From a virus, in IMG/VR virus record IMGVR_UViG_3300020165_001964: a DNA stretch of 64,000 nt; one strand, 5' to 3'. The translations under genes and the position numbers were made by a program. Below the pieces are notes generated by a model. That model did no database searches. It was not told the DNA's origin and saw only the letters and a list, made by a program, of their open reading frames with translations. Positions 1 through 64,000 of the stretch are shown here, piece by piece. Numbering within the stretch: the stretch's first letter is position 1; every line of letters starts with the position of its first letter.

Positions 1-1
1 A

Positions 2-289
2 AACGCAAAACTATTATTCTCAAACAAACTATTCCGTGCGTTTGGTTTAAGTAACGAACAGAAATTGAAAGTTGTTGAAACATTTGATAGAACTAAGAAT
101 CTTAGAGAAATCAAACTTGTTTACTCGACACTTGCAGAATCTTTTAGAGGTGTAAAAGTTGCACCTGTTAAAGTATCTAAAGGTTCAAGTTCTAAAGTTG
201 TTGCTTCTACTAAAACACAAAAGGATGAAGTTCTTTCTGAGGGTGCTGAGTTAAAAGGGCGTTTCAAGAAATTAGCAAACATACTATAA
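2..289 (+). CDS. Prohead core/scaffold protein, C-terminal part (gp22-like); 5' end outside window
   Basis: Frame open from position 2 (NAKLLFSNKLF...). Charged, helical, directly upstream of the major capsid gene as in T4-like phages. Confidence 0.6.
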   Translation, partial: NAKLLFSNKLFRAFGLSNEQKLKVVETFDRTKNLREIKLVYSTLAESFRGVKVAPVKVSKGSSSKVVASTKTQKDEVLSEGAELKGRFKKLANIL

Positions 290-304
290 TTAGGAGACTA
301 AAAA

Positions 305-1960
305 ATGAGTGACAAATTCAAATCAGTAGAGTCTTTAATGGATGGATATAATCCACAAAGACAACTACTTGAACAAACTCGTAAATTGGTCAAGAAATGG
401 GAACCAACAGGTCTTTTAGAAGGCATGGGTAAAGAACACGAAGTAAACGGAATGGCCGTACTTCTTGAAAATCAAGCTCGTCAATTAATTGATGAAGCTT
501 CAAGAACAGGTACATCTGCAAACTCAGAAGAGTGGAGTGGAGTAGCACTTCCTTTAGTTCGTAGAATCTTTGGTGAATTAGCAGCACAGGAATTTGTTTC
601 TGTACAGCCAATGAACTTGCCTTCAGGACTTATTTTCTATCTTGACTTTAAATATGGTACTGCACAAACAGACTTACACACTAATAACTCAGATGTATAT
701 GGTAATACATCAGGTTCAGGTGATGCAAGTGGTGGTTTGTATGGTGCTGGAAAATTCGGATATTCTATCAATGATAGTGATTCCGCGGCTCAATCAATAC
801 ACGCTTCAAGTGTAGCATCTGGTACATATACATCAGGTTCTGTTGCATGGGGTGATGTTGACTTTGAACCAGACCTATCAAGTTCAGTAGTAACAGGTAA
901 TGTTGCTGATGACGGTCTTATGAAGATTAATGTTGCAACTGCAGCTTTATCTGATTATGACGAAGATGGTGTTAGAGCATTCTCAATTAGTGGTAGTGGG
1001 TTCGATGAATTCTTCCCAGCTTACACTACATTGAACGCTGCTAAAACACAAATCGCGTTCATCGTAAAGAAATCTGCTGCTGGTGCACCTGCTAACTTAG
1101 TGGTTTCATATCACAAAGTTAAAGGTACTAACTATGATAGAACAGACTTTGAAGCAACTGCTGCACAAGTCGATGCAAACCCAGAAACAGATATCGATAT
1201 TCCTGAATTAGATATTGCGTTAAAGAGTATTCCGATAATCGCGAAAACTCGTAAGTTAAAAGCAGTCTGGACTCCAGAACTTGCTCAAGACTTGAACGCT
1301 TATCATTCAGTCGATGCTGAAGCTGAACTAACTGCACTACTTTCTGAGTACATTTCAATGGAAATTGACTTAGAAATCTTAGATATGTTGTATGCAAATG
1401 CATCTGCAAAAACTGAGAAATGGAGTGCTAAAGTTGGTTACGAGCTAAACAACGCTGGTACTGCCTTTGAAGAAACAGCTGCTAACGCATCTGCTTACAC
1501 AAAAGGTGAGTGGTTCCAAACTCTTGGAAACAAAATACAATCTGTAAGTAACGCAATACACCAGAAAACTCTTAGAGGTGGTGCAAACTTCTTGGTGGTA
1601 TCACCAGAAACTGCAACTATCATCGAGAGTATTCCAGGCTATGCTGCTGATACTTCAGGTGAAGCAACTGAAAAAACATTCGCAATGGGTGTTCAGAGAG
1701 TTGGTGCTCTTAATAACAGATTTACTGTCTATAAGAACCCATACGCTCAAGATAATGTAATACTTGCTGGTTTCAGAGGAAGCAATTTCTTAGAAACAGG
1801 AGCAGTATATGCACCATATGTGCCATTAATCATGACACCACTTGTATATGACCCTAAGAATTTCACCCCAAGAAAAGGTGTTATGACTAGATATGCTAAG
1901 AAGATGGTTAGACCAGAATTCTATGGTAAGGTCATTGTTGCTGATATCAACCTTGTGTAA
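305..1960 (+). CDS. Major capsid protein (T4 gp23 family)
   Basis: VSVQPMNLPSGLIFYL, AKTRKLKAVWTPELAQDLNAYHSVDAEAEL, YAPYVPL and PRKGVMTRY are gp23 hallmarks. SD AGGAG. Confidence 0.95.
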   Translation: MSDKFKSVESLMDGYNPQRQLLEQTRKLVKKWEPTGLLEGMGKEHEVNGMAVLLENQARQLIDEASRTGTSANSEEWSGVALPLVRRIFGELAAQEFVSVQPMNLPSGLIFYLDFKYGTAQTDLHTNNSDVYGNTSGSGDASGGLYGAGKFGYSINDSDSAAQSIHASSVASGTYTSGSVAWGDVDFEPDLSSSVVTGNVADDGLMKINVATAALSDYDEDGVRAFSISGSGFDEFFPAYTTLNAAKTQIAFIVKKSAAGAPANLVVSYHKVKGTNYDRTDFEATAAQVDANPETDIDIPELDIALKSIPIIAKTRKLKAVWTPELAQDLNAYHSVDAEAELTALLSEYISMEIDLEILDMLYANASAKTEKWSAKVGYELNNAGTAFEETAANASAYTKGEWFQTLGNKIQSVSNAIHQKTLRGGANFLVVSPETATIIESIPGYAADTSGEATEKTFAMGVQRVGALNNRFTVYKNPYAQDNVILAGFRGSNFLETGAVYAPYVPLIMTPLVYDPKNFTPRKGVMTRYAKKMVRPEFYGKVIVADINLV

Positions 1961-2002
1961 TTTGAGTTAAATTTTTTAACTTAAATGTACATTAGTACAA
2001 TC

Positions 2003-2035
2003 AAAAAAGCCCTCAATTATTTTGGGGGTTTTTTT
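2003..2035 (+). terminator. Rho-independent terminator after capsid gene
   Basis: AAAAAAGCCCTCAA...TTGGGGGTTTTTTT stem-loop with U-tract. Confidence 0.8.
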
Positions 2036-2042
2036 GTGTCTT

Positions 2043-2052
2043 GATATTTATT
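2043..2052 (+). promoter_or_regulatory. Putative phage late promoter GATATTTAT(T/A)
   Basis: Same motif at 6318, 16693, 18514, 28067 and 50768; TATATTTAT at 13284 and 61237. Mostly just upstream of virion genes. Confidence 0.6.
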
Positions 2053-2094
2053 ATTGTAATATTACATACAAAACTATTTAAATAGGAGAATACT

Positions 2095-3252
2095 ATGGCT
2101 CAAGAACCAATTTGGCCAGGTAGTGGTTCAGATGCAAGTGGTTCAACACCATTTGGGTTTTACGATGAAGATTCAGACTTTCAAGGAGATGCTCCCAAAT
2201 TTGCAACATGGTGTGCAAAGAGGATGGGTTATCCTATAACTGCAGTTGAACTTCAAGATACTCAATTTTATGCATGTTTCGAAGAAAGTATCACAGAATA
2301 CTCAGCTCAAGTAAATCAATTCAATATAAAAGATAATCTATTGAGTTTGAAAGGACAATCTACAGGTTCAAATCTTACACATAAAAGAATATCACACACT
2401 ATGAGTGAACAAATTTTCATATCAGAAACATATGGAAGTGAAGCAGGTGTAGGTGGACAAGTAGAACGAAAGAAATCTAAAATCACTATAAATAGTGGTT
2501 CTCAAGATTATGATTTAAACAATTTAATTGCAGACCCAAGTGCTAGTGGTGGAATAGAAGTTACGAGAGTATTCTATGAAAGTAATCCAGCAATCACAAG
2601 ATACTTTGACCCATATGCTGGAACTGGACAACAAACAAACAATATGTTAGATGCATTTGGATTCGGTGGTTCATCACCAGCAATTACATTTATGTTACAA
2701 CCAATATATGCAGATTTACTTAGGGTTCAAGCAATCGAATTTAATGACCAGATTAGAAAATCTGCGTATTCATTTAACATTGTTAACAATAAGTTGAGAG
2801 TATTCCCAAGAATTACGGGTACTGCTACTGCATCAATGTGGGTTGAGTGGAAAGAAATATCAGATAGGGATAATGCGTTAAGAACTCGTTATAGTGGTTC
2901 TGCAGATACAATATCAGATATCAGTAATGCTCCATATGATAATATGAAATACCAAAGTATCAATGATGTGGGTAAACAATGGATTCGTAAGTATGGATTG
3001 GCTTTATCAAAAGAGTTATTAGGTATGGTTCGTAGTAAATATGGTACTATTCCTATTCCTAACTCTGAAGTTTCATTAGATGGTGAAACATTAAGAGCAG
3101 AAGCAACTGCTGAGAAAGACCAGTTAATAGAACAATTAAGAGAAATGTTAGACCAAACAAGTAATAGGGCACTTATGGAAGCAGATAGGGAATCTGCGGA
3201 TAACTTACAAGAGAAGTTAAAGAAAGTTCCTTATCCAATGTATATAGGATAA
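2095..3252 (+). CDS. Neck/head-completion protein (gp13-like)
   Basis: Follows capsid gene. RMGYPITAVEL N-terminal and WIRKY...LGMVRSKY...LDGETL C-terminal motifs resemble gp13. Confidence 0.7.
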   Translation: MAQEPIWPGSGSDASGSTPFGFYDEDSDFQGDAPKFATWCAKRMGYPITAVELQDTQFYACFEESITEYSAQVNQFNIKDNLLSLKGQSTGSNLTHKRISHTMSEQIFISETYGSEAGVGGQVERKKSKITINSGSQDYDLNNLIADPSASGGIEVTRVFYESNPAITRYFDPYAGTGQQTNNMLDAFGFGGSSPAITFMLQPIYADLLRVQAIEFNDQIRKSAYSFNIVNNKLRVFPRITGTATASMWVEWKEISDRDNALRTRYSGSADTISDISNAPYDNMKYQSINDVGKQWIRKYGLALSKELLGMVRSKYGTIPIPNSEVSLDGETLRAEATAEKDQLIEQLREMLDQTSNRALMEADRESADNLQEKLKKVPYPMYIG

Positions 3253-3256
3253 AATT

Positions 3257-3742
3257 ATGGCAAGTAGATATTGGCCAACAAGAGATACTGAATTAGCCAA
3301 ACGATTCAATGATGAACTCGTTGGTAATCTTGATAAAGGTGATTGTGGAATCATTGGACAAGAGATTATACTTTACAGAGTATCCACATATGAAACCGAA
3401 ACTAATATGTATGGTGAATCAGGTGGTGGTAAAGTGTATGAGGCAGGAGTTAAGTTATCTTGTATAATAGAGGCAGAAGATTTTGATTTTGAAGTAAATG
3501 AATTTGGACCAGATGCTCGACAAGAAGCACAATTCCATTTCCAACGAGATATGTTAATTGATATAAACTTCAGACCAGATATTGGTGATGTTGTAAGTTG
3601 GAACTTAGGTTATTTTGAAATCACAAAAACAAATGAAAATCAATTAGTTGCTGGGGATTACAATAAAAATTGGACAATATCTTGTACAGGTACACTAACA
3701 AGAATCAATTCACTAAATATTGAACAAACAAGGGCGTTTTAA
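3257..3742 (+). CDS. Neck/head-closure protein (gp14-like)
   Basis: Synteny, size, NMYGES and PDIGDVV motifs. Confidence 0.55.
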   Translation: MASRYWPTRDTELAKRFNDELVGNLDKGDCGIIGQEIILYRVSTYETETNMYGESGGGKVYEAGVKLSCIIEAEDFDFEVNEFGPDARQEAQFHFQRDMLIDINFRPDIGDVVSWNLGYFEITKTNENQLVAGDYNKNWTISCTGTLTRINSLNIEQTRAF

Positions 3743-5430
3743 TGAGAAAAAAACCGATATCGAGAAAGGCTCGTAGGGATTTAAACTCGATTGCGATTAG
3801 AGATGATTATAATCGTGGTAAACAATTACGAAGAGATGATGATAAAGTAAAAAATATCAGTAATCAGATTATTGATATGGATAGTGCAATCATGTACTAT
3901 TTTAATGAAGTTATTAAACCTACAGTCACAGAAAATAAAGAAACAATCAAAGTACCCGTTATGTATGCATCACCTGAAAGATGGGTTAGTATACAAAAAA
4001 TGGGTTTCATGAGAGATAAACGCCAACAATTAATTACACCTGCTATTGTGTTTAGAAGAACAGGTATGGAAAAGAATGAAAACATCCCAACTAATAAAAT
4101 GGATGCTAATAATCCAAGAAATTTTCAAACATTTTCACAAAAGTATTCTTCAAGTAATCGCTACGACCAATTCAGTAGAACGATTGGTACTACACCAAAT
4201 AAAGAATTATACAATGTAGTTATGCCAGATTATGTAACTCTAAATTACGAGTTTACAATATGGACATCATACATAGAACAGATGAACAAAATCATTGAAA
4301 GGGTAAATTACACAGATAATTCTTATTGGGGTGAACCTGGTAAGATGAGGTTTAGAAGTAAGATAGATTCATTTAGTGATGCAAGTGAAATGGATACTCA
4401 AGAAAGAATTATAAAAACTAACTTTAGTGTTCAATTATATGGGTATATTATACCTGAAGAATTTAACAACATGATAACCACTAAGAAACAATTAACACCT
4501 AAAAAGGTTATCATCAACATGGATGTTGAAAAAACTGCTGATGATTTTATAGAATCAGATAAGAGTGGTGGAGTATCAGTTCAATCACCAGTAAAGGATA
4601 TATTCAGTATATCTACAAGTTTTCCACTTGTGTTTAACGCAGGAACAGGTGTTTCATTAAGTAATGATGGTTCACCATTTGATGGTTCACAACAAGTAAA
4701 TCAAACGATATCTATAGGACAGGCAGTTGCACCAACAGATGATGTAACATTTAATCAAATTACATCCAACACATTAGTGTTTGGTAATCCAACCACATAT
4801 TCCTATACAGGTATTAGTGGTAGTGTAAATATCACAGGTAGTTTAACAACGAGTGGTAATGTTACGGTCAATGGTGATATGAATGTTCTTGGAACACTAA
4901 CTGCACAAGAATTTAAAACAACATTTGTTTCATCAAGTATATTATTTGAAAGTGGTAGTACTAAATTAGGAGATACTACAAACGATACTCATCAGAGGAC
5001 AGGTAGTTTAAATGTTACTGGTAGTTGGAGTTTGAACGGATATAGTATAAATGAGATATCCAATGATAGTGGATTAACAGACCAAAGTGCAACAACACTT
5101 GTAACAGAGGCAGCAATGTCTGGTTTTACAGCAGGTTCTGTTACTGATAAACAAAACTATCTAAGAAAGAATTTTTATAAATCTTCAAATGGAATCCTAA
5201 GTACAGCAACTGCAAGTTTCACCGCAGTAACTGCATCTGCACCAAGTGGATTTACTGATACTAATGAGAATGATTTCTTATTCTTTATTAATGGTCAATA
5301 CATGGAACACGATGCTCTTACAATAGAACAAAGTGGTAGTGTATTTTTACTTCAAGTTGATACCAGTGGTATTGGATATGAATTAGAATCTGATGATGAA
5401 ATATTAGCAGTTGGTAAATTTAATTCATAG
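3742..5430 (+). CDS. Tail terminator/sheath stabiliser (gp15-like N-terminal half) fused to a Ser/Thr/Gly-rich fibre-like C-terminal domain
   Basis: KVPVMYASPERW and PDYVTLNYEFTIWT...QMNKIIE resemble gp15. C-terminal half is paralogous to the next gene. Confidence 0.6.
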   Translation: MRKKPISRKARRDLNSIAIRDDYNRGKQLRRDDDKVKNISNQIIDMDSAIMYYFNEVIKPTVTENKETIKVPVMYASPERWVSIQKMGFMRDKRQQLITPAIVFRRTGMEKNENIPTNKMDANNPRNFQTFSQKYSSSNRYDQFSRTIGTTPNKELYNVVMPDYVTLNYEFTIWTSYIEQMNKIIERVNYTDNSYWGEPGKMRFRSKIDSFSDASEMDTQERIIKTNFSVQLYGYIIPEEFNNMITTKKQLTPKKVIINMDVEKTADDFIESDKSGGVSVQSPVKDIFSISTSFPLVFNAGTGVSLSNDGSPFDGSQQVNQTISIGQAVAPTDDVTFNQITSNTLVFGNPTTYSYTGISGSVNITGSLTTSGNVTVNGDMNVLGTLTAQEFKTTFVSSSILFESGSTKLGDTTNDTHQRTGSLNVTGSWSLNGYSINEISNDSGLTDQSATTLVTEAAMSGFTAGSVTDKQNYLRKNFYKSSNGILSTATASFTAVTASAPSGFTDTNENDFLFFINGQYMEHDALTIEQSGSVFLLQVDTSGIGYELESDDEILAVGKFNS

Positions 5431-5439
5431 GAATAGTTA

Positions 5440-6291
5440 ATGCCAATTTTAAAATTTAAAAACCCAATTGTAATATCAGGTTCTGATGGTTTTGTATCTT
5501 CTAATAATGGTGAGTTAGATGCAACAAATAGGACAGTAACAGAATTTTCTATAGGACAATCAGTAGCAACTGGTTCAAGTGTAGAGTTTAATGGGGTAAC
5601 ACAACCAGAAAATCAAACTCTTGTTTTACCTAACCCAAATGATGATTCACAAAATATGGTATTAGGGTATGGATTTATAAGTGGTTCAAATCTTACATTC
5701 ACAGTCGATACACAAGAAATAAGTGAAAACTATACTCACGAAGATAATGCAACAATAAATGGTAGTATAAGTGCTGGTACGATATTAACAGAATTAAGTT
5801 CATCTGAAGTTGTTTTTAGTTCTGGTAGTACAAAGTTTGGTGATACATTAGATGATATACACGAGGTAACAGGTAGTGTAACCATTAGTGGTTCATTCGG
5901 TGTAAATGGTAGTGATATCATCGCTTTTAGTAATAGTAGTGATGTAAGTTCGGCAAGAACAAATGTTCTTGTTACAGAAAATGTAGCATTCCAAGTACTC
6001 GGTGGAGAAGCAGAAACAGCAAATTTATACTTAAGAAAACAATTCGCAAAAGTTGGTACGATAAGTAATTCTACTGCTAGTTTTTCGGCAGTAACAGCAT
6101 CTGCAGGAGATTTAACTACAACATCAATAACTGATTTTCACTTTTATTTAAATGGGATGATTTTAGAACAAGATGCATTAGAAGTACAACAAAGTGGTAG
6201 TACATTTAAAGTACATATGGATGCTAATTCACTTGGGTATAATTTATCACCCGATGATGAAATAGTTGCTTGGGGAAAATTTAATTCATAA
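5440..6291 (+). CDS. Virion structural protein, paralogue of the C-terminal half of 3742..5430
   Basis: Shares SIGQxVA, SGSTKxGDT, YLRKxF, TASFxAVTASA and DDEIxAxGKFNS. Confidence 0.65.
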   Translation: MPILKFKNPIVISGSDGFVSSNNGELDATNRTVTEFSIGQSVATGSSVEFNGVTQPENQTLVLPNPNDDSQNMVLGYGFISGSNLTFTVDTQEISENYTHEDNATINGSISAGTILTELSSSEVVFSSGSTKFGDTLDDIHEVTGSVTISGSFGVNGSDIIAFSNSSDVSSARTNVLVTENVAFQVLGGEAETANLYLRKQFAKVGTISNSTASFSAVTASAGDLTTTSITDFHFYLNGMILEQDALEVQQSGSTFKVHMDANSLGYNLSPDDEIVAWGKFNS

Positions 6292-6330
6292 ATACCACAT
6301 TGGTTTTACCATTTGTTGATATTTATTAGT

Positions 6331-6606
6331 ATGAGAAAACGACATTGGAAAAATAGGAAAAACCGAAAGTGTCCATCGTGTAGTAAGATGTTAACCTATA
6401 CGAGAAAAGATGCCTTTGATAGGGCAGTGGGTAATAATAGTGTGTGTAAATCATGTGCTCAATCAGATAGAAAATTAACATTGGATACGATTGAAAAAAT
6501 GAAACAACCTAAAACTATTCAACATAAGAAAAAGATTTCGAAATCAATTACAGATTGGTGGGTAGACAGAAAACAAGAAGTAGAAGAATATGGCATTAAT
6601 AGATAG
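6331..6606 (+). CDS. Small basic Zn-finger/NUMOD3-like protein (homing endonuclease-like remnant)
   Basis: CPSC...CKSC followed by KMKQPKTIQHKKKISKS. ATG at 6331 lies right after a late-promoter motif. No nuclease domain seen. Confidence 0.5.
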   Translation: MRKRHWKNRKNRKCPSCSKMLTYTRKDAFDRAVGNNSVCKSCAQSDRKLTLDTIEKMKQPKTIQHKKKISKSITDWWVDRKQEVEEYGINR

Positions 6607-9067
6607 TAAACAATTGAATCCCGCCTTAACAGGTTCGTTCACACTTAGTGGTTCATTAAGTGGTACTAACATTATACCTGCAAGTGCGATTGATGGACAA
6701 CTTGGTATATTCTCACCTACAGGTTCACATCAATCTACAGATAATGATTTAAAAGTTACAGGTTCATTAAATATAAATTCTGATTATACTCAATCTGAAC
6801 CAAGTTCATCTACAGGTATCATAACCAATAATATTACAAATGGATATCCAACATCAAATGCATGGCAAACAAGTTTAGAGGGAAGTTATTTTAATAATTT
6901 TACAAATGAAACTCATGTTAGTGAAATATTAAGATTTATTGCAGGTGCAATGAGTCATAGTTTAGATGTTGCAGATGCAGCACCAAATACAAAATATTGG
7001 AATACAGTCAGTACATCACACACAGATGGAAGTGAAACAAGTAAAAGTTCTTTACTAAATGGGGTGTTAGGTTCAACATATGAAAATGCAAGATTGAGTA
7101 ATAGTTGGACTGGTTCAGCATTTATAGATTTAAGTGAGACAGGGTCTTACAGAGAAGTTCAAGATTATTTAGAACATAAAGGGTGGGTACAATCAAGTGA
7201 TAGAGGTGATTCTTCAAATGATGTTGGAACGAATCCATTTCATGGAAGTTATGCAACAAGGATTCCATCTTCAAATATCACAACACAAGGAACCTTTGGT
7301 ACATTTACAAACACTATAACTGCAAACGCAGGTGGTAGTACAGATGTAAGTAGTAATAGTAATTACTTTGGATTAGGAATACTAACGAGTGGTGGAGCAA
7401 CTGCATATTCAGTACGAGTAATCGCTTCACAATCATTTAGTGATAATTATTCCGATTCAACACCAGATGCAAGTTCAACATATCATACATCATCTTTTGT
7501 AGATTACACACAGAGTTCATTTGGTACATCAAACGGGTTGATACTAAGTAAAATAGTAACATCACAACCTGCAGTTATTCCATCAGCATATCAAGATGGA
7601 GATTTCAATAGTGTTGCAGGACCAATAAGTGGAAGAAAATATACAGGTGGTGCAACGGCTGCAAATGCAATATCAGCAAGTGGATATTATAAATTACATG
7701 ATATCGTGGTTGGATTAAAGACAGGTTCACAAAGTGATTTCATATACAAAGATGGTTCAGATGGAACTACAAGATTTTATTTATATACAGGTGGATTAAC
7801 AACCGATATCACGACTGGTAACCCGACAGTAGCAGTTACAAGTTCTTTAAGTAGAACAAGTTTCTCAGCAACATCAAGAAGTTTAAGTGGAGCACCATAT
7901 CTATTAACAACAAGTTATGGGCATGATTTTGTATCAGAGGTAAGTAAATCCTTTGACCCAGCATTTGGATATGGAACATCAGTAATGGTAAATTCAAATC
8001 CAACAGATACTTGGGATAATATTGGTTCAACATCATTAAGTAATACAACCACGACTGTAAGTAATAGTGGTGTATCATCAACAGGTGCAACTAATTATGT
8101 AATTGATAGAACAAGAACTACAAAGAGAAGTAGTGGTGATGACCCACAGATTCAAGATATTGCAGTTGCAAGTTCTTCATTCACTTTCTCACTTGATAGT
8201 AATAGTGATAATGTTGGACAAAATAGAACAAGTAACAACACTTTAAATTATAGTTTAACATTTAGAGCGACTGGTAGAAATTGGAAGAACTCAAGTGTAA
8301 CTGATACCACACCAGCAGAAAGTTTTTATGATGCAACTCTATTTGGACAATCAAGTGATAGTGGTTCATTAGCAATTTATAGTAGAGCACAAGGATATGA
8401 CCCTACTTCAGTAAATAGTACTACAGAGGGTTTTGATGGTGAAGATTTCAGAATAGTATTGGCAGACAATGTAACTGCATTTAATGGAGCATATTTCACA
8501 ACAGACTCATTCCAAACGAATGATGAGGGGGATGCGGTTCTCGGTGATTATGATTTACAAGTAAAACCAGGTTACTTAGTAGACCCAGGTGGTGATTATG
8601 GATATTGGTTTAAAGAAAATTTTGGTAGTGGTACATACAAATATTATATAAGAAGATTCCAAAAATCAAGTGGAAACAAAACAAGTATGACTGTAAACTT
8701 GAATAACAAAACATTAGTGAATTGGAACTCTACTTCGGATGGAATTGCTTGTGCAATAATATTTAAAAGTGGTACAAGTGCAGGTGGAAATACAAGTATA
8801 TCTACTGCAAGATTATTTGACCCAAGTGATACCACAAGTAACTTAATTGAAAGTGGAATAACTACAGATAATCATAAGAATCCATTTTCAAGTAATATAG
8901 ATTTATATGGAAATACAGGTGGTAGTGTTTCAAGTAATACTTATACAATCCCTATGAGAAACTCAGATGGGATGTTCTTAGATTCTACAGATGAAGAACT
9001 TTATGTAGTGGTGAGATACAAGGGAGACCCATCACCAATACAATCAATAACATTGGGGTATAGTTAA
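6590..9067 (+). CDS. Large Ser/Thr/Gly-rich virion structural protein
   Basis: 825 aa, beta-rich low-charge composition, inside the structural cluster. Confidence 0.6.
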   Translation: MALIDSKQLNPALTGSFTLSGSLSGTNIIPASAIDGQLGIFSPTGSHQSTDNDLKVTGSLNINSDYTQSEPSSSTGIITNNITNGYPTSNAWQTSLEGSYFNNFTNETHVSEILRFIAGAMSHSLDVADAAPNTKYWNTVSTSHTDGSETSKSSLLNGVLGSTYENARLSNSWTGSAFIDLSETGSYREVQDYLEHKGWVQSSDRGDSSNDVGTNPFHGSYATRIPSSNITTQGTFGTFTNTITANAGGSTDVSSNSNYFGLGILTSGGATAYSVRVIASQSFSDNYSDSTPDASSTYHTSSFVDYTQSSFGTSNGLILSKIVTSQPAVIPSAYQDGDFNSVAGPISGRKYTGGATAANAISASGYYKLHDIVVGLKTGSQSDFIYKDGSDGTTRFYLYTGGLTTDITTGNPTVAVTSSLSRTSFSATSRSLSGAPYLLTTSYGHDFVSEVSKSFDPAFGYGTSVMVNSNPTDTWDNIGSTSLSNTTTTVSNSGVSSTGATNYVIDRTRTTKRSSGDDPQIQDIAVASSSFTFSLDSNSDNVGQNRTSNNTLNYSLTFRATGRNWKNSSVTDTTPAESFYDATLFGQSSDSGSLAIYSRAQGYDPTSVNSTTEGFDGEDFRIVLADNVTAFNGAYFTTDSFQTNDEGDAVLGDYDLQVKPGYLVDPGGDYGYWFKENFGSGTYKYYIRRFQKSSGNKTSMTVNLNNKTLVNWNSTSDGIACAIIFKSGTSAGGNTSISTARLFDPSDTTSNLIESGITTDNHKNPFSSNIDLYGNTGGSVSSNTYTIPMRNSDGMFLDSTDEELYVVVRYKGDPSPIQSITLGYS

Positions 9068-10176
9068 TGGCAATAGACCAAACTAAAAAATCAAATCGAC
9101 TGTTAGGTAACAGAAGATTTACAAGTGATGCGTTAAATACCGCACAAGAATCATTTACCGATGTATTAGATTTAGGTGCAAGTGAAATATTTACAGAGAC
9201 TCACTTAATTCCATCAAGTGGATTACCATTTAGTGGAAGTGCTCAAAGTGGAGAAACAAGTGGTGTACTAAAATATTACTTTAGACAAAGATTAACAAGG
9301 TCTAATGTTGCTAATGATGTATTCTTCTTTATGGTTCCGACAGGAAGTACAGGTGGAGTAACACCGCAGTTGATTCAAGATGGACAACAAACTAATTTTA
9401 TATCACCTAAGTATTCAGTAAGTGCACTTGCAAACGCTAATACAGAAGATGGAACACCTGGTTATGGTGTTAAAGTATTTAAATCCACATCATTAGATAG
9501 TGGTTCATTAAGTGGTGGTGATATTGTATCAGTTAATGATTATCAGTTTGATTATAAAACAGGTGTAATACAATTTGAATCTGCACTTTCATCCAATTTA
9601 GAAGTTTATATGAGTGCTTATCAATATGTTGGTAAGAATTTAAGTACAGGTTTATTTGTTGATGGGGATATAACTGCAAACAATTATATTGTTAGTTCAT
9701 CGGTTACCAACATAACAACACAAGAATTAAGTGGTTCATCTAAATTTGGTGATACCATAGATGATACACATCAATTTACAGGTAGTTTAAGTATAAGTGG
9801 TTCATTCACACCTACCAAAGATGATTTAATAGATTTAGGAAGTTCAACATTCCAATGGAAAGATTTACATTTAGATGGAACCGCAAACATAGATACACTA
9901 AGTTTGACAGATGGTTTCACTTACAATAATGTTACCTTTAATACGACTGGTGGGAGTTCAAACCACCTAAGTGTTACAGGTTCAGCATTTACATTTAAGG
10001 CAACTGATAGTTCAGATTTATTTACATTGAAAAATTCAAGTGATGAAATATCAGTACAGATAGATGATAAAGTAATAGTGTTGGGTGAATCTACTACAAT
10101 ACCTACTGCAATTAAGGGTGGTATGTATTATAGTAGTTCTGCATGGTTTTTAGGATACGAAAACTCACCAACTTAA
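9067..10176 (+). CDS. Virion structural/fibre protein
   Basis: Contains the SGSSKFGDTIDDTHQFTGS module and the DLGSSTFQWKDLHL fibre motif. Confidence 0.6.
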   Translation: MAIDQTKKSNRLLGNRRFTSDALNTAQESFTDVLDLGASEIFTETHLIPSSGLPFSGSAQSGETSGVLKYYFRQRLTRSNVANDVFFFMVPTGSTGGVTPQLIQDGQQTNFISPKYSVSALANANTEDGTPGYGVKVFKSTSLDSGSLSGGDIVSVNDYQFDYKTGVIQFESALSSNLEVYMSAYQYVGKNLSTGLFVDGDITANNYIVSSSVTNITTQELSGSSKFGDTIDDTHQFTGSLSISGSFTPTKDDLIDLGSSTFQWKDLHLDGTANIDTLSLTDGFTYNNVTFNTTGGSSNHLSVTGSAFTFKATDSSDLFTLKNSSDEISVQIDDKVIVLGESTTIPTAIKGGMYYSSSAWFLGYENSPT

Positions 10177-10217
10177 TATTTAATAATAGAGAAATAATAC
10201 TCTAAAAGGAGAAAATA

Positions 10218-11837
10218 ATGGCACAATGGAGAAAAGTAATAGTAAGTGGTTCGGCTGCGGAACTATCTTCTTTGACTTTAGACACTGCATTACCAGTAGC
10301 ACAAGGTGGTATTGGTGGAACATCTTTAACAGATAAAGCGGTTTTAATTTCACAAGATAGTGGTACAGATGCAGTTGGGTCTCTTGCCTTAACAACAAAC
10401 GGAAGTATAATCGTGGGTGGTTCAGGTGGACCAGCAGTAGAAGCAGCAGCAGATGTTGCAGGAACTGGTTTAACCGCGGTAACTGGAGATGGAACATTAG
10501 TGATTAATGTTGATGCATCTCAGACAGGAGTTACAAGTGTGGGTACGCTTGGGGCTGGAGCTATTTCAAGTGGTTTCGGTAACATTGATATCGGTACTTC
10601 AACACTAAACGCAGGTAATACGACTTTAGATAATTTTACAAATAATTCAGCAGTAGCAGATTCACACATCACAGGTTCGATGACTGGTTCATTTAGTGGA
10701 GATGGTTCAGGTTTAACAAACATAGCAGCAGCAAGTTTGGATATTGATGCATTTTCAGCAGGAACAGCATTACATCAAACACAAGACCACCTTTTATATT
10801 CAGATAACGGAACAGAAAAGAAAATTACATTTAGTAATGTAGAGGATGCTATATTCGGAAATGTTAGTGGAGATGCAACAATCGCAGCAGGTGGAGCTTT
10901 AACTATTGCAAATGATTCAGTAGACAACAATATGTTAGCAAACATCACACAAGGTAGTATTAAAGTTGGTGGTGGTTCAAACGCACCTACTGATTTAGAT
11001 GCAAAAACAGATGGACAAATTTTAATTGGTGATGGAACAGATATTAATTCAGTAGCAGTTAGTGGTGATATAACAATCGGTAACGATGGTGCTACAACAA
11101 TTGGAGCTGATAAAGTTCATGGAACTATGTTAAATACAGATTCCGCAGATACTTCAACAATAGAATTATCAAGTGATACACTATCAGTATTGAAAGTTCC
11201 AAATGATTTAACCATAGATAATGTAACACTTAACTTAAATAGTGGTACAACATACAATGGAAGTGGAGCAGTAACTCTATCAGCAAAAACTGCAGCAATA
11301 GCAAATGGTGGGACTGGACTTGCAACTGCAGACCAGATTCATACATTCTATACTACAGGTGGTGCTGATTTAGCAACTGCATTGAATACGGATTTAGGTG
11401 GTAACTTTACAATAGGTAATCAATCAAGTGATACTGCTACATTTAGTGGTGGTGTTATTGTTACTGGTGATTTAGATGTAAATGGCTCATTAACCACAAT
11501 TGATAGTACTAACTTGAGAGTTGCAGATAGATTTATCTACGCTTCAAGTGGTTCAACAAGTGGTGATGGTGGTTTGATTGTTGGAACTGGTGCAGGTGGA
11601 CTTGGAACAGCTCTTGGATATGATGATTCAGCAAAGAGATGGTCATTAACGAAAGAAGATGATACGGCAGAAAATGCTACATCAATCGCACCAAGACAAT
11701 ATGTGGTATCAGTTAGTGGTTCAGCAGTTAATCCTGTTGCAGGTGCTAATCCAAGTGATTTTGGAACAAGTGCAACTGATAGAATTGGTATGATGCATGT
11801 TAACACAGATGATGGAACAATTTGGATTTATTCATAA
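10218..11837 (+). CDS. Tail fibre protein
   Basis: Gly/Ala/Thr-rich repeats (LPVAQGGIG, VSGDATIAAGGALTI, VSGDITIGNDGATTI) and a VTGDLDVNGSLTTIDST motif. Confidence 0.7.
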   Translation: MAQWRKVIVSGSAAELSSLTLDTALPVAQGGIGGTSLTDKAVLISQDSGTDAVGSLALTTNGSIIVGGSGGPAVEAAADVAGTGLTAVTGDGTLVINVDASQTGVTSVGTLGAGAISSGFGNIDIGTSTLNAGNTTLDNFTNNSAVADSHITGSMTGSFSGDGSGLTNIAAASLDIDAFSAGTALHQTQDHLLYSDNGTEKKITFSNVEDAIFGNVSGDATIAAGGALTIANDSVDNNMLANITQGSIKVGGGSNAPTDLDAKTDGQILIGDGTDINSVAVSGDITIGNDGATTIGADKVHGTMLNTDSADTSTIELSSDTLSVLKVPNDLTIDNVTLNLNSGTTYNGSGAVTLSAKTAAIANGGTGLATADQIHTFYTTGGADLATALNTDLGGNFTIGNQSSDTATFSGGVIVTGDLDVNGSLTTIDSTNLRVADRFIYASSGSTSGDGGLIVGTGAGGLGTALGYDDSAKRWSLTKEDDTAENATSIAPRQYVVSVSGSAVNPVAGANPSDFGTSATDRIGMMHVNTDDGTIWIYS

Positions 11838-11854
11838 ACTAAAGTGAGGTTACA

Positions 11855-12160
11855 ATGGCTTTTAATATTAAAGGCAAAACAACGAGTATAGTGAATGAAG
11901 TAGCTAAGTTTAAAAAGGATGAGATAGAGTTCTTGTTTGAATTAATTAAGAACTCTATGATTCCAGGTAAACATTTAGGTATGGCAATGGAAGTAGTTAA
12001 TAAACTAAAATCGCAATACCAATTGATAAATAGAACAAGTGCGAAAGTACAAAAAGTTGAATCAACGAAATCCGTAGTTGATAAAGAAATTTCTAAGATT
12101 CAAGAAGAAGAAAAGCAAAGACTTAAAGAACAAGACGGAGAACTTTGGGTTGAAGAATAA
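11855..12160 (+). CDS. Small helical hypothetical protein (possible fibre chaperone)
   Basis: ORF with SD (GAGG) between two fibre genes. Confidence 0.45.
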   Translation: MAFNIKGKTTSIVNEVAKFKKDEIEFLFELIKNSMIPGKHLGMAMEVVNKLKSQYQLINRTSAKVQKVESTKSVVDKEISKIQEEEKQRLKEQDGELWVEE

Positions 12161-12218
12161 CTTATTGGCCTTGTTTGGCAACAAGGAAGTGGGCCGAGGG
12201 GTAACCAACCATAAGGAG
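12161..12218 (+). promoter_or_regulatory. GC-rich structured leader occluding the SD of the next fibre gene
   Basis: CCTTGTT/AACAAGG hairpin (12169-12186) inside a CTTAT(T)GG/CCATAAG outer stem that overlaps AAGGAG. Confidence 0.45.
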
Positions 12219-12227
12219 ATAAAATAG

Positions 12228-13280
12228 ATGCCAAGTTGGAAAAAAGTAGTAACATCGGGTAGTAATGCCGTATTAAATGATATCACTTTAAGTGGTGATA
12301 TATCTGGTGTAAGTGCATCTTTCAGTTATGTAACTGCCAGTAGAGTTGAAGTTGATGCATCTACTCTAACCATTGGTGGAACGGAGATTGGTAAAACTCA
12401 AGCCGATAATTTAAGAAATACCACTGGTACAAATACTGGTGATGTTACATTAAGTGGAACACCTGATTATATCACAATTAGTAACCAAGTTATTACAAGA
12501 AATCAAATTGATTTAACCGCAGATGTTACAGGAACATTACCTGTAGGAAATGGTGGTACTGGTGTAACTTCCATGACAAATCTAAAAAATGCATTAGATG
12601 ATGAAACATGGACTTTTGCTGAAAAACTTACAGCAGATGCTGGTATAGATATTGATAACATCAACATTGATGGAACCACAATAGCATTATCTTCAGGTGA
12701 TTTAACACTTGATGCAGCAGGTGATATTATTCTTGATGCAGATGGTACTGATATTATCCTTAAAGATGGTGGTACTGAATTTGGTAGATTCAAAAGAGAT
12801 ACTTCAGATTTCGTTATAAAATCTGCAACAAACGATAAAGATATAGTATTCAAAGGTGTTGATAATAGTGCAACCATAACTGCATTAACATTAGATATGT
12901 CAGATGCAGGACACGCTTTGTTTACTGGTAACATAAGTGGTTCTACAATCAGAGCAAGTGGAGATGTTATAGCGTTTAATTCATCCGATAAAAGATTAAA
13001 AGATAATATAATACAAATTGGAAGTCCATTAGATAAGATTAATAAGATTGGTGGATATGAATTTGATTGGAATGAAAACCAACAAGTATATAGTGGTCAT
13101 GATGTTGGGGTTATTGCTCAAGAAATAGAAGAAATTATACCTGAAGCAGTTAAAGATAGAGATGGTGGGTATAAGGGTGTACAATATGAAAAGATTATAC
13201 CATTATTGATTGAGGGTATCAAAGAATTAGATAAAAAAATCAAACATATCGAAAAGAATTGTGATTGTTTGAACAAATAG
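12228..13280 (+). CDS. Tail fibre with C-terminal intramolecular chaperone (peptidase S74)
   Basis: SDKRLKDNI...GVIAQEIEEIIPEAV...VQYEKIIPLLIEGIKEL is the S74 autocleavage domain signature. Confidence 0.85.
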   Translation: MPSWKKVVTSGSNAVLNDITLSGDISGVSASFSYVTASRVEVDASTLTIGGTEIGKTQADNLRNTTGTNTGDVTLSGTPDYITISNQVITRNQIDLTADVTGTLPVGNGGTGVTSMTNLKNALDDETWTFAEKLTADAGIDIDNINIDGTTIALSSGDLTLDAAGDIILDADGTDIILKDGGTEFGRFKRDTSDFVIKSATNDKDIVFKGVDNSATITALTLDMSDAGHALFTGNISGSTIRASGDVIAFNSSDKRLKDNIIQIGSPLDKINKIGGYEFDWNENQQVYSGHDVGVIAQEIEEIIPEAVKDRDGGYKGVQYEKIIPLLIEGIKELDKKIKHIEKNCDCLNK

Positions 13281-13318
13281 TTTTATATTTATTTATAGTA
13301 AATTAACAAGGAGTTATA

Positions 13319-13612
13319 ATGGCAAAGAAAAAAGATACAGATAATGTTGTCAAGTTTACAGAAGACGAGTTAAAATCATTAGAGGCAGTAAGAAACGACT
13401 ACCTTAATATTCAACAAGAATTCGGTAGAACCAAAGTAAGAAAAATTTTGGCTCTAAAACAAGTAGACGAGATTGAACAATATGGTGTTCAATTAGAAGC
13501 AGCTTATCAACAAGTACAAGATACAGAAGCAACATTGGCTAAAACCTTAGAAGAGAAATACGGAAAAGGTAATCTAAATGTGGATACTGGCGAATTTACA
13601 CCAATTACTTAA
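13319..13612 (+). CDS. Small coiled-coil hypothetical protein
   Basis: Strong SD; ends LEEKYGKGNLNVDTGEF. Confidence 0.55.
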   Translation: MAKKKDTDNVVKFTEDELKSLEAVRNDYLNIQQEFGRTKVRKILALKQVDEIEQYGVQLEAAYQQVQDTEATLAKTLEEKYGKGNLNVDTGEFTPIT

Positions 13613-13634
13613 AAAAAGTTCTTGGTTGAGTATA

Positions 13635-13660
13635 TTTTGAGATTTTAAAATGATACTTAT
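13635..13660 (+). promoter_or_regulatory. Bipartite phage promoter TTTTnA(G/C)-N10-(G/T)ATAnnTAT
   Basis: Identical spacing at 13635, 25357, 32871, 33448, 46035 and 56044. Confidence 0.55.
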
Positions 13661-13712
13661 AGAGTAAGTATAAAGTTTTACTCACAATTTAATATTAATA
13701 GGAGAATAACAC

Positions 13713-16049
13713 ATGGCAGAGAGAATAGTCAGTCCAGGTGTATTTACAAACGAAAAAGACCTATCATTCTTACCACAAGGTATTGCTGATATAGGTGCTG
13801 CAATTATTGGTCCAACTGTCAAGGGACCAGCATTTGTACCCACCCAAATCACAAGCTTTTCACAATTTGAAAATATCTTTGGTGGAGTTGATAGTCGTTT
13901 CTATGTACCTTACACCGTCAAGGAGTACATTAAAAATGCTCCAGCAGTGACAATTGTTCGTGTATTAGGATTAGGGGGATATCAGAGCTCATCAATTAGA
14001 TTAGCTATTTCAAGTTCTCTTGGTACTATTACCGCTGCAGTACTAAAACCATCGAGAAATGCTCCATCCTTAGACTTGGGTGGACCAACATCAGCATCAA
14101 TAGCCGCAAGTGGTGATTTTGAAGCTGCTACAATAACAATCAATGGTTCTGCAAAGGCAATTTCATTTAACACAGGTTCTGCAAACTACATCACAAAGAT
14201 TTATGGGTCAGACCCACAATCTACAAACAATGATGTTTATGTTTACAAGAACTTCAAAGACTTTCAATCATCCAATGGATTCGATGCAAATGTAAGTATG
14301 AGTATAGTAAGTGCTTCAACCTCAAATGGGGAAGATTTCACTCACGATTACGCAGTAGCAACTACACCTTACATCGTATCTCAGTTGGTTGGAAGTGCAA
14401 ACAAAAGTTTATTTAAAGTAAATACTCGTTCACATGGAACAGATGTAAATGATAACTTTAAAATCGCTATTGCAGATTTAACTGCAGCTGGTTCAGTACC
14501 AGGTAGTGATTTTGGTTCATTTTCATTAAGAGTGTTGAAGAATAATCCAGGTGAAACCAATGATGGCGAAGTAATGGAAGAGTTTACTAATCTAAACTTC
14601 GATTCAGATTCACAAAACTACCTACCAAGAGTAATTGGTGATAGATATGTAACAATAGATACAAATGGAAAATTAACCTACAATGGTGATTGGCCAAACA
14701 AATCAGTACATATTTACATATCTGATTACATAACAAATCTTGAGGGTATCGATGAATCATTAATACCACATGGTTTTGCAGCAGCAAGTAATCCAACTCT
14801 TGGAACAACAACAATCCCAAGTGCAAGTTTTGTATCAACACAAAACAACACACTCGGTGTATTTGACCAAAATGTTTACTATGGTTGGAAATTTGCAGCA
14901 GAGACTAACAAACAATACCTTGCTCCAATACCTGCAAGTGCAGGCACTGGAAACAATGCAGTATTCTCACTTGAGAATATGTTAGGACATACCGATGCAT
15001 CTACACTTGGTGTAACAACATACGCAGATGGAAGTGAAAATCTATCTTTAACAGCTGCAGCGAAATCTCAGTTGAAATTTGTTGTTCCTTTCCAAGGCGG
15101 ATTTGATGGTGATGACCCAACAACATTGAAAGCAGTAGGTAATGATATTTCAGGTACAAACACACAAGGATTCAATTGTAATGATGCGAATGCAAGTGGT
15201 TCTGTTGCTTACAAACGAGCAATTAATGCAGTAAGTAATCCAGACGAGTTTGATATCAATTTATTGGTAACACCAGGTATCATACATGAATATCATAATT
15301 CAGTTACTAATCATGGTATTAGTAAAGTAGAATCTCGTGCAGATGCATTCTACATTATGGATGGTTCAAGATGGGGTAGAAGTGTGGCAAATGCAGTATC
15401 AGATATTAATACTATCGATACTAATTATGCTGGTACATACTATCCATGGGTCAAGATAATTGATGAAAGTAAAAATAAACCAGTATGGGTTCCACCATCA
15501 GTTGTATTACCAGGTGTGTTATCATTTAATGATTCTATAGCACACGAATGGTTTGCACCTGCTGGATTGAATCGTGGTGGATTATCATCAGTATTAGAAG
15601 CAAAAACAAGATTAACACATACAGAAAGAGATGAACTCTATGAAGGTCGTGTTAACCCAATTGCTTCATTCCCAGGTCAAGGTGTTGTGGTGTTTGGACA
15701 AAAAACATTACAAGGAAAACCATCTGCTCTTGATAGAATCAATGTAAGAAGACTGTTAATCAGACTTCGTAAATTCATTGCTTCTTCATCAAGGTTCTTG
15801 GTATTCGAACAAAACACAAGTGCAACAAGAAACAAGTTCCTATCTATAGTGAACCCATTCTTGAATAGTGTACAACAAAATAGTGGATTAAGTGCGTTTA
15901 AAGTAGTAATGGATGAATCAAACAACACACCAGATGTTGTGGATAGAAACCAATTAGTTGGTCAAATCTTCATTCAACCTACAAGAACTGCTGAATTCAT
16001 CGTGTTGGATTTCGTAATACAACCGACAGGAGCAGCATTTCCTGAATAA
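13713..16049 (+). CDS. Tail sheath protein (gp18 family)
   Basis: SPGVFTNEKDLS start; YYPWV, WFAPAGLNRG, GQKTLQ, LDRINVRRLL and PTRTAEFIVLDF. Confidence 0.95.
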   Translation: MAERIVSPGVFTNEKDLSFLPQGIADIGAAIIGPTVKGPAFVPTQITSFSQFENIFGGVDSRFYVPYTVKEYIKNAPAVTIVRVLGLGGYQSSSIRLAISSSLGTITAAVLKPSRNAPSLDLGGPTSASIAASGDFEAATITINGSAKAISFNTGSANYITKIYGSDPQSTNNDVYVYKNFKDFQSSNGFDANVSMSIVSASTSNGEDFTHDYAVATTPYIVSQLVGSANKSLFKVNTRSHGTDVNDNFKIAIADLTAAGSVPGSDFGSFSLRVLKNNPGETNDGEVMEEFTNLNFDSDSQNYLPRVIGDRYVTIDTNGKLTYNGDWPNKSVHIYISDYITNLEGIDESLIPHGFAAASNPTLGTTTIPSASFVSTQNNTLGVFDQNVYYGWKFAAETNKQYLAPIPASAGTGNNAVFSLENMLGHTDASTLGVTTYADGSENLSLTAAAKSQLKFVVPFQGGFDGDDPTTLKAVGNDISGTNTQGFNCNDANASGSVAYKRAINAVSNPDEFDINLLVTPGIIHEYHNSVTNHGISKVESRADAFYIMDGSRWGRSVANAVSDINTIDTNYAGTYYPWVKIIDESKNKPVWVPPSVVLPGVLSFNDSIAHEWFAPAGLNRGGLSSVLEAKTRLTHTERDELYEGRVNPIASFPGQGVVVFGQKTLQGKPSALDRINVRRLLIRLRKFIASSSRFLVFEQNTSATRNKFLSIVNPFLNSVQQNSGLSAFKVVMDESNNTPDVVDRNQLVGQIFIQPTRTAEFIVLDFVIQPTGAAFPE

Positions 16050-16074
16050 GTTTATTAGTAAGTAATAGACAAAC

Positions 16075-16105
16075 AAAAACCCCGCTTTTTCAAGTGGGGT
16101 TTTTT
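16075..16105. terminator. Bidirectional terminator
   Basis: AAAAACCCCGCTT...AAGTGGGGTTTTTT between convergent genes. Confidence 0.8.
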
Positions 16106-16181
16106 GTTGCTGTTTCTAATATAGTGAAACTCTGCATAACCCTTTCGATTTCAAATATGTAGTAATCGAGAACCCACAAAT

Positions 16182-16427
16182 TTACATTTCTAACGCATCT
16201 AACCATTCCTCTATTTCGTTGTAAGTCATTCTACCATCTTCTTCAAGAGCTTCTCTCTGTTCTTGTCTTGTTAATGGTTTATCATTGTTCCATACTGGTC
16301 CAATATTAGTTTCATTTTGGAACTCAATATCATGTTCTGGTAATTTACCATTATCTCTATTCAATTCATAATTCATACAACCTATCGCAAAAGTTCCCAT
16401 ATCCATATTTCTATCCTTTTCTATCAT
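16182..16427 (-). CDS. Small acidic hypothetical early protein
   Basis: Lies in a gap with no + strand gene and has its own sigma70-like promoter. Confidence 0.6.
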   Translation of the reverse strand: MIEKDRNMDMGTFAIGCMNYELNRDNGKLPEHDIEFQNETNIGPVWNNDKPLTRQEQREALEEDGRMTYNEIEEWLDALEM

Positions 16428-16438
16428 TATTACACTAT

Positions 16439-16467
16439 AATATAATGCTTTTAAACATTGGAGTCAA
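16439..16467 (-). promoter_or_regulatory. Sigma70-like early promoter TTGACT-N17-TATATT
   Basis: Reverse complement of 16439-16467, just upstream of 16182..16427. Confidence 0.65.
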
Positions 16468-16475
16468 GTGTTTTT

Positions 16476-16565
16476 TTATTTTTTTTTCGCACAATACCAA
16501 GTACAATATTTACCATCTTTGTACTCGATAACTGCTTTTACTTTTTTACATTTATTACAATTCAT
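16476..16565 (-). CDS. Unannotated 29-aa Cys-rich peptide MNCNKCKKVKAVIEYKDGKYCTWYCAKKK
   Basis: Translated by hand. CxxC...CxxxC, with an upstream GAGAG and a dedicated promoter. Confidence 0.55.
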   Translation of the reverse strand: MNCNKCKKVKAVIEYKDGKYCTWYCAKKK

Positions 16566-16591
16566 TATTTATCTCTCATTTCTTATATCTT

Positions 16592-16621
16592 AATATACAA
16601 CATAAAACCTATACAAGTCAA
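16592..16621 (-). promoter_or_regulatory. Sigma70-like early promoter TTGACT-N18-TATATT
   Basis: Reverse complement of 16592-16621. Confidence 0.65.
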
Positions 16622-16742
16622 GGATTATTTTTAAAAAACTTCAATAAAACTAAGAAGAAAGTACTACTATAATTCACTTTTTTTTGTTTGCTGATATTTA
16701 TTATCGAAGAAATTTTAAAGGCAAATACTTTAGGAGATAAAA

Positions 16743-17234
16743 ATGGCCGATATTTTAAAACAAGACGAAATCTTTTTCAAAGCGTTTGAACCTAAAACTA
16801 AAAATAGGTTCATTATGGATATCGATGGTATACCGAGTTACTTTGTAAAAACAATGAATAGACCTCAAATCACATTTGAGGAGATTGAACTAAATCATAT
16901 CAATGTTAAACGATACCTTAAAGGTAAAGGTACTTGGGAACCATTAGAGATTACTCTCTATGACCCAATCGTTCCATCAGGTGCTCAGGCAGTTATGGAA
17001 TGGGTTAGATTACATCATGAATCTGTAACAGGTCGTGATGGATACTCTGATTTCTATAAGAAAGATATTACTTTCAATCTTTTAGGACCAGTTGGAGATA
17101 AAGTTGAAGAGTGGAAGTTGGTTGGTGCATTTATCCAAACAGCAAACTTCAACGATTTGGATTTTGCTAACGGAACGGATGTTGCTGATATCAGTTTAAC
17201 ACTTCGTTACGATTACGCTATTTTATCATTCTAA
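16743..17234 (+). CDS. Tail tube protein (gp19 family)
   Basis: EPKTKNRF, WEPLEITLYD, YKKDITFNLLGPVG and ISLTLRYD. Confidence 0.9.
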   Translation: MADILKQDEIFFKAFEPKTKNRFIMDIDGIPSYFVKTMNRPQITFEEIELNHINVKRYLKGKGTWEPLEITLYDPIVPSGAQAVMEWVRLHHESVTGRDGYSDFYKKDITFNLLGPVGDKVEEWKLVGAFIQTANFNDLDFANGTDVADISLTLRYDYAILSF

Positions 17235-17247
17235 GAACGGAGGGCAT

Positions 17248-17475
17248 ATGAGTATGTGGGAAATTTTCAAAGATGACAATGAGTACAATGAGAAATCAAT
17301 AATTGGTTTCGGTGCATTCACAATAATGGTTATTTTTGCAGGAGCAGATGTTGTTACTGGTATCATGGGTAAAGACTTAGTTATCAATGATGTAGTATAC
17401 AATTCATTTCTATTCACTACTTTAGGTAGTTTCGGTATCGCAGGTGCTGAAAAAGTATTAGGAAATAAAAAATAA
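17248..17475 (+). CDS. Small two-TM membrane protein (holin-like candidate)
   Basis: Two hydrophobic segments and a basic C-terminus. Confidence 0.4.
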   Translation: MSMWEIFKDDNEYNEKSIIGFGAFTIMVIFAGADVVTGIMGKDLVINDVVYNSFLFTTLGSFGIAGAEKVLGNKK

Positions 17476-17553
17476 AAAAATAAATTCGTTTTTACGAAAG
17501 TTACAACATAATTATTATATATGGTTTTAAATTCATTTCATAGGAGATAAACA

Positions 17554-18324
17554 ATGGCTGAGAATCAGTACGCGTTTCCTACTGAACAATTATCTTTACC
17601 ATCAAAAGGATTACTATATCCTAAAGATAGTCCATTAAGTAGTGGAACAATAGAAGTCAAATACATGACTGCAAGAGAAGAGGATATTCTTACCTCTACA
17701 AATCTAATAGAAAAAGGTTTAGTGATAGATAGATTATTAGAATCAGTAATCGCTGACCCAAAAGTAAAATTAGATGATTTATTAATTGGTGATAAGAATG
17801 CATTGATGTTAGGTACTCGTGTATTAGGATATGGTAAAGAGTATGTATGTACTATCATAGACCCCGATACAGGTTTAGAAGTTGAAACATCATTTGATTT
17901 AACTAAATTATCAACAAAAAATTTAGATAAGAAGTTGATAAAGGGTGGTAATAAGTTTCAATTTACCTTACCAATATCAGGTAGAGTTTTAGAGTTCAAA
18001 CTATTAACACATAAAGATGAAAAAGAAGTTCAAGCAGAGTTGGATGGATACAAAAAACTTGAACAATTAAATGGTGTATCAAGAGAACTCACTACTCGTT
18101 TGAAAAAACAAATCATTTCAGTAGATGGTGAAACAGATAGAGGTGAAATAAATAACTTTGTAGACAATCAGTTTCTTTCACAAGATACAAGAGCATATAG
18201 AGATAATTTAACCAAGATATCACCAGATGTAATATTCGAACAAGAATATACAAGTCAAATAGGAGAGCCCCATAAGGTAAATATACCTGTAGGGGTACGA
18301 TTTTTTTGGCCTGACAGCATCTAA
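17554..18324 (+). CDS. Baseplate hub assembly/tail assembly chaperone (gp26-like)
   Basis: LPSKGLLY, KYMTAREEDIL, DLLIGDKNAL and terminal FFWP; sits between tube and tape measure. Confidence 0.7.
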   Translation: MAENQYAFPTEQLSLPSKGLLYPKDSPLSSGTIEVKYMTAREEDILTSTNLIEKGLVIDRLLESVIADPKVKLDDLLIGDKNALMLGTRVLGYGKEYVCTIIDPDTGLEVETSFDLTKLSTKNLDKKLIKGGNKFQFTLPISGRVLEFKLLTHKDEKEVQAELDGYKKLEQLNGVSRELTTRLKKQIISVDGETDRGEINNFVDNQFLSQDTRAYRDNLTKISPDVIFEQEYTSQIGEPHKVNIPVGVRFFWPDSI

Positions 18325-18493
18325 TAAATTAGACCTACACGAAGAAATATTTTCATTAGTATATTATGATTCAAAGTTCTCGTTCACAGAACTTTACACC
18401 ATGCCCGTATATCTTCGCAGATTCTATACTAATAAACTACTCGAAGTTCGTAAAAAAGAAAAAGAAAAGGCAGAAAAGCGAAGAAGAAGATAG
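18302..18493 (+). CDS. Start-less +1-frame extension of the tail chaperone (frameshift product)
   Basis: Reads FFGLTASNKLDLHEEIFSLVYY...MPVYLRRFYTNKLLEVRKKE..., entered at the T7 run 18301-18307. In-frame TAG at 18290-18292 upstream. Confidence 0.65.
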   Translation, partial: FFGLTASNKLDLHEEIFSLVYYDSKFSFTELYTMPVYLRRFYTNKLLEVRKKEKEKAEKRRRR

Positions 18494-18556
18494 TTCATAA
18501 AATATAGGATTTTGATATTTATTATTGGATTCCAACATTCAAAGGAAATTAATCTT

Positions 18557-18769
18557 ATGTTTAAGAAAGAACAATTAAATAAACTACATGAGCAAGGACT
18601 ACTTGAAGGTCTGTTAAACACTCTTGTAGATAAAATCAAGGGTATCAATGATGCAGAACTTGACAGAATCTTTTCAAAGAAAGACCAAAAGATAGCAGAT
18701 GCATTAAAAAAACTCAAGAAAAATCCAAGAGCAGAAAGAGCAAGAATAGAAAAAGCATTAGGATTGTAA
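18557..18769 (+). CDS. Small helical hypothetical protein
   Basis: ATG at 18557 after AAGGA and a late-promoter motif at 18514. Confidence 0.5.
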   Translation: MFKKEQLNKLHEQGLLEGLLNTLVDKIKGINDAELDRIFSKKDQKIADALKKLKKNPRAERARIEKALGL

Positions 18770-18770
18770 T

Positions 18771-21014
18771 ATGGCATCAACCGAGCAACTCAAAAATGCC
18801 GAACGAATCATACAATTGACGGAAGACCGAGAAAAGGTTTCTCAAAAAATCAAAGACATCATCAAGGAGATGAATTCGGCCACTAAGGAAGAAAAAGAGA
18901 ATCTGGAGAAACGCCTTAGAACACAGAAAGTTATATTAGATACTGCAAAGAAAGAAATAAAAATAGCAAATGGATTAAAAGATATCTCGGATGATATTCT
19001 TGATAATAAAGATAAAGAAGCTGTACTTTCGTATGATATAGCAGGTAGTAAAGAAAAACTTCGTAAGATATCTGTTGATATTAAAAAACTTGAAGATATT
19101 GGAACTGCATCTGCTAAAAAGAAAGCAGAATCACTAAAAACCCAACGAGATGAAACCTATGTGATATTCGAGGCTAATGCAGATATTGCAGCACAAATGC
19201 AATCCCAAAATAAACTTACTGATAAGTTACTTGGTTCTCTTGGGTTAAGTGCTAGTAGTATGAAAGATATTAAAGACCAGGCAGTATTGTTTGGTAGAGC
19301 AATTGCAAAGAATCCTTATTTGTTATTACTTGCTGGTTTAGCATTGGCAGTTTCCTATACAGTCGATATGGTAAAAAACACTCAAAAATTATCTCAAGAA
19401 TTTGGGTTATCTGCAACACAAGCAGCAAAAGTAAATAAAGAAGTAGGATTTTTTAATAGAAAGTTTTTTGAATTTTTTGGACAAGATACTAATAAAATAT
19501 CAGGCGAGATAATACAGAACTTTGGTGATATTGGAAACTTCGCAGGATTATCTGCAGAAGAAGTTGCTAAAATGTCTATGGGATTAGGTATTGCTGGAGA
19601 GGATGCAGTAAAGTTAGCCAGAACTATGGTAGGATTGGTGGATGGTGTTAACGATGGTGCTGATGGTATGGAAAGACTTGAGGTGTTTTCTGGTATTGCT
19701 AAAGCAAACAATGTTGGTACAGGTCAAATAATAAAAGATTTAGCAGAAAATACAGAAACATTTGCAGAGTTCACGAGAGATGGTGGTACTAACATGGCAA
19801 GAGCAGCAGTTCAAGCAAGAAAACTCGGTGTTAGTTTACAAACCACTGCAAAGATTGCGAACTCATTATTAGATTTTGAATCAAGTATTGAAAAGGAGAT
19901 GGAGGCATCTCTATTAATTGGTAAACAATTAAACTTCAACAGAGCAAGAGAACTTGCACTCGCTGGTGATATTGCAGGTGCTACACAAGATGTTGTTAAA
20001 CAGATAGGTGGAGCTGGCGAATTACAGAAAATGAATGTTATTCAAAGAAGAGCATTAGCAGAATCTATTGGAGTTAGTGTAGATGAGTTAAGTAGATTAG
20101 CAAGTGGTAAGTTAGAAGTTAAAAGTGATGGAGTTGAACCAATTGATGCAAATACAGAGGCAACTTTATTATTAAATAATACTATTGATGATTTAAGAAG
20201 CAACCTAACAATGATGTCCCCAGCATTATTAGCAATAGAACCTATTGGGAATGCAATGAAAGGAATTGCTAAAAAGTTTGGTGTAGATGTTGGACCAACG
20301 AGAACTAATCGAGTTGCTAGTGATTTAGTTAAGAAGACACCAGGTGGTAGATTTAAAGCAGAGGGGATGAAAGGGCCTGGATTTAAAGACTCGGCAAAAG
20401 CTCTTTCACAAGCAGATGATATACTAAAAAGTTCTGCAGTTAAAAATTCAACAAAAATTTTGAAAAAAGCAGCATTGCCAGTAGCACTTGCTCTTGATGC
20501 AATGGATATTGCTTCTACAGCCGCAGATGAGAATAAAACTAAAATGGATGTAGGAAGAGAAGTTGCTGAAAAAGCAGCAGGTTATGGTGGAGCTGCACTT
20601 GGAGCAAAAGGTGGAGCAGCACTTGGAGCAGCAGTTGGTTCTGTAATACCAGTACTTGGTACTGCAGTTGGTGCAGGAATTGGTGGATTGATTGGTGGTA
20701 TTGGTGGGTATTTTCTTGGTGAAGGTGCCGCATCAAATACACTTGATGCTACAATGGGAATTGCAACTGGTGATGAAAAAGATAAAGGTATGAGTAAGGT
20801 GTTAGAGGAATACTCAGATTTAGATAAAGAAGAAAGAAAACAATTATCAGATGCACTACTTGGTGGACAAGATAGTATAAATAAATTTATAGAAGCAAAT
20901 AGTGGATTATTTAGTGGATTTAATGATTTAGGAGAATTAGTACAAGTAATGCAAGAAGTTGCAGCAAATACAGGTAAAACAACAACGGAAATAGCAAACT
21001 TAATAAGTGAGTAA
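18771..21014 (+). CDS. Tape measure protein
   Basis: Long helical Ala/Leu/Lys-rich protein after the chaperone, with a C-terminal glycine-zipper hydrophobic segment. Confidence 0.75.
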   Translation: MASTEQLKNAERIIQLTEDREKVSQKIKDIIKEMNSATKEEKENLEKRLRTQKVILDTAKKEIKIANGLKDISDDILDNKDKEAVLSYDIAGSKEKLRKISVDIKKLEDIGTASAKKKAESLKTQRDETYVIFEANADIAAQMQSQNKLTDKLLGSLGLSASSMKDIKDQAVLFGRAIAKNPYLLLLAGLALAVSYTVDMVKNTQKLSQEFGLSATQAAKVNKEVGFFNRKFFEFFGQDTNKISGEIIQNFGDIGNFAGLSAEEVAKMSMGLGIAGEDAVKLARTMVGLVDGVNDGADGMERLEVFSGIAKANNVGTGQIIKDLAENTETFAEFTRDGGTNMARAAVQARKLGVSLQTTAKIANSLLDFESSIEKEMEASLLIGKQLNFNRARELALAGDIAGATQDVVKQIGGAGELQKMNVIQRRALAESIGVSVDELSRLASGKLEVKSDGVEPIDANTEATLLLNNTIDDLRSNLTMMSPALLAIEPIGNAMKGIAKKFGVDVGPTRTNRVASDLVKKTPGGRFKAEGMKGPGFKDSAKALSQADDILKSSAVKNSTKILKKAALPVALALDAMDIASTAADENKTKMDVGREVAEKAAGYGGAALGAKGGAALGAAVGSVIPVLGTAVGAGIGGLIGGIGGYFLGEGAASNTLDATMGIATGDEKDKGMSKVLEEYSDLDKEERKQLSDALLGGQDSINKFIEANSGLFSGFNDLGELVQVMQEVAANTGKTTTEIANLISE

Positions 21015-22572
21015 AATGGGATTATTTGATAAAGTAAAAACAGATATAACATCTTTCAATTGGAAAGGTACGATAGGTAAGGAATCAAGAACTAACCAAG
21101 ATAATTTACCGCCCGAACCAGGTCTACCAAATGAGAATCAAGAAGATATGGTTGAGTTTTATGATTATGGTAATGATTCACTAAAGAAGAATGGTGGGGA
21201 TAGAAATCGTCAAGATAACTTACAGGCTAATCAAACAAGTAATAAATCACTTGAAGATAGATTAGATGAAGTTGATGAACAATATAAAAAACTTGGTGGT
21301 AACGAGGGATTAAAATCAGAGGGATTAGGTTTTGATGAACCATTTATCACAAAAGAGATTGGTGATGGTTATGGTGATATACTTAAGATACCTGGAGTGT
21401 TTTATGGTGGAACTGCATTATCAGTAGTGAGAGCAGCAGAAGATGTTGTTCGTTTAGGTAAGTTTGCATTAACACCAAAAGGTATTCTATGGGGTGTGAA
21501 ACAAGCATTACTACAAAAACAAAACACACAAATAAATACACAGAAGTTTGCACCAGTCAAAGGATTAGCATCTATTGTACCAATGGTACATACACCAAGA
21601 CATGCAAATAGTTCGTTAAATCCATTCGCAGATTCAGAAACATTTGAAGATACTGATGAGGGTACGAGAAGTGAAACTATAAGTGCAACTGATGTGGGTT
21701 CACAGAAACAAGACCCAGAGGGATTCTTTGCTAATTTAGCAAATGCATTTGGATTCGGTGGTGGACCACAAACAGAAGAAGCATCTGAATATGGATTCCC
21801 AAAGGGTGCAAAGATAAAATCTGCAGGTGGTAATTTATATGAAGTGGGTACAAGTAATATGTTACAAGTTCCTTATGGTGGACAATATGGTAACTATAAA
21901 AGAGTTGCTCAAGGTAAAGGTATGACTCAAGAGAACAACATACCTAAAGATTTTATAAAATTCAAAATAAGAGATGCAGTAAATGGTAAGTGGTTAATAT
22001 TTCCAGCACATCTTGGTAGTATAACCGATACAATCTCACCAGAATACACTCAAGATAGATATATTGGTAGACCTGATGCAGTACATATCTACTCAGGTAC
22101 TAATCGTAGTGTAAGTTTTGATTTTAAAGTTGCTGCATTCACTAAACAAGAGATACCAATCATCCAAGAAAAGATGAACTATTTAGTTGGGTTAGGATAC
22201 CCAAGTTACAAGAGTTACTTTAATGGAGATACAGAGGCGAGACCAGTAACACCATATGTTTATTTAACAATTGGCGATATGTTTAATCAAACACCAGGTT
22301 ACTTCAATAGTATCACAATAACAATTGAAGAGAATGCAACTTGGGAAATAGATGATAAACATCAAATACCACAAGTATTTAGTGTAAGTTGTGAGTTTGT
22401 ATACATTGGTAAATACCTACCACAGACAGTAGGTAAACATTATGAAGTGCCTTGGTTAGAGGATAGTGGAGTTGGTGAGAAGAAGTTTGGTACATTTGGT
22501 GACCAAGACCCAACATCATTAGGTAATAGACCTGCTAATGTACAAGATAACAAGTGGGTAAAAGGTAATTAG
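21007..22572 (+). CDS. Baseplate/tube-initiator-like protein
   Basis: C-terminal YIGRPDAVHIYSGTNRSVSFDF...LTIGDMF...WEI domain; synteny. Confidence 0.55.
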   Translation: MSKMGLFDKVKTDITSFNWKGTIGKESRTNQDNLPPEPGLPNENQEDMVEFYDYGNDSLKKNGGDRNRQDNLQANQTSNKSLEDRLDEVDEQYKKLGGNEGLKSEGLGFDEPFITKEIGDGYGDILKIPGVFYGGTALSVVRAAEDVVRLGKFALTPKGILWGVKQALLQKQNTQINTQKFAPVKGLASIVPMVHTPRHANSSLNPFADSETFEDTDEGTRSETISATDVGSQKQDPEGFFANLANAFGFGGGPQTEEASEYGFPKGAKIKSAGGNLYEVGTSNMLQVPYGGQYGNYKRVAQGKGMTQENNIPKDFIKFKIRDAVNGKWLIFPAHLGSITDTISPEYTQDRYIGRPDAVHIYSGTNRSVSFDFKVAAFTKQEIPIIQEKMNYLVGLGYPSYKSYFNGDTEARPVTPYVYLTIGDMFNQTPGYFNSITITIEENATWEIDDKHQIPQVFSVSCEFVYIGKYLPQTVGKHYEVPWLEDSGVGEKKFGTFGDQDPTSLGNRPANVQDNKWVKGN

Positions 22573-22574
22573 TA

Positions 22575-22889
22575 ATGAATAGATATAGATTCACAAAGAT
22601 AAAAAAAGATAGTACTGAGGGATTTCAACATCGTGTGATAACTGAGTATCCAATCATCACACCTAAAAATTCAGATAGAATTTACTACTCTAAACAAGGT
22701 GAAAGATGGGATAATATTGCTTATAAGTTTTATCAAGATACTTCACTATGGTGGATAATTGCAAGAGCAAACACAGACATAGATTTTAAAGGTAACATGG
22801 CATTACCAATAGGTACTAAACTAATCATACCAACAGATGTGGGTGAAATTATATCGGATTTAGAAAGAATTAACCGAATAAGACAATAA
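22575..22889 (+). CDS. LysM-like baseplate protein (gp53/gpX-like)
   Basis: GERWDNIAYKFYQDTSLWWIIARAN...GTKLIIP. Confidence 0.8.
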   Translation: MNRYRFTKIKKDSTEGFQHRVITEYPIITPKNSDRIYYSKQGERWDNIAYKFYQDTSLWWIIARANTDIDFKGNMALPIGTKLIIPTDVGEIISDLERINRIRQ

Positions 22890-25354
22890 TGTTTCAGTTC
22901 ACACAGATTGATAAGAACATTCAAGATACTCTACATAAGAGAATCAATGCACTAACAAGAAGTGGTGAGTTCAATCCATTAGACCCTACTGCAGAACAAC
23001 AAAGTAATGCAGTATCAGAAATGTTAACTAAAACTTGTTGGGTTAGAGTTACTTCATCTATACCAGAGTTCAAAAAATATAATAATGAAAGTGATGCTAA
23101 AGATACAAATAATGGTAAATTTATTAGACCATTAGAAATAGTAAAAGAAAAACCATTTCGTTTAAGTGGTAACTTCAAAGATGGTCAACCAATCAATAGA
23201 CCAATTACATCAAAAGTAAATTTGATGAATAATCCAAATACTTCAACACTAAGAGCACCTGCAGGTGTTACTGGTGTATCAACCGCATTTAAGAACCATT
23301 CTATACAAAATGTAACAATTAATTGGAAACTATATGATAGAGATGATTTTGATGCATATGAAAGTGCATTTTTAAAACATGGTAGGATTGTTTTGGTAGA
23401 GTTTGGTTGGAATGTTCCTAATGTAAATCTTGGAACAATGGAAAAACCACAAGATATGATACAATATTATGAAAATATACAAGAGAGGATTATCAATTCT
23501 GGTGGTGATTATTATGCAGCAATAGGGAAGATAAAAAGTTTTAATTATGATATAGGACCAAACGGAGAATTTGATTGCAATACAGAATTAACTTCTATGG
23601 GTAGTACTTTGTTTAAAGGTGCAATAGATACACAAGAACCTATACCAGAAGTTATTCTACAGAAGAACAAAGAAAAGATTGCAGATGCATATAATGATAT
23701 AAGTGCAGCATATGAAACCTATATAAAAGATTTAGATAAAGTTATTAAAAAAGAATATGATGGTGGTGCAGAGGGTACTTACTACAATGCAAATACAGAA
23801 AAGGGGTATTGTACTTGGGGTTGGTTTGAAGATATTATTTTAAATACTTGGTTTGCATTTGTATCAGAAAATGAGGGTGGAAAAGAATTAACAACAGAGA
23901 TTAGAAGTATTGGTTCGGGTTTTAAAAACAAAGATGGAACCTTAGAAAAAATAGATGGAGATAATCCATGTAGATTTGGACCTGATTTGTTTACTAAAGA
24001 TAGACACATAATCTTGCCTGGTAGAATATCAAGTATAGATAGTTTGAGAGAAGCAAGTGAGGATGAAAGATTTCAAGAAAAAGTAAGAGAAGAGTACAAA
24101 AATACATACGATACATTTAATGAGATAAATGAGAAGTTTAAAACATTTGAATTTGGTACAGATAGAGGTAGTATTAGACGAATGGTGTTTAGTGCAGATT
24201 ATTTAAAAAACTTTTTTGGGAGTGTTAGGGATGTAGAAAGTGCATTATCAAGTATGTGGCAATCAGTATCATCAGTATATGGTCATTATTGGAATTTCCA
24301 AGTAATTCAAGATGATAATAATAATGGTAGGATTGGTGTTATAGATAGTTTCAAACCAGAAACAAGAGTTGCCATTATGAATCCTAATGTAGATGAATCT
24401 AAGTTATCTAAACCAGGTAATACTAATGGTAAAACATTCGTGTTTCCACTTTATAGTACAAGAAGTTTATTTAAAGATTTTAATTTATCAGTTAATTTAT
24501 CAAGTGCAATGGCAACACAAGCATTATATCACTCACAAAAGAATTTTGGTAAAGAGGGACAGAGTACTACAAACAAACCAGAAGATTTATCAATAACTGC
24601 ATTAGCAAGTATACAAAATCAATCCATGACAGACCCAGAAGGTCAAGGTGCTATAGCAGAAGATGCACTCTTAAAAGATTATCATAGTGTTATCAAAGGT
24701 AAAGATGGTGAAGGTGCGGGAAGAACTGCAAGAACAAATCCAAGTGAAGCAAATTCAGAGTTGATTGTTAAACCTATTGATTTTAAAATAGAGGGAGACC
24801 CAATTGCAGATTCAATTAGAAAACAAAGTGAAGTTGAAGCAGCTGCAGCAAGTGAAGATGAAGTAAAGAAAGCAGATGAGGGTATACGATTGATTGATAC
24901 TAATAGTGGTTTGATTTATAAATCAGATGGTGAAATGATGGGTGCTTTTCAAAGAGGTATGGATTATTTATTAAATAAAAAAGATGAGGCAAATGTAGAT
25001 GTTGACCCTGTAACACCAATTGAAGTTTCATTTACCATGCCTGGAATAGGTGGTATCAGAATGTATGATATTTTTGCAGTAGATTATTTACCTGATAACT
25101 ATCGTAGATATGGATTATTTCAAGTGAGTGGAATTGACCACACACTATCAACAGCTGGTTGGGATACAAAAATTTCAGGTAAATTGAGGGTGGATATGGA
25201 TACACTTATCAAAGATGCTAAATCACAGAATTATTATAAAGAAGAAAGTGTAGAGATTAATACAGAGTTTAGTGAAACAGATAATATTAATTTCTTAACC
25301 TTAATACAAAATACACAAAAAGAAGAAACAGAGAAAAGTAATAAAAATAATTAA
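22889..25354 (+). CDS. Baseplate hub-like protein
   Basis: Synteny. C-terminal MPGIGGIRMYDIF...FQVSGIDHTLSTAGWDTKI resembles hub/late-control-D termini. Confidence 0.55.
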   Translation: MFQFTQIDKNIQDTLHKRINALTRSGEFNPLDPTAEQQSNAVSEMLTKTCWVRVTSSIPEFKKYNNESDAKDTNNGKFIRPLEIVKEKPFRLSGNFKDGQPINRPITSKVNLMNNPNTSTLRAPAGVTGVSTAFKNHSIQNVTINWKLYDRDDFDAYESAFLKHGRIVLVEFGWNVPNVNLGTMEKPQDMIQYYENIQERIINSGGDYYAAIGKIKSFNYDIGPNGEFDCNTELTSMGSTLFKGAIDTQEPIPEVILQKNKEKIADAYNDISAAYETYIKDLDKVIKKEYDGGAEGTYYNANTEKGYCTWGWFEDIILNTWFAFVSENEGGKELTTEIRSIGSGFKNKDGTLEKIDGDNPCRFGPDLFTKDRHIILPGRISSIDSLREASEDERFQEKVREEYKNTYDTFNEINEKFKTFEFGTDRGSIRRMVFSADYLKNFFGSVRDVESALSSMWQSVSSVYGHYWNFQVIQDDNNNGRIGVIDSFKPETRVAIMNPNVDESKLSKPGNTNGKTFVFPLYSTRSLFKDFNLSVNLSSAMATQALYHSQKNFGKEGQSTTNKPEDLSITALASIQNQSMTDPEGQGAIAEDALLKDYHSVIKGKDGEGAGRTARTNPSEANSELIVKPIDFKIEGDPIADSIRKQSEVEAAAASEDEVKKADEGIRLIDTNSGLIYKSDGEMMGAFQRGMDYLLNKKDEANVDVDPVTPIEVSFTMPGIGGIRMYDIFAVDYLPDNYRRYGLFQVSGIDHTLSTAGWDTKISGKLRVDMDTLIKDAKSQNYYKEESVEINTEFSETDNINFLTLIQNTQKEETEKSNKNN

Positions 25355-25396
25355 CATTTTGACACTTTTCTTTGATATATATTATTAAATGGTTAT

Positions 25397-25540
25397 ATGT
25401 CTATTTGGAAGTCTATCAAATTAAAACTTGCTCTAAAGATGAATTGGATAAATCCTTTCATGAAAACTTATGCACAAAAGTATAAAGAGTTAAGATTAAA
25501 AGATTTAAAAGAACGAATTAAACAAAAAGGAGATGCATGA
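25397..25540 (+). CDS. Unannotated 47-aa basic peptide coupled to thyX
   Basis: MSIWKSIKLKLALKMNWINPF...QKGDA; stop overlaps the thyX start (ATGA). Confidence 0.45.
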   Translation: MSIWKSIKLKLALKMNWINPFMKTYAQKYKELRLKDLKERIKQKGDA

Positions 25541-26232
25541 TGAAAATTGATGTATTAGATAAAGGGTATATTGAATTAGTAGATACACTCGGTGATGATT
25601 TAACGCCAGTAAATGCTGCAAGGGTATCATTTGGTGGTAGAAGTGAAACATTTGAGGAAAAGGATAGAAAGTTATCTAAGTTCTTAATTAAACACAAACA
25701 TTTTTCACCATTCAGACATCAACATGGTATGTTCATTATCAAAGCACCTGAGTTCGTGATGAGACAATGGTATAAACATGTCGTTGGTATTGAAACAACA
25801 TCAAATCATCCTACTAAAGACCACGCGTGGAATGAGATTAGTGGTAGGTATGTTCCTTATGATGAATTTTATGAACCAACAGAGTTCAGAAAACAAAGTG
25901 ATGATAACAAACAGGCAAGTGATGGGTTAGTTGATAATCAAAAAGAGATGAAACAATTGTGGACTATCTCTCAACAAAACTCTATTTCTGCTTATAAAGA
26001 AATGTTAAAGAATGGTATGGCTAAAGAACAAGCCAGAAGTATCTTACCACTTACAGTCTATACAAAAGTTTGGTGGACTGCATCATTTCAAAGTGCAATG
26101 AATTTCATTGAGTTAAGAGATGAACCTACATCACAAGTAGAGATACAAGAATATGCGAAAGCATTAAAAGAGATTATGTTAGAGAAGTTTCCAGAAACTA
26201 CTAAATTATGGAGTGAGATTTATTTAGACTAA
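25537..26232 (+). CDS. thyX: Flavin-dependent thymidylate synthase
   Basis: NAARVSF, HFSPF, NEISGRY, AKEQARSILP and NFIELR. Confidence 0.9.
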   Translation: MMKIDVLDKGYIELVDTLGDDLTPVNAARVSFGGRSETFEEKDRKLSKFLIKHKHFSPFRHQHGMFIIKAPEFVMRQWYKHVVGIETTSNHPTKDHAWNEISGRYVPYDEFYEPTEFRKQSDDNKQASDGLVDNQKEMKQLWTISQQNSISAYKEMLKNGMAKEQARSILPLTVYTKVWWTASFQSAMNFIELRDEPTSQVEIQEYAKALKEIMLEKFPETTKLWSEIYLD

Positions 26233-27116
26233 TGAAAGGTTGGATATTCACTACACAAAATGAACCATCGTATGAAACAAGACGATTAGTAGAATGTTTT
26301 GATAAAGAGGGTATAGAATGTTTTTATGTACATCCTAATAATGTAGATATATTTATCAGTAAAGATAATAGAAAATCTGTATTAGTAGATAATGAACACA
26401 CTTCAATACCTGATTTTGTTATACCACGAGTTGGAAGTGCAACCACATATTATCAGAAAGCAGTATTCAGACATTTAGAAAGAATGGGTGTATTGTTTAT
26501 TAATGGTAGTGATGCAATTGATAATGTAAAGGATAAACTTTACACAATGCAAATATTATCACAGAATAATATTCCACATCCAAAAACAATGTTGGTTAAG
26601 AATCCAATTGATTCAGGTTATGTACAAAGGAATATTGGTTTTCCTATCGTGGTTAAATCCTTGAGTGGTACACATGGTAAAGGTGTTTATCTTGCAGAGA
26701 ACAAAAGGAACTTTGAACAATTAGTAGAGATGATGGAACAATTTAATGATAGGTTCAACATCATCTTACAAGAGTTTGTGAAAGACTCACATGGAAAAGA
26801 TTTACGAATTATCGTAGTAGGTGGTAAAGTTGTTGGAGCAATGAAAAGAGAATCAACTGATGGTGATTTCAGAGCTAATGTTACACGAGGTGGTGGAGCA
26901 AAACCAGTAGAACTTGATGAACAAATGGAGTATCTTGCATTAGAATCTACAAAACTATTAGGATTAGATATAGGTGGTGTAGATTTATTATATGATAACG
27001 ATGGATATAAAATATGTGAGGTTAACTCTTCACCTGGTTTTAGAGGAATGGAAGAATATACTGAAATAAGAGTTGCCGAACAGATAGTTACTTATGTAAA
27101 AAATAAATTAAATTAA
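26232..27116 (+). CDS. rimK: RimK-family ATP-grasp ligase
   Basis: KDKLYT, FPIVVKSLSGTHGKGV, QEFV, DFRANVTRGG, GGVDLL and CEVNSSPG. Confidence 0.85.
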   Translation: MKGWIFTTQNEPSYETRRLVECFDKEGIECFYVHPNNVDIFISKDNRKSVLVDNEHTSIPDFVIPRVGSATTYYQKAVFRHLERMGVLFINGSDAIDNVKDKLYTMQILSQNNIPHPKTMLVKNPIDSGYVQRNIGFPIVVKSLSGTHGKGVYLAENKRNFEQLVEMMEQFNDRFNIILQEFVKDSHGKDLRIIVVGGKVVGAMKRESTDGDFRANVTRGGGAKPVELDEQMEYLALESTKLLGLDIGGVDLLYDNDGYKICEVNSSPGFRGMEEYTEIRVAEQIVTYVKNKLN

Positions 27117-28393
27117 TGGTTATAGTAAATTCTAAAGAGAAGTGGTCTCATCTACAAAAAAGGATGAAGACTCAACACTTCGTGTATCTACAAATGTTTT
27201 CGGATGTACATAAACATCCTAAACAGAATCGTGTGTCTTGTTTTTATATCAGAACAATGCAAGAAGAGTATATCGTACCTGTCAATCACAATGAGAAGTT
27301 TGGAACAATACAAACCATTGATGTAGATGATAGTAAAGTATGTGTAGGTGATATGAAATCATTTATGCATAATTCAATGATTGATTGTGACCATATATTT
27401 GGGTTGGTAGATTTAAATTGGTGTCATTATATGAAGACTAATCAACCATATGATTTCGATAAACACCTAACAAATGCTCACCACCATAATTACAGATTAC
27501 ACTACGAGAAAGAAAATGTTAATGATGTAATCCCTTTGGTGAAACATGGTGAGTATTTTTCAAAACAGTCATTAGATTTAATGAACTACTTAGAAGACCA
27601 CGATTACTATGACCAAGAAATATTGGAAGTTTTATCTAAGGTAGAAGATAATGGAATCCAAACTACAGATGGTTTAGTTTATTCAGAATATAATCCATTT
27701 ACAAGTACAGGTAGACCAAGTAATAGATTTGGTGGTATGAACTTTGCAGCACTAAACAAAAAAGATGGTAGTAGAAAACAATTCATAAGTAGACATGATA
27801 ATGGTGTATTGGTGGAGTTTGATTATGATGCGTATCATCCACGATTAATTGGTGATAAAATAGGTTATAAATTTCCAAAAGGTAATGTACACCAACACCT
27901 TGCAGATTCATATGGGTTAAGTTATGATGAGGGAAAACAATTAACATTCAAGTATTTATATGGAGGTATACCTACCGAAATGAAACAAAACCCGTTTTTT
28001 GGTATGGTAGACGAGTTTATACACCGCTTGTGGAGTACTTGGAAAAGAGATAAAAAGATAGTTTCTGATATTTATAGTAGAGAAATACATAGAGAAAACC
28101 TACCTGATATGAATCCTAATAAGTTATTTAACTATATGATTCAGTTGATGGAGACAGAACAGAATATTCATACCTTAGATGTATTACTACATGATATGAA
28201 AGATTTCAAGAGTAAGATGGTTCTCTATAATTATGATGCATTCTTATTTGATTTTGATTACAAAAAAGATGGATTGAAGTATTTGAAAGAAGTAAAAAAT
28301 ATTTTAGAGTGGAAAGGTAAATATCCAACAAGAGTTTTCATGGGGGATAATTATCAAGACATGAAAGAAATAACGGAGAAACTTAGTGTATAG
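27116..28393 (+). CDS. Truncated family-A DNA polymerase-like protein
   Basis: TGRPS, motif A EFDYDAYHPRL, motif B KQLTFKYLYGG, variant motif C YNYDAFLF; 425 aa. Confidence 0.75.
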   Translation: MVIVNSKEKWSHLQKRMKTQHFVYLQMFSDVHKHPKQNRVSCFYIRTMQEEYIVPVNHNEKFGTIQTIDVDDSKVCVGDMKSFMHNSMIDCDHIFGLVDLNWCHYMKTNQPYDFDKHLTNAHHHNYRLHYEKENVNDVIPLVKHGEYFSKQSLDLMNYLEDHDYYDQEILEVLSKVEDNGIQTTDGLVYSEYNPFTSTGRPSNRFGGMNFAALNKKDGSRKQFISRHDNGVLVEFDYDAYHPRLIGDKIGYKFPKGNVHQHLADSYGLSYDEGKQLTFKYLYGGIPTEMKQNPFFGMVDEFIHRLWSTWKRDKKIVSDIYSREIHRENLPDMNPNKLFNYMIQLMETEQNIHTLDVLLHDMKDFKSKMVLYNYDAFLFDFDYKKDGLKYLKEVKNILEWKGKYPTRVFMGDNYQDMKEITEKLSV

Positions 28394-28871
28394 TTTAAAA
28401 CAATTGTTATATGAATCATTAAAAAAGTATCCACACATGAGGCCTTATAGCCAAAAGGAATTGGATTATGAAGTTGATGAATATCTTAAAAATGATTATA
28501 CAAAAAATAAACTTCCAAAAATGTGGAAAGATAAAGATGATGGATATGCAGATATTAAAATGGCATTACATGAATATCCAAGTGAAGAAGAATTAAAAAG
28601 TTTGGAAAATTCAGATGTTGGTGATATATTAGAACTACCACCAGAGGATAGAATGAAACGAGCAGTAGAACTTGCAAAAGGATATTATAAAAATTATAAA
28701 GCAATTATCGATGGTTTAAACAAAAAAACAAAATTTCCCGCTCCTATTGTAGTTCGCGATAAATCAAAACGATTATATTTATTAGGGGGAAACACGAGAT
28801 TAATGTTAGGTGTTGCCATGGGATTAAATTTACCAATAAAAATTATTGATTGGAAAAAGGAAATACAATGA
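28386..28871 (+). CDS. ParB/sulfiredoxin-like domain protein
   Basis: PAPIVV...YLLGGNTRL resembles the ParB N-terminal GxxR motif. Confidence 0.5.
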   Translation: MYSLKQLLYESLKKYPHMRPYSQKELDYEVDEYLKNDYTKNKLPKMWKDKDDGYADIKMALHEYPSEEELKSLENSDVGDILELPPEDRMKRAVELAKGYYKNYKAIIDGLNKKTKFPAPIVVRDKSKRLYLLGGNTRLMLGVAMGLNLPIKIIDWKKEIQ

Positions 28872-30466
28872 TAAAAGATTTTGATAAAATCTTGAACGAG
28901 TTGAGTTATAGAGTTAAGGATGGTACACCTGATTTAACCAACGAACAACACTTAATCAAATTATTTGATGTATTAAAAGAACATGATTGGCCAATAGATG
29001 AAAGAGTTAGGGTTATACATAATCTTACCAATGAAGAAAAGATTGGACCAAAAATAGCTCAGAAAAAGATGCAATCAAGAATTGGAGGATTATCTTCTGA
29101 TTTATCCACACCTACTAATCCAAAACGAATTGGAAATGATGGGGATTTATCAGACCAACAATTTACTAATTTATTACAAGGTGAGTTCGGTTCTGAAGTA
29201 AAGATGGTAAAACCATTAACAGGCCAAAACAAAAGTTCTAAGTTTAATATGTTTCTCTTTTCTTTCGAGGGTAATGATTATGATATTACATTAGCAGGAA
29301 AGGTTTCAGGTAGAGGAACTGCTCAAACTAAAGACCAAGAGTTAGCATTTCTACTATCATTGAGTGCAATTCATGCTGGTGCAAATACAAACAACAAAGA
29401 AGAATTTTTATCAATGATGTTAGACCCAAGTGTATATGGTGAGGTTTACGATGGTTCATCTATTAGTGAAAATGATGCGTTAGGGTTGGTTTCATTCCTT
29501 GAGAATAATGATGATTGGTATAAATCTACACTTGCACAAACAAAGAAGTTAGCAGGACAAGTAGGTTCATCACCAAAAAAATATTTAAAAGATGATAGTA
29601 AGTTAGATATTAATAAACTTGCAAAACAATTATATAAAGATGAGTATCAAGATAATCTTGATTTAGATAAATGGAATCCAGCAGATGTGTGGTTATACTA
29701 CACAAATAGTGTTCCAACTTTCAAAAGTTTAGCAGAACTAAATAACTATTTATTAGATAGTATTAAGAAAGGTAATGGTATCATAGGTATATCATTGAAG
29801 AAAGGTTCTGGTAATGTTAGTGTTGTAAATGATGGTAAAAAGAAAGAATACGAGTTGAAGAATCTCGGATTAAAGATTGGTGGTTTATTTAAAATTACTG
29901 CATACCTTGAGTTTAGTGGTAAGGGATTAGATGGATTGGGTTTACAATTCAGAATCTTTCAAGGAAGTGCTAAAGAACCAATCAGAGGTGAGGCAACTAC
30001 AAAGGGTGCAGATGCGGTACAAGGAAAAGTTGCACTACCTGTACTTGATTTAGTTAGTGGACAAAGATTAAGTGGTAAGATTAAGAAATTGGGTGGAGAA
30101 GATATTCTTGATTATGATAAGAAGTCAAAAGAGTTTTCATTCAGTAAGAATGGTTTGAAGAAATACAAAGAGGTATCAAAACTTTGGAACAAGATTAAAA
30201 GTAAAGTGGTGTTTGCAAGAGGTGCTAAATCATCTGATTATTCAAATGCATTTAAATCACCAGATAACTTTCTTGATATGTTAAACAAACTAAACCTTGC
30301 TGAGAATAAAGCAAAAGCAGTACTGAACTCTCGTTTCCAAACAATTGCATTATTATCATATCTTGGTTCAATGAATAGAGGGAAACAAGCAGATGTGGCA
30401 ATAGGATTGTTGAAGTATGGTAAATCACAATCAGATTGGTCATCGGCACATTTAAAGGTACAATAA
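28868..30466 (+). CDS. Hypothetical phage protein (possible nuclease fold)
   Basis: DKWNPADVW...IIGISLKK resembles PD-(D/E)xK-like conserved myovirus proteins. Confidence 0.4.
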   Translation: MIKDFDKILNELSYRVKDGTPDLTNEQHLIKLFDVLKEHDWPIDERVRVIHNLTNEEKIGPKIAQKKMQSRIGGLSSDLSTPTNPKRIGNDGDLSDQQFTNLLQGEFGSEVKMVKPLTGQNKSSKFNMFLFSFEGNDYDITLAGKVSGRGTAQTKDQELAFLLSLSAIHAGANTNNKEEFLSMMLDPSVYGEVYDGSSISENDALGLVSFLENNDDWYKSTLAQTKKLAGQVGSSPKKYLKDDSKLDINKLAKQLYKDEYQDNLDLDKWNPADVWLYYTNSVPTFKSLAELNNYLLDSIKKGNGIIGISLKKGSGNVSVVNDGKKKEYELKNLGLKIGGLFKITAYLEFSGKGLDGLGLQFRIFQGSAKEPIRGEATTKGADAVQGKVALPVLDLVSGQRLSGKIKKLGGEDILDYDKKSKEFSFSKNGLKKYKEVSKLWNKIKSKVVFARGAKSSDYSNAFKSPDNFLDMLNKLNLAENKAKAVLNSRFQTIALLSYLGSMNRGKQADVAIGLLKYGKSQSDWSSAHLKVQ

Positions 30467-30467
30467 T

Positions 30468-30875
30468 ATGAAAACACAATTACTATGTACATTCACACGA
30501 CAAGCAAGGTTTAACGAAACTATAGATGTTATTGTATCATGCAATGATATTCTATATGAAAAGATTTATGTATTTCAAAATCAACAAGATTTAACTCAGT
30601 TGATTTGCACATACAATGTAGAGTTTATAGATAACTTCGAAGAGAATATAGAGAACACTATATCATTACACAGAAAGAAACAAAGTAATACACTATATAC
30701 AATCAATGCATTGAATGAAGTTATCAGAAGTAAGAATGGTGGAGTGTTAGATAAACGATTCAATGTAGATTGGGCAGAGTATCAGAACACATTACTACTA
30801 ACAAACGAGACTGGATTGAATGTAGTACCCACAAAAATCTTTCAAATCATCAATGTAACGGAATGGAACAAATAG
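30468..30875 (+). CDS. Hypothetical phage protein
   Basis: 135-aa ORF, translationally coupled to the previous gene. Confidence 0.55.
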   Translation: MKTQLLCTFTRQARFNETIDVIVSCNDILYEKIYVFQNQQDLTQLICTYNVEFIDNFEENIENTISLHRKKQSNTLYTINALNEVIRSKNGGVLDKRFNVDWAEYQNTLLLTNETGLNVVPTKIFQIINVTEWNK

Positions 30876-30882
30876 TTACACC

Positions 30883-30903
30883 TGTTACATATCAATTGTA
30901 ACA
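30883..30903. promoter_or_regulatory. Perfect inverted repeat TGTTACA-N7-TGTAACA (candidate enhancer-binding-protein site)
   Basis: About 110-130 bp upstream of a sigma54-like element; extra half-site GTTACA at 30875-30880. Confidence 0.45.
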
Positions 30904-30918
30904 AAATTTAACACTAAG

Positions 30919-30944
30919 AAACCACTCATTCGAGTGGTTTTTTT
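30919..30944 (+). terminator. Rho-independent terminator
   Basis: AAACCACTC-ATTC-GAGTGGTTTTTTT. Confidence 0.8.
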
Positions 30945-31014
30945 ATGCCAATATAAATCTAACAATATCAACACATAAAAAAAAATTAAAATAATTTCCA
31001 AAAAAGGGCCACTT

Positions 31015-31030
31015 TGGTACACTTATTGTA
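31015..31030 (+). promoter_or_regulatory. Sigma54 (-24/-12)-like promoter TGGTAC-N5-TTGTA
   Basis: Matches TGGCAC-N5-TTGCA with two substitutions and exact spacing; upstream of pilins. Confidence 0.45.
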
Positions 31031-31094
31031 CTATAAGCTGTAGAGGATGGAATCATAAGGATGAAATCTTAAACTAAACTAAAGGAGAACGAAG

Positions 31095-31742
31095 ATGTTC
31101 ACAGGCCTTATTAAAAAATTAAAGAGTAGGAGAGGAAACTCTCTTGCTGAATTCGCAGTAACTACAGCAATGATGGCAACTCTCGCAACAACAGCTGCAC
31201 CAAAATTTGGACAGGTTGGAGCAGGTGCTAAAGAAAAGAAAACTATGGCAAACATAGATAAAATCTTGACTGTAGCAAACAATTATTATAACCAAACATT
31301 ATCTGAAGAGGGTAAAGGTAGATTCCCAGGCCAAGAAAAATATGATGTCGCTGTAGGTGGTATCGGTTTATCTGAGGGAACTTCTACTGATGAAACTCTT
31401 GAGGCTTATGTTGAAACTATCCTTGATAGTAAAGTATCTTATGATTCAGAGTTAGGTGAGTTCGTATATGTATTCTCACCAACAAGTGATGATGATGATG
31501 CACTTCAAGGTGATTGGATGAGTTTAGAAACATCAGTTGGATTCGATGGTAATTCAGAAATTGGTGCTCTTGATTTCAAGAATGACTTTGGTAACAAAGG
31601 TATGCAATCACCATTTCAGGATGGTTCATATGCTTATTTAGTAATACCTGGTAGTGGAAGTGGTACATCTGCACAAGCACCAGTAATCGTAGTAATAGAT
31701 ACTGAAAATCCATCTAAACTACACAAAACTTTAGTACCTTAA
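31095..31742 (+). CDS. Type IV pilin-like protein with atypical class III signal peptide
   Basis: Basic leader ...KSRRG|NSLAEF (Gly-1, Glu+5), hydrophobic helix, then PKF. Confidence 0.7.
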   Translation: MFTGLIKKLKSRRGNSLAEFAVTTAMMATLATTAAPKFGQVGAGAKEKKTMANIDKILTVANNYYNQTLSEEGKGRFPGQEKYDVAVGGIGLSEGTSTDETLEAYVETILDSKVSYDSELGEFVYVFSPTSDDDDALQGDWMSLETSVGFDGNSEIGALDFKNDFGNKGMQSPFQDGSYAYLVIPGSGSGTSAQAPVIVVIDTENPSKLHKTLVP

Positions 31743-31774
31743 ATCGTAACATAATATCTTGAAAGGATAATAGA

Positions 31775-32215
31775 ATGAAGAACATAATCAAAAACACAAG
31801 TAAAGGATTCACATTGATTGAATTAGTAATGGTTACAATCATATTAGGAATCTTAGCAGCAGTGGCATTACCGAGATATCAAGAGACAGTTGATAATGCA
31901 GAAGAAACAGCAGAAAAAACATTTGTCGATATGGTGTGGGCGGGGTGTGAACAAGAATCATCTGAAAGATTGACTGCGTTCGGACTTGAAGCATGGCCTT
32001 ATAATCCATTGACAGTAATTGGAAGAAGTCGTAATCTATCAGTTACATTGTTCGAGGGGATACCCGATGAAGATAATGAGTGGCAGTTTAGTGTAGATGC
32101 AGTTGGTGAACCAGCAATATTTCATCAAAGAAGAAATGATGAAATCTATTACTACACATATGATTCATTAACATTTGAATTAGCTGAACTACCTACTCTA
32201 TACACCAATGAGTAA
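31775..32215 (+). CDS. Type IV pilin (prepilin N-terminal cleavage/methylation motif)
   Basis: KG|FTLIELVMVTIILGILAAVALPRY is canonical. Confidence 0.9.
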   Translation: MKNIIKNTSKGFTLIELVMVTIILGILAAVALPRYQETVDNAEETAEKTFVDMVWAGCEQESSERLTAFGLEAWPYNPLTVIGRSRNLSVTLFEGIPDEDNEWQFSVDAVGEPAIFHQRRNDEIYYYTYDSLTFELAELPTLYTNE

Positions 32216-32630
32216 ATCAGTAAACACGATAGAATTAGGCCTCACTGCAGCTATTATGATTGTGGTGGGGTTTGTTTTATTTCAACCTGATATTACTTAT
32301 ATCGATGACAAACCTACAATGAAAACATTCTATGATTTTCCACTACAGGCGTGGTTAGATACTGATAGAGGTGGTGATGTTGTTAAGGTTAGATATTTGG
32401 TAGATAGAACAAAAACTAAATTATATATGTTTGATAAGTATGGTAAAATAGTACATAAACAACCGATATCATTGAGTCCATATGGTGATGGTAGAGAACG
32501 AATAGAAACTTATGTATGGAAACTATATCGTACAGAGTGGACAGATAGAATTGGTGCTGGTGAATATGGTATAGTGGTTGGTACAGATTTTGACCATAGG
32601 GGAATATCCATTGAGATTGATATACCTTAG
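32208..32630 (+). CDS. Membrane-anchored protein, degenerate pilin-like N-terminus plus small beta domain
   Basis: NTIELGLTAAIMIVVGFVLF TM segment; overlaps the pilin stop codon. Confidence 0.5.
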   Translation: MSKSVNTIELGLTAAIMIVVGFVLFQPDITYIDDKPTMKTFYDFPLQAWLDTDRGGDVVKVRYLVDRTKTKLYMFDKYGKIVHKQPISLSPYGDGRERIETYVWKLYRTEWTDRIGAGEYGIVVGTDFDHRGISIEIDIP

Positions 32631-32859
32631 TTTATTAACAATATTATATTCACAAGATTCCTTAGATGTTGAACTGAACTTAGATAGTTTGTGGGAAAAC
32701 TATGAGTGGGAAGAAATCCAAGAAGTTACAGATGTATATGCTGAAGTAGAACAAATCACAGCAGTTGCAGGAGTTCGTGGTTCTGAGGCAAAGTATGAGA
32801 TATTCAAGTATCTATACTACAGAAAATCAATGAAATCAAAAAAAATGAAAAAAAATTAA
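32611..32859 (+). CDS. Small secreted protein
   Basis: Probable TTG start after AGGGG, signal peptide RLIYLSLLTILYS|Q, TAVAGVRG motif. Confidence 0.45.
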   Translation: MRLIYLSLLTILYSQDSLDVELNLDSLWENYEWEEIQEVTDVYAEVEQITAVAGVRGSEAKYEIFKYLYYRKSMKSKKMKKN

Positions 32860-32929
32860 AATAAAATGTATTTTGAGAATTTATATATATATATATTATT
32901 ATATCAAATGATGATATAGAGTTTTTTGA

Positions 32930-33344
32930 AAATTGAGAAATCGGAAAGTACAGAGAGTAATTAGCTCTGTATGGGATTGGCTGAAAAATGAGTATACTTC
33001 GGAAGCTCATAAGGCAATCTATGATTAGTTCGTGGTGAACCTACTTAGGTGTAAATCATTTCGGTAGTTGAGACATCAATAATCAGAAGTACTTGAAGAA
33101 AAAAACAGAAACGATTCTGTTGACCTTATTGTGGGTAAGGGTAATACTGAAATCCCACTTTATGACTGAACAAACTAAACTCTGAGAGTTAAGGTATTGG
33201 CATAGAGGTTGTACTCGATTCGATGAGATTAACCATCTTGAGAATCACTTTCATAACTGAAAGATGTTAAGTATAAGGTAGAAAAAATCAGAGCTTCAAG
33301 TTGTGAGTAATCGTTAATCTCACATCCCCAAGATTTCCAAATTT
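32930..33344 (+). ncRNA. Large structured non-coding RNA of unknown class (~415 nt)
   Basis: ORF-free and GC-richer than flanks, with about 10 perfect helices including long-range and crossing ones and a cUUCGg motif. Promoter motif at 32871, terminator at 33354. Confidence 0.7.
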
Positions 33345-33353
33345 AGATAATAT

Positions 33354-33424
33354 AAAAAATGGCCACATGATTTTTAGTTTCCACTTATAAATAAACTTAA
33401 AAAACTAGCTGGCCATTTTTTTTT
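33354..33424 (+). terminator. Terminator-like stem after ncRNA
   Basis: AAAAAATGGCCA...TGGCCATTTTTTTTT with a large loop. Confidence 0.6.
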
Positions 33425-33539
33425 ACAAATAATGAAAAAAGATTACATTTTTAGCAATCAAGGTTATACTTATTATTGTATCGATAAATGATACCACTAA
33501 TAAATACAAAATAAACATAAACAAATAGGAGATTAAGTA

Positions 33540-34295
33540 ATGGACTTAAACGCAATTAAAAAACGACTCAATCAGTTACAAACCACAAACAATCGTACTT
33601 CCAGTCTTTGGAAACCACAACCAGGTAAAACTCAAATAAGAATCGTTCCTTATGCATTCAATAAAGATAATCCTTTCATTGAATTATTTTTCCACTACAA
33701 TCTGAACAATCGTTCATATCTTTCACCAATTTCTTTCGGTAGACCAGACCCAATTGAGGAGTTTGCTCAGAAACTAAAAGGAAGTGGTAGTAAAGAAGAT
33801 TATCAGCTATCAAGGAAACTTGAAGCAAAGATGAGAACTTTTGCACCAGTAGTAGTTAGAGGAGAAGAGAAACAAGGAGTGAAATTTTGGGGATTTGGAA
33901 AGACAGTTTATCAAGAACTTCTTTCTATAATCGCAGACCCTGATTATGGTGATATCACCGACCCAGTAAATGGTCGTGATGTTGTTGTGGAATTTATCAC
34001 AGCTGAAGAAAGTGGTGCGAGTTTTCCAAAAACTAACATTCGTGTCAAACCTAATCAAACATCGATTTCTGATGAACCAGATGTACTTGAATTGGTTAAA
34101 ACCCAACAAGACATCAAGGAAATCTATCAAGAGTTAGCATATGATGACCTTACAGACGTGCTGAATGAATGGTTGAATCCAAATGAGGATTCTACTGAAA
34201 CAGAAACTAAAGAAAAAGAAGTTTCTACTTCAGAACTTTCATCTGCCAAAGTAAGTAATACAGGTGATGCTTTTGACGAATTGTTCAAATCGTAA
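33540..34295 (+). CDS. Single-stranded DNA-binding protein (gp32-like)
   Basis: LWKPQPGKTQIRIVP, VKFWGFGKTVYQEL, DITDPVNGRD and an acidic tail ending FDELFKS. Confidence 0.8.
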   Translation: MDLNAIKKRLNQLQTTNNRTSSLWKPQPGKTQIRIVPYAFNKDNPFIELFFHYNLNNRSYLSPISFGRPDPIEEFAQKLKGSGSKEDYQLSRKLEAKMRTFAPVVVRGEEKQGVKFWGFGKTVYQELLSIIADPDYGDITDPVNGRDVVVEFITAEESGASFPKTNIRVKPNQTSISDEPDVLELVKTQQDIKEIYQELAYDDLTDVLNEWLNPNEDSTETETKEKEVSTSELSSAKVSNTGDAFDELFKS

Positions 34296-34314
34296 ATTGA
34301 ATAGATAATAATAT

Positions 34315-34380
34315 ATAGTGTGTGGCAACATACAACAAAAGTAGAGATGGGTGTTATTGTATTCCCTAACTACACACTAT
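34315..34380 (+). promoter_or_regulatory. Stem-loop leader upstream of recombinase
   Basis: 11-bp ATAGTGTGTGG/CTACACACTAT stem enclosing ATACAA/TTGTAT. Confidence 0.5.
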
Positions 34381-34398
34381 TAACTTAAGGAGATTAGG

Positions 34399-35499
34399 AT
34401 GGCATCAGTAAATGATGTATTGGCCTCAACATTGGCCGATAGTTTAAATAAAAAATTCAAAGATACTAAGGTAGCATACTTCTTAGATGGAAGTGATTCA
34501 ACACCAACAGATATAAAAGATTTTATCTCAACAGGTAGTTCCATGTTGGATTTGGCTATATCAAATAGACCAGATGGTGGTATTGCAGTTGGTAGAATTA
34601 CAGAAATCAATGGATTAGAATCAAGTGGTAAATCACTACTTGGTGCTCATATTCTTGCAGAGACTCAGAAGAAAGGTGGTGTGGCAGTTTATATTGATAC
34701 TGAAACATCTGTTTCCCAAGAGTTCTTGGAAGTAATTGGTGTTGATATGAACAAAATGTTATATCTACACTTAGAGACTGTAGAGGATATCTTTGAAGCT
34801 ATTGATGAAATAGTAACAAAAGTTAGAGAATCAGACAAAGATAGGTTAGTAACTATTATGGTTGATTCACTTGCAGCCGCATCTACGAAAGTAGAAATGG
34901 AATCTGATTTTGAGAAAGATGGTTGGGCAACTGCTAAGGCAATCATTATTAGTAAGGCAATGAGAAAGATTACTCAGATGATTGGTAGACAGAAAATAGC
35001 TCTCGTATTCACAAATCAGTTAAGACAAAAATTAGGTGTTATGTTTGGAGACCCTTGGACAACAAGTGGTGGAAAAGCATTACCATTCCATGCTTCAACA
35101 AGAATCAGATTGAAGAACATGGGACAAATCAAAGACACGGCAAAGAATGTTCTTGGTATGAAGTGTAGAGCACAGATTGTCAAGAATAGATTAGGCCCAC
35201 CTTTAAGACATACCGATTATGATATGTACTTCGATAGAGGTATAGATAATTATGGTGCATGGTTGACTGTGTTGAAAGAACACAAGTTAGTTAAATCAGG
35301 TGGTGCATGGTACACTCTTACAGACCAAAATGGTAAAGACCATAAGTTTTTATCAAAGGATTGGGAAGAGTTGATTGCCAGTAATGATGAGTTGAAAGAC
35401 TATGTCTATGGTATCATTTGTGATAAGGTTATATTACAATACAAAGATAAACTTGGTATTGATGATGTAGAGTTCACAGATGAGGTTATAGGTGATTAA
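34399..35499 (+). CDS. uvsX: RecA/UvsX recombinase
   Basis: ISTGSSMLDLA, GRITEINGLESSGKS, VDSLAA, FTNQLR and TTSGGKALPFHAS. Confidence 0.9.
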   Translation: MASVNDVLASTLADSLNKKFKDTKVAYFLDGSDSTPTDIKDFISTGSSMLDLAISNRPDGGIAVGRITEINGLESSGKSLLGAHILAETQKKGGVAVYIDTETSVSQEFLEVIGVDMNKMLYLHLETVEDIFEAIDEIVTKVRESDKDRLVTIMVDSLAAASTKVEMESDFEKDGWATAKAIIISKAMRKITQMIGRQKIALVFTNQLRQKLGVMFGDPWTTSGGKALPFHASTRIRLKNMGQIKDTAKNVLGMKCRAQIVKNRLGPPLRHTDYDMYFDRGIDNYGAWLTVLKEHKLVKSGGAWYTLTDQNGKDHKFLSKDWEELIASNDELKDYVYGIICDKVILQYKDKLGIDDVEFTDEVIGD

Positions 35500-36547
35500 T
35501 AAGAGACACTTATCAATATTTGAAGAGATTAAGAAATCTGGCGGTAAAGTAGATAGTGGTGAACCAAACGACTCGGTTTTACTTATAGATGGTTTGAACA
35601 CTTTTATTAGAGTGTTCACCGCAATACCTACTACTAATGAGGATGGAATTCACATTGGTGGAATAGTAGGTTTTTTAAGGTCTTTGGCTTTCACTATAAA
35701 TATGGTTAGACCTACACGAACTATCATAGTATTTGATGGTAAAGGTGGGTCTAATCGCCGTAGAAAGATATTTCCTGAATATAAGGCAGGAAGAAAAATG
35801 TCTCTAAGGTTAAATAGATTTACAGATGTTTCTTTGACTCGTGAACAAGAACATAAGATGATGATTCAACAATTAAATCGAGTGATTGAATATCTTGAAT
35901 GTTTACCATTAACAATAACAAATGTTCCTAATATAGAAGCAGATGATGTTATTGGGTATGCATCAAAACATTGTTTCAAAGATAATTGTACAATCATGTC
36001 AACCGATAAAGATTTTCTTCAGTTGGTAGATGAACGAATCAAGGTATGGTCACCAACGAAGAAAAAGATGTACGATGAAGAAAGAATACTAAATGAATAT
36101 GGTATCAATGCAACAAACTTTTTACTATTCAGAACAATGGATGGTGATAAATCAGATGGAATACCTGGAATCAAGGGTGCAGGAATAAAAACATTATTAA
36201 AAATGTTTCCTTGGCTTGCTTCCCCACACAAACATTCCATTGATGATTTATTAAAAAGTGCAGAACCTAAAAGAAAACAATTCAAACTATGTGAACAGAT
36301 AGTAAACTCAGAAGACCAATTACTTTTAAATAAGAAACTAATGGATTTAGATGATTTAAACATATCTGGTCATAGTAAACGAACTATTCAAACGCTAGTA
36401 GAGAATCCAATTCAACGAATGGTTAAGCACAAGTTTCAGAAGATGTTCTTAGAGGATAAAATGTATACTGCATTACCTAATCTTGATAGTTGGTTACACT
36501 CAACATTTAATAGATTAAATCATATGGCAGAGAAGACACATGGGTAG
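35492..36547 (+). CDS. 5'-3' exonuclease/RNase H (FEN/PolI N-terminal family)
   Basis: LLIDGLN, VFDG, YKAGR, EADDVIG, STDKDFLQL and GDKSDGIPGIKGAGIKT. Confidence 0.9.
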   Translation: MINKRHLSIFEEIKKSGGKVDSGEPNDSVLLIDGLNTFIRVFTAIPTTNEDGIHIGGIVGFLRSLAFTINMVRPTRTIIVFDGKGGSNRRRKIFPEYKAGRKMSLRLNRFTDVSLTREQEHKMMIQQLNRVIEYLECLPLTITNVPNIEADDVIGYASKHCFKDNCTIMSTDKDFLQLVDERIKVWSPTKKKMYDEERILNEYGINATNFLLFRTMDGDKSDGIPGIKGAGIKTLLKMFPWLASPHKHSIDDLLKSAEPKRKQFKLCEQIVNSEDQLLLNKKLMDLDDLNISGHSKRTIQTLVENPIQRMVKHKFQKMFLEDKMYTALPNLDSWLHSTFNRLNHMAEKTHG

Positions 36548-36728
36548 GAAGAAGAAATATTTTACAGCAAAAGAGAAACGAGATGCACAAAGAAAGTGGC
36601 AGATGGAACATTACAAACGAAATGCTGATAGGATAAAAGCAAAAGCACGACAGAGATATCGTGATATGAAAAGAACGGAATTTTATGATAAAAAAATACA
36701 AGATTTGTATGGCAATCTTGATACTTAA
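36540..36728 (+). CDS. Small basic protein
   Basis: 62-aa Lys/Arg-rich ORF overlapping the previous stop. Confidence 0.45.
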   Translation: MGRKKKYFTAKEKRDAQRKWQMEHYKRNADRIKAKARQRYRDMKRTEFYDKKIQDLYGNLDT

Positions 36729-36740
36729 TAATAGGTTATA

Positions 36741-38102
36741 ATGAGTGAATCTTTAACACAATACGGAACAAATTTTCAAAGTAAGATGCTTACATCTTTA
36801 ATCACAGATGTAAAGTATACAAAAACAATTTTAGATATCTTAGAGATAAGTTACTTCGATTCAGATAGTAACAAATTCATAATCAAATCCATCAAGGATT
36901 ATTTCAAAAAATACAAAACCACACCAACAATGGAAGCATTAAAAGTTATTGTTGATGAGGTAGATAATGATGTGTTAAAAACATCCATAGTAGATGGATT
37001 AAGAAGTGCATGGCAACATCGTGAATCACCAGATTTAGCTTTTGTAAAAGAGAAATCTCTTGAGTTTTGTAAGAACCAAGTTGTAAAGAATGCAATTATG
37101 GAATCAGTTGAATTATTAGAAGTACAGAAGTATGATGAAATAAAAACCATTATAGATGAAGCTATGAAGGCGGGTGTAGAAACTGATATCGGACACGAAT
37201 ACATCACAGGTTTAGAGGAGAGATTATCCAAACAAACAAGAGTATGTTTACCTACACAATGGGATAGTGTAAATGATTTGATGGATGGTGGATTGGCAGG
37301 TGGTGAGTTGGGTGTGATTGTTGCTCCTGCTGGTATTGGTAAATCTTGGACTCTTCAAGCATTGGGTGCTCATGCAGTTGCACAAGGAAAGACGGTACTT
37401 CATTATACATTAGAGTTAAATGCTCAGTATGTAGGGTTAAGATATGATACAATAGTAAGTGGACAACCAACAGGTAACTTACAATACTATAAAGAAGAAG
37501 TACAACAAAAGATTTCAAAGTTAAAGGGTGAGTTAATCATCAAATATTATCCAACAAAAAGTGCAAGTGTTAATACTCTTGCAGCACATATACAACAATG
37601 TGAGATGAGAGGTATAAAACCAGATATGATTATTGTGGATTATGCAGATATTATGAAATCTACACAACACTTCAATGAAAAAAGACATCAAATAGGTCAT
37701 GTGTATGAAGAACTACGAGGTATGGCAGGTGAGTTTGATATACCATTATGGACAGCATCTCAAGCTAATCGTTCAGCATTAGAAGAAGATGTGATTGGAG
37801 CAGATAAAGTATCAGAAGATTATTCAAAGGTTATGACAGCAGATTTTGTTATGAGTATGAGTAGAAAAGTAGAAGATAAGATTGCTAACACAGGTAGATT
37901 CCATGTTATTAAGAATAGATTTGGGCCAGATGGTATTACATTCCCTGCTACTATCAACACTAATACAGGTTTTATACAAATCTATGAAACAAACACACAA
38001 GGTGGTAAAGAAGTACAAGGAAAAATGAATAATGCTGATGAATATATTCGTAAAACATTGGCACAGAAGAAGAAAGATTTTGATGGCGAAGGGTTTGAAT
38101 AA
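36741..38102 (+). CDS. Replicative DnaB-like helicase (gp41-like)
   Basis: Walker A APAGIGKS, IIVDYAD, WTASQANR and KNRFG. Confidence 0.9.
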   Translation: MSESLTQYGTNFQSKMLTSLITDVKYTKTILDILEISYFDSDSNKFIIKSIKDYFKKYKTTPTMEALKVIVDEVDNDVLKTSIVDGLRSAWQHRESPDLAFVKEKSLEFCKNQVVKNAIMESVELLEVQKYDEIKTIIDEAMKAGVETDIGHEYITGLEERLSKQTRVCLPTQWDSVNDLMDGGLAGGELGVIVAPAGIGKSWTLQALGAHAVAQGKTVLHYTLELNAQYVGLRYDTIVSGQPTGNLQYYKEEVQQKISKLKGELIIKYYPTKSASVNTLAAHIQQCEMRGIKPDMIIVDYADIMKSTQHFNEKRHQIGHVYEELRGMAGEFDIPLWTASQANRSALEEDVIGADKVSEDYSKVMTADFVMSMSRKVEDKIANTGRFHVIKNRFGPDGITFPATINTNTGFIQIYETNTQGGKEVQGKMNNADEYIRKTLAQKKKDFDGEGFE

Positions 38103-38134
38103 AACTTCGAAGAAAATCTTTTTAAAACTTCGAA
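38100..38134 (+). repeat. Direct repeat TAAAACTTCGAA x2 upstream of RNR
   Basis: 38100-38111 and 38123-38134. Confidence 0.5.
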
Positions 38135-38217
38135 AAAATTAAAAAACTTTGTATTATCTGCTGTATATATAATACTTATTTATCGGAGAAAACAAGTTTT
38201 AAATTAAGGAGACAAGA

Positions 38218-40236
38218 GTGGGACATAAGTTTAAATTATCAGAGAATTTTATAAATAAATTCAAAAGAAAAAAACCACCATTTGGTTTTAATGGATTGGG
38301 AGAGTTGGTTTACATGAGAACCTATTCCAGAATTAAAGAAGATGGAAAGAATGAAAGATGGTGGGAAACTGTCCAAAGGGTTGTAGAGGGAACATATTCA
38401 ATGCAAATGAATCACATTGAATCACATCAGTTAGGTTGGAATCCTTGGCAAGCACAGAAATCTGCACAAGATATGTATGAAAGAATCTTCAACATGAAGT
38501 TCTTACCACCAGGTCGTGGTTTATGGGCAATGGGAACAGCAATCACAGAAGAAAAAGGATTATATGCTGCACTAAACAATTGTGCGTTCGTATCAACAAA
38601 AACAATTAAAGAAGATTATTCCAAACCATTTTGTTTCCTAATGGATGCAAGTATGTTAGGTGTTGGAGTAGGTTTTGATACTAAAGGAGCGGGGGAAATA
38701 GTTGTTAAAGGTGTTGATATCAAACGAGATGAACAAACTTTTCAAATACCAGATACTCGTGAGGGTTGGGTAGAATCTTTAAGATTATTATTAGAGAGTT
38801 ACTTTCATGGACAAGCACCAGTTCATTTTGATTATAGTTTAATCAGACCTGCAGGAGTTCCAATCAAAGGTTTTGGTGGAGTTAGTTCAGGCCCAGACCC
38901 ATTAGAAGAAGTTCACGAAAGTGTTAGACAAGTATTAGAGGGTAACACAGGTAATCCAATCACAATCACCACAATCGTAGATATTATGAATTTAATCGGT
39001 AAATGTGTTGTGGCAGGTAATGTAAGAAGAACTGCAGAGATTGTATTCGGAGACCCACACAATGAAGAGTATTTAGATTTAAAAAATTACAAAGTAAATC
39101 CACACAGAGAACAATTTGGTTGGACATCTAATAATAGTATATTCGCTGAGTTAGGTATGGATTATACAGAAGCCTCAAAGAGAATAGCAGATAATGGAGA
39201 ACCAGGTTTTGCGTGGTTAGAAAATATGAGAAAGTATTCTCGTATGAAGAATGGTGGAGATAACAAAGACCATAGAGTTATGGGTGGTAATCCTTGTTTG
39301 GAACAATCACTTGAATCCTATGAGTTATGTTGTTTAGTGGAAACATTTCCAGCAAATCACGATTCATTAGAGGATTATCAAAGAACATTAAAGTATGCTT
39401 ATTTGTATGCAAAGACTGTTACATTAGGTAGAACACACTGGTCAGATACCAATAGAGTTATGTTGAGAAACAGACGAATTGGTTGTTCAGTAAGTGGTAT
39501 TGCTCAATTCATTACCAATCGTGGATTAAATGAGTTGAAAAATTGGTTAGAAGAGGGATATGATACTATACAAGAATGGGATGATATCTATTCAGATTGG
39601 TTTGCTATTCCAAAATCAATTAAAACCACAAGTGTAAAACCAAGTGGGACAGTTTCTTTGTTAGCAGGTTCAACACCTGGATTACATTATCCTGAATCAA
39701 GATTCTATACAAGAAGAATTAGAATATCAATTAATTCTGATTTAGTTGAACCATTGAAAAAAGCAGGTTATAAAATCGAACCAGCATTTGGTTCAGAGGA
39801 TTCAACATTAGTAGTTGAAGTTCCTGTCGATGTAGGAGAGGGTATAAGGACAGTCGGAGAACTATCCATATGGGAACAATTCAGTTTGGCAGCATTTATG
39901 CAAAGACATTGGGCTGATAACCAAGTGAGTTGTACTGTCACCTTTAATCCAGAAACAGAAGCTGATATGATACCACAAGTATTAAACTATTATCAATATC
40001 ACCTAAAGGGTATTTCTCTTTTACCAAGACACGATTACGGAGCATATCGACAAATGCCTTATGAAGCGATTGATGAAAAAACATATAATAAAGATGTTAA
40101 GAAGTTAGGTAAACTAAACTTCGGAGTAATCAAAGCTGAAGAAGCAAATGTAGAGAAGTTTTGTGATGGTGATTTTTGTGATGTAGAAATCACACCTACG
40201 ACAGGTGATAATGACGACCAAGATTATGCGAACTAA
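38218..40236 (+). CDS. nrdJ: Class II (adenosylcobalamin-dependent) ribonucleotide reductase, monomeric RTPR type
   Basis: FLPPGRGLW, LNNCAF, VAGNVRRTA, NPCLEQ, VKPSGTVS and C-terminal CDGDFC; no small-subunit gene nearby. Confidence 0.85.
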   Translation: MGHKFKLSENFINKFKRKKPPFGFNGLGELVYMRTYSRIKEDGKNERWWETVQRVVEGTYSMQMNHIESHQLGWNPWQAQKSAQDMYERIFNMKFLPPGRGLWAMGTAITEEKGLYAALNNCAFVSTKTIKEDYSKPFCFLMDASMLGVGVGFDTKGAGEIVVKGVDIKRDEQTFQIPDTREGWVESLRLLLESYFHGQAPVHFDYSLIRPAGVPIKGFGGVSSGPDPLEEVHESVRQVLEGNTGNPITITTIVDIMNLIGKCVVAGNVRRTAEIVFGDPHNEEYLDLKNYKVNPHREQFGWTSNNSIFAELGMDYTEASKRIADNGEPGFAWLENMRKYSRMKNGGDNKDHRVMGGNPCLEQSLESYELCCLVETFPANHDSLEDYQRTLKYAYLYAKTVTLGRTHWSDTNRVMLRNRRIGCSVSGIAQFITNRGLNELKNWLEEGYDTIQEWDDIYSDWFAIPKSIKTTSVKPSGTVSLLAGSTPGLHYPESRFYTRRIRISINSDLVEPLKKAGYKIEPAFGSEDSTLVVEVPVDVGEGIRTVGELSIWEQFSLAAFMQRHWADNQVSCTVTFNPETEADMIPQVLNYYQYHLKGISLLPRHDYGAYRQMPYEAIDEKTYNKDVKKLGKLNFGVIKAEEANVEKFCDGDFCDVEITPTTGDNDDQDYAN

Positions 40237-40252
40237 GAAAAGTTTCACATAC

Positions 40253-40287
40253 TACTGGCAGGCGACACACCAGTATAAAAATGTGTC
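40253..40287 (+). promoter_or_regulatory. H-type RNA pseudoknot in the leader of the TonB-dependent receptor
   Basis: TACTGG/CCAGTA (40253-58/40270-75) and GACACA/TGTGTC (40264-69/40282-87) with an A-rich loop. Confidence 0.55.
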
Positions 40288-40317
40288 ATTCACAAGTAAA
40301 CAAACAAGGAGATGATT

Positions 40318-43074
40318 ATGAATAATTATCGTAATCTTATCGCATCAGTATTTATGATGGCAGGATTGTATGCACAATCTATTGTCGGAGTTGTTACTGA
40401 TGTTGACTCACAACCACTTGAGGGAGCTAATATTGTAGTTGTAGGAACAGATGTAGGTGGAGTATCAGATAATTCTGGTGCTTTCAAAATTGATGTTCTA
40501 TCAGGTACATACGATGTAACTGCTTCTTTCATAGGTTACTCTTCAATAACGAAATCAGTAGTTGTTGAGGATATAGTTTCAAGTGTTAATTTCATATTAG
40601 AAATTGATTTCTTGGGATTATCAGATGTAGAGGTGTTAGCATCTCGTGCATCTGAAACAACACCTGTTGCTTACACTAATGTTAGTAAAGCTGAAATGGA
40701 TGTTCGTCTTGGTTCACAAGACATTCCAATGATTCTTAACACAACACCAAGTGTATATGCAACCCAACAAGGTGGTGGTGCGGGTGATGCTCGTATCAAC
40801 ATTCGAGGTTTTAATCAACGAAATGTTGCAGTAATGATAAATGGTGTACCACAGAATGACATGGAGAATGGTTGGGTGTACTGGTCTAATTGGGACGGAG
40901 TTGGTGATGCTACATCATCTATTCAGGTTCAAAGAGGACTAAGTGCAGTTAATCTTGCGACTCCATCCATTGGTGGAACAATGAACATTATTACAGACCC
41001 AACCGCGATGGAAAAAGGTGGAAAGTTCAAACAAGAAGCTGGAGATGGGGGTTTTCTAAAGACTACCGCTACCTACCATACTGGTCTCATCGGAGATAAG
41101 TTAGCTTTAAGTGGAACAATTGTTCGTAAAACTGGTGATGGAATTATCGATGGGACATGGACAGATGCATGGGCCTATTATTTCGGTGGTTCTTACGCCG
41201 TAAGTGAAGACCAAAGAGTTGAGTTGTACGCAATAGGTGCACCACAACGACACGGTCAGAACTTATACAAACAAAACATAGCAACATACTCACAAGAGCT
41301 TGCAGGTGATGTTGATGGATATGATACTGATGCATTTGCAGATGGTAACAAATTCGAAACTGAAGCAGGTAGGTTCTACAATCAAAATTGGGCACCAGTA
41401 GATGAATCATACACTGGTCAACAATATTGGTATATGTATGGAGCAAAAACAACCGATAGATTCAATAAAGGTTTTATAAATGAGAGAGAAAACTTCTTTC
41501 ATAAACCATTAGTGAATCTAAATCACTTCTTAACAATAAATGACAAGACTCGTTTGAGTTCAGTTCTTTATTGGAGTGGTGGTTCTGGTGGTGGTACTGG
41601 TACATATGGTAGTGTTTCAAGAACACCTGCAGTTGAGGGAGAAAGATGGTATGCATCTTCGCCTTGGATGTGGGATTGGAACGCAGAGATAGAACAAAAC
41701 AGAACAAACTTCGATGCTGATTATTCTGAAACAGATGCTCGTTCAACAGGTATTCTTCGTAACTCAATTAATCGTCAAGATACATATGGTTTGATTTCAA
41801 AATTAAACTACATTGTTAATGATGAACTTGAATTACAAGTTGGATTAGACTGGAGAACAGCAGGTATCGAACACGCTCGTGAGGTTCGTGATTTATTAGG
41901 TGGAGACTACTATGTAGATTTCGCTGATGATAATGCACCTGATGGGAAAGTTGTTGGTTTAGGTGATATCATTGCCTATCATAATGAAACCACAGTCGAT
42001 TGGATTGGTGGATTTTTACAAGGTAATTATAATACTGAAAAATTAAACCTATATGGTATGGGTGGATTATCAAGTATTACATACTCTTATGAAGACCACT
42101 TTGCTGTTAATGTAGATGAAGATGGGAACACCATTGATAATCTTGTTAAAGCAGATGCAATCACGACCTATCAGTTAAAAGGTGGTGGATTATATAACAT
42201 TAACGATAATCTTGGAGTATTCCTAAACGCAGGTTTAGTTGAAAAAGCACCAATATTAGACAATGTTATCTACTACGATGGTACAGTCTCAACAGACCCA
42301 GCAAATGAAAAATTCATTGCTAGTGAGTTTGGAGTGAACTATGGAACTGAAAGGTTCGGAGTTAAAGTTAGTGCTTATAACACCGATTGGAAAGATAGAA
42401 ACCTTACTAAATCTGTTTCAACAGGTCAAGGTTCATCAGGTGATACTGATATTATCTTCTTAACAGGTGTTGACCAAAACCATAAAGGTATTGAGATTGA
42501 AACTAAAGTAAAACCACACGATATGGTTGAACTTGATTTCATCGCATCTTATGGTAGTTGGAAGTTCGTTGGTGATGCCGATGGTACTTACCAAGAACAA
42601 GAGTTTAATGATGATAACCAAGTAATTGGTGTTCAGACTACAGATTACTCTTATGCACTTGATGGATTATGGGTTGGTGATATGCCACAAACATCTTATA
42701 TTTTAGGTGTTACTCTTAAACCAATTAAAGGTTTGAGATTACAGGCATTGTACAAAACATATGACAGAAACTTTGCTGATTGGTCACCTGATTCTCGTGA
42801 GATTGAGGGTGATGCCGACAGAACACAAGTTTGGGAAGCCCCAGGTTATTCTAAACTTGATTTACATGCATCATACAATCTTCCAAGTGTTGCTGGTTTA
42901 GATTTGACTCTTACAGGTCATATCTTCAACGCACTTGATGATGTATTTGTACAAGATGCAGTTGACAATAGTCAATACAATGGGTATGGTGATAAACTTC
43001 ACTTACCACATAACGCAGAGGTATTCTTAGGAACACCACGATATGCAAACATTGGATTGACTGTTAATTTCTAA
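40318..43074 (+). CDS. TonB-dependent outer-membrane receptor with N-terminal carboxypeptidase-regulatory-like domain
   Basis: Signal peptide, PLEGANIVV...SFIGY domain, plug motif INIRGF...VMINGVP...IQVQRG, beta-barrel ending GLTVNF. SD favours ATG at 40318. Confidence 0.9.
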   Translation: MNNYRNLIASVFMMAGLYAQSIVGVVTDVDSQPLEGANIVVVGTDVGGVSDNSGAFKIDVLSGTYDVTASFIGYSSITKSVVVEDIVSSVNFILEIDFLGLSDVEVLASRASETTPVAYTNVSKAEMDVRLGSQDIPMILNTTPSVYATQQGGGAGDARINIRGFNQRNVAVMINGVPQNDMENGWVYWSNWDGVGDATSSIQVQRGLSAVNLATPSIGGTMNIITDPTAMEKGGKFKQEAGDGGFLKTTATYHTGLIGDKLALSGTIVRKTGDGIIDGTWTDAWAYYFGGSYAVSEDQRVELYAIGAPQRHGQNLYKQNIATYSQELAGDVDGYDTDAFADGNKFETEAGRFYNQNWAPVDESYTGQQYWYMYGAKTTDRFNKGFINERENFFHKPLVNLNHFLTINDKTRLSSVLYWSGGSGGGTGTYGSVSRTPAVEGERWYASSPWMWDWNAEIEQNRTNFDADYSETDARSTGILRNSINRQDTYGLISKLNYIVNDELELQVGLDWRTAGIEHAREVRDLLGGDYYVDFADDNAPDGKVVGLGDIIAYHNETTVDWIGGFLQGNYNTEKLNLYGMGGLSSITYSYEDHFAVNVDEDGNTIDNLVKADAITTYQLKGGGLYNINDNLGVFLNAGLVEKAPILDNVIYYDGTVSTDPANEKFIASEFGVNYGTERFGVKVSAYNTDWKDRNLTKSVSTGQGSSGDTDIIFLTGVDQNHKGIEIETKVKPHDMVELDFIASYGSWKFVGDADGTYQEQEFNDDNQVIGVQTTDYSYALDGLWVGDMPQTSYILGVTLKPIKGLRLQALYKTYDRNFADWSPDSREIEGDADRTQVWEAPGYSKLDLHASYNLPSVAGLDLTLTGHIFNALDDVFVQDAVDNSQYNGYGDKLHLPHNAEVFLGTPRYANIGLTVNF

Positions 43075-43084
43075 TAATGTAATT

Positions 43085-43110
43085 TGGGGGGATTTATTTC
43101 CCCCCATTTA
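43085..43110 (+). terminator. Terminator-like hairpin
   Basis: TGGGGGGA/TCCCCCCA stem. Confidence 0.6.
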
Positions 43111-43134
43111 TATTAAAAAAGTTATAAATAATAC

Positions 43135-43164
43135 TTGACACATATATGCTTTTTTCACTATATT
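43135..43164 (+). promoter_or_regulatory. Sigma70-like early promoter TTGACA-N18-TATATT
   Basis: Same ACTTGACA-N18-TATATT at 59138-59169. Confidence 0.7.
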
Positions 43165-43190
43165 CACATATGAAAAACAAAGGATATATT

Positions 43191-43526
43191 ATGAACTTAA
43201 ATGAGACAATTTACAATAGTAATCATATAATGGGTGTAGAAGACTTAAGTGTTAACACTCGTGAGATTCCATTCAATCAGTTAATGACAGAATTTTGTGA
43301 TGATTATGATTCAAGTGATAATTGTGAAGAATTTGCGGTTGTATGGAAAGAGTATCATGGAGAACTACAAATAGAACAGATTTATAACCACGAGACAGGT
43401 GAAATATATTGGGAAGATAACTTCGATGATGTAGATACACCAAGTGGTAGAGATTGGAACCCTAACGATGAAATACTTTATTGCAGTATTTTAATGTGGG
43501 GTGAGTTGGAACAAACTATAGGATAA
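43191..43526 (+). CDS. Acidic hypothetical early protein
   Basis: ATG at 43191 after AAGGA (43170 also possible). Confidence 0.55.
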   Translation: MNLNETIYNSNHIMGVEDLSVNTREIPFNQLMTEFCDDYDSSDNCEEFAVVWKEYHGELQIEQIYNHETGEIYWEDNFDDVDTPSGRDWNPNDEILYCSILMWGELEQTIG

Positions 43527-43529
43527 TTA

Positions 43530-46034
43530 GTGTATAAGAACATATATTACGAGAAAAGACGAAACAAAATTCATGTATGGGATGACAAACGCGGACATCT
43601 CATTGTACCTTATAAGAAATATGCATATGTAAAGAATGCAGCAGGTTACCACCACACCTTAGATGGTGATAAAGTAAAGAAAGTATACAAGTGGGATGAT
43701 GATGACCCCAATTTATTCGAGAGTGATGTTCCTATCACCACAAGATTTTTAGTAGACCAATATACAGATTCAGATGATGCAAGTGAGGGATGTAAAACTT
43801 TTTTCTTTGATATCGAGGTAGAAGTTGTAGATGGTTTTCCAGATGTAACAAAAGCAAACGAGAAGATAACTTCTATTGCGTTCTATGATGAGATGATAGA
43901 AAAGTATTATTGTTATACTTTAGATGAACAGAAAACTATGCAGAATTATGAAAAGGATGATGAGATAGTTGAGTTATTTACAAGTGAACACGACCTATTA
44001 ACAAAGTTTTATCAGAAGTATGCAGAGATATCACCTGATATATTAAGTGGTTGGAATTCAGAGTTCTTTGATATCCCTTATCTATATAATCGTAGTGTAA
44101 ATGTATTAGGTAGAGAAGTTGCAAATATGTTATCACCTATTCGTGATGTATATTATAATGAATACAAAAAGAAACATAATATTGCTGGTATCAGTTGTTT
44201 AGATTATCTCACATTATATCGTAAGTTCTCGCCAATCCAACAATCAAGTTATAGATTAGATTATATCGGTGAAGTAGAAGTTGGTATGAAAAAGATTGAG
44301 TATCAAGGAACACTTAATGATTTGTATGAAAAAGATTTAGATAAGTTTATTAAATATAACATTCGAGATGTACGAATCCTAATCGAGTTAGATAAAAAGT
44401 TAGATTTTATTGGTATTGCAAGAGGTATAGCACATCTTGGTCATGTACCTTATGAAGATGTTATGATGAGTTCAAGATATCTTGAGGGTGCTATCTTGGT
44501 TTACCTAAAGAAGATGGGTATTGTTGCACCAAACAAACCAAAGAATGTTTATAAGAGAGGTGAGGATGATAAGTTTGAAGGTGCATATGTACAGAAACCA
44601 CAAGCAGGTAGACACGATTGGGTATATGATTTAGATATCACAAGTATGTATCCAAGTGTTATTCGTTCTTTAAATATATCACCAGAAACAAAGGTTGGTA
44701 AAGTAGAGGGTTGGGATTCAGTTGAGTTCGTAAAGGGTGATACTATAAAGAATTACACTTTAAAGAATGGACATGGTAAAACAATTGACACAGTCGATAA
44801 TAAACAATTAAAATCCTATTTAGAAGAGACAGGGTTAAGTATATCATCTAATGGTATTATGTATCGTACAGATAAACAAGGATTGATTCCTGCACTTCTA
44901 ACCAAATGGTTCGAAGAAAGAGTTGAGATGAGGAAACTTGTTAATAAATTCCACGAACAAGGTGATAAAAAGAAATCTCAATATTTTGATAGGAGACAAT
45001 ACCTACAGAAAATTTTGTTAAACTCATTGTATGGTGTGTTAGGATTACCAGTATTTAGATTTTATGATTTGGATAACGCAGAGGCAACCACATCTACAGG
45101 TCAAGCCTTAATTAAGTTCAGTAAGAAGATTACAAACCACTTTTATAACAAAGAGTTGGGTAATACAGAAGACTATGTGATTTATATAGATACTGATAGT
45201 ATTTTTGCCTCTGCGGTTCCATTGATAGAGAATAGGTTTCCAAATCAAAAGTTAAGTGAAACCATGATGACTCAGAGAATTATGGAAGTTTGTGGTGAGG
45301 TACAAGATTTCTTAAATGAGAGTTATAATTACTTTGCAAAACAATTCTTAAATATAGATAACCATGTGTTTGATATTAAACAAGAGGTGGTTGCAAAAAC
45401 TGCATTATTCATTACGAAGAAACGATATGGATTAAGAATTATAAATGATGCAGGTAGAAAGTGTGATAAGGTTCATGTTAAGGGTTTAGATACAGTCAGA
45501 AGTAACTTTGCAATTGCTATGAAATCATTGTTATCAGATGTATTGGAAGATATCTTGGCAAATGTTCCTAAAGAACAAATCGATGAACGAATTAGTAAGT
45601 TCAAAAGAAATATGCATATGTTACATTATGATGTAATGGCAAATCCAATCGGTGTAAAGGGTATTGGTAAGTATGAAGTAACGGATGAGGATTCATCTTT
45701 CAGTAAATTTAAAAAGGGTGCACCTGTCCATGTGAAATCCGCAATCAATTACAATTCATTATTACAACATTGGTTCGAGGGTAGAAAATATGAGAAGATT
45801 GGTAATGGTAGTAAGATTAAATGGGTGTATTTAAAAGAGAATACATTTGGATTTGACACCATAGGATATAAAGGTTGGGAAGACCCACCACAAATATTAG
45901 ATTTTATTAAAAATCACATTGACCACAATAGAATGTTTGAACAAGCGATGAGTAAGAAACTCGGTATGTTTTATAAAGCTATGAAGTGGGAAGATGTAGT
46001 AGACAAAGAACAAAGTATTGAAAGATTTTTTTGA
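43530..46034 (+). CDS. Family-B DNA polymerase (gp43-like)
   Basis: FFDIEV, GWNSEFFDIPY, DLDITSMYPS, KILLNSLYG, YIDTDS and KKRYGL. Confidence 0.95.
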   Translation: MYKNIYYEKRRNKIHVWDDKRGHLIVPYKKYAYVKNAAGYHHTLDGDKVKKVYKWDDDDPNLFESDVPITTRFLVDQYTDSDDASEGCKTFFFDIEVEVVDGFPDVTKANEKITSIAFYDEMIEKYYCYTLDEQKTMQNYEKDDEIVELFTSEHDLLTKFYQKYAEISPDILSGWNSEFFDIPYLYNRSVNVLGREVANMLSPIRDVYYNEYKKKHNIAGISCLDYLTLYRKFSPIQQSSYRLDYIGEVEVGMKKIEYQGTLNDLYEKDLDKFIKYNIRDVRILIELDKKLDFIGIARGIAHLGHVPYEDVMMSSRYLEGAILVYLKKMGIVAPNKPKNVYKRGEDDKFEGAYVQKPQAGRHDWVYDLDITSMYPSVIRSLNISPETKVGKVEGWDSVEFVKGDTIKNYTLKNGHGKTIDTVDNKQLKSYLEETGLSISSNGIMYRTDKQGLIPALLTKWFEERVEMRKLVNKFHEQGDKKKSQYFDRRQYLQKILLNSLYGVLGLPVFRFYDLDNAEATTSTGQALIKFSKKITNHFYNKELGNTEDYVIYIDTDSIFASAVPLIENRFPNQKLSETMMTQRIMEVCGEVQDFLNESYNYFAKQFLNIDNHVFDIKQEVVAKTALFITKKRYGLRIINDAGRKCDKVHVKGLDTVRSNFAIAMKSLLSDVLEDILANVPKEQIDERISKFKRNMHMLHYDVMANPIGVKGIGKYEVTDEDSSFSKFKKGAPVHVKSAINYNSLLQHWFEGRKYEKIGNGSKIKWVYLKENTFGFDTIGYKGWEDPPQILDFIKNHIDHNRMFEQAMSKKLGMFYKAMKWEDVVDKEQSIERFF

Positions 46035-46097
46035 TTTTGAGAATTCTTGTATATATGTATATATAGAGAGATTAAATAACAATTAACAAATGGAGAA

Positions 46098-46832
46098 ATG
46101 GTTATGAACAAAAATGCGTTACTAAGGTTTATCAATAAATACACTCTCGGTGGAGAGATTAAATCTGTGAAGTGGTCTTCCGATGGAACGGCACTATCTA
46201 CGAGGTTTATCTCAGGTGATAAATCATTGGTGGGTTCAGTAAAACTTGATAAAATTAAGGATATTGGTCCAAGTGATGTTGGTGTATATAATACATCACA
46301 ATTAGTTGCTCTTCTAAATATATTGGGGGAAGATGTCGACTTCCAATATCAACAGATGGGTGATAAGTTTGTAAGTGTTGAGATGGCAGATACTCATGGT
46401 ACTAAATCAAAGTATATGTTGAGTGATTTATCAGTTATCCCTACACCACCAGACTTAAAAAATCTACCAAGTGAGTGGGATTTAGAAATCGAAGTAGATT
46501 CCTATTTCATTAATACATTCATTGGTGGTAAAAGTGCGTTACCTGATACAGATACATTCACTATTGCTAATTCAGATGGTAAGATAGAAGTTATCATTGG
46601 TTTTAGTAATCAGGCAACAAACAGAGTTACAATTCCTGTCAAAGGTGATTTGACTGGTAAGTTAGATGTTGTATCATTTAATGCAACAATGTTTGCTAAT
46701 ATTCTAAACGCTAATAAAGAATGTCAGAAGGCAGTTCTTAAAGTTAGTTCACAAGGTATTGCAACGATTAGTTTTAATATTGATGATTACTATTCGGAGT
46801 ACTACTTAGTAGCAACACAACAAGTTAACTAA
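46098..46832 (+). CDS. Sliding clamp (gp45-like)
   Basis: Size, position after the polymerase, GVYNTSQL and terminal YYLVA. Confidence 0.7.
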   Translation: MVMNKNALLRFINKYTLGGEIKSVKWSSDGTALSTRFISGDKSLVGSVKLDKIKDIGPSDVGVYNTSQLVALLNILGEDVDFQYQQMGDKFVSVEMADTHGTKSKYMLSDLSVIPTPPDLKNLPSEWDLEIEVDSYFINTFIGGKSALPDTDTFTIANSDGKIEVIIGFSNQATNRVTIPVKGDLTGKLDVVSFNATMFANILNANKECQKAVLKVSSQGIATISFNIDDYYSEYYLVATQQVN

Positions 46833-48046
46833 TGTACTTAGAGTACTTTAACAAGTTCAAGAATATGGAACCATATCTTTTTATTGGTGAAGAGGAATGG
46901 GAACACATCAAGAATACTTTTGATAAAGACGATGTAAAAGAATCTTTGGCAAAAGTTGCGATGGAATATCCCATTCCTTATGCCAGTATTTCTGAGGATG
47001 ATGCATTTGATGCTCTCAAGAAACTAAAGGGTATGAGACACAACGAAATACTCGTTGAGGGAGAATGGTTCGCTCGTGAGGGTACTGATTTTAAATACGA
47101 TTTAACATTCGAGGGTAAACAACAATACTTTAAACGAATCAATACTGGTAACAAAGCAAGTAATTTCTTTCAACAAGTAAATCGATGGAGTGTTGATGGT
47201 ACAATTGCACCAGGTCCAAAGAGAACTTGGGAAACCGAAAAGTATATGACGAGTTTGATGGGTTCTGCATACTCACTTAAGTTATCAAAGATAGATGCAG
47301 GTAACTTGAGAATTATGTTGAGTTTGAGAAAATATATTTGTTCTCAATTTAAACCAAATGTTGCCAAGGTATTGTATGATAAGTTAGGAAGTAAAAGTAT
47401 ATTGGATTTCTCAGCAGGTTGGGGAGATAGATTGGCTGGATTCTATGCAAGTGAAACAGGTGAGTTTTACATGGGTATAGACCCACGAAAAGAAAATCAT
47501 CCCATCTATCATGAACAATCAGAGTTCTACGATAAACACAGAACTATGTTTGAAGTTCCTAAGAAGAGTATGTTTGTAGAACATCCTGCAGAGGATTTTG
47601 AATACAAAAAGAATTCGTATGATACGGTCTTTACATCACCACCTTATTTTAATGTTGAGAGATATAGTTATGATGATACACAAAGTTGGGTTAGATATAA
47701 AACTATTGATGAGTGGAATAAAAACTTTTTACAACATACACTAAAAAAAATATGGCCTTCTATCAAGAGAGGTGGATATTTATTAGTGAACATAAGTGAT
47801 GTTTACGCAAGTAGTGGTGGTAGTAAGAAGTGGTTAGAGATATGTAATCCTATGAATGATTTCTTAAGTACACTAAGTGATTCAGAGTATCAAGGTTGTA
47901 TTGGAATGGAGATGGCTAAACGACCTAATAGTGGTGGGGCAGGAACAGCATCAGAAGATAGATACAAAGACGAAACAAAGGAACTGGCAGAACAGACGAA
48001 AGATAAAACATTTTGTGAACCAATATGGGTATGGAAAAAGTATTAA
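46832..48046 (+). CDS. Amino-DNA methyltransferase-like protein
   Basis: Motif I LDFSAGWGDRL and motif IV FTSPPYF. Confidence 0.75.
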   Translation: MYLEYFNKFKNMEPYLFIGEEEWEHIKNTFDKDDVKESLAKVAMEYPIPYASISEDDAFDALKKLKGMRHNEILVEGEWFAREGTDFKYDLTFEGKQQYFKRINTGNKASNFFQQVNRWSVDGTIAPGPKRTWETEKYMTSLMGSAYSLKLSKIDAGNLRIMLSLRKYICSQFKPNVAKVLYDKLGSKSILDFSAGWGDRLAGFYASETGEFYMGIDPRKENHPIYHEQSEFYDKHRTMFEVPKKSMFVEHPAEDFEYKKNSYDTVFTSPPYFNVERYSYDDTQSWVRYKTIDEWNKNFLQHTLKKIWPSIKRGGYLLVNISDVYASSGGSKKWLEICNPMNDFLSTLSDSEYQGCIGMEMAKRPNSGGAGTASEDRYKDETKELAEQTKDKTFCEPIWVWKKY

Positions 48047-48060
48047 CAAAAAGGAATAAC

Positions 48061-48984
48061 ATGGAAGAAATTAAAAACACATTATGGGTAGAAAAATATC
48101 GGCCGTCGAAACTTGACAGCTACATAGGTAACCAACACCTAAGAAGTAAAGTCAAGGTCTACATCGAGAGTGGAGATTTACCACACCTTTTACTATACGG
48201 ACGTGCTGGTACAGGTAAAACCACTCTCGCTAAATTACTTGTTAATAATATAGAGTGTGATTATCTTTACATCAACGCATCTGATGAGAATAGTGTGGAT
48301 GTGGTTCGTGATAAAGTAAAGAACTTTGCATCAACACTTGGATTCAAAGAGATGAAAGTTATTATCTTGGATGAGTGTGATTACATTACACCAAATGCTC
48401 AGGCAGCACTAAGAAATCTAATGGAAACATTTAGTAAGAATTGTAGGTTTATCTTAACTTGTAATTATGTTGAGAGAATCATTGACCCAATTCAAAGTAG
48501 ATGTCAATCATTTCAAATCATTCCACCAGATAGAAAAGAAGTTGCAGTTCATTTAAATACCATCCTAACAAAAGAGGGAGTTAAATCAGATATTGAAGAT
48601 ATTGTAACCATAGTTAATGGTGGTTTTCCTGATTTAAGAAGAGTGATTAATGCCGCACAAAGACAAGTAGTGAATGGTGAGTTGGTTATTGATGAGGGTA
48701 TGAGTATTCAGAATGATTACAAGAACCAAGTATTAGAAATCTTGAAAACACAAGATAAGAAGAATTGTTTTAAAAATATAAGACAACTATTAGCAGATTC
48801 AAAGGTAACAGATTTCTCTGATTTATTCAGATTGTTATTTGATACAGTCGATGATTGGGGTAGAGGTCATGTGGCTGAGTGTATTTTAGTTTTGGCTCAG
48901 TATCAACAAAGTGATGCAGTAGTGGTAGATAAAGAAATTAACATTATGGCAATGTTTATTGAAATTATTGGCAAGGTAAAGTGA
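48061..48984 (+). CDS. Clamp loader large subunit (gp44/RFC)
   Basis: LWVEKYRP, GRAGTGKTT, INASDE, ILDECD and IQSRC. Confidence 0.95.
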   Translation: MEEIKNTLWVEKYRPSKLDSYIGNQHLRSKVKVYIESGDLPHLLLYGRAGTGKTTLAKLLVNNIECDYLYINASDENSVDVVRDKVKNFASTLGFKEMKVIILDECDYITPNAQAALRNLMETFSKNCRFILTCNYVERIIDPIQSRCQSFQIIPPDRKEVAVHLNTILTKEGVKSDIEDIVTIVNGGFPDLRRVINAAQRQVVNGELVIDEGMSIQNDYKNQVLEILKTQDKKNCFKNIRQLLADSKVTDFSDLFRLLFDTVDDWGRGHVAECILVLAQYQQSDAVVVDKEINIMAMFIEIIGKVK

Positions 48985-50096
48985 GAAAAGGATTTTGTGT
49001 ATCACCATTTCGATATGCCGAAATAAGAGATAACGGAGATGTTTGGCAGTGTTGTACGAGTTGGATAGAAAAACCAGCTGGTAATATCTTAACAGATAAA
49101 TGGGATGATATTTGGAATAGTAATTACGCAAAAAGATTAAGAAGAAGTATGCACAAAGGTGATTTCTCTATGTGTGATGAAAACTTATGTCCTTACATTC
49201 AAAAGTGGAATAAAGGTGAAGAGGATTATTCAGCATACTTTCCAATATATGATGAATCAACATTTGAAAAGTTATGGGATGCAAAAGAAATAAATCCTAA
49301 TGGAAAGAAAAAGTATCAAAATATAATAGAAAACAAAACTATTGATTTACCTTATGGGCCTGAAAGTGTTACATTTGCTCACGATAGAAGTTGTAATTTA
49401 GCTTGTCCATCTTGTAGAAAAGATTTCTTTAAAACAGAGGGTAAAGATAGAGAACAAACTTATAAGATACAAGAGTTAATTATGGGAGAACCTATATGTG
49501 ATACTCACGAGGTTTATATAACTAACTCAGGTGATGCATTTGGAGCAGATGTATTTAGAGATTTATTGAAAATGATTAACACTAAAGATTTTCCAAATTT
49601 AGTTAATTTACATTTACATACAAATGCTAATAGTTGGTCAAGAACACATTGGAATAAACTTAAAAACTTACACGATATTCCAAGATTAACTTGTCATATT
49701 AGTATTGATGCATGTACAAAAGAAACTTACGAAATAGTAAGAAAAGGTGGTAAGTGGGAAACACTTCAGAAAAACTTAAAGTTTATATTTGAAGATATTC
49801 CTAATTTAAAATTTATTAGAACATCATTTGTTTGTCAAGATTTAAATTATAAAGAGATGAGTGGTTTTGTAAAATTAATTGATGATTTAAGTTATGGTTC
49901 AGATGCCATAGTTGAAGTAGAGTTTGGACAATTTACTGATTGGGGTGTGAGTTCAAAGGAAATAGTTGAACAAAGACAGATATTTAAGAGAACACATCCT
50001 AATTATAATTTGTTTTTAGAAGAATATAAAAAAATGTTAAAGTTAGATAAGAATGTACTTATTACAGATAATTTAGATATAGAGGAGTTAACATGA
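48981..50096 (+). CDS. Radical SAM protein with N-terminal SPASM/twitch-like domain
   Basis: CVSPF...GDVWQCC...GNI...IWNS, then CNLACPSC. Confidence 0.8.
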   Translation: MRKGFCVSPFRYAEIRDNGDVWQCCTSWIEKPAGNILTDKWDDIWNSNYAKRLRRSMHKGDFSMCDENLCPYIQKWNKGEEDYSAYFPIYDESTFEKLWDAKEINPNGKKKYQNIIENKTIDLPYGPESVTFAHDRSCNLACPSCRKDFFKTEGKDREQTYKIQELIMGEPICDTHEVYITNSGDAFGADVFRDLLKMINTKDFPNLVNLHLHTNANSWSRTHWNKLKNLHDIPRLTCHISIDACTKETYEIVRKGGKWETLQKNLKFIFEDIPNLKFIRTSFVCQDLNYKEMSGFVKLIDDLSYGSDAIVEVEFGQFTDWGVSSKEIVEQRQIFKRTHPNYNLFLEEYKKMLKLDKNVLITDNLDIEELT

Positions 50097-50329
50097 GTAA
50101 AGATAGAAAATATCAAGAACCACCACAACCTGTGGATATTAGTGATACAGAAACAATAGTTTGTGAAGAGTGTGGAAACGCATCTTTCATACAATCATTC
50201 TTTCTGAAAAGAATATCACCATTAGTATCACCAACAGGTAAAGAAGCAATCGTACCAATACAAGTATTTGCATGTGGTAATTGTGGTTCAATACCAAAGA
50301 ACATGATGAATCAAATTGCAGAGCAATAG
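50093..50329 (+). CDS. Small Zn-ribbon protein
   Basis: CEECG...CGNCG. Confidence 0.6.
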   Translation: MSKDRKYQEPPQPVDISDTETIVCEECGNASFIQSFFLKRISPLVSPTGKEAIVPIQVFACGNCGSIPKNMMNQIAEQ

Positions 50330-50769
50330 TGTATTACAAAATAGATTTAACTGATTATGAACCACGAGAAACTCATAATTATTTAGAGTTTGATGAGTTT
50401 AAATTTAATCCTTATCAATTAGAAACTATTGAAAAGGAATTAAATAACTTTCAAGATTCATTTGGAAGACCTTGGAAAGAGTGGGATATGTCTGATTTGA
50501 AAGATAGATTGCAAAACAATTTCACATTTTATTTACTTGAGGGTGGTTGGTGTTTTATAGATTGGGATAAAAAATATCCTTATTTATGTAATCGTTATGT
50601 GTTTTCAGAACACAGAGGCAAAGGGTTAGGAAAAGATTTGGTTTGGTTAAGGTGTAATGAAATCAAAAAACGAGGATTAAATACTGCTTCAATTAAATTA
50701 GATTGGTGGAACACACCAGCATTATCAGTCAAAAAAGATTATATTTTCACCGAAATTGATGGTATTTGA
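50329..50769 (+). CDS. GNAT-family acetyltransferase
   Basis: Acetyl-CoA motif HRGKGLGK; GTG start overlaps the previous stop. Confidence 0.65.
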   Translation: MYYKIDLTDYEPRETHNYLEFDEFKFNPYQLETIEKELNNFQDSFGRPWKEWDMSDLKDRLQNNFTFYLLEGGWCFIDWDKKYPYLCNRYVFSEHRGKGLGKDLVWLRCNEIKKRGLNTASIKLDWWNTPALSVKKDYIFTEIDGI

Positions 50770-50810
50770 TATTTATATATGAAAAGTTTTATAGAAATTA
50801 GGAAAACAAT

Positions 50811-53075
50811 ATGTCAACACAGATAACAAGAACAACAGAATTTATTAATCATATTACAGGTAGTGCAGGTAATTGGCCTTCATTATCAAATGCTGGAATT
50901 CTTGGTGGTATAGACTACCTTATAGAAAGTGGTTCCAACGAAGTAAAATTTATAGAAATGAATACCAATATTGGAATTGTTGGTAGTGCAGCAATACAGA
51001 CAGGTAGTTACTTCGATGTAATATCAGATTATGTAAATGATAAAGGATACACGACTACTTATGTTTATGGAGTTAATCACAATGGTAAAAAAAATCCATC
51101 AACACTTCAACAACCATTAATTAGTGCTAGTTTTGCACGACATGATATAACGACTAATTTTGAATATGGTGATAGTCTAACAAGAACATACTTTTTACAA
51201 AGAGGAGACGAAGACCACTTAGATAAGTTTCATTTATGGATGCAAACGCCTTGGTATAGTGATGATAATTTAAAAAGTATAGTTAGTGGTTCATTTGATA
51301 AAAATACATTTAGAACATTTTTGGGTAATTCACCATTTAGTTCTTCTTTGATACCATCATTTGATAAGGATAATTATACACCAAATAATAATTATCCAGA
51401 TTTTGTAGTTAAAACTGCAACTCAAGATTCGAGTGTTCAAACTAATAAAATTGGTTTTTACACATACAATTCAACAAGTTCAAGTTATCAAAATGGAGTT
51501 GATAGTGGTTCTTTGATAGAAGAATATATTGTTCATAGTGGAAGTTACAGAGATGGACAATCACATTTGGGTGTGGGTAAAATAGAGTTTATGATGACAC
51601 CAGAAAAGGTTATTGTGTTTGGTGATAGAGATTCTGGTAGAAATGTTAAACTAAAACCTACAGCAACAGATAGTTGGGATTATATAGGGCAAAAAGCAAA
51701 AACATCTGCGAGTGGTAGTTTAATTAAAATGTATGATGGTTCAACAAAACAGGTTCAAGATGTTGAAGTTGGGGATGTTGTTTTAAGTTATCAACCATAT
51801 GGAATGCCAGATGAATCAAAAGATTATTTATCTTACACCACAACAGATTTAAGTGGTTCTACAACACAAGGTTCTATTGTTGTAGATGTAATGAACACCG
51901 AAAATTATGGATATTATTTAATCAATGGTAGTATTAAAGCACCTTATAATTTACAACAGGCTAGTAGTGATATTAGATATTTTGTAAAACAAGGAGATAC
52001 TTGGGAATGGATAACAACAGATGCTATTAGAACTGGAGATTATCTTTTAGACACAAGTGGTAATGAAACAGAAGTTACATCAAAGACAGAACATGATGGT
52101 GATACACTTTGGTATGCACTTGATGTAGAGGATATTGATACTTACTTCCAATCAAATATATTGGTTCACAATATTCCACCAAAGTGTTTTGTAGCAGGAA
52201 CACCAATCACTATGGGTGATGGAACTACAAAAGTTATTGAAAGAATTGAAATCGGTGATGAAGTTATGAATTATAATTTCAAAGATGAAGAAGTTCAGAC
52301 AGGTAAAGTTACCACGATTGATACACCAACACACGCAGATATTATAGAGATTAGTTTTGGTGATAAGAAGACAAAGAATACATTTGACCATCCATATTGG
52401 GTAGTTGGAAAAGGTTGGAGTTCATATAAACCAGAGTGGACTAAAAAACGATATGATATAGAATCAAATCAATTAGAAATTGGTGATAAGTGTTTAGAAC
52501 TTCGTGATGGTAAATTAGTGGAAAGAGAAATTACTAATATTGTTGAAGATATAAATCCAGTCCAAACTTATTCATTAGAAATAACAACAAACCATAACTA
52601 TTTTGCAAATGATGTATTAGTTCATAACAAATTTTGTTTAATGGAAGACCAAGTTATTAATATGGGAGATGGTGTTTATAAAAGAATTGATGAGATAGAA
52701 TTAGGTGAAAGTATTTTACAATACGATGAAGAAACTGAAGAGTTTAAAGAGGGTAAAGTAAATATGATAAGAAAGAAACTACATGATAATTGTTATGGAA
52801 TCAAAGTTGAAAGTGGACAAACAATTAAAGCAACTGATAACCATCCATTTTTATTGAGAGATAAAGGTTGGTCTACAATTGCTGAGAACAATCCAATGTT
52901 TTTACAAGATGGTGGTGGTATTATAAAAGTTGGTGATTATGTTAGAGATATAGATGGATGGGTAGAAATTGTAGAAATCAATAAAATTGAGGGAGAATAT
53001 ATAACATATAACTTGTTAGAACAAGATTATGGAACTATTATTGCTCATGATATTGTAACTCACAATTCACCTTAA
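50811..53075 (+). CDS. Circularly permuted ATP-grasp-like domain plus three tandem Hint (intein-like) domains
   Basis: Hint1 T298-N454, Hint2 C459-N606 (TFDH), Hint3 C609-N752 (TDNH), each ending HN. N-domain has GIDYL...FIEMNT before DK...FVVK...IEEYI. Confidence 0.8.
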   Translation: MSTQITRTTEFINHITGSAGNWPSLSNAGILGGIDYLIESGSNEVKFIEMNTNIGIVGSAAIQTGSYFDVISDYVNDKGYTTTYVYGVNHNGKKNPSTLQQPLISASFARHDITTNFEYGDSLTRTYFLQRGDEDHLDKFHLWMQTPWYSDDNLKSIVSGSFDKNTFRTFLGNSPFSSSLIPSFDKDNYTPNNNYPDFVVKTATQDSSVQTNKIGFYTYNSTSSSYQNGVDSGSLIEEYIVHSGSYRDGQSHLGVGKIEFMMTPEKVIVFGDRDSGRNVKLKPTATDSWDYIGQKAKTSASGSLIKMYDGSTKQVQDVEVGDVVLSYQPYGMPDESKDYLSYTTTDLSGSTTQGSIVVDVMNTENYGYYLINGSIKAPYNLQQASSDIRYFVKQGDTWEWITTDAIRTGDYLLDTSGNETEVTSKTEHDGDTLWYALDVEDIDTYFQSNILVHNIPPKCFVAGTPITMGDGTTKVIERIEIGDEVMNYNFKDEEVQTGKVTTIDTPTHADIIEISFGDKKTKNTFDHPYWVVGKGWSSYKPEWTKKRYDIESNQLEIGDKCLELRDGKLVEREITNIVEDINPVQTYSLEITTNHNYFANDVLVHNKFCLMEDQVINMGDGVYKRIDEIELGESILQYDEETEEFKEGKVNMIRKKLHDNCYGIKVESGQTIKATDNHPFLLRDKGWSTIAENNPMFLQDGGGIIKVGDYVRDIDGWVEIVEINKIEGEYITYNLLEQDYGTIIAHDIVTHNSP

Positions 53076-53097
53076 TAGAAACTAAAAAGGTTGTAGG

Positions 53098-53724
53098 ATG
53101 GGAAAATATAAACATAATAATAATTTCAAGTATTCAATTCAAATACCAAATTTCTTATCACATGAAAAGTGTGATGAAATAATTAAACAAGTTACAGATA
53201 CAGAAGAACAAGTTGTAGGTTGTGTTGGTGATGAAAAGGGTAGTGTAATCATACCAGAAATCAGACAAACAAAAGAATGGTATTTAACAGACCAACCATT
53301 AAATGATATGAGACCTGATAAAACTGCCAATGATTGGGGTTGGATACAGAAGAAAATGTACACGATTATTCAAATGGTAAATAAAGATATTTTCAAATTT
53401 GATATCAGAGGTTATCATGATGAGTTAAAACTAATAGAATACCAAGATGGTGGTTTCTATGGTTGGCATACAGATTTTAATGCAGGTTATTGTTCAGTAA
53501 GAAAGTTAGTAGGAATAATTCAATTAACAGACCCGAGTGAATATGAGGGTGGAGATGTTCAATTCGGTATCCAAGATAAAAATACAAAAGAATGGTACAC
53601 TATGGAGAAGAAAAAAGGCTCACTAACAATCTTTCCAACATTCTTATCACACAATGTAACACCAGTCACTAAAGGTAAACGACATGTAATTCAAGAATTA
53701 TTTGTAGGAGACCATTTTAGGTGA
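53098..53724 (+). CDS. 2OG-Fe(II) oxygenase (P4H/PKHD-like)
   Basis: WHTD, YEGG and HNVTPVTKGKR. Confidence 0.9.
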   Translation: MGKYKHNNNFKYSIQIPNFLSHEKCDEIIKQVTDTEEQVVGCVGDEKGSVIIPEIRQTKEWYLTDQPLNDMRPDKTANDWGWIQKKMYTIIQMVNKDIFKFDIRGYHDELKLIEYQDGGFYGWHTDFNAGYCSVRKLVGIIQLTDPSEYEGGDVQFGIQDKNTKEWYTMEKKKGSLTIFPTFLSHNVTPVTKGKRHVIQELFVGDHFR

Positions 53725-54254
53725 TTGCAAATAAAAACTTTGAGTGGTTTTTAGTTAGAGATAACTTTTTATCATCTCAAGAGTGTGATGATGAAATTAA
53801 GTTTATAGATAGTAATGTAAAAAAAGATAATTTTGTTTCGGGTGATATGCATGATTGTAAAAATGTTGATATAGAAAATGAAAAATTATTAGATAGACTA
53901 TGGAAAGTAGTAAAACTATCTAACACATTGGTATATAAATTTGATATATCAGGTATTCAAGGTTCTTGTGGGAAGTTATATTCAGTAGATACATTTACAG
54001 CAGATGATAATTATCATACAGACTTTGCAGCAGGAGATGGAAGTGTTGTTAATAGTTGTACTAAATTATCTTGTTTAATATTTTTAAATGATGATTTTGA
54101 GGATGGTGGATTACAAATTTGGAACGATAAAATAGATGCTAAAAAAGGTAGGTTAGTTATATTTCCATCATTTGCAGCACATAAAGTTTTACAATTTAGT
54201 GAAAAGGATAGATACACATTAATAACTTTCATAGGGGGCAATACTTTTAAATGA
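53721..54254 (+). CDS. 2OG-Fe(II) oxygenase
   Basis: YHTD, FLNDDFEDGGL and HKV...R. Confidence 0.85.
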   Translation: MIANKNFEWFLVRDNFLSSQECDDEIKFIDSNVKKDNFVSGDMHDCKNVDIENEKLLDRLWKVVKLSNTLVYKFDISGIQGSCGKLYSVDTFTADDNYHTDFAAGDGSVVNSCTKLSCLIFLNDDFEDGGLQIWNDKIDAKKGRLVIFPSFAAHKVLQFSEKDRYTLITFIGGNTFK

Positions 54255-54862
54255 AATATAAAAATATAAACATGGAAGAGTTGAAGATAAACCAAGATTT
54301 TAGATGGTTTATTACAAGACCTAATTTCTTTTCAAAGGATGAATGTGAATATATGATAAAACATATAGATAAGACCTCAACAAGAAAGAAAGGACATTAT
54401 ACTGAAAACCGAGAAGATAGTTCATCATTGACTTGGGATACAACAGAGGATAGTAATGTTTGTATGTTAAACATTAGTAGAACAGAAGAGCAAAAGTATC
54501 TTGATAAGTTTTGGAGTGCAATACAAATTGCAAACATAACAACATTCAAATATAATTTAAGTGGAATATTTGAAAATAGAGTACAGGCACACAGATATGA
54601 TGTAGGTGATTGGTATAATCCACATGCGGATTTTCACTCAATACAAAAGTTTAGTTCAGTAAAATTAACTTGTATTGTATTTTTAAACGACCAACAAGAT
54701 TATGAGGGTGGTGAGTTCAGAATGTTTGACGGAACAATCATAGAACCAGAAGTGGGGAAATTAATTATACATCCCGCATTTGCAGGACACGAGGTTAAAC
54801 CAGTTACAAAGGGTGAGAGATATTCTTGTGTTTGTTGGGCAGTAGGAGATACTTTCGTATGA
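54251..54862 (+). CDS. 2OG-Fe(II) oxygenase
   Basis: PHAD, YEGGEF and HEVKPVTKGERYS. Confidence 0.9.
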   Translation: MKYKNINMEELKINQDFRWFITRPNFFSKDECEYMIKHIDKTSTRKKGHYTENREDSSSLTWDTTEDSNVCMLNISRTEEQKYLDKFWSAIQIANITTFKYNLSGIFENRVQAHRYDVGDWYNPHADFHSIQKFSSVKLTCIVFLNDQQDYEGGEFRMFDGTIIEPEVGKLIIHPAFAGHEVKPVTKGERYSCVCWAVGDTFV

Positions 54863-55428
54863 TACAAAATGATAATTTTAAATTTGTAGTACATAAAGAG
54901 AATTTTTTATCTAATTCACAATGTGATAACTTGATAAAATATTTGGATGAAGTAAATCCAAATGATTCAGAACTTGCAGGAAAGTATGATGAAAATATTT
55001 TAAATAAAAAGGTTCGTAACAATAAAGAAGTTATATTCAAAGATGATAAATTAAGAAATAAACTAAAAATGATTTTTGAATTATCAAACTTATCAATTTG
55101 GAATTTTGATATACAGAAAATGGAAGATGTAAAACTTTTAAAGTATGATGTTGGTGGTAAATATGAATGGCATACTGATTGTGGTTCCAAGAAAACTTCT
55201 AAAAGAAAACTAACTGCCATTGTTCAGTTATCAGATGAAACAACATACGAGGGTGGAGATTTAGAATTTGGAATCACCGAAGATTCAGGTGGGAAAAATT
55301 ATACTGCACCAAGAGAGAGAGGGAGTATCACAATATTTCCTGCGTTCTTATCACATAGAGTAACACCAATCACTAAAGGAACTCGTTACTCATTAATAAC
55401 TTGGATGTTGGGAAATGCATTTAAATAA
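54859..55428 (+). CDS. 2OG-Fe(II) oxygenase
   Basis: WHTD, RKLT, YEGGDL and HRVTPITKGTRYSL. Confidence 0.9.
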   Translation: MIQNDNFKFVVHKENFLSNSQCDNLIKYLDEVNPNDSELAGKYDENILNKKVRNNKEVIFKDDKLRNKLKMIFELSNLSIWNFDIQKMEDVKLLKYDVGGKYEWHTDCGSKKTSKRKLTAIVQLSDETTYEGGDLEFGITEDSGGKNYTAPRERGSITIFPAFLSHRVTPITKGTRYSLITWMLGNAFK

Positions 55429-56056
55429 AGTATTAGTATTAGGTTGTAGTCGTAGTGGAACAACAGAGTTTTGTAAAACACTACAAGAAGTTTCATCAAA
55501 GAAATTTGTATGGGAGTTTGGATTTGATGACAATCTCAATAGATTAGTTAGTAGTTTAGGCATTACAGAATTTTTAGATAGAATATACAAAGATAAAAAT
55601 ACTCTTGGAATCAAGTATGGTGTTTATCCACAGAAAAAAATACATTTAGATTTGATAGATTCTCATGATATTGTTTTTTTCTTATCAAGAAGAAATGTAT
55701 TTGAACAGGCAATTTCATTGAACTTAGCAAAAAGAACGGATAAGTGGAGACCAATAGATTTTGGAGTTGAAACATTTTCACAAAAAGAAAAAGATGAATA
55801 CAACAAGTTAAAAATTGAAAAGATTGAGGTTGAAGATATAAAAAAAGATATACAAGGTATTAAAGAAGCATCAATCAAGGTTATTGATTATTTAAAAACT
55901 CACAAGAGTTCAAGGGTATTATTTTATGAAGATTTATTTGGATTCTTTTCAGGTGTGAAATTAAATACACAAAAGAATTATAAAAATATTGAGAACTGGC
56001 AAGAACTAAAAACTTTTTACGAACAGAATAAAGATTTTTGTCATTTTCACTTATAA
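55415..56056 (+). CDS. Sulfotransferase (Stf0-like)
   Basis: 5'-PSB loop SRSGTT, 3'-PB motif LSRRNVFEQAIS and FYEDL. Confidence 0.7.
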   Translation: MHLNKVLVLGCSRSGTTEFCKTLQEVSSKKFVWEFGFDDNLNRLVSSLGITEFLDRIYKDKNTLGIKYGVYPQKKIHLDLIDSHDIVFFLSRRNVFEQAISLNLAKRTDKWRPIDFGVETFSQKEKDEYNKLKIEKIEVEDIKKDIQGIKEASIKVIDYLKTHKSSRVLFYEDLFGFFSGVKLNTQKNYKNIENWQELKTFYEQNKDFCHFHL

Positions 56057-56088
56057 GTTTTATACTTATTTATATCTAAAAGGTTATT

Positions 56089-56520
56089 ATGAAAACAAAA
56101 TCGTTATTCGACCATATAAAACAAATTACTAATGTACAAAATCCAATGTATTGGGAATCACTTGATGAGGGTGATAAAAAAACTTGGAGTAACTACATGG
56201 TTCATCGCTTTCTTAGTATGAAATCAGAGTGGTTGGTTGTAGTAAATGAAATACAAAAGTATTGGGAGTTGGCTCCTAAGAATGTGTATCAGTTTTACAC
56301 CGATGTACTACCAAAGGGTAGAACATTCTTAAGGTATGTGAAATCAAAAAAGAAATCTAAAGTAGAGAAGTGGGCAATGGAACATTTAGTAGATTACTTT
56401 GAATGTAGTACACGAGAAGTAGAACAGCACTTAGATATTTTGACTAAAGAACAAGTTACCACCATCATTATGAAATATGGTGTAGATGATAAACAATTGA
56501 AAAAGATATGGAGTAAGTAA
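56089..56520 (+). CDS. Clamp loader small subunit (gp62-like)
   Basis: SLFDHIKQI and NYMVHRFLSM; size. Confidence 0.65.
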   Translation: MKTKSLFDHIKQITNVQNPMYWESLDEGDKKTWSNYMVHRFLSMKSEWLVVVNEIQKYWELAPKNVYQFYTDVLPKGRTFLRYVKSKKKSKVEKWAMEHLVDYFECSTREVEQHLDILTKEQVTTIIMKYGVDDKQLKKIWSK

Positions 56521-57312
56521 TTGGTGGAGAATATCTATTGGACTGGTGGATTTGATTCTACATTCTTAGTTTGTAAAAGGTTAATTATAGAAAAGAAACC
56601 AATTGAAACATACTATTTGAATTTCCCATGTGATGGTTACCAGCATAACTATAATAGATTTGATTCAAGTAATTTTCATAATTGTATGATTGATAATGAA
56701 TTGAATGCTGTTGATAATGACCCATATGGTAGAAAAAGTTATGGTAGATATAGTAGATTAGTAGAAGTAGAAGTAATGAATAAATTAAGAGAAATGATTA
56801 TCGATAAATTCCCATACACCAAAGAGTTGTTTCCTAAAGTGAATTTGGTTAAAGAATTTGAAATTGATTCTGAAGTTCTAAATGATTCAAAAGTTATTTG
56901 TGATGAGTATAATTCAAGACCTGATAGACCAGACCAAAGTTTGTATATGATACAATTCTCTTTAGATTTAGATGAAGATATATCTGTTGCGTGGGAAGCA
57001 GATAAGGATGGAGAAGATTATTGTTTATCAACACGATTGGTACGAAAGCATTTAAATAAAAAGTTTAAGGTACATAGTGATTCGATAAAAGAATTATGGT
57101 TGTATAAGAATTGGGTATTACCATTAGTAGAAACTTATAGAGAAGAGATGGTCAACATGGCACAATCTTCTAATTTCATAGATATCTTGAAACATACTTG
57201 GTCTTGTAGGTTTCCAAAGAAAAACGGAGATGTTTGTGATGATTGTACATTAGATATTAAGGAACTGAATAGAGTTGATAATTACAAGGATATATTATGT
57301 ACGACTATTTAA
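56521..57312 (+). CDS. QueC-like PP-loop ATPase
   Basis: WTGGFDST PP-loop and C-terminal TWSC...CDDC. Confidence 0.6.
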   Translation: MVENIYWTGGFDSTFLVCKRLIIEKKPIETYYLNFPCDGYQHNYNRFDSSNFHNCMIDNELNAVDNDPYGRKSYGRYSRLVEVEVMNKLREMIIDKFPYTKELFPKVNLVKEFEIDSEVLNDSKVICDEYNSRPDRPDQSLYMIQFSLDLDEDISVAWEADKDGEDYCLSTRLVRKHLNKKFKVHSDSIKELWLYKNWVLPLVETYREEMVNMAQSSNFIDILKHTWSCRFPKKNGDVCDDCTLDIKELNRVDNYKDILCTTI

Positions 57313-58553
57313 AAGAAATTCCACCAGAGTATAAGGAAAAATATAAAAATTCAGTTAATAATGCTCTATCTACACCTTTCGGAACTCAAGAAAGATATGA
57401 TTTTGTAAAATATCAATTAGTTATAATTGCGTATAAAGAAGAGAATTTTATAGGTGAATGTGTAGAATCACTTATTAATCAAACTGCTTCACCTCATGAA
57501 TTTGAAGTATTAATTATAAATAATTGTTCAGTAGAAGAAGAATTAGATAATACTGAAATGGTAGTTAAAGAGAAATTAGATAAATACAAATATGATAATA
57601 TACATTTAATAAATGTAAAGTTTCCCAAAGAAATACAAGGTGCAGCCTTAGCAGCAAAATTTGGAATAGATGTTGCATTACATAGATGGAGTAATTATGA
57701 GGATTTTAATGATGGAATAGTTGCATTTCTTGGAGCAGATAATATTTTTGAAAATCATTATGTTGAGGAAGTAATAAAAACATTTGAGAATCCATCAAAC
57801 TATAAAAACCCACATCAATTGAATCCGATAGAAGAGGATACATTAGATATATTGGTAACGAATTGTGATAATTATAAGTTTACCAGTTCTGATAATATAA
57901 TTAATATTTCAGTATTGAAACCTTATCTAAATAAATTGGATGTTATGAATGAGTTATTGGGAAAGTGGTACTTTAAAAATTTTGATATAAATTGGGGAGT
58001 AAAAAAAGAAACCAAAAAAACCTTAGATGATAATTTATTGTATAGAGAGGATGATGGAACTTCAGTATGGCCCAAAACATTTAGAGCATCAACATATAAT
58101 GATTTAGGTGGAATTGGAATTCAACCACAAGAAGAGCAGTCTATAATCATAAAGGCCGTAGTAAATAATTGTGTTTTCAAATATAATGATATGACAAATT
58201 ATACTCATGTACATAGATTAGAAAAACCAAGAGTACCCGATGGTAGTATATCACAATGGTATTATGATAGTGCTCAAGCTTATATTAATAAGTCTGAATT
58301 AGAAGCCTACTCTCTTGATTATTGGACGATGAGAAACAACATTGAAAAGTATTTTTACGAAAAAAAATTCTATAGTGGTTGGAGACCAAAGTTTTTTTCA
58401 GAACAAGACTTAGATAAAATATTAAAAGAGTCAGGAGAATCATATTTATATTTTAGAAATAAGTTTATTCACCAATATCAAGGTGAGATAAATAAGATTT
58501 ACAAAAAACAAAACATCAATAAAGTTATTGATGACATAAAGAAAAACCTATAA
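57297..58553 (+). CDS. GT2-like glycosyltransferase
   Basis: VIIAYKEENFIGECVESL, EVLIINNCS and FLGAD (variant DxD). Confidence 0.65.
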   Translation: MYDYLKEIPPEYKEKYKNSVNNALSTPFGTQERYDFVKYQLVIIAYKEENFIGECVESLINQTASPHEFEVLIINNCSVEEELDNTEMVVKEKLDKYKYDNIHLINVKFPKEIQGAALAAKFGIDVALHRWSNYEDFNDGIVAFLGADNIFENHYVEEVIKTFENPSNYKNPHQLNPIEEDTLDILVTNCDNYKFTSSDNIINISVLKPYLNKLDVMNELLGKWYFKNFDINWGVKKETKKTLDDNLLYREDDGTSVWPKTFRASTYNDLGGIGIQPQEEQSIIIKAVVNNCVFKYNDMTNYTHVHRLEKPRVPDGSISQWYYDSAQAYINKSELEAYSLDYWTMRNNIEKYFYEKKFYSGWRPKFFSEQDLDKILKESGESYLYFRNKFIHQYQGEINKIYKKQNINKVIDDIKKNL

Positions 58554-58570
58554 ACGAAGTGGAGTAAAAA

Positions 58571-59131
58571 ATGAGTAAGAATTATAGAAATGAAGAAGCA
58601 TTTTACATGAAAGAGATGGAATGGGGTGTTAATTCAAAAACAAACACTACTTACATGAACTACGAATTTGATATAGATTCACTATATTCAACGATGGTTA
58701 AATGTGATTACTTAGTGAGAGTAAATCCAGGTACTGATATTAATTTAAAGATTGCATCTTATGGTGGTGATGTTTATGCGATGTTAGGTTTAGTTGATTA
58801 CATCAGAAGTTTAGATGTAAAGGTTAACACACATTGTGTTGGAACTTGTATGAGTGCAGCATCAGTATTGTTAGCAAGTGGTACTGGTACAAGGACTATG
58901 AGTAAAAACTCTACAGTCATGGTTCATGAGGGTTCAGCGATAGAGACTGGTAAGGTTGGTGATGTTATGAAAGGTGTTGACCATTTGAAAGAACTACAAA
59001 AAGAAATCAATAAATTGATGGAAGAAGTTACAAATAAAGATGCAAGGTTTTGGGAACTCACTCAGAGAAATGATACTTATTTGAACGCAAAACAATGTTT
59101 AGATAATGGTATCATCGATAAAATTATTTAA
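58571..59131 (+). CDS. clpP: ClpP-family protease
   Basis: SYGGDV, catalytic Ser in CMSAAS, MVHE, D in RNDTYL and GIIDKI. Confidence 0.8.
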   Translation: MSKNYRNEEAFYMKEMEWGVNSKTNTTYMNYEFDIDSLYSTMVKCDYLVRVNPGTDINLKIASYGGDVYAMLGLVDYIRSLDVKVNTHCVGTCMSAASVLLASGTGTRTMSKNSTVMVHEGSAIETGKVGDVMKGVDHLKELQKEINKLMEEVTNKDARFWELTQRNDTYLNAKQCLDNGIIDKII

Positions 59132-59139
59132 AATAATAC

Positions 59140-59169
59140 TTGACAAGTATACAGAAAAAGCCTTATATT
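59140..59169 (+). promoter_or_regulatory. Sigma70-like early promoter TTGACA-N18-TATATT
   Basis: Direct match; twin of 43135. Confidence 0.7.
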
Positions 59170-59182
59170 AAGGGGTATTAAA

Positions 59183-59569
59183 TTGGAGAAAAATATGGTA
59201 AAGGTTATAAAAGATAAACCTAAATCTAAAGCTGATGTTATTAGTTATATGGAAAACAAATATCCTAAGATGACATCTGAATTTAAAAGGATTCAAAAGG
59301 AACAATATGAATTGTTCTTAAGAAAACAGCACGATTATGGTCCACAAAATATTGCAGTTGGTACTGCATTAATTAATGATGAAGATAAGAGATTATCTTT
59401 GATGGGCATTTGGTTTAGGATTAATGATAAAGTAGAAAGAATCAAAACTCTTATTATGAGGGGTGATGATGGTTCTTTAGAGAATGAGGGTTTGGTAGAT
59501 AGTTATTCAGATATATCAAACTATGGAGTTATGGCACAAGTAGTAGCGAGTGGTAAATGGGCAAAATAA
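59183..59569 (+). CDS. DUF1599/nucleotide-modification-associated (MazG-like) protein
   Basis: KQHDYG...RINDKVERI...DSYSDISNYGVM. Confidence 0.65.
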   Translation: MEKNMVKVIKDKPKSKADVISYMENKYPKMTSEFKRIQKEQYELFLRKQHDYGPQNIAVGTALINDEDKRLSLMGIWFRINDKVERIKTLIMRGDDGSLENEGLVDSYSDISNYGVMAQVVASGKWAK

Positions 59570-60423
59570 GTTATAGTCAGTTCTCACAATGGGACAAGTG
59601 TCCACAGATGTGGAAGTTAAATTATCTTGAAAAACTTGGTACATTTCAAGGTAATATTTATACTATCTTTGGTTCTGCACTACACGAAACTCTTCAGGCT
59701 TACTTAGTTGCATACTATGAAAAGACTGTTGCAATTGCAGATTCATTACCATTGGGTGATATTCTACAATACAGAATGGAAGAGAATTACAAACGAACTA
59801 AAGAAAACTCAAGTGAACCTGTCGATGTATCACTCGAAGAAATGAAAGAGTTCTTCAATGATGGTCTTAATATTATTAATGAGTTCTTGAAGAGGAAGAG
59901 AGGTTACTTCCCTAAAAAAGACCATGAGTTATTAGGTATTGAGTTGGATATAGATTTTAACTTACCGAGAGAAATGAGGTTTGTTGGGTTTATGGATGTG
60001 GTGATACACAATAAAAAGACTGGTAGAGTTAGGATTATCGATATCAAAACATCTACAATGGGTTGGAATAAGTATATGAAAGCTGATAAGAATAAAACTA
60101 ATCAGTTGTTATTGTACAAAAAATTCTTTTCAAAACAGAGAGATATTCCAGAGGATAAAATAGATGTTGAATATTTAATATTGAAGAGAAAATTGTATGA
60201 AAATACAATGTATCCTCAGAAACGAATACAAGTGTTTTCACCAGCGAGTGGAAAACCAAGTTTGAATAAAGTTACAAGTAGATTACAAGAGTTTATAACA
60301 GATTGTTTTGATGATAATGGTACATTGATTGAAAAAGATTACTTCAAGAATGTATCAACAAAAAATTGTAAGTATTGTGAGTTCAAAAGTAAACCAGATT
60401 TATGTGATAGGAAACAGGCATGA
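59557..60423 (+). CDS. PD-(D/E)xK exonuclease (RecB/Cas4-like)
   Basis: ISYSQ...CP, GSALHE, GFMD...IIDIKTS, QLLLY and CKYCEF...C. Confidence 0.8.
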   Translation: MGKISYSQFSQWDKCPQMWKLNYLEKLGTFQGNIYTIFGSALHETLQAYLVAYYEKTVAIADSLPLGDILQYRMEENYKRTKENSSEPVDVSLEEMKEFFNDGLNIINEFLKRKRGYFPKKDHELLGIELDIDFNLPREMRFVGFMDVVIHNKKTGRVRIIDIKTSTMGWNKYMKADKNKTNQLLLYKKFFSKQRDIPEDKIDVEYLILKRKLYENTMYPQKRIQVFSPASGKPSLNKVTSRLQEFITDCFDDNGTLIEKDYFKNVSTKNCKYCEFKSKPDLCDRKQA

Positions 60424-60854
60424 TTACACCAACAATAAGATTCTACCTACCAGATGCATTAGAGTATGGAGATTATAAAAATATGTCAGATATATTAAAT
60501 CATACTCATTGTCATAGAGTATTTTTTTGGTATGAGAAGAATGATTTGACACAAAAACAAATTAAAGATTTCGTAGACACATGGGGTGAGTTTAAACATC
60601 AAAATTTTAAAACTCACATTCAACCTATGTTTACTGATTTACAAAGAGATTTTATATGGTATGATTTTATGCCACACAAAAAATTAAACGAGAATCCAGC
60701 ACAATATTATAGATTTCGTTGGGAATATGGTTTACCTAAATCAATAGAAAAGGGTTTAACAGAGTTCAAAAACACATATGATTTTGTTACTGAATCTCAA
60801 ACACCACAGAAAAAACAAAAGAGGAATGATGGCGAAGATAGCAATCATAGGTAG
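60420..60854 (+). CDS. Hypothetical protein
   Basis: Coupled ORF with no recognised motif. Confidence 0.5.
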   Translation: MITPTIRFYLPDALEYGDYKNMSDILNHTHCHRVFFWYEKNDLTQKQIKDFVDTWGEFKHQNFKTHIQPMFTDLQRDFIWYDFMPHKKLNENPAQYYRFRWEYGLPKSIEKGLTEFKNTYDFVTESQTPQKKQKRNDGEDSNHR

Positions 60855-61233
60855 TAGGTGTTATACCAACAAGAGAAAGATACGAGAGTTTATCTTTAAA
60901 TTAAAAGACCAAGTTGGAGAAAAATTAGAGGTAGTAAGTGGTGGAGCGAAAGAGGGAGCAGATAAATATGCAAAGAAATTTGCTCTTGATTTTGATGTGA
61001 ATTATTCAGAGTTTCCAGCATACCATGAAGTACATAATATTCATTGTGTTCAAGAATCATATAGATTTGGTAAACCATATAATGTAGGACATTATCACAG
61101 AAGAAACAAAGATTTGGTAGAATATAGTGATAAAGTAGTTGCATTTTGTACAGATGGGTTGGTTACAAACGGAACATTATCTGCATTAAAACATGCAGAA
61201 AAAATAAATAAAAAATCGATTATTATTGATTAA
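60829..61233 (+). CDS. SLOG-superfamily (DprA/YspA-like) protein
   Basis: IAIIGSR, VVSGGAKEGAD, RNKDLV...VVAF and GT. Confidence 0.7.
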   Translation: MAKIAIIGSRCYTNKRKIREFIFKLKDQVGEKLEVVSGGAKEGADKYAKKFALDFDVNYSEFPAYHEVHNIHCVQESYRFGKPYNVGHYHRRNKDLVEYSDKVVAFCTDGLVTNGTLSALKHAEKINKKSIIID

Positions 61234-61279
61234 AGTTATATTTATTATATATACATATATACAACAAGAGGTATAAAAT

Positions 61280-61474
61280 ATGAATGAAGTTAAATTGACT
61301 TCGGTAAAGGTTATAACCGAGTTATACAAAAAGTTTAAAAACAAAACGATTGATGATGAGTTTTCATTACAGAAACTTGTTAATAGAACACTCGATAAGT
61401 TTGTTCACGATGAGGAGTTTTGCAAAGACATACTAAAACATGAAAACTTACATCAAAGTGGAAGTAAATTTTAA
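61280..61474 (+). CDS. Small protein, possible ribbon-helix-helix DNA binder
   Basis: LTSVKV strand followed by two helices (SLQKLVNR). Confidence 0.4.
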   Translation: MNEVKLTSVKVITELYKKFKNKTIDDEFSLQKLVNRTLDKFVHDEEFCKDILKHENLHQSGSKF

Positions 61475-61495
61475 TTATAATATTAAGGGTTATAA

Positions 61496-62938
61496 ATGAC
61501 AAAGTTAAAGTTACCAAAGTTAAAATCAGTAGAAAAAGTTAAAGAAGTAAAGAAGAAGAAAAAGATTCTTTTACTATCAGACGACCTAAGAATGTCAAGT
61601 GGTGTCGGTGTAATGTCGAGAGAGATTGTTATGGGAACCATTGATAAATATGATTGGGTTCAGATTGGTGGAGCAGTAAAACATCCTGATGAGGGTAAAA
61701 CCATCGATATGTGTGAAGCAGTAAGGAATGATTATGGTGTAGAGGATGGGTATCTAAAAGTTTATCCAGTAAGTGGTTATGGTAATCAAGATATTCTGAA
61801 ACAGATTATGGAGATTGAAAAGCCAGATGCAATCCTACACTATACAGACCCAAGATTTTGGGGTTGGTTATATCATATGGAACACGAGTTAAGACAAGAG
61901 ATTCCTATCTTCTATTATAATATATGGGATGATTATCCCGCACCACAATACAATGAGTTCTTTTATGAGAGTTGTGATTTGATTATGAATATATCAAAAC
62001 AAACTCATGCAATGGTAAATGCGGTTGCAAAGAAGAAACCAAGAACAGATTGGGATTGTACTTATGTACCACATGGTATTAATGAAAAAGAATTTTATCC
62101 AATTAAGGATGAGACTCAATTGGCAGAGATGAATAAGTTTAAACAGCAAATAGTTGGTAATAAACCAACAGATTTTATTTTGTTGTATGTTAACAGAAAC
62201 ATCAAACGAAAGATGATTGGAGATTGTATGTTGGCATTCCAATCATTCCATAATCAGTTACCAAAAGAACAACAAGATAGGGTTGCATATGTTATGCATA
62301 CACAACCAATCGACCAACATGGTACAGATTTACCACATTTGATTGAGGATTTAATGCCAGAATGTAGAGTACATTTCAGTGCTAATAAACTTGAACCTAA
62401 AGAAATGAATTACCTATATAATATTGCAGATGTTACAATGAACATCGCTTCTAATGAGGGATTTGGATTAGGTACTTGTGAATCATTAATGGCTGGAACA
62501 CCAATCATAGTAAATGTTACAGGTGGATTACAAGACCAATGTGGATTCAGAGTTAATGATAAGTTGTTAACAATAGATGATTACAAAGATATTAAATCTT
62601 TACATAATCACAAGGAGTGGGAACACAACGAAGAATTAACTTGGGGTGAGTGGGTAAAACCAGTATGGCCTAAGACTCGTTCTCTAATGGGTTCAGTACC
62701 AACACCATACATTTTCGATGATAGATGTGATTGGGAAGATGCCGCAGATAGAATAAAAGAGTGGTATGAAATGGGAAGAGAAGCCAGAAAAGAGTGTGGA
62801 TTTAAAGGACACGAATTTGTAACAAGTGATGATGCAAATATGAGTGCAAGAGCAATGTGTGGTTTATTCATAGACCATATGGAAACTGCATTTGATAAGT
62901 GGACTCCAAAACAAAAGATTAATGTTTATAAAGTGTGA
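61496..62938 (+). CDS. GT4-family glycosyltransferase
   Basis: YVPHGIN, NRNIKRK and NEGFGLGTCESLMAGTPII. Confidence 0.85.
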   Translation: MTKLKLPKLKSVEKVKEVKKKKKILLLSDDLRMSSGVGVMSREIVMGTIDKYDWVQIGGAVKHPDEGKTIDMCEAVRNDYGVEDGYLKVYPVSGYGNQDILKQIMEIEKPDAILHYTDPRFWGWLYHMEHELRQEIPIFYYNIWDDYPAPQYNEFFYESCDLIMNISKQTHAMVNAVAKKKPRTDWDCTYVPHGINEKEFYPIKDETQLAEMNKFKQQIVGNKPTDFILLYVNRNIKRKMIGDCMLAFQSFHNQLPKEQQDRVAYVMHTQPIDQHGTDLPHLIEDLMPECRVHFSANKLEPKEMNYLYNIADVTMNIASNEGFGLGTCESLMAGTPIIVNVTGGLQDQCGFRVNDKLLTIDDYKDIKSLHNHKEWEHNEELTWGEWVKPVWPKTRSLMGSVPTPYIFDDRCDWEDAADRIKEWYEMGREARKECGFKGHEFVTSDDANMSARAMCGLFIDHMETAFDKWTPKQKINVYKV

Positions 62939-62945
62939 GGGATAA

Positions 62946-64000
62946 ATGAACAAACCATTAGTATTAGTAACAGCACCAGTCAAAACAAGAAGTGGTTATG
63001 GTAATCACTCACGAGATATTTGTACTGCGTTAATTAACTCAGATAAATATGATGTTATGATTAACAATTGTAGATGGGGTGGAACACCTATGACTGCATT
63101 AGAAAAGGGTAATTCACAACATGATGCGATAGAAGAAAGATTATTAACATCACCACAATTACCACAACAACCTGATTTACATATTCACATTGTAATACCG
63201 AATGAGTTTCAACCGATTGGTAAAAAGAACATGGGTATCACTGCAGGTATAGAAACAACAATACCAATGCCATCATGGATAGATGGTGCTAACAAAATGG
63301 ATACCACGATATTCACATCAGAGTTCACTAAACATTGTTTTGATGCTGCTGAATTTGAAGATGGTAAAACAAAAAGAATTGTAAAGTTCGATAAACCAGG
63401 TTCAGTATTATTTGAGGGTATTGATACAGATACCTACAACGAAACAAGAACCTTTTCAGATGAAGTAAAAGAAGTATTTGATGGTATTGATAGTGATTGG
63501 AACTTCTTATTTGTAGGACATTGGTTAAGTGGTACACTTGGTAAAGATAGAAAAGATATTGGTATGTTGATTAAAGTATTCTTAGAATCATTTAAGAATC
63601 AAAAGAATCCACCAAACTTAATTCTAAAAACAAGTGGTGCAGATTTTAGTATTCTTGATAGAGAAGATATACTTTCAAAAATAAAACATCTTAAAGATAG
63701 TGTAAATGGTGTGTTGCCAAATATTTATCTTATACATGGTGATTTTACAGATTCTCAGATGAATGAATTATATAATCATCCTAAAGTAAAAGCACATATT
63801 ACATTCACACATGGTGAGGGATTTGGTAGACCATTATTAGAGGCTTGTCAAAGTGGTAAACCTGTAATTGCACCAGATTGGAGTGGACAGGTAGATTTCT
63901 TAGATAAGAACTATGCAACTCTACTTCCAGGTAGTTTAGTACAAGTACCACAAGGTGCATTCAATAAAGATATTTTCTTTGAATCACCTGATAATAAGTG
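62946..64000 (+). CDS. GT4-family glycosyltransferase, runs off the window end
   Basis: ATG at 62946; SGYGNHSR, DRKDIG and HGEGFGRPLLEA...PVIA. Confidence 0.85.
   Translation, partial: MNKPLVLVTAPVKTRSGYGNHSRDICTALINSDKYDVMINNCRWGGTPMTALEKGNSQHDAIEERLLTSPQLPQQPDLHIHIVIPNEFQPIGKKNMGITAGIETTIPMPSWIDGANKMDTTIFTSEFTKHCFDAAEFEDGKTKRIVKFDKPGSVLFEGIDTDTYNETRTFSDEVKEVFDGIDSDWNFLFVGHWLSGTLGKDRKDIGMLIKVFLESFKNQKNPPNLILKTSGADFSILDREDILSKIKHLKDSVNGVLPNIYLIHGDFTDSQMNELYNHPKVKAHITFTHGEGFGRPLLEACQSGKPVIAPDWSGQVDFLDKNYATLLPGSLVQVPQGAFNKDIFFESPDNK

Follow-up and report, generated by a model that had tools for sequence, protein, structure and literature searches.

A conserved manA-family RNA, probably of two nested units, upstream of a gp32-like SSB gene in an uncultured marine phage

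The DNA analysed is a stretch of 64,000 nucleotides from the virus record IMGVR_UViG_3300020165_001964, referred to here as the window. All long ORFs of the window lie on the + strand and its genes are those of a phage. A 93-aa ORF (32578-32859) is followed by 680 nt devoid of conserved ORFs (32860-33539) and then by a gene for a gp32-like single-stranded DNA-binding protein (SSB; 33540-34295; Pfam gp32, E 3.9e-13). The SSB gene is succeeded by genes for RecA, a 5'-3' exonuclease and a DnaB-type helicase, which together form a replication/recombination block. Judged by RecA, Microcystis phage Mel-JY01 is the closest isolate, and as the identity is only 55% at the amino acid level, the phage is regarded as an uncultured marine type. 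Mel-JY01 has the same order of SSB, RecA, exonuclease and helicase genes, but its gap measures only ~117 nt. A search of Mel-JY01 for manA, the RNA family described below, gave no match; this is a weak test, since the same search was silent in control genomes too. No match to 32860-33440 was returned by blastn from 50,697 phage records. ARAGORN found no tRNA or tmRNA genes in the window, in agreement with the earlier note on this DNA, which had been made from the letters alone.

The gap contains a structured RNA of ~415 nt, which is preceded by a promoter-like site and followed by a terminator-like hairpin, ~520 nt from promoter to terminator. That note had described the region as ORF-free, and this holds, with no conserved ORF in 32860-33539, the longest ORFs inside the RNA ranging from 23 to 98 aa and no codon-position periodicity among homologues. 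Its central description, of a large, pseudoknotted RNA with a promoter and terminator of its own upstream of the SSB gene, also stands: the structure is conserved, and both the promoter-like site and the U-tailed hairpin are kept in most homologues.

Homologues were gathered by searching viral contigs with the SSB protein, which returned 80 loci. A homologous gap of ~700 nt is kept in ~35 of the 80, at 65-88% identity. Of the 44 loci whose SSB is most distant (69-75% identity), 37 lack the RNA and have a gap of only ~97 nt. A 22-nt motif from the first hairpin of the inner part of the RNA matched at least another 117 contigs. The nested two-unit form described below is abundant in marine viral contigs. 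Alignment A2 holds 65 full-length homologues, sequences at least 97% identical having been removed.

RNAalifold predicted 102 pairs from 21 sequences, 57 of them with compensatory changes. A model of 126 pairs was built from this prediction, the Rfam alignments and an unbiased scan of all column pairs, which ranks the same helices on top. Across the 65 sequences, 93.2% of the cells of the model are paired, compared with 77.7% in shuffles and 36-44% when the partners are slid. For covariation the model scores 0.485, while shuffles average 0.194 (none of 500 reaches the model value) and slid partners give ~0.09. Changes on both sides are seen at 85 of the 126 pairs (shuffle mean 65.1; slid partners 27-41). 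Covariation across homologues had been proposed in the earlier note as a check on its reading, and the outcome is positive: the structured RNA is real and strongly conserved, far beyond chance. The model pairs contain 648 G-U cells and 116 A-C cells, and so large an excess of G-U identifies the folding molecule as the + strand RNA. The + strand has a minimum free energy of -101.9 kcal/mol (z -2.83), which none of 100 shuffles equals, whereas the - strand reaches a z of -1.98.

Twelve helices had been proposed from the single sequence; covariation in the 65 sequences confirmed nine, left one doubtful and rejected two. The nine comprise the end-to-end GAAATC/GATTTC, TACAGAG/CTCTGTA, AACAGAA/TTCTGTT, CTCTGA/TCAGAG, ACCTTAT/ATAAGGT and the long-range ACTTGAAG/CTTCAAGT, all of which are placed below, together with GTGGG/CCCAC, CTTTCA/TGAAAG and ATGAG/CTCAT. 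The last is paired in 100% with five of six pairs covarying, but the cUUCGg loop that it was said to enclose is not conserved. Among the other three, GATTG/CAATC never covaries, and its first pair is broken in exactly the seven sequences where the rival GGGAT/ATCCC covaries. ATGATT/AATCAT is paired in just 60%, and 33022-27 truly pairs with 33080-85. The 10-bp crossing pairing TGAGATTAAC/GTTAATCTCA is paired in 70% and gives way to two better rivals, 33224-28/33236-40 and 33311-14/33111-14.

The RNA belongs to a known family. When the whole window was searched against Rfam with cmscan, manA (RF01745) scored 58.8 bits at 33130-33328 (threshold 55.2; E 2e-12), the sole match above a curated threshold. 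The suggestion of a possibly new class is thus withdrawn, as is the view that the region lacks any known RNA landmark. In the alignment at 33130-33328, the outer stem of the model (its [[[[[ ]]]]] columns) is deleted and the eighth helix is badly aligned. The 5' half, 32949-33128, searched alone, matches manA model positions 1-157 as a 3'-truncated hit with 26.5 bits (E 2.6e-5) and gave no significant Rfam family besides manA. The 5' halves of divergent homologues match manA as well (L007, E 4e-4; L035, E 2e-4). As both halves match, the RNA is read as holding two manA-like units. Homologues score 55-73 bits against the manA model, some of them below the threshold. Rfam yielded no family except manA; the covariance models of GOLLD and ROOL gave nothing at the gathering threshold in the window and nothing at E up to 10 in 32700-33600.

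A study by Weinberg et al. (2010; PMC2864571) noted that manA is nearly confined to marine metagenomes and T4-like cyanophages. The family was judged cis-regulatory, and a riboswitch candidate, from its position before genes and its complexity, and its long-range stem was labelled 'pseudoknot?'. The Stockholm alignment of that study already includes ocean-sampling scaffolds of the same RNA type as the one described here, and in one of them both the terminator motif, GAUUUUUAGUUUCCAC, and the beginning of the gp32-like gene are present. In that alignment the 3' unit alone was aligned, the 5' unit was left as flank and the pseudoknot columns are gaps. This subtype of the manA family is therefore already known too. 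The searched literature on manA RNA held no description of a nested two-unit layout, and this reading appears to be new.

A conserved 5' leader, AGTTTTTTGA(A/C)AATT (32920-32934, + strand), immediately precedes the closing helix described next and is formed of invariant or near-invariant columns in alignments A1 and A2. A de novo scan found no covarying partner for this leader or for the A-runs. An AU-rich closing helix (32930-42/33332-44, + strand) encloses the whole RNA; the GAAATC/GATTTC pairing of the earlier note forms its core (5' strand 32937-42) and is here extended. A duplex of -6 kcal/mol or lower (RNAduplex) is formed in 94% of the 65 homologues and in 20% of shuffles, and the strands of one sequence pair more stably than strands from different sequences. 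The helix survives sequence changes, for example as TTTGGAAT/ATTCCAAA.

Within this helix lies the outer manA-like unit, all elements of which are on the + strand. Its first hairpin, TACAGAG/CTCTGTA (32949-71), is 95% paired with five of seven pairs covarying, and is aligned by cmscan to the first hairpin of manA (model positions 1-26). The manA outer stem, of the GGGAG...CUCCC type, is found as GGGAT 32973-77/ATCCC 33324-28, which spans ~350 nt and is 100% paired. One pair of this stem is GC in 58 sequences and AU in seven, both strands changing together (GGAAT with ATTCC). The CUGAA junction with the second hairpin occupies 32980-33015 and fits the manA consensus GaCUGAAUAA...UAAgG. The hairpin itself (32988-93/33005-10) is 100% paired with five of six pairs covarying and is followed by UAAGG. 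It is closed by the stem 32980-82/33013-15, whose closing pair reads GC in 36 of the sequences and AU in 28. The nucleotides GAAG at 33002-05 are invariant and have no pairing partner.

The outer three-hairpin junction follows at 33022-85, and all six pairs of its closing stem (33022-27/33080-85) covary. It contains a hairpin with an invariant GTGGTG loop (33028-40; three of four pairs covary), the loop being the manA consensus GUGGUG, then a variable hairpin (33041-67) and a hairpin with a GACA loop (33068-79; four of four pairs covary). The outer eighth helix, ACTTGAAG/CTTCAAGT (33091-98/33294-301), is 96.5% paired with six of eight pairs covarying, and among the stacks of the de novo scan it ranks second by total covariation. 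In the Rfam model this helix closes a small hairpin; here a small hairpin, AACAGAA/TTCTGTT (33104-21), and a complete inner unit lie inside it. The small hairpin has at least 5 bp in 63 of 65 homologues and is the equivalent of the inner hairpin in the manA eighth helix. The last hairpin, GTGAG/CTCAC (33303-23), corresponds to the ninth helix of manA and is 100% paired with three of five pairs covarying; its 11-nt loop fits the manA consensus UAuacAguAAU.

The inner manA-like unit (33123-33279, + strand) has helices paired in 86-100% of sequences, with most pairs covarying. Its closing stem, ACCTTAT/ATAAGGT (33123-29/33273-79), covaries at five of seven pairs. The first hairpin (33131-58) has a conserved 18-nt loop (33136-53) with invariant nucleotides that have no pairing partner. 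It is followed by a CUGAA junction with its hairpin (33165-95) and by a three-hairpin junction (33198-33269) with the loops GTTGTA, TTAACCA and TAAC, all on the same strand. The loop of the inner second hairpin supplies the 5' strand of CTCTGA/TCAGAG (33180-85/33288-93), listed in the earlier note as a long-range helix and now recognised as a true pseudoknot, 100% paired with three of six pairs covarying. Among the 65 sequences, one of its pairs is CG in 37 and UA in 26, and another AU in 36, GC in 20 and UA in nine. Its 3' strand, TCAGAG, directly adjoins the 3' strand of the outer helix (33294-301).

The manA CUGAAUAA junction, second hairpin and UAAGG occur in both units, with the junction sequences GCTGAAAAA...CATAAGG in the outer and ACTGAACAA...GTTAAGG in the inner unit. 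Apart from the CUGAA junction, direct alignment of the two finds little primary similarity, so their kinship rests on the covariance model. The loops of the manA three-hairpin junction (GUGGUG and uaACCA) are split between the two units: invariant GTGGTG and GACA loops are found in the outer unit, and GTTGTA, TTAACCA and TAAC in the inner. The last two hairpins of manA, with complementary loops, occur in the outer unit only (33104-21 and 33303-23), and the inner unit is without a pair of its own.

The explanation that accounts best for this arrangement is that two nested manA-like units form one structured RNA gene, which is expressed as its own transcript and yields a particle that joins to itself; this is judged probable. 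From the outer unit come the first hairpin, the stem GGGAT/ATCCC, the junction at CUGAA, the three-hairpin junction that bears GUGGUG, and the final two helices. The eighth helix of this unit is opened up and accommodates the small hairpin together with a complete second core, which the pseudoknot at 33180-85/33288-93 ties back, and the helix 32930-42/33332-44 closes the whole. The transcript is predicted to run from the sigma-70-type promoter (32873-902) to the intrinsic terminator (33354-424).

The loops of the last two outer hairpins pair with each other as ACGA/TCGT (33111-14/33311-14, + strand). This pairing is present in 100% of sequences, with covariation at three of the four pairs (AU 34, GC 29 and UA two; CG 47 and UA 17; GC 62 and AU three), which places it among the best-supported contacts in the RNA. 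A preprint of July 2026 (bioRxiv 10.64898/2026.07.01.735769) reports, from cryo-EM, that manA RNAs of <200 nt form decamers, octamers and an icosahedral cage of 60 subunits. These assemblies are reported to be built of pentamers, through the intermolecular kissing loops L5-L7' and L8-L9', and to assemble from RNA without protein. The Rfam consensus of manA contains loops with matching complementarity, GUGGUG with uaACCA (UGGU/ACCA) and UaCUguA with UAuacAguAAU (aCUgu/acAgu). With loops numbered from this consensus, the pairing at 33111-14/33311-14 would be the counterpart of the reported L8-L9' contact. Its covariation fits a contact within one molecule or between copies alike.

Further loop pairs may join the two units. 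The outer GUGGUG loop at 33032-37 is complementary to the inner TTAACCA loop through AACCA 33231-35, and the inner GTTGTA loop is complementary over 3 nt to the outer GACA loop, as TGT 33210-12 with ACA 33073-75. Each of these candidates has one co-change event: ATAGTG occurs with GTAACACTT in five sequences of one clade, and GTTATA with GATA in two sequences of one clade. They give a thin hint that what serves as an intermolecular contact in single-unit manA connects the two units of this RNA, so that GUGGUG/ACCA-type loops may act within one molecule. By analogy with the solved single-unit manA, the RNA may fold as a particle that assembles with its own copies through loop-loop contacts. A fuller reading is more tentative, possible but doubtful as a whole. 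It takes the RNA as a covalently joined manA 'dimer', in which the GUGGUG/ACCA-type loops would join the units and 33111-14/33311-14 would link copies into a closed RNA shell, made from its own gene beside the replication genes.

The signals around the RNA bear on how it is expressed. The sigma-70-like site (32873-32902, + strand) consists of a -35 element TTGAGA (32873-78), an 18-nt spacer and a -10 element TATTAT (32897-902), with 10 of 12 matches in a scan and an A-rich tract upstream. Homologues retain both blocks, ATTTTGnGA and ATATATATnAAT, with a constant spacing between them. A phage-wide class of promoters was also considered; the loose promoter pattern is no commoner in the window than by chance and is not taken as evidence. 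The terminator-like hairpin (33354-33424, + strand; -16.5 kcal/mol) has a core TGGCCA (33360-65/33410-15) followed by nine T (33416-24). Its outer stem shows compensatory changes, and most homologues keep an inner 16-nt motif, GATTTTTAGTTTCCAC (33369-84), without any change; this motif occurs once in the window. Between this hairpin and the SSB gene, a promoter-like site, a 5' hairpin and a ribosome-binding site are found at 33442-33539 (+ strand), with conserved blocks that resemble the promoter of the RNA itself. As the RNA has a promoter-like site and terminator of its own and the SSB gene a separate promoter-like site, it is most likely a stand-alone RNA and not a classical leader.

Part of the stretch is contained in 12 runs recorded as RNA libraries. 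In the four of these runs that were compared with the window, from four studies, contigs 100% identical to it cover 32907-33367, 32934-33334, 32955-33361 and 32984-33286 on the RNA. They record presence only, since DNA may be carried in such libraries, and because the contig ends differ between studies, no transcript ends or expression levels are drawn from them. Runs X6, X7 and X15 have no identical cover on the flanking genes, although absent cover proves nothing, and run X1 covers everything.

A cis-acting leader or riboswitch is an unlikely alternative to the stand-alone RNA. The two manA units would sense a metabolite or other signal and set the read-through of the terminator into the SSB gene, and the presence of two would sharpen the response, as it does in other tandem riboswitches. 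The role proposed for manA on grounds of position and complexity (PMC2864571) points this way, as does the terminator that stands between the RNA and the SSB gene. In 127 of 136 loci the next gene after the RNA, on its own strand, is the SSB gene, with a median distance of 195 nt, and the genes upstream vary (conserved in 18 of 108 loci). This constancy makes a functional link in cis possible, and read-through of the terminator into the SSB gene is likewise possible. However, the terminator begins 10 nt past the closing helix, and neither an antiterminator nor an alternative pairing of the RNA with the terminator or the ribosome-binding site is conserved or covaries in A1 or A2. The only antiterminator candidate, GGAAA 32943-47/TTTCC 33378-82, was rejected as it showed no covariation. 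RNAalifold also predicted that the ribosome-binding site of the SSB gene, ~190 nt from the RNA beyond the promoter-like site, pairs with the U-run at 32922-27 on the 5' side; with only G-U to A-U changes, this is judged a U/purine artefact. The conserved promoter-like blocks between the terminator and the SSB gene speak against a leader too, as do the exceptional loci in which the gene after this RNA is HSP20, Mom-like or unknown, and the related phages, counted above, that carry the same SSB gene after a ~97-nt gap with no RNA. The literature searched named no ligand for manA.

The RNA might instead act as a stand-alone monomer that binds a protein, a decoy or scaffold whose target could be the SSB of the phage, an RNA-binding protein of the host or a host defence factor, with its loops all pairing intramolecularly. 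A promoter-like site and terminator of its own would be expected of such an RNA as well, and its linkage to the SSB gene is in keeping with it. The many invariant unpaired nucleotides, such as those of the 18-nt inner loop and GAAG, count in its favour, and the invariant 16-nt terminator motif goes beyond what structure alone explains. Nevertheless, no result points to a protein partner, and the solved manA RNAs are reported to assemble without one, which leaves this explanation rather improbable. An element that works at the level of DNA through its inverted repeats, for instance an origin of replication or a site of recombination, is highly improbable: the locus is AT-rich, has many inverted repeats and heads the replication/recombination block, but the excess of G-U over A-C fits + strand RNA only, contrary to the DNA element that the earlier note had weighed against its RNA, the + strand folds better than the - strand, an RNA-family covariance model matches, and pseudoknots and loop-loop pairs covary.

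The RNA favoured here, with its two nested units, shares with manA RF01745 a long-range stem of the GGGAG type, the first and the last two hairpins, the GUGGUG three-hairpin junction and the CUGAAUAA junction with its UAAGG, as well as a marine phage origin. It differs in having two units where RF01745 has one, the second lying inside the eighth helix of the first, and its long-range stem spans ~350 nt as opposed to ~170. The pseudoknot of the inner unit is absent from the Rfam model, and the helix that closes the whole RNA is extra. In most loci this RNA lies upstream of the SSB gene on the same strand, as the cis-regulatory label of manA would have it, but with a promoter-like site and terminator of its own and a separate promoter-like site for the next gene, it is not an obvious 5' UTR. 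The single-unit RNAs reported from cryo-EM are <200 nt with one unit, whereas the present RNA has 415 nt and two units and is known from sequence. With the loops numbered as above, both reported contacts, L5-L7' and L8-L9', have counterparts here, and that of L8-L9 covaries strongly.

GOLLD and ROOL, to which the RNA had initially been compared, are large ornate RNAs that form RNA-only cages via kissing loops, their intermolecular contacts being supported by covariation (Kretsch et al. 2025, PMC12286853). The comparison survives as an analogy, given the manA cages reported in 2026, but the RNA is smaller and has no sequence or model similarity to either.

Related units within one RNA and pseudoknots before SSB genes also occur in other systems. 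Tandem riboswitch aptamers, as in the glycine riboswitch, consist of two related units side by side followed by an expression platform. Two related units are present here as well, but they are nested and no expression platform was found. The T4 gene 32 mRNA carries a small pseudoknot as a translational operator in the leader of the gene itself. In both cases a pseudoknotted RNA precedes a gp32-type SSB gene, although the 415-nt RNA is parted from its neighbour by a terminator and a promoter-like site.

The manA family has had no known function since 2010, when it became a riboswitch candidate, and was reported in 2026, in the preprint cited above, as forming RNA-only cages. The present locus gives a natural nested two-unit version of manA, covariation for its doubtful long-range stem, and strong covariation for a loop-loop pair that corresponds to a contact reported from cryo-EM as intermolecular. 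Its gene-like signals, namely a promoter-like site and terminator of its own, speak against its being simply a leader. The 415-nt RNA is a ready construct for structural work and offers a way to test the action of manA in trans during infection. If the tentative dimer and shell reading is true, manA RNAs would be stand-alone, cage-forming phage RNAs and not riboswitches.

The two-unit, nested manA-family RNA (Rfam RF01745; ~415 nt, 32930-33344, + strand) is patchily distributed: some relatives carry it and others lack it. Among the 44 related loci in viral contigs whose single-stranded-DNA-binding protein (SSB, gp32-like; gene at 33540-34295) is 69-75% identical (L037-L080), 37 contain a gap of only ~97 nt upstream of SSB, and manA was not found within 3 kb in these 37. 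The long gap is retained in L069, L071 and L076. tRNA genes lie just 3′ of SSB in two relatives without the RNA (L050:3771-3843 and L063:3770-3842), and another (L076:1165-1236) is located upstream of the long gap preceding SSB. A tRNA-like sequence also adjoins manA in scaffolds of the 2010 manA alignment (Weinberg et al. 2010, PMC2864571).

The genes surrounding the RNA also vary. Upstream, the product of a 146-aa ORF (31775-32215) matches Pfam PF07963, the prokaryotic N-terminal methylation (prepilin) motif, at E 2.5e-7. This is consistent with a phage pilin cassette, which precedes the RNA in only ~16 of 108 related loci. Downstream, the two-unit RNA is not followed by SSB in a few contigs. 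What follows there is an HSP20 chaperone gene (L095:2567-3040), an unknown ORF succeeded by a Mom-family gene (L178:860-1642, - strand) or a large unknown ORF (L140:2727-4844). The occurrence of ibpA chaperone genes after manA was recorded in 2010 (PMC2864571).

Just 3′ of the predicted transcription start is a conserved leader, AGTTTTTTGA(C/A)AATT (32920-32934), with a TTGACA-like hexamer within it in most homologues; neither a pairing partner nor a role was found for this leader. A short hairpin directly follows the promoter-like -10 site of SSB, at 33477-33495 and at the matching place in every homologue (L003-L035). Its sequence differs between homologues, with GTATC...GATAC in the window and ATCAAG...CTTGAT or TTTCACT...AGTGAAA elsewhere, and it looks like a conserved 5′-terminal hairpin of the predicted SSB mRNA.

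The U-tailed, intrinsic-terminator-like hairpin (33354-33424) encloses a 16-nt motif, GATTTTTAGTTTCCAC (33369-33384), which occurs once in the window and is invariant in most homologues. Unlike this inner motif, the outer stem of the hairpin varies among homologues by compensatory change. Invariance within a compensating stem is not accounted for by structure alone, and GATTTTTAGTTTCCAC might be bound by a protein or serve as a processing site.

Follow-up and report, generated by a model that had tools for sequence, protein, structure and literature searches.

The gene under study lies in a 64,000-nucleotide stretch of DNA from a marine T4-like phage (IMG/VR record IMGVR_UViG_3300020165_001964), here called the window. 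It starts with ATG and encodes a protein in which a ligase-like domain is followed by three Hint domains joined by very short peptides (Table 1). When the translation was cut at the coordinates given by an initial annotation, which had been made from the sequence without database searches, all motifs and boundaries of its three-Hint layout were reproduced exactly. Several Hint-type Pfam matches span all three Hint regions; Hint2 and Hint3 matched Intein_splicing, Hint, Hom_end_hint and PT-HINT above the cut-offs and also yielded matches to PDB sequences. The sequence search of solved structures was topped by BIL domains (6tmm/6y75, E 4.5e-12; 2lwy, E 1e-10). All three domains belong to the Hint/intein superfamily, the fold being assigned by a structural model for Hint1 and by sequence for Hint2 and Hint3. 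The Hints are 144-157 aa each, none contains an endonuclease, and no further Hint domain was found in the window using tblastn. No DNA likeness of the window to cultured phages was found, and tblastn of the protein against phages yielded matches to the Hint regions only (helicase inteins and phage NCTB), with none for the ligase domain.

Table 1. Features of the ligase-Hint gene and its surroundings (positions in the window)
Feature	Coordinates	Strand	Basis
Radical SAM / SPASM protein, upstream	48981..50096	+	PF13186, E 1e-8
Zn-ribbon-like 78-aa protein, two CxxC pairs	50093..50329	+	Orthologues 51-66% identical, same position in L004 and L001
GNAT-like protein	50281..50769	+	PF00583, E 2.4e-5; orthologues directly upstream in L001, L004 and L012
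Promoter-like motif TGATATTTAT, 35 nt upstream of ATG	50767..50776	+	Exact copies compared with chance
CDS, 754 aa: ATP-grasp, Hint1, IPPK, Hint2, KF, Hint3, SP	50811..53075	+	ORF and translation
Circularly permuted ATP-grasp-like ligase domain, residues 1-297	50811..51701	+	Predicted fold, conservation
Hint1, degenerate, residues 298-454	51702..52172	+	Fold match, column conservation
IPPK tail or linker, residues 455-458	52173..52184	+	Kept as [I/L]-P-x(0-3)-K
Hint2, BIL-like, residues 459-606	52185..52628	+	Cys1, TFDH, VHN, +1 Lys; PDB sequence matches
KF linker, residues 607-608	52629..52634	+	Junction compared in homologues
Hint3, class-1-type splicing set, residues 609-752	52635..53066	+	Cys1, TDNH, HN, +1 Ser
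Ser-Pro C-flank and stop codon	53067..53075	+	Translation; homologue ends
Four tandem 2OG-Fe(II) oxygenases, P4H/PiuC-like	53098..55428	+	PF13640, E 4.3e-9 to 9.7e-16
Sulfotransferase-like protein, 213 aa, GCSRSGTT loop	55415..56056	+	Weak PF09037, E 0.0057

The gene is part of the replication module, where it lies between the clamp-loader genes gp44 and gp62. The true start of the GNAT-like gene probably lies a few codons inside the listed reading frame. The four adjacent genes that the initial annotation had described as prolyl-hydroxylase-like all encode PF13640 2OG-Fe(II) oxygenases (each match above the cut-off), with PiuC-type hydroxylases as the closest solved relatives and a weak match to a prolyl 4-hydroxylase. 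The order Zn-ribbon, GNAT, ligase-Hint gene and three or four 2OG oxygenases is kept across divergent lineages: three or four oxygenases follow the homologue in L001-L006, where a large radical SAM gene comes next, and one follows it in L012. The deep homologues P0131 and P0141 have no oxygenase neighbours. Deep homologues are also flanked by sulfotransferase genes, which belong to other Pfam families; common descent of the sulfotransferase-like neighbours was rejected since pairwise BLAST was not significant, so that the recurrence concerns the function class only. No endonuclease gene was found nearby.

Regarding the motif upstream of the gene, which had been described as shared with virion genes, six exact copies of TGATATTTAT were counted in the window, all on the + strand, versus 1.07 expected. 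The other five are located in the structural module, preceding adaptor-like, 825-aa, tail-tube and hub/lysin-like genes, with one copy being intragenic. GATATTTAT is present just upstream of the homologues in L001-L006. The motif is thus real, is shared with the genes for tail tube and adaptor and is conserved in front of homologues; as a promoter it is putative, and so is its timing. Copies with one mismatch are found, in addition, ahead of genes for a thymidylate synthase and a glycosyltransferase. The T4 late promoter TATAAATA was considered and rejected: none occurs on the + strand upstream of the gene, and the 15 copies in the window, compared with 11.2 expected, represent no enrichment.

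Residues 1-297 were modelled with AF2 (pLDDT 89.6). The top Foldseek matches of the model were YgiC/YjfC, eukaryotic GS, GspS and TryS (E 1.8e-7 to 7e-4); the RefSeq name for YgiC is peptide-spermidine ligase. In the wide VIA search the top 10 were all circularly permuted ATP-grasps (Z 9.0-11.9), spanning residues 1-298, and the first named families in the ESM Atlas search were GSH_synthase and GSP_synth (cluster TM 0.61-0.65). Non-permuted ATP-grasps (LysX/ArgX, RimK, Ddl, PurK; Z 4.7-6.4) align only from about residue 76-81 onward and therefore miss the N-terminal segment with the invariant E49-x-N51. The predicted fold places the N-domain among the circularly permuted ATP-grasps of the GS / GSP_synth / CP_ATPgrasp branch, as had been proposed from its motifs, which do occur in the permuted order GIDYL, FIEMNT, PDFVVK, IEEYI. 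Among 32-35 homologues, D35, E49, N51, P196 and E237 are invariant, and D197, K201 and S243-G244-S245 are at least 90% conserved. The active-site equivalence to GS and GspS is putative, being based on the fold and on the conserved D/E/N/K residues.

Sequence profiles, on the other hand, left the N-domain unnamed. Pfam gave no match for residues 1-300 at E up to 1, either for the query or for any of 32 homologues, and none of the GSP_synth, GSH_synth_ATP and CP_ATPgrasp_1/2 profiles matched the N-domain; the nearest viral record was not matched by PF03738, alignment to E. coli YgiC with hhalign yielded a probability of 0.2%, and a profile of the ligase domain searched against PDB sequences provided no name. 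No PHROGs model detects the ligase domain, and the BFVD viral structures contained no match at E <= 0.001. The permuted ATP-grasps that match structurally over the whole domain (eukaryotic glutathione synthetase, glutathionylspermidine synthetase GspS and TryS, YgiC/YjfC, CP_ATPgrasp 3n6x and Cp1B) carry a Mg-binding E-x-N motif near the N-terminus, to which the E-x-N of the phage domain is the putative counterpart, and join the carboxylate of a peptide or acid to an amine; Cp1B partners an Fe/2OG oxygenase in E-64 biosynthesis (PMC12568646). Unlike these relatives (368-600 aa), the phage domain comprises only about 297 residues, lacks a sequence-profile match and is fused to Hints; it would represent a minimal permuted ATP-grasp. 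In the all-length homologue search it was never seen without Hint1, apart from fragments.

Hint1 starts with TSASGS and ends with ILVHN; its Thr start, the missing block-B TxxH and the VHN end had all been noted initially and are seen in the translation. The model of the domain aligned with BIL2 6y75 at Z 18.8 (rmsd 2.0 Å over 139 residues) and with 2lwy at Z 17.3; over 40 inteins scored above Z 12.5. In the superposition on BIL2, residue 297/298 of the model falls on the first intein residue, and the terminal Asn is matched by residue 454. At position 1 the query has T and the homologues T, S, F, I or V, block B TxxH is replaced by LINGS with a conserved N372, and V452, H453 and N454 are at least 90% conserved. 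Both a conserved N-terminal nucleophile and the block B His for the acyl shift are thus absent. Judging from the fold match and these residues, Hint1 is a genuine but degenerate Hint fold, which would retain the His-Asn pair for Asn cyclisation and would have lost the N-terminal chemistry. A class 3 intein mechanism was ruled out for Hint1 because there is no Cys anywhere in residues 1-458.

In the model of the N-domain together with Hint1 (pTM 0.87), Hint1 is packed onto the ATP-grasp, with the conserved [I/L]-P-x-K tail at its end. Homologues with Hint1 alone have the IPPK-type tail as their C-terminus, and in the longer ones it flanks the next Cys1 on the N-side, the Hint1-only proteins stopping exactly at the position where the longer forms begin the next Cys1. 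Two homologues lacking the tail end in VHS, with Ser in place of the terminal Asn. Ile at +1 followed by Pro is a poor setting for Asn cyclisation, so that Hint1 may be purely structural.

Known roles of Hint domains are those of selfish inteins, Hedgehog-type lipidating modules and BIL domains in variable bacterial proteins. Hint2 has C459, NTFDHP and VLVHN with H605-N606, followed by K607 at +1. In 24 unique sequences its Cys1, TxxH core and terminal VHN are at least 90% conserved, the latter two mostly invariant, and the +1 residue is K at all Hint2 junctions tabulated. With Cys1, TxxH, HN, no +1 nucleophile and a non-conserved position in a variable protein, Hint2 fits an A-type-like BIL as far as its residues indicate. 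BIL domains (Tetrahymena BUBL BIL2, 6tmm/6y75; Clostridium thermocellum, 2lwy) are the closest to Hint2 by sequence and to Hint1 by structure, are likewise of mini size and occupy variable, non-essential positions, not conserved host proteins. In BUBL proteins, however, ubiquitin-like domains lie between the BILs, whereas the phage family has as many as four Hints in head-to-tail order, 2-7 residues apart, the N-flank is an enzyme and Hint1 has lost its N-terminal chemistry. In BIL2 the thioester gives rise to a Lys isopeptide with no need for ATP (PMC8616854), and the invariant +1 Lys of Hint2 can be set beside this chemistry.

Hint3 has C609, ATDNHP and VTHN with H751-N752, followed by S753; across 17 unique sequences there is no variation in Cys1, the Thr and His of block B, the terminal HN or the +1 Ser. 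It therefore carries the full residue set of a class 1 intein, as found in the mini-inteins Ssp DnaB, Npu DnaB and gp41-1 (structural match Z 15-16.6, measured on Hint1). Unlike these, Hint3 does not interrupt a conserved host site: it stands in tandem with other Hints, its C-extein is merely Ser-Pro, and homologues without Hint3 end at the tail or add other Hints. The points made initially against selfish inteins, namely that there is no endonuclease and no interrupted host protein, were borne out, and Hint1-only homologues end at the IPPK-type tail.

The junction between Hint2 and the next Hint reads KF, KL, KFI, KGSF, KSSF, KGGPGSF or KICRL in the homologues. After Hint2 and Hint3 the first linker residue (K or S) is kept and usually a final hydrophobic one, with Gly/Ser/Pro spacers of variable length between them; at the C-terminus, SP ends eight unique sequences and S ends one. 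Since they vary in length, the downstream linkers look like junctions rather than products. The initial annotation had proposed a factory of micro-peptides, in which IPPK, KF and KFSP would be released or activated, ligated by the ATP-grasp to a target and hydroxylated, forming a late, virion-linked tagging system. That proposal is quite improbable as a whole, and its parts fared differently: release of KF, SP or KFSP is disfavoured by the variable linkers, and release of the conserved tail is left standing. The [I/L]-P-x-K tail is strongly conserved and proline-rich, the His-Asn of Hint1 is kept and tail and Asn are lost together, P4H-like oxygenases are conserved neighbours, and the upstream motif is common to virion genes. 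Constraint is nevertheless confined to the tail, the KF and SP positions being free in length and content; most family members would yield the tail peptide alone; the gene belongs to the replication module; and the one-mismatch motif copies extend to thymidylate synthase and glycosyltransferase genes. Unconstrained linkers dissociated from oxygenase arrays, named initially as speaking against the proposal, were encountered in part, as regards the linkers; the oxygenase synteny was kept.

A total of 238 homologues (clusters at 90% identity) were found in marine metagenomes, many of them from Tara samples. The family is uncharacterised and abundant in ocean viromes, and absent from the cultured-phage collection and BFVD. 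Among 131 homologues the constant core consists of ligase, Hint1 and tail, after which come zero to three extra Hints; as the comparison suggested in the initial annotation indicates, both Hint number (one to four per protein) and linker peptides vary. The architecture N-H1-HT accounts for 84 members and N-H1 for 19, the others showing six further combinations. HT is a terminal Hint found in most relatives and absent from the 754-aa protein of the window; it has Cys1 and TxxH without a C-terminal Asn and is Hedgehog-like. The order Hint2, Hint3, terminal Hint is fixed across the family, and the catalytic residues of these three are invariant or at least 90% conserved (17-60 unique sequences). 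At least one Cys1 Hint, corresponding to 0.4-1.3 kb of added coding sequence, is present in 112 of the 131 members.

The core tree requires a minimum of 13 architecture changes; the state without an extra Hint arose at least six times and fills the deepest branches, from which it follows that the cassettes are not essential. Compared with the query, mean identity is 78-79% for the Hints and 61% for the ligase domain, and P0037 is 50% identical to the query in the ligase domain and 81-82% in Hint2 and Hint3. The higher identity of the Hints may result from recent horizontal exchange, not selection. These sequence comparisons indicate that the extra Hints are dispensable, exchangeable cassettes, gained, lost and swapped between lineages. 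A series of one to four Hints on a constant core, as provided by this family, is suited to dissecting what non-intein Hints do. Arrays of up to four Hints a few residues apart on an enzyme were not met in the literature searched, and searches on Hint plus ATP-grasp, on tandem BIL domains in phages and on this cluster in pelagimyophages yielded nothing specific.

The scattered presence and absence of the cassettes on the core tree, with the cassette-free state in its deepest branches, and the discordant histories of cassette and core, exemplified by P0037, are what would be expected if the cassettes were neutral or semi-selfish, i.e., intein-like passengers at the 3' end that spread by recombination during co-infection, their thioesters being hydrolysed and the core working regardless. 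The length-variable Gly/Ser/Pro spacers between the Hints agree with this, and any self-removing insert would be expected to conserve its catalysis. Such an explanation is nonetheless somewhat unlikely. Without a homing endonuclease within or nearby, the cassettes have no known drive; the great majority of members retain them in streamlined phage genomes, and in a fixed order; Hint3 keeps its Asn and +1 Ser without variation even where SP is all that follows, although N-side cleavage would suffice to free the host; and the cassette seen most often, a Hedgehog-like Hint that lacks Asn, is no decayed intein.

The preferred reading, held tentatively and with a little less than even confidence, is that the product of the gene is an amide ligase that matures itself, with the extra Hints serving to unmask or activate the tail of the ligase. 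The downstream Cys1 Hints (Hint2 and Hint3 here, HT without Asn in most relatives) would act as autoprocessing cassettes: after translation, Cys459 and Cys609 would form thioesters at K458|C459 and F608|C609, and Asn606 and Asn752 would cyclise. Hint3 would be able to splice KF to SP, and Hint2 would perform cleavage only or a BIL-style joining through an amine, e.g., that of its invariant +1 Lys. Once the cassettes have left, all architectures would give one and the same mature core, with its end at the tail or immediately behind it. The cassettes would serve to unmask the C-terminal carboxyl of the tail or to hand it over as a thioester, and the His-Asn of Hint1 could free the tail through cyclisation of its Asn. 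If its structural relatives are a guide, the ligase would make an amide bond on the C-terminus of a peptide or on a small acid, possibly its own tail, working within a module of Zn-ribbon, GNAT and three or four P4H-like oxygenases, often with a radical SAM or sulfotransferase-like enzyme. The conserved module of ligase, GNAT and multiple P4H-like oxygenases may explain the 2OG oxygenase arrays of marine T4-like phages, which have long been unexplained. If a specific nucleophile captures the thioester, viruses would have in this family a new conjugation device that works without ATP.

An extension of the self-maturing ligase, which is improbable in its full form, takes the protein as a self-contained ribosomal scaffold that builds a small modified peptide/amine conjugate, with Hint chemistry in place of a protease. 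The Cys1 Hints would deliver the [I/L]-P-x-K tail with its C-terminus free or thioester-activated, the fused permuted ATP-grasp or direct aminolysis would add an amine to it, and the oxygenases, the sulfotransferase-like enzyme, GNAT and radical SAM protein would tailor the product, which cyclisation of Asn454 by Hint1 would release. Such a phage-encoded route would be comparable to scaffold-peptide natural-product pathways.

The core together with HT resembles Hedgehog/Hog proteins, in which Cys1 and TxxH without Asn lead to N-side cleavage only, the thioester being open to a nucleophile; Hint1 aligns with the Hedgehog structures 1at0 and 6tyy (Z 15.4-15.6). Because the commonest architecture is formally the Hedgehog arrangement, and because the closest solved sequence relatives are BIL domains, which attach their N-flank to lysines (PMC8616854), the thioester of the first Cys1 Hint could instead transfer the core, by way of its C-terminal residue, onto a lysine of a virion or host protein, a lipid or a glycan, tethering the enzyme at its place of action. 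Anchoring of this kind is very unlikely, as it would be impossible for the Hint1-only members, which keep the same tail and neighbours, and the terminal Hint is not followed by a sterol-recognition-like or adaptor region. Differences from Hedgehog also include the cargo, which is a ligase and not a signalling domain.

Among the observations agreeing with anchoring are Hints of virion proteins. The C-terminal Hint of a 1304-aa protein of phage NCTB is 35% identical to Hint1, and positions 342-469 of the 478-position profile of PHROG 38766 ('virion structural protein') match Hint1. The tail-region proteins of NCTB end in Hint1-type Hints, which close with HN and a short tail of 6-7 residues. Their N-flank is tail/fibre-like, not a ligase, and they keep Cys1 (after a Gly run) and TxxH, both of which Hint1 lacks, so that the NCTB Hints would be able to cleave at their N-side.

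The open reading frame at 50811-53075 (the query gene) is open over its full length, and every feature described in the initial annotation was reproduced when its translation was cut into a ligase domain (N, residues 1-297) and three Hint domains (Hint1 to Hint3, or H1 to H3). Hint-type homology was found over all three Hint regions in Pfam and PDB sequence searches, the best solved relatives being the bacterial intein-like (BIL) domains 6tmm/6y75 and 2lwy.

Positions of the query gene, its domains and the features around it in the window
Feature	Position	Strand	Remarks
Query gene	50811-53075	+	754 residues
Hint1	residues 298-454		Starts with Thr, ends VHN; then IPPK
Hint2	residues 459-606		Cys1, TFDH, VHN, +1 Lys; then KF
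Hint3	residues 609-752		Cys1, TDNH, THN, +1 Ser; then SP-stop
TGATATTTAT(T/A)AT	2042, 6317, 16692, 18513, 28066, 50767	+	Often after a T-run
TonB-dependent receptor gene	40312-43074		920 aa; CarboxypepD_reg and Plug domains, SusC-like
Clamp-loader gene gp44	48025		Flanks query gene
78-aa protein	50093-50329		Two CxxC pairs; Zn-ribbon protein of the module
GNAT-like gene			Neighbour of query gene
Radical SAM/SPASM gene			Neighbour of query gene
Four PF13640 oxygenases			Neighbours of query gene
Sulfotransferase-like gene	55415-56056		Neighbour of query gene
Clamp-loader gene gp62	56089		Flanks query gene

Residues 1-300 of the query and of 32 homologues gave no match in Pfam, PHROG or PDB sequence searches, and membership of the named ATP-grasp Pfam families was tested for the N domain and not found. 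The AlphaFold2 model of this domain, based on a 32-sequence alignment, had a pLDDT of 89.6 and a pTM of 0.87. When it was compared with the PDB using Foldseek, YgiC/YjfC scored highest, followed by eukaryotic glutathione synthetases, glutathionylspermidine synthetase and trypanothione synthetase (E-values from 1.8e-7 to 7e-4). In the VIA search, which is independent of Foldseek, the whole top ten belonged to the permuted group, including the CP_ATPgrasp-type 3n6x and the E-64 ligase Cp1B (Z 9.0-11.9, 223-260 residues over model residues 1-298), whereas non-permuted ATP-grasps (LysX/ArgX, RimK, Ddl, PurK) aligned only from about residue 76-81 on (Z 4.7-6.4). The ESM Atlas ranked viral clusters of the family itself highest, ahead of GSH_synthase (TM 0.65) and GSP_synth (TM 0.61). 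The segment covered by the permuted enzymes only contains the invariant D35 and E49-x-N51, at a place which we take to be equivalent to that of the Mg ligands of eukaryotic GS and GspS; invariance extends to P196 and E237, while D197, K201 and S243-G-S245 are nearly invariant. Since the three structure searches agree and the permuted-only segment carries invariant residues, the permuted ATP-grasp proposed initially is borne out at the level of the modelled fold, and the domain can be placed in that structural branch as a highly divergent member of minimal size (297 aa). All enzymes in the matched group link an amine to the carboxylate of a peptide or acid; the RefSeq name of YgiC is peptide-spermidine ligase. 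The ESM Atlas also holds a cluster of proteins of about 303 aa, half of them viral, which have the ligase-domain fold (TM 0.75 and 0.74) and no Hint, so that there is a stand-alone relative, too distant for sequence searches to detect.

In a model of residues 1-458 (pLDDT 89.0, pTM 0.87), Hint1 is a genuine Hint fold, with a Z-score of 18.8 for the comparison with BIL2, of 17.3 for the C. thermocellum BIL and of 15-16.6 for mini-inteins and Hedgehog. Intein residue 1 corresponds to model residue 297/298, and the terminal Asn to residue 454. Hint1 is considered unable to begin the usual Hint chemistry, because position 1 varies among homologues (T/S/F/I/V), block B reads LINGS in place of TxxH, and residues 1-458 of the query contain no cysteine. 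The V-H-N is at least 90% conserved and directly preceded by a strongly conserved block, and two deep homologues, both tail-less, have VHS instead of VHN, a small but pointed co-variation. The phage Hints closest to Hint1 are complete, with Cys1 following a run of Gly, TxxH, HN and a tail of 6-7 residues, a type also found at the C-terminal end of PHROG 38766 ('virion structural protein'). Hint1 therefore resembles a copy of a C-terminal phage autoprocessing module that was recruited and half disabled. The closest relatives of Hint1 in a cultured phage are found in phage NCTB (LT598654.1; 258 kb), where two tail-region proteins (1-723 and 2548-6462) carry complete C-terminal Hints with 6-7 residue tails; these look like an uncharacterised self-cleaving module of phage tail proteins.

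A search with the N domain yielded 238 clusters at 90% identity, almost all of them from marine metagenomes; a search over all length classes yielded only 39 clusters at 50% identity, the full-length ones all with Hint1 and the short matches being fragments. Regarding the initial question of whether the number of Hints varies among homologues, eight architectures were present among 131 full-length sequences: N-H1-HT (84), N-H1 (19), N-H1-H2-H3-HT (9), N-H1-H2-H3 (8, the query type), N-H1-H2-HT (6), N-H1-H2 (2), N-H1-H2-H3-H4 (2) and N-H1-H3 (1). HT, the terminal type, is a fourth kind of Hint with invariant Cys1 and TDNH that ends in VLVSDES, not HN, and is thus predicted to be a Hedgehog-like Hint cleaving at its N-side only. 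The order of Hint types is constant in all architectures. On the tree of the N+H1 core at least 13 architecture changes are required; Hint1-only forms arose at least six times, and the deepest branches are theirs under midpoint rooting. Hint1-only proteins end in ...VHN-[I/L]-P-x-K, the exact point at which Cys1 of the next Hint starts in longer forms, so that the short-form C-terminus would be restored if the first Cys1 Hint cleaved at its N-side. The mature product would then consist of the ligase and Hint1 and finish at the tail or shortly after it; thioesters would form at Cys459 and Cys609, Asn606 and Asn752 would cyclise, and Hint1 might itself release the tail through its His-Asn. A rival reading is Hedgehog/BUBL-type tethering of the whole ligase core. 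The ligase would link an amine to the carboxylate of a peptide or acid, inside a conserved tailoring module.

The tail after Hint1 is constrained (IPPK, IPPGK, IPPRK, LPPK, IPGK and similar), with I/L at +1 and P at +2 in all but a few family members. Junctions after Hint2 (KF, KL, KFI, KGSF, KSSF, KGGPGSF, KICRL) and Hint3 (SP, S, SSF, SRL, SRF, SLS, SGPGDS) keep only the +1 residue (K and S, respectively) and, in most cases, a hydrophobic residue ahead of the next Cys, with Gly/Ser/Pro spacers of variable length between. The initial annotation proposed that the array could be a micro-peptide factory and made this reading depend on constrained linkers; by that measure KF, SP and KFSP are disfavoured as selected products, and the tail remains the only candidate peptide. 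KF-SP splicing by Hint3 would be possible. Hint2, whose +1 Lys is invariant, may cleave or may join as BIL domains do; the nearest relative with a solved structure forms a Lys isopeptide without ATP (PMC8616854).

The catalytic residues of the extra Hints are invariant or at least 90% conserved across 17-60 unique sequences, and the Asn and +1 Ser of Hint3 are conserved even where SP alone follows. Mean identity to the query was 61% in N, 74% in H1, 78% in H2 and 79% in H3; P0037, a homologue from a different core clade, showed 50% in N and 81-82% in H2 and H3. This higher conservation of the extra Hints than of the ligase domain reflects stronger constraint or horizontal cassette exchange, probably both. 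No endonuclease to drive the spread of cassettes (extra Hints downstream of the core) is present, yet 112 of the 131 members keep at least one despite compact phage genomes, which tips the balance modestly towards useful cassettes over the rival that they are neutral.

The recurring gene order is Zn-ribbon protein, GNAT, Hint gene and three to four oxygenases, with a large radical SAM gene about one gene beyond; it was seen in lineages about 50% identical, with one or two Hints. The 78-aa CxxC protein belongs to this conserved module: in divergent lineages it is encoded immediately before the GNAT-like gene (51-66% identity). Next to a deeper homologue the GNAT-like gene and an oxygenase are retained; the deepest have other neighbours (sulfotransferases, an AdoMet-decarboxylase-like gene, DUF6071). 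The four downstream oxygenases had been called prolyl-hydroxylase-like; they are PF13640 proteins closest to PiuC-type hydroxylases, with a weak prolyl 4-hydroxylase match. Sulfotransferase-like genes of three different Pfam families lie beside the ligase-Hint gene at loci L010/L011 (homologue P0131), at L013/L014 (P0141) and in the window. In one such distant lineage an AdoMet-decarboxylase-like gene is near the homologue, consistent with a GspS-like ligase that uses an amine of the polyamine type as substrate.

Every component of the protein is of a known kind. No counterpart was found in the cultured-phage collection, BFVD, PHROGs or the literature searched for three features: a permuted ATP-grasp fused to a half-disabled Hint, C-terminal arrays that combine up to four Hints almost without spacing, and the conserved ligase-Hint/oxygenase-array link.

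The virion-gene motif noted ahead of the query gene is present and enriched (TGATATTTAT, 6 copies in the window versus 1.07 expected, all on the + strand). The remaining five are in the structural module, where four of them precede an adaptor-like, a tail-tube, a hub/lysin-like and another structural-module gene; GATATTTAT lies directly upstream of homologues. One-mismatch copies of TGATATTTAT also precede the thymidylate synthase and glycosyltransferase genes, so the query gene may, rather than must, be late and virion-linked. Judged from sequence, TGATATTTAT(T/A)AT is a candidate phage-specific promoter. The T4 late promoter TATAAATA is distinct from it and is not enriched in the window.

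The window is a single strand-coherent stretch of a T4-like myovirus, with genes for major head protein, tail sheath, tail tube, gp43-type polymerase, gp41-type helicase and class II RNR, and a GC content of about 30-38% (mostly 30-35%). Its polymerase is only 43% identical to the closest cultured counterpart. The query-identical protein occurs on contigs of up to 147 kb, near-identical cluster members on contigs reaching 180-220 kb. SusC-like TonB-dependent receptors are typical of Bacteroidota, and the receptor gene in the replication module, after the class II RNR, hints at a marine Bacteroidota host rather than SAR11 or a cyanobacterium. Four members of the query's 90% cluster (P0164-P0166 and P0172; protein cluster of P0002), on contigs of 178-220 kb, have predicted lengths of 448-494 aa and start at internal Met261, Met269 or Met307, probably because the 5' part of the gene is interrupted or the long assemblies contain errors. 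The N-terminal two thirds of Hint2 (residues 459-564; 52185-52500) matched Pfam AXH (Ataxin-1/HBP1 module) with an E-value of 1.6e-23, well above the cut-off, and ataxin-1 AXH crystal chains with 1e-8; these sequence matches suggest that the AXH module is homologous to BIL-type Hints, or that the Pfam AXH model overlaps Hints.
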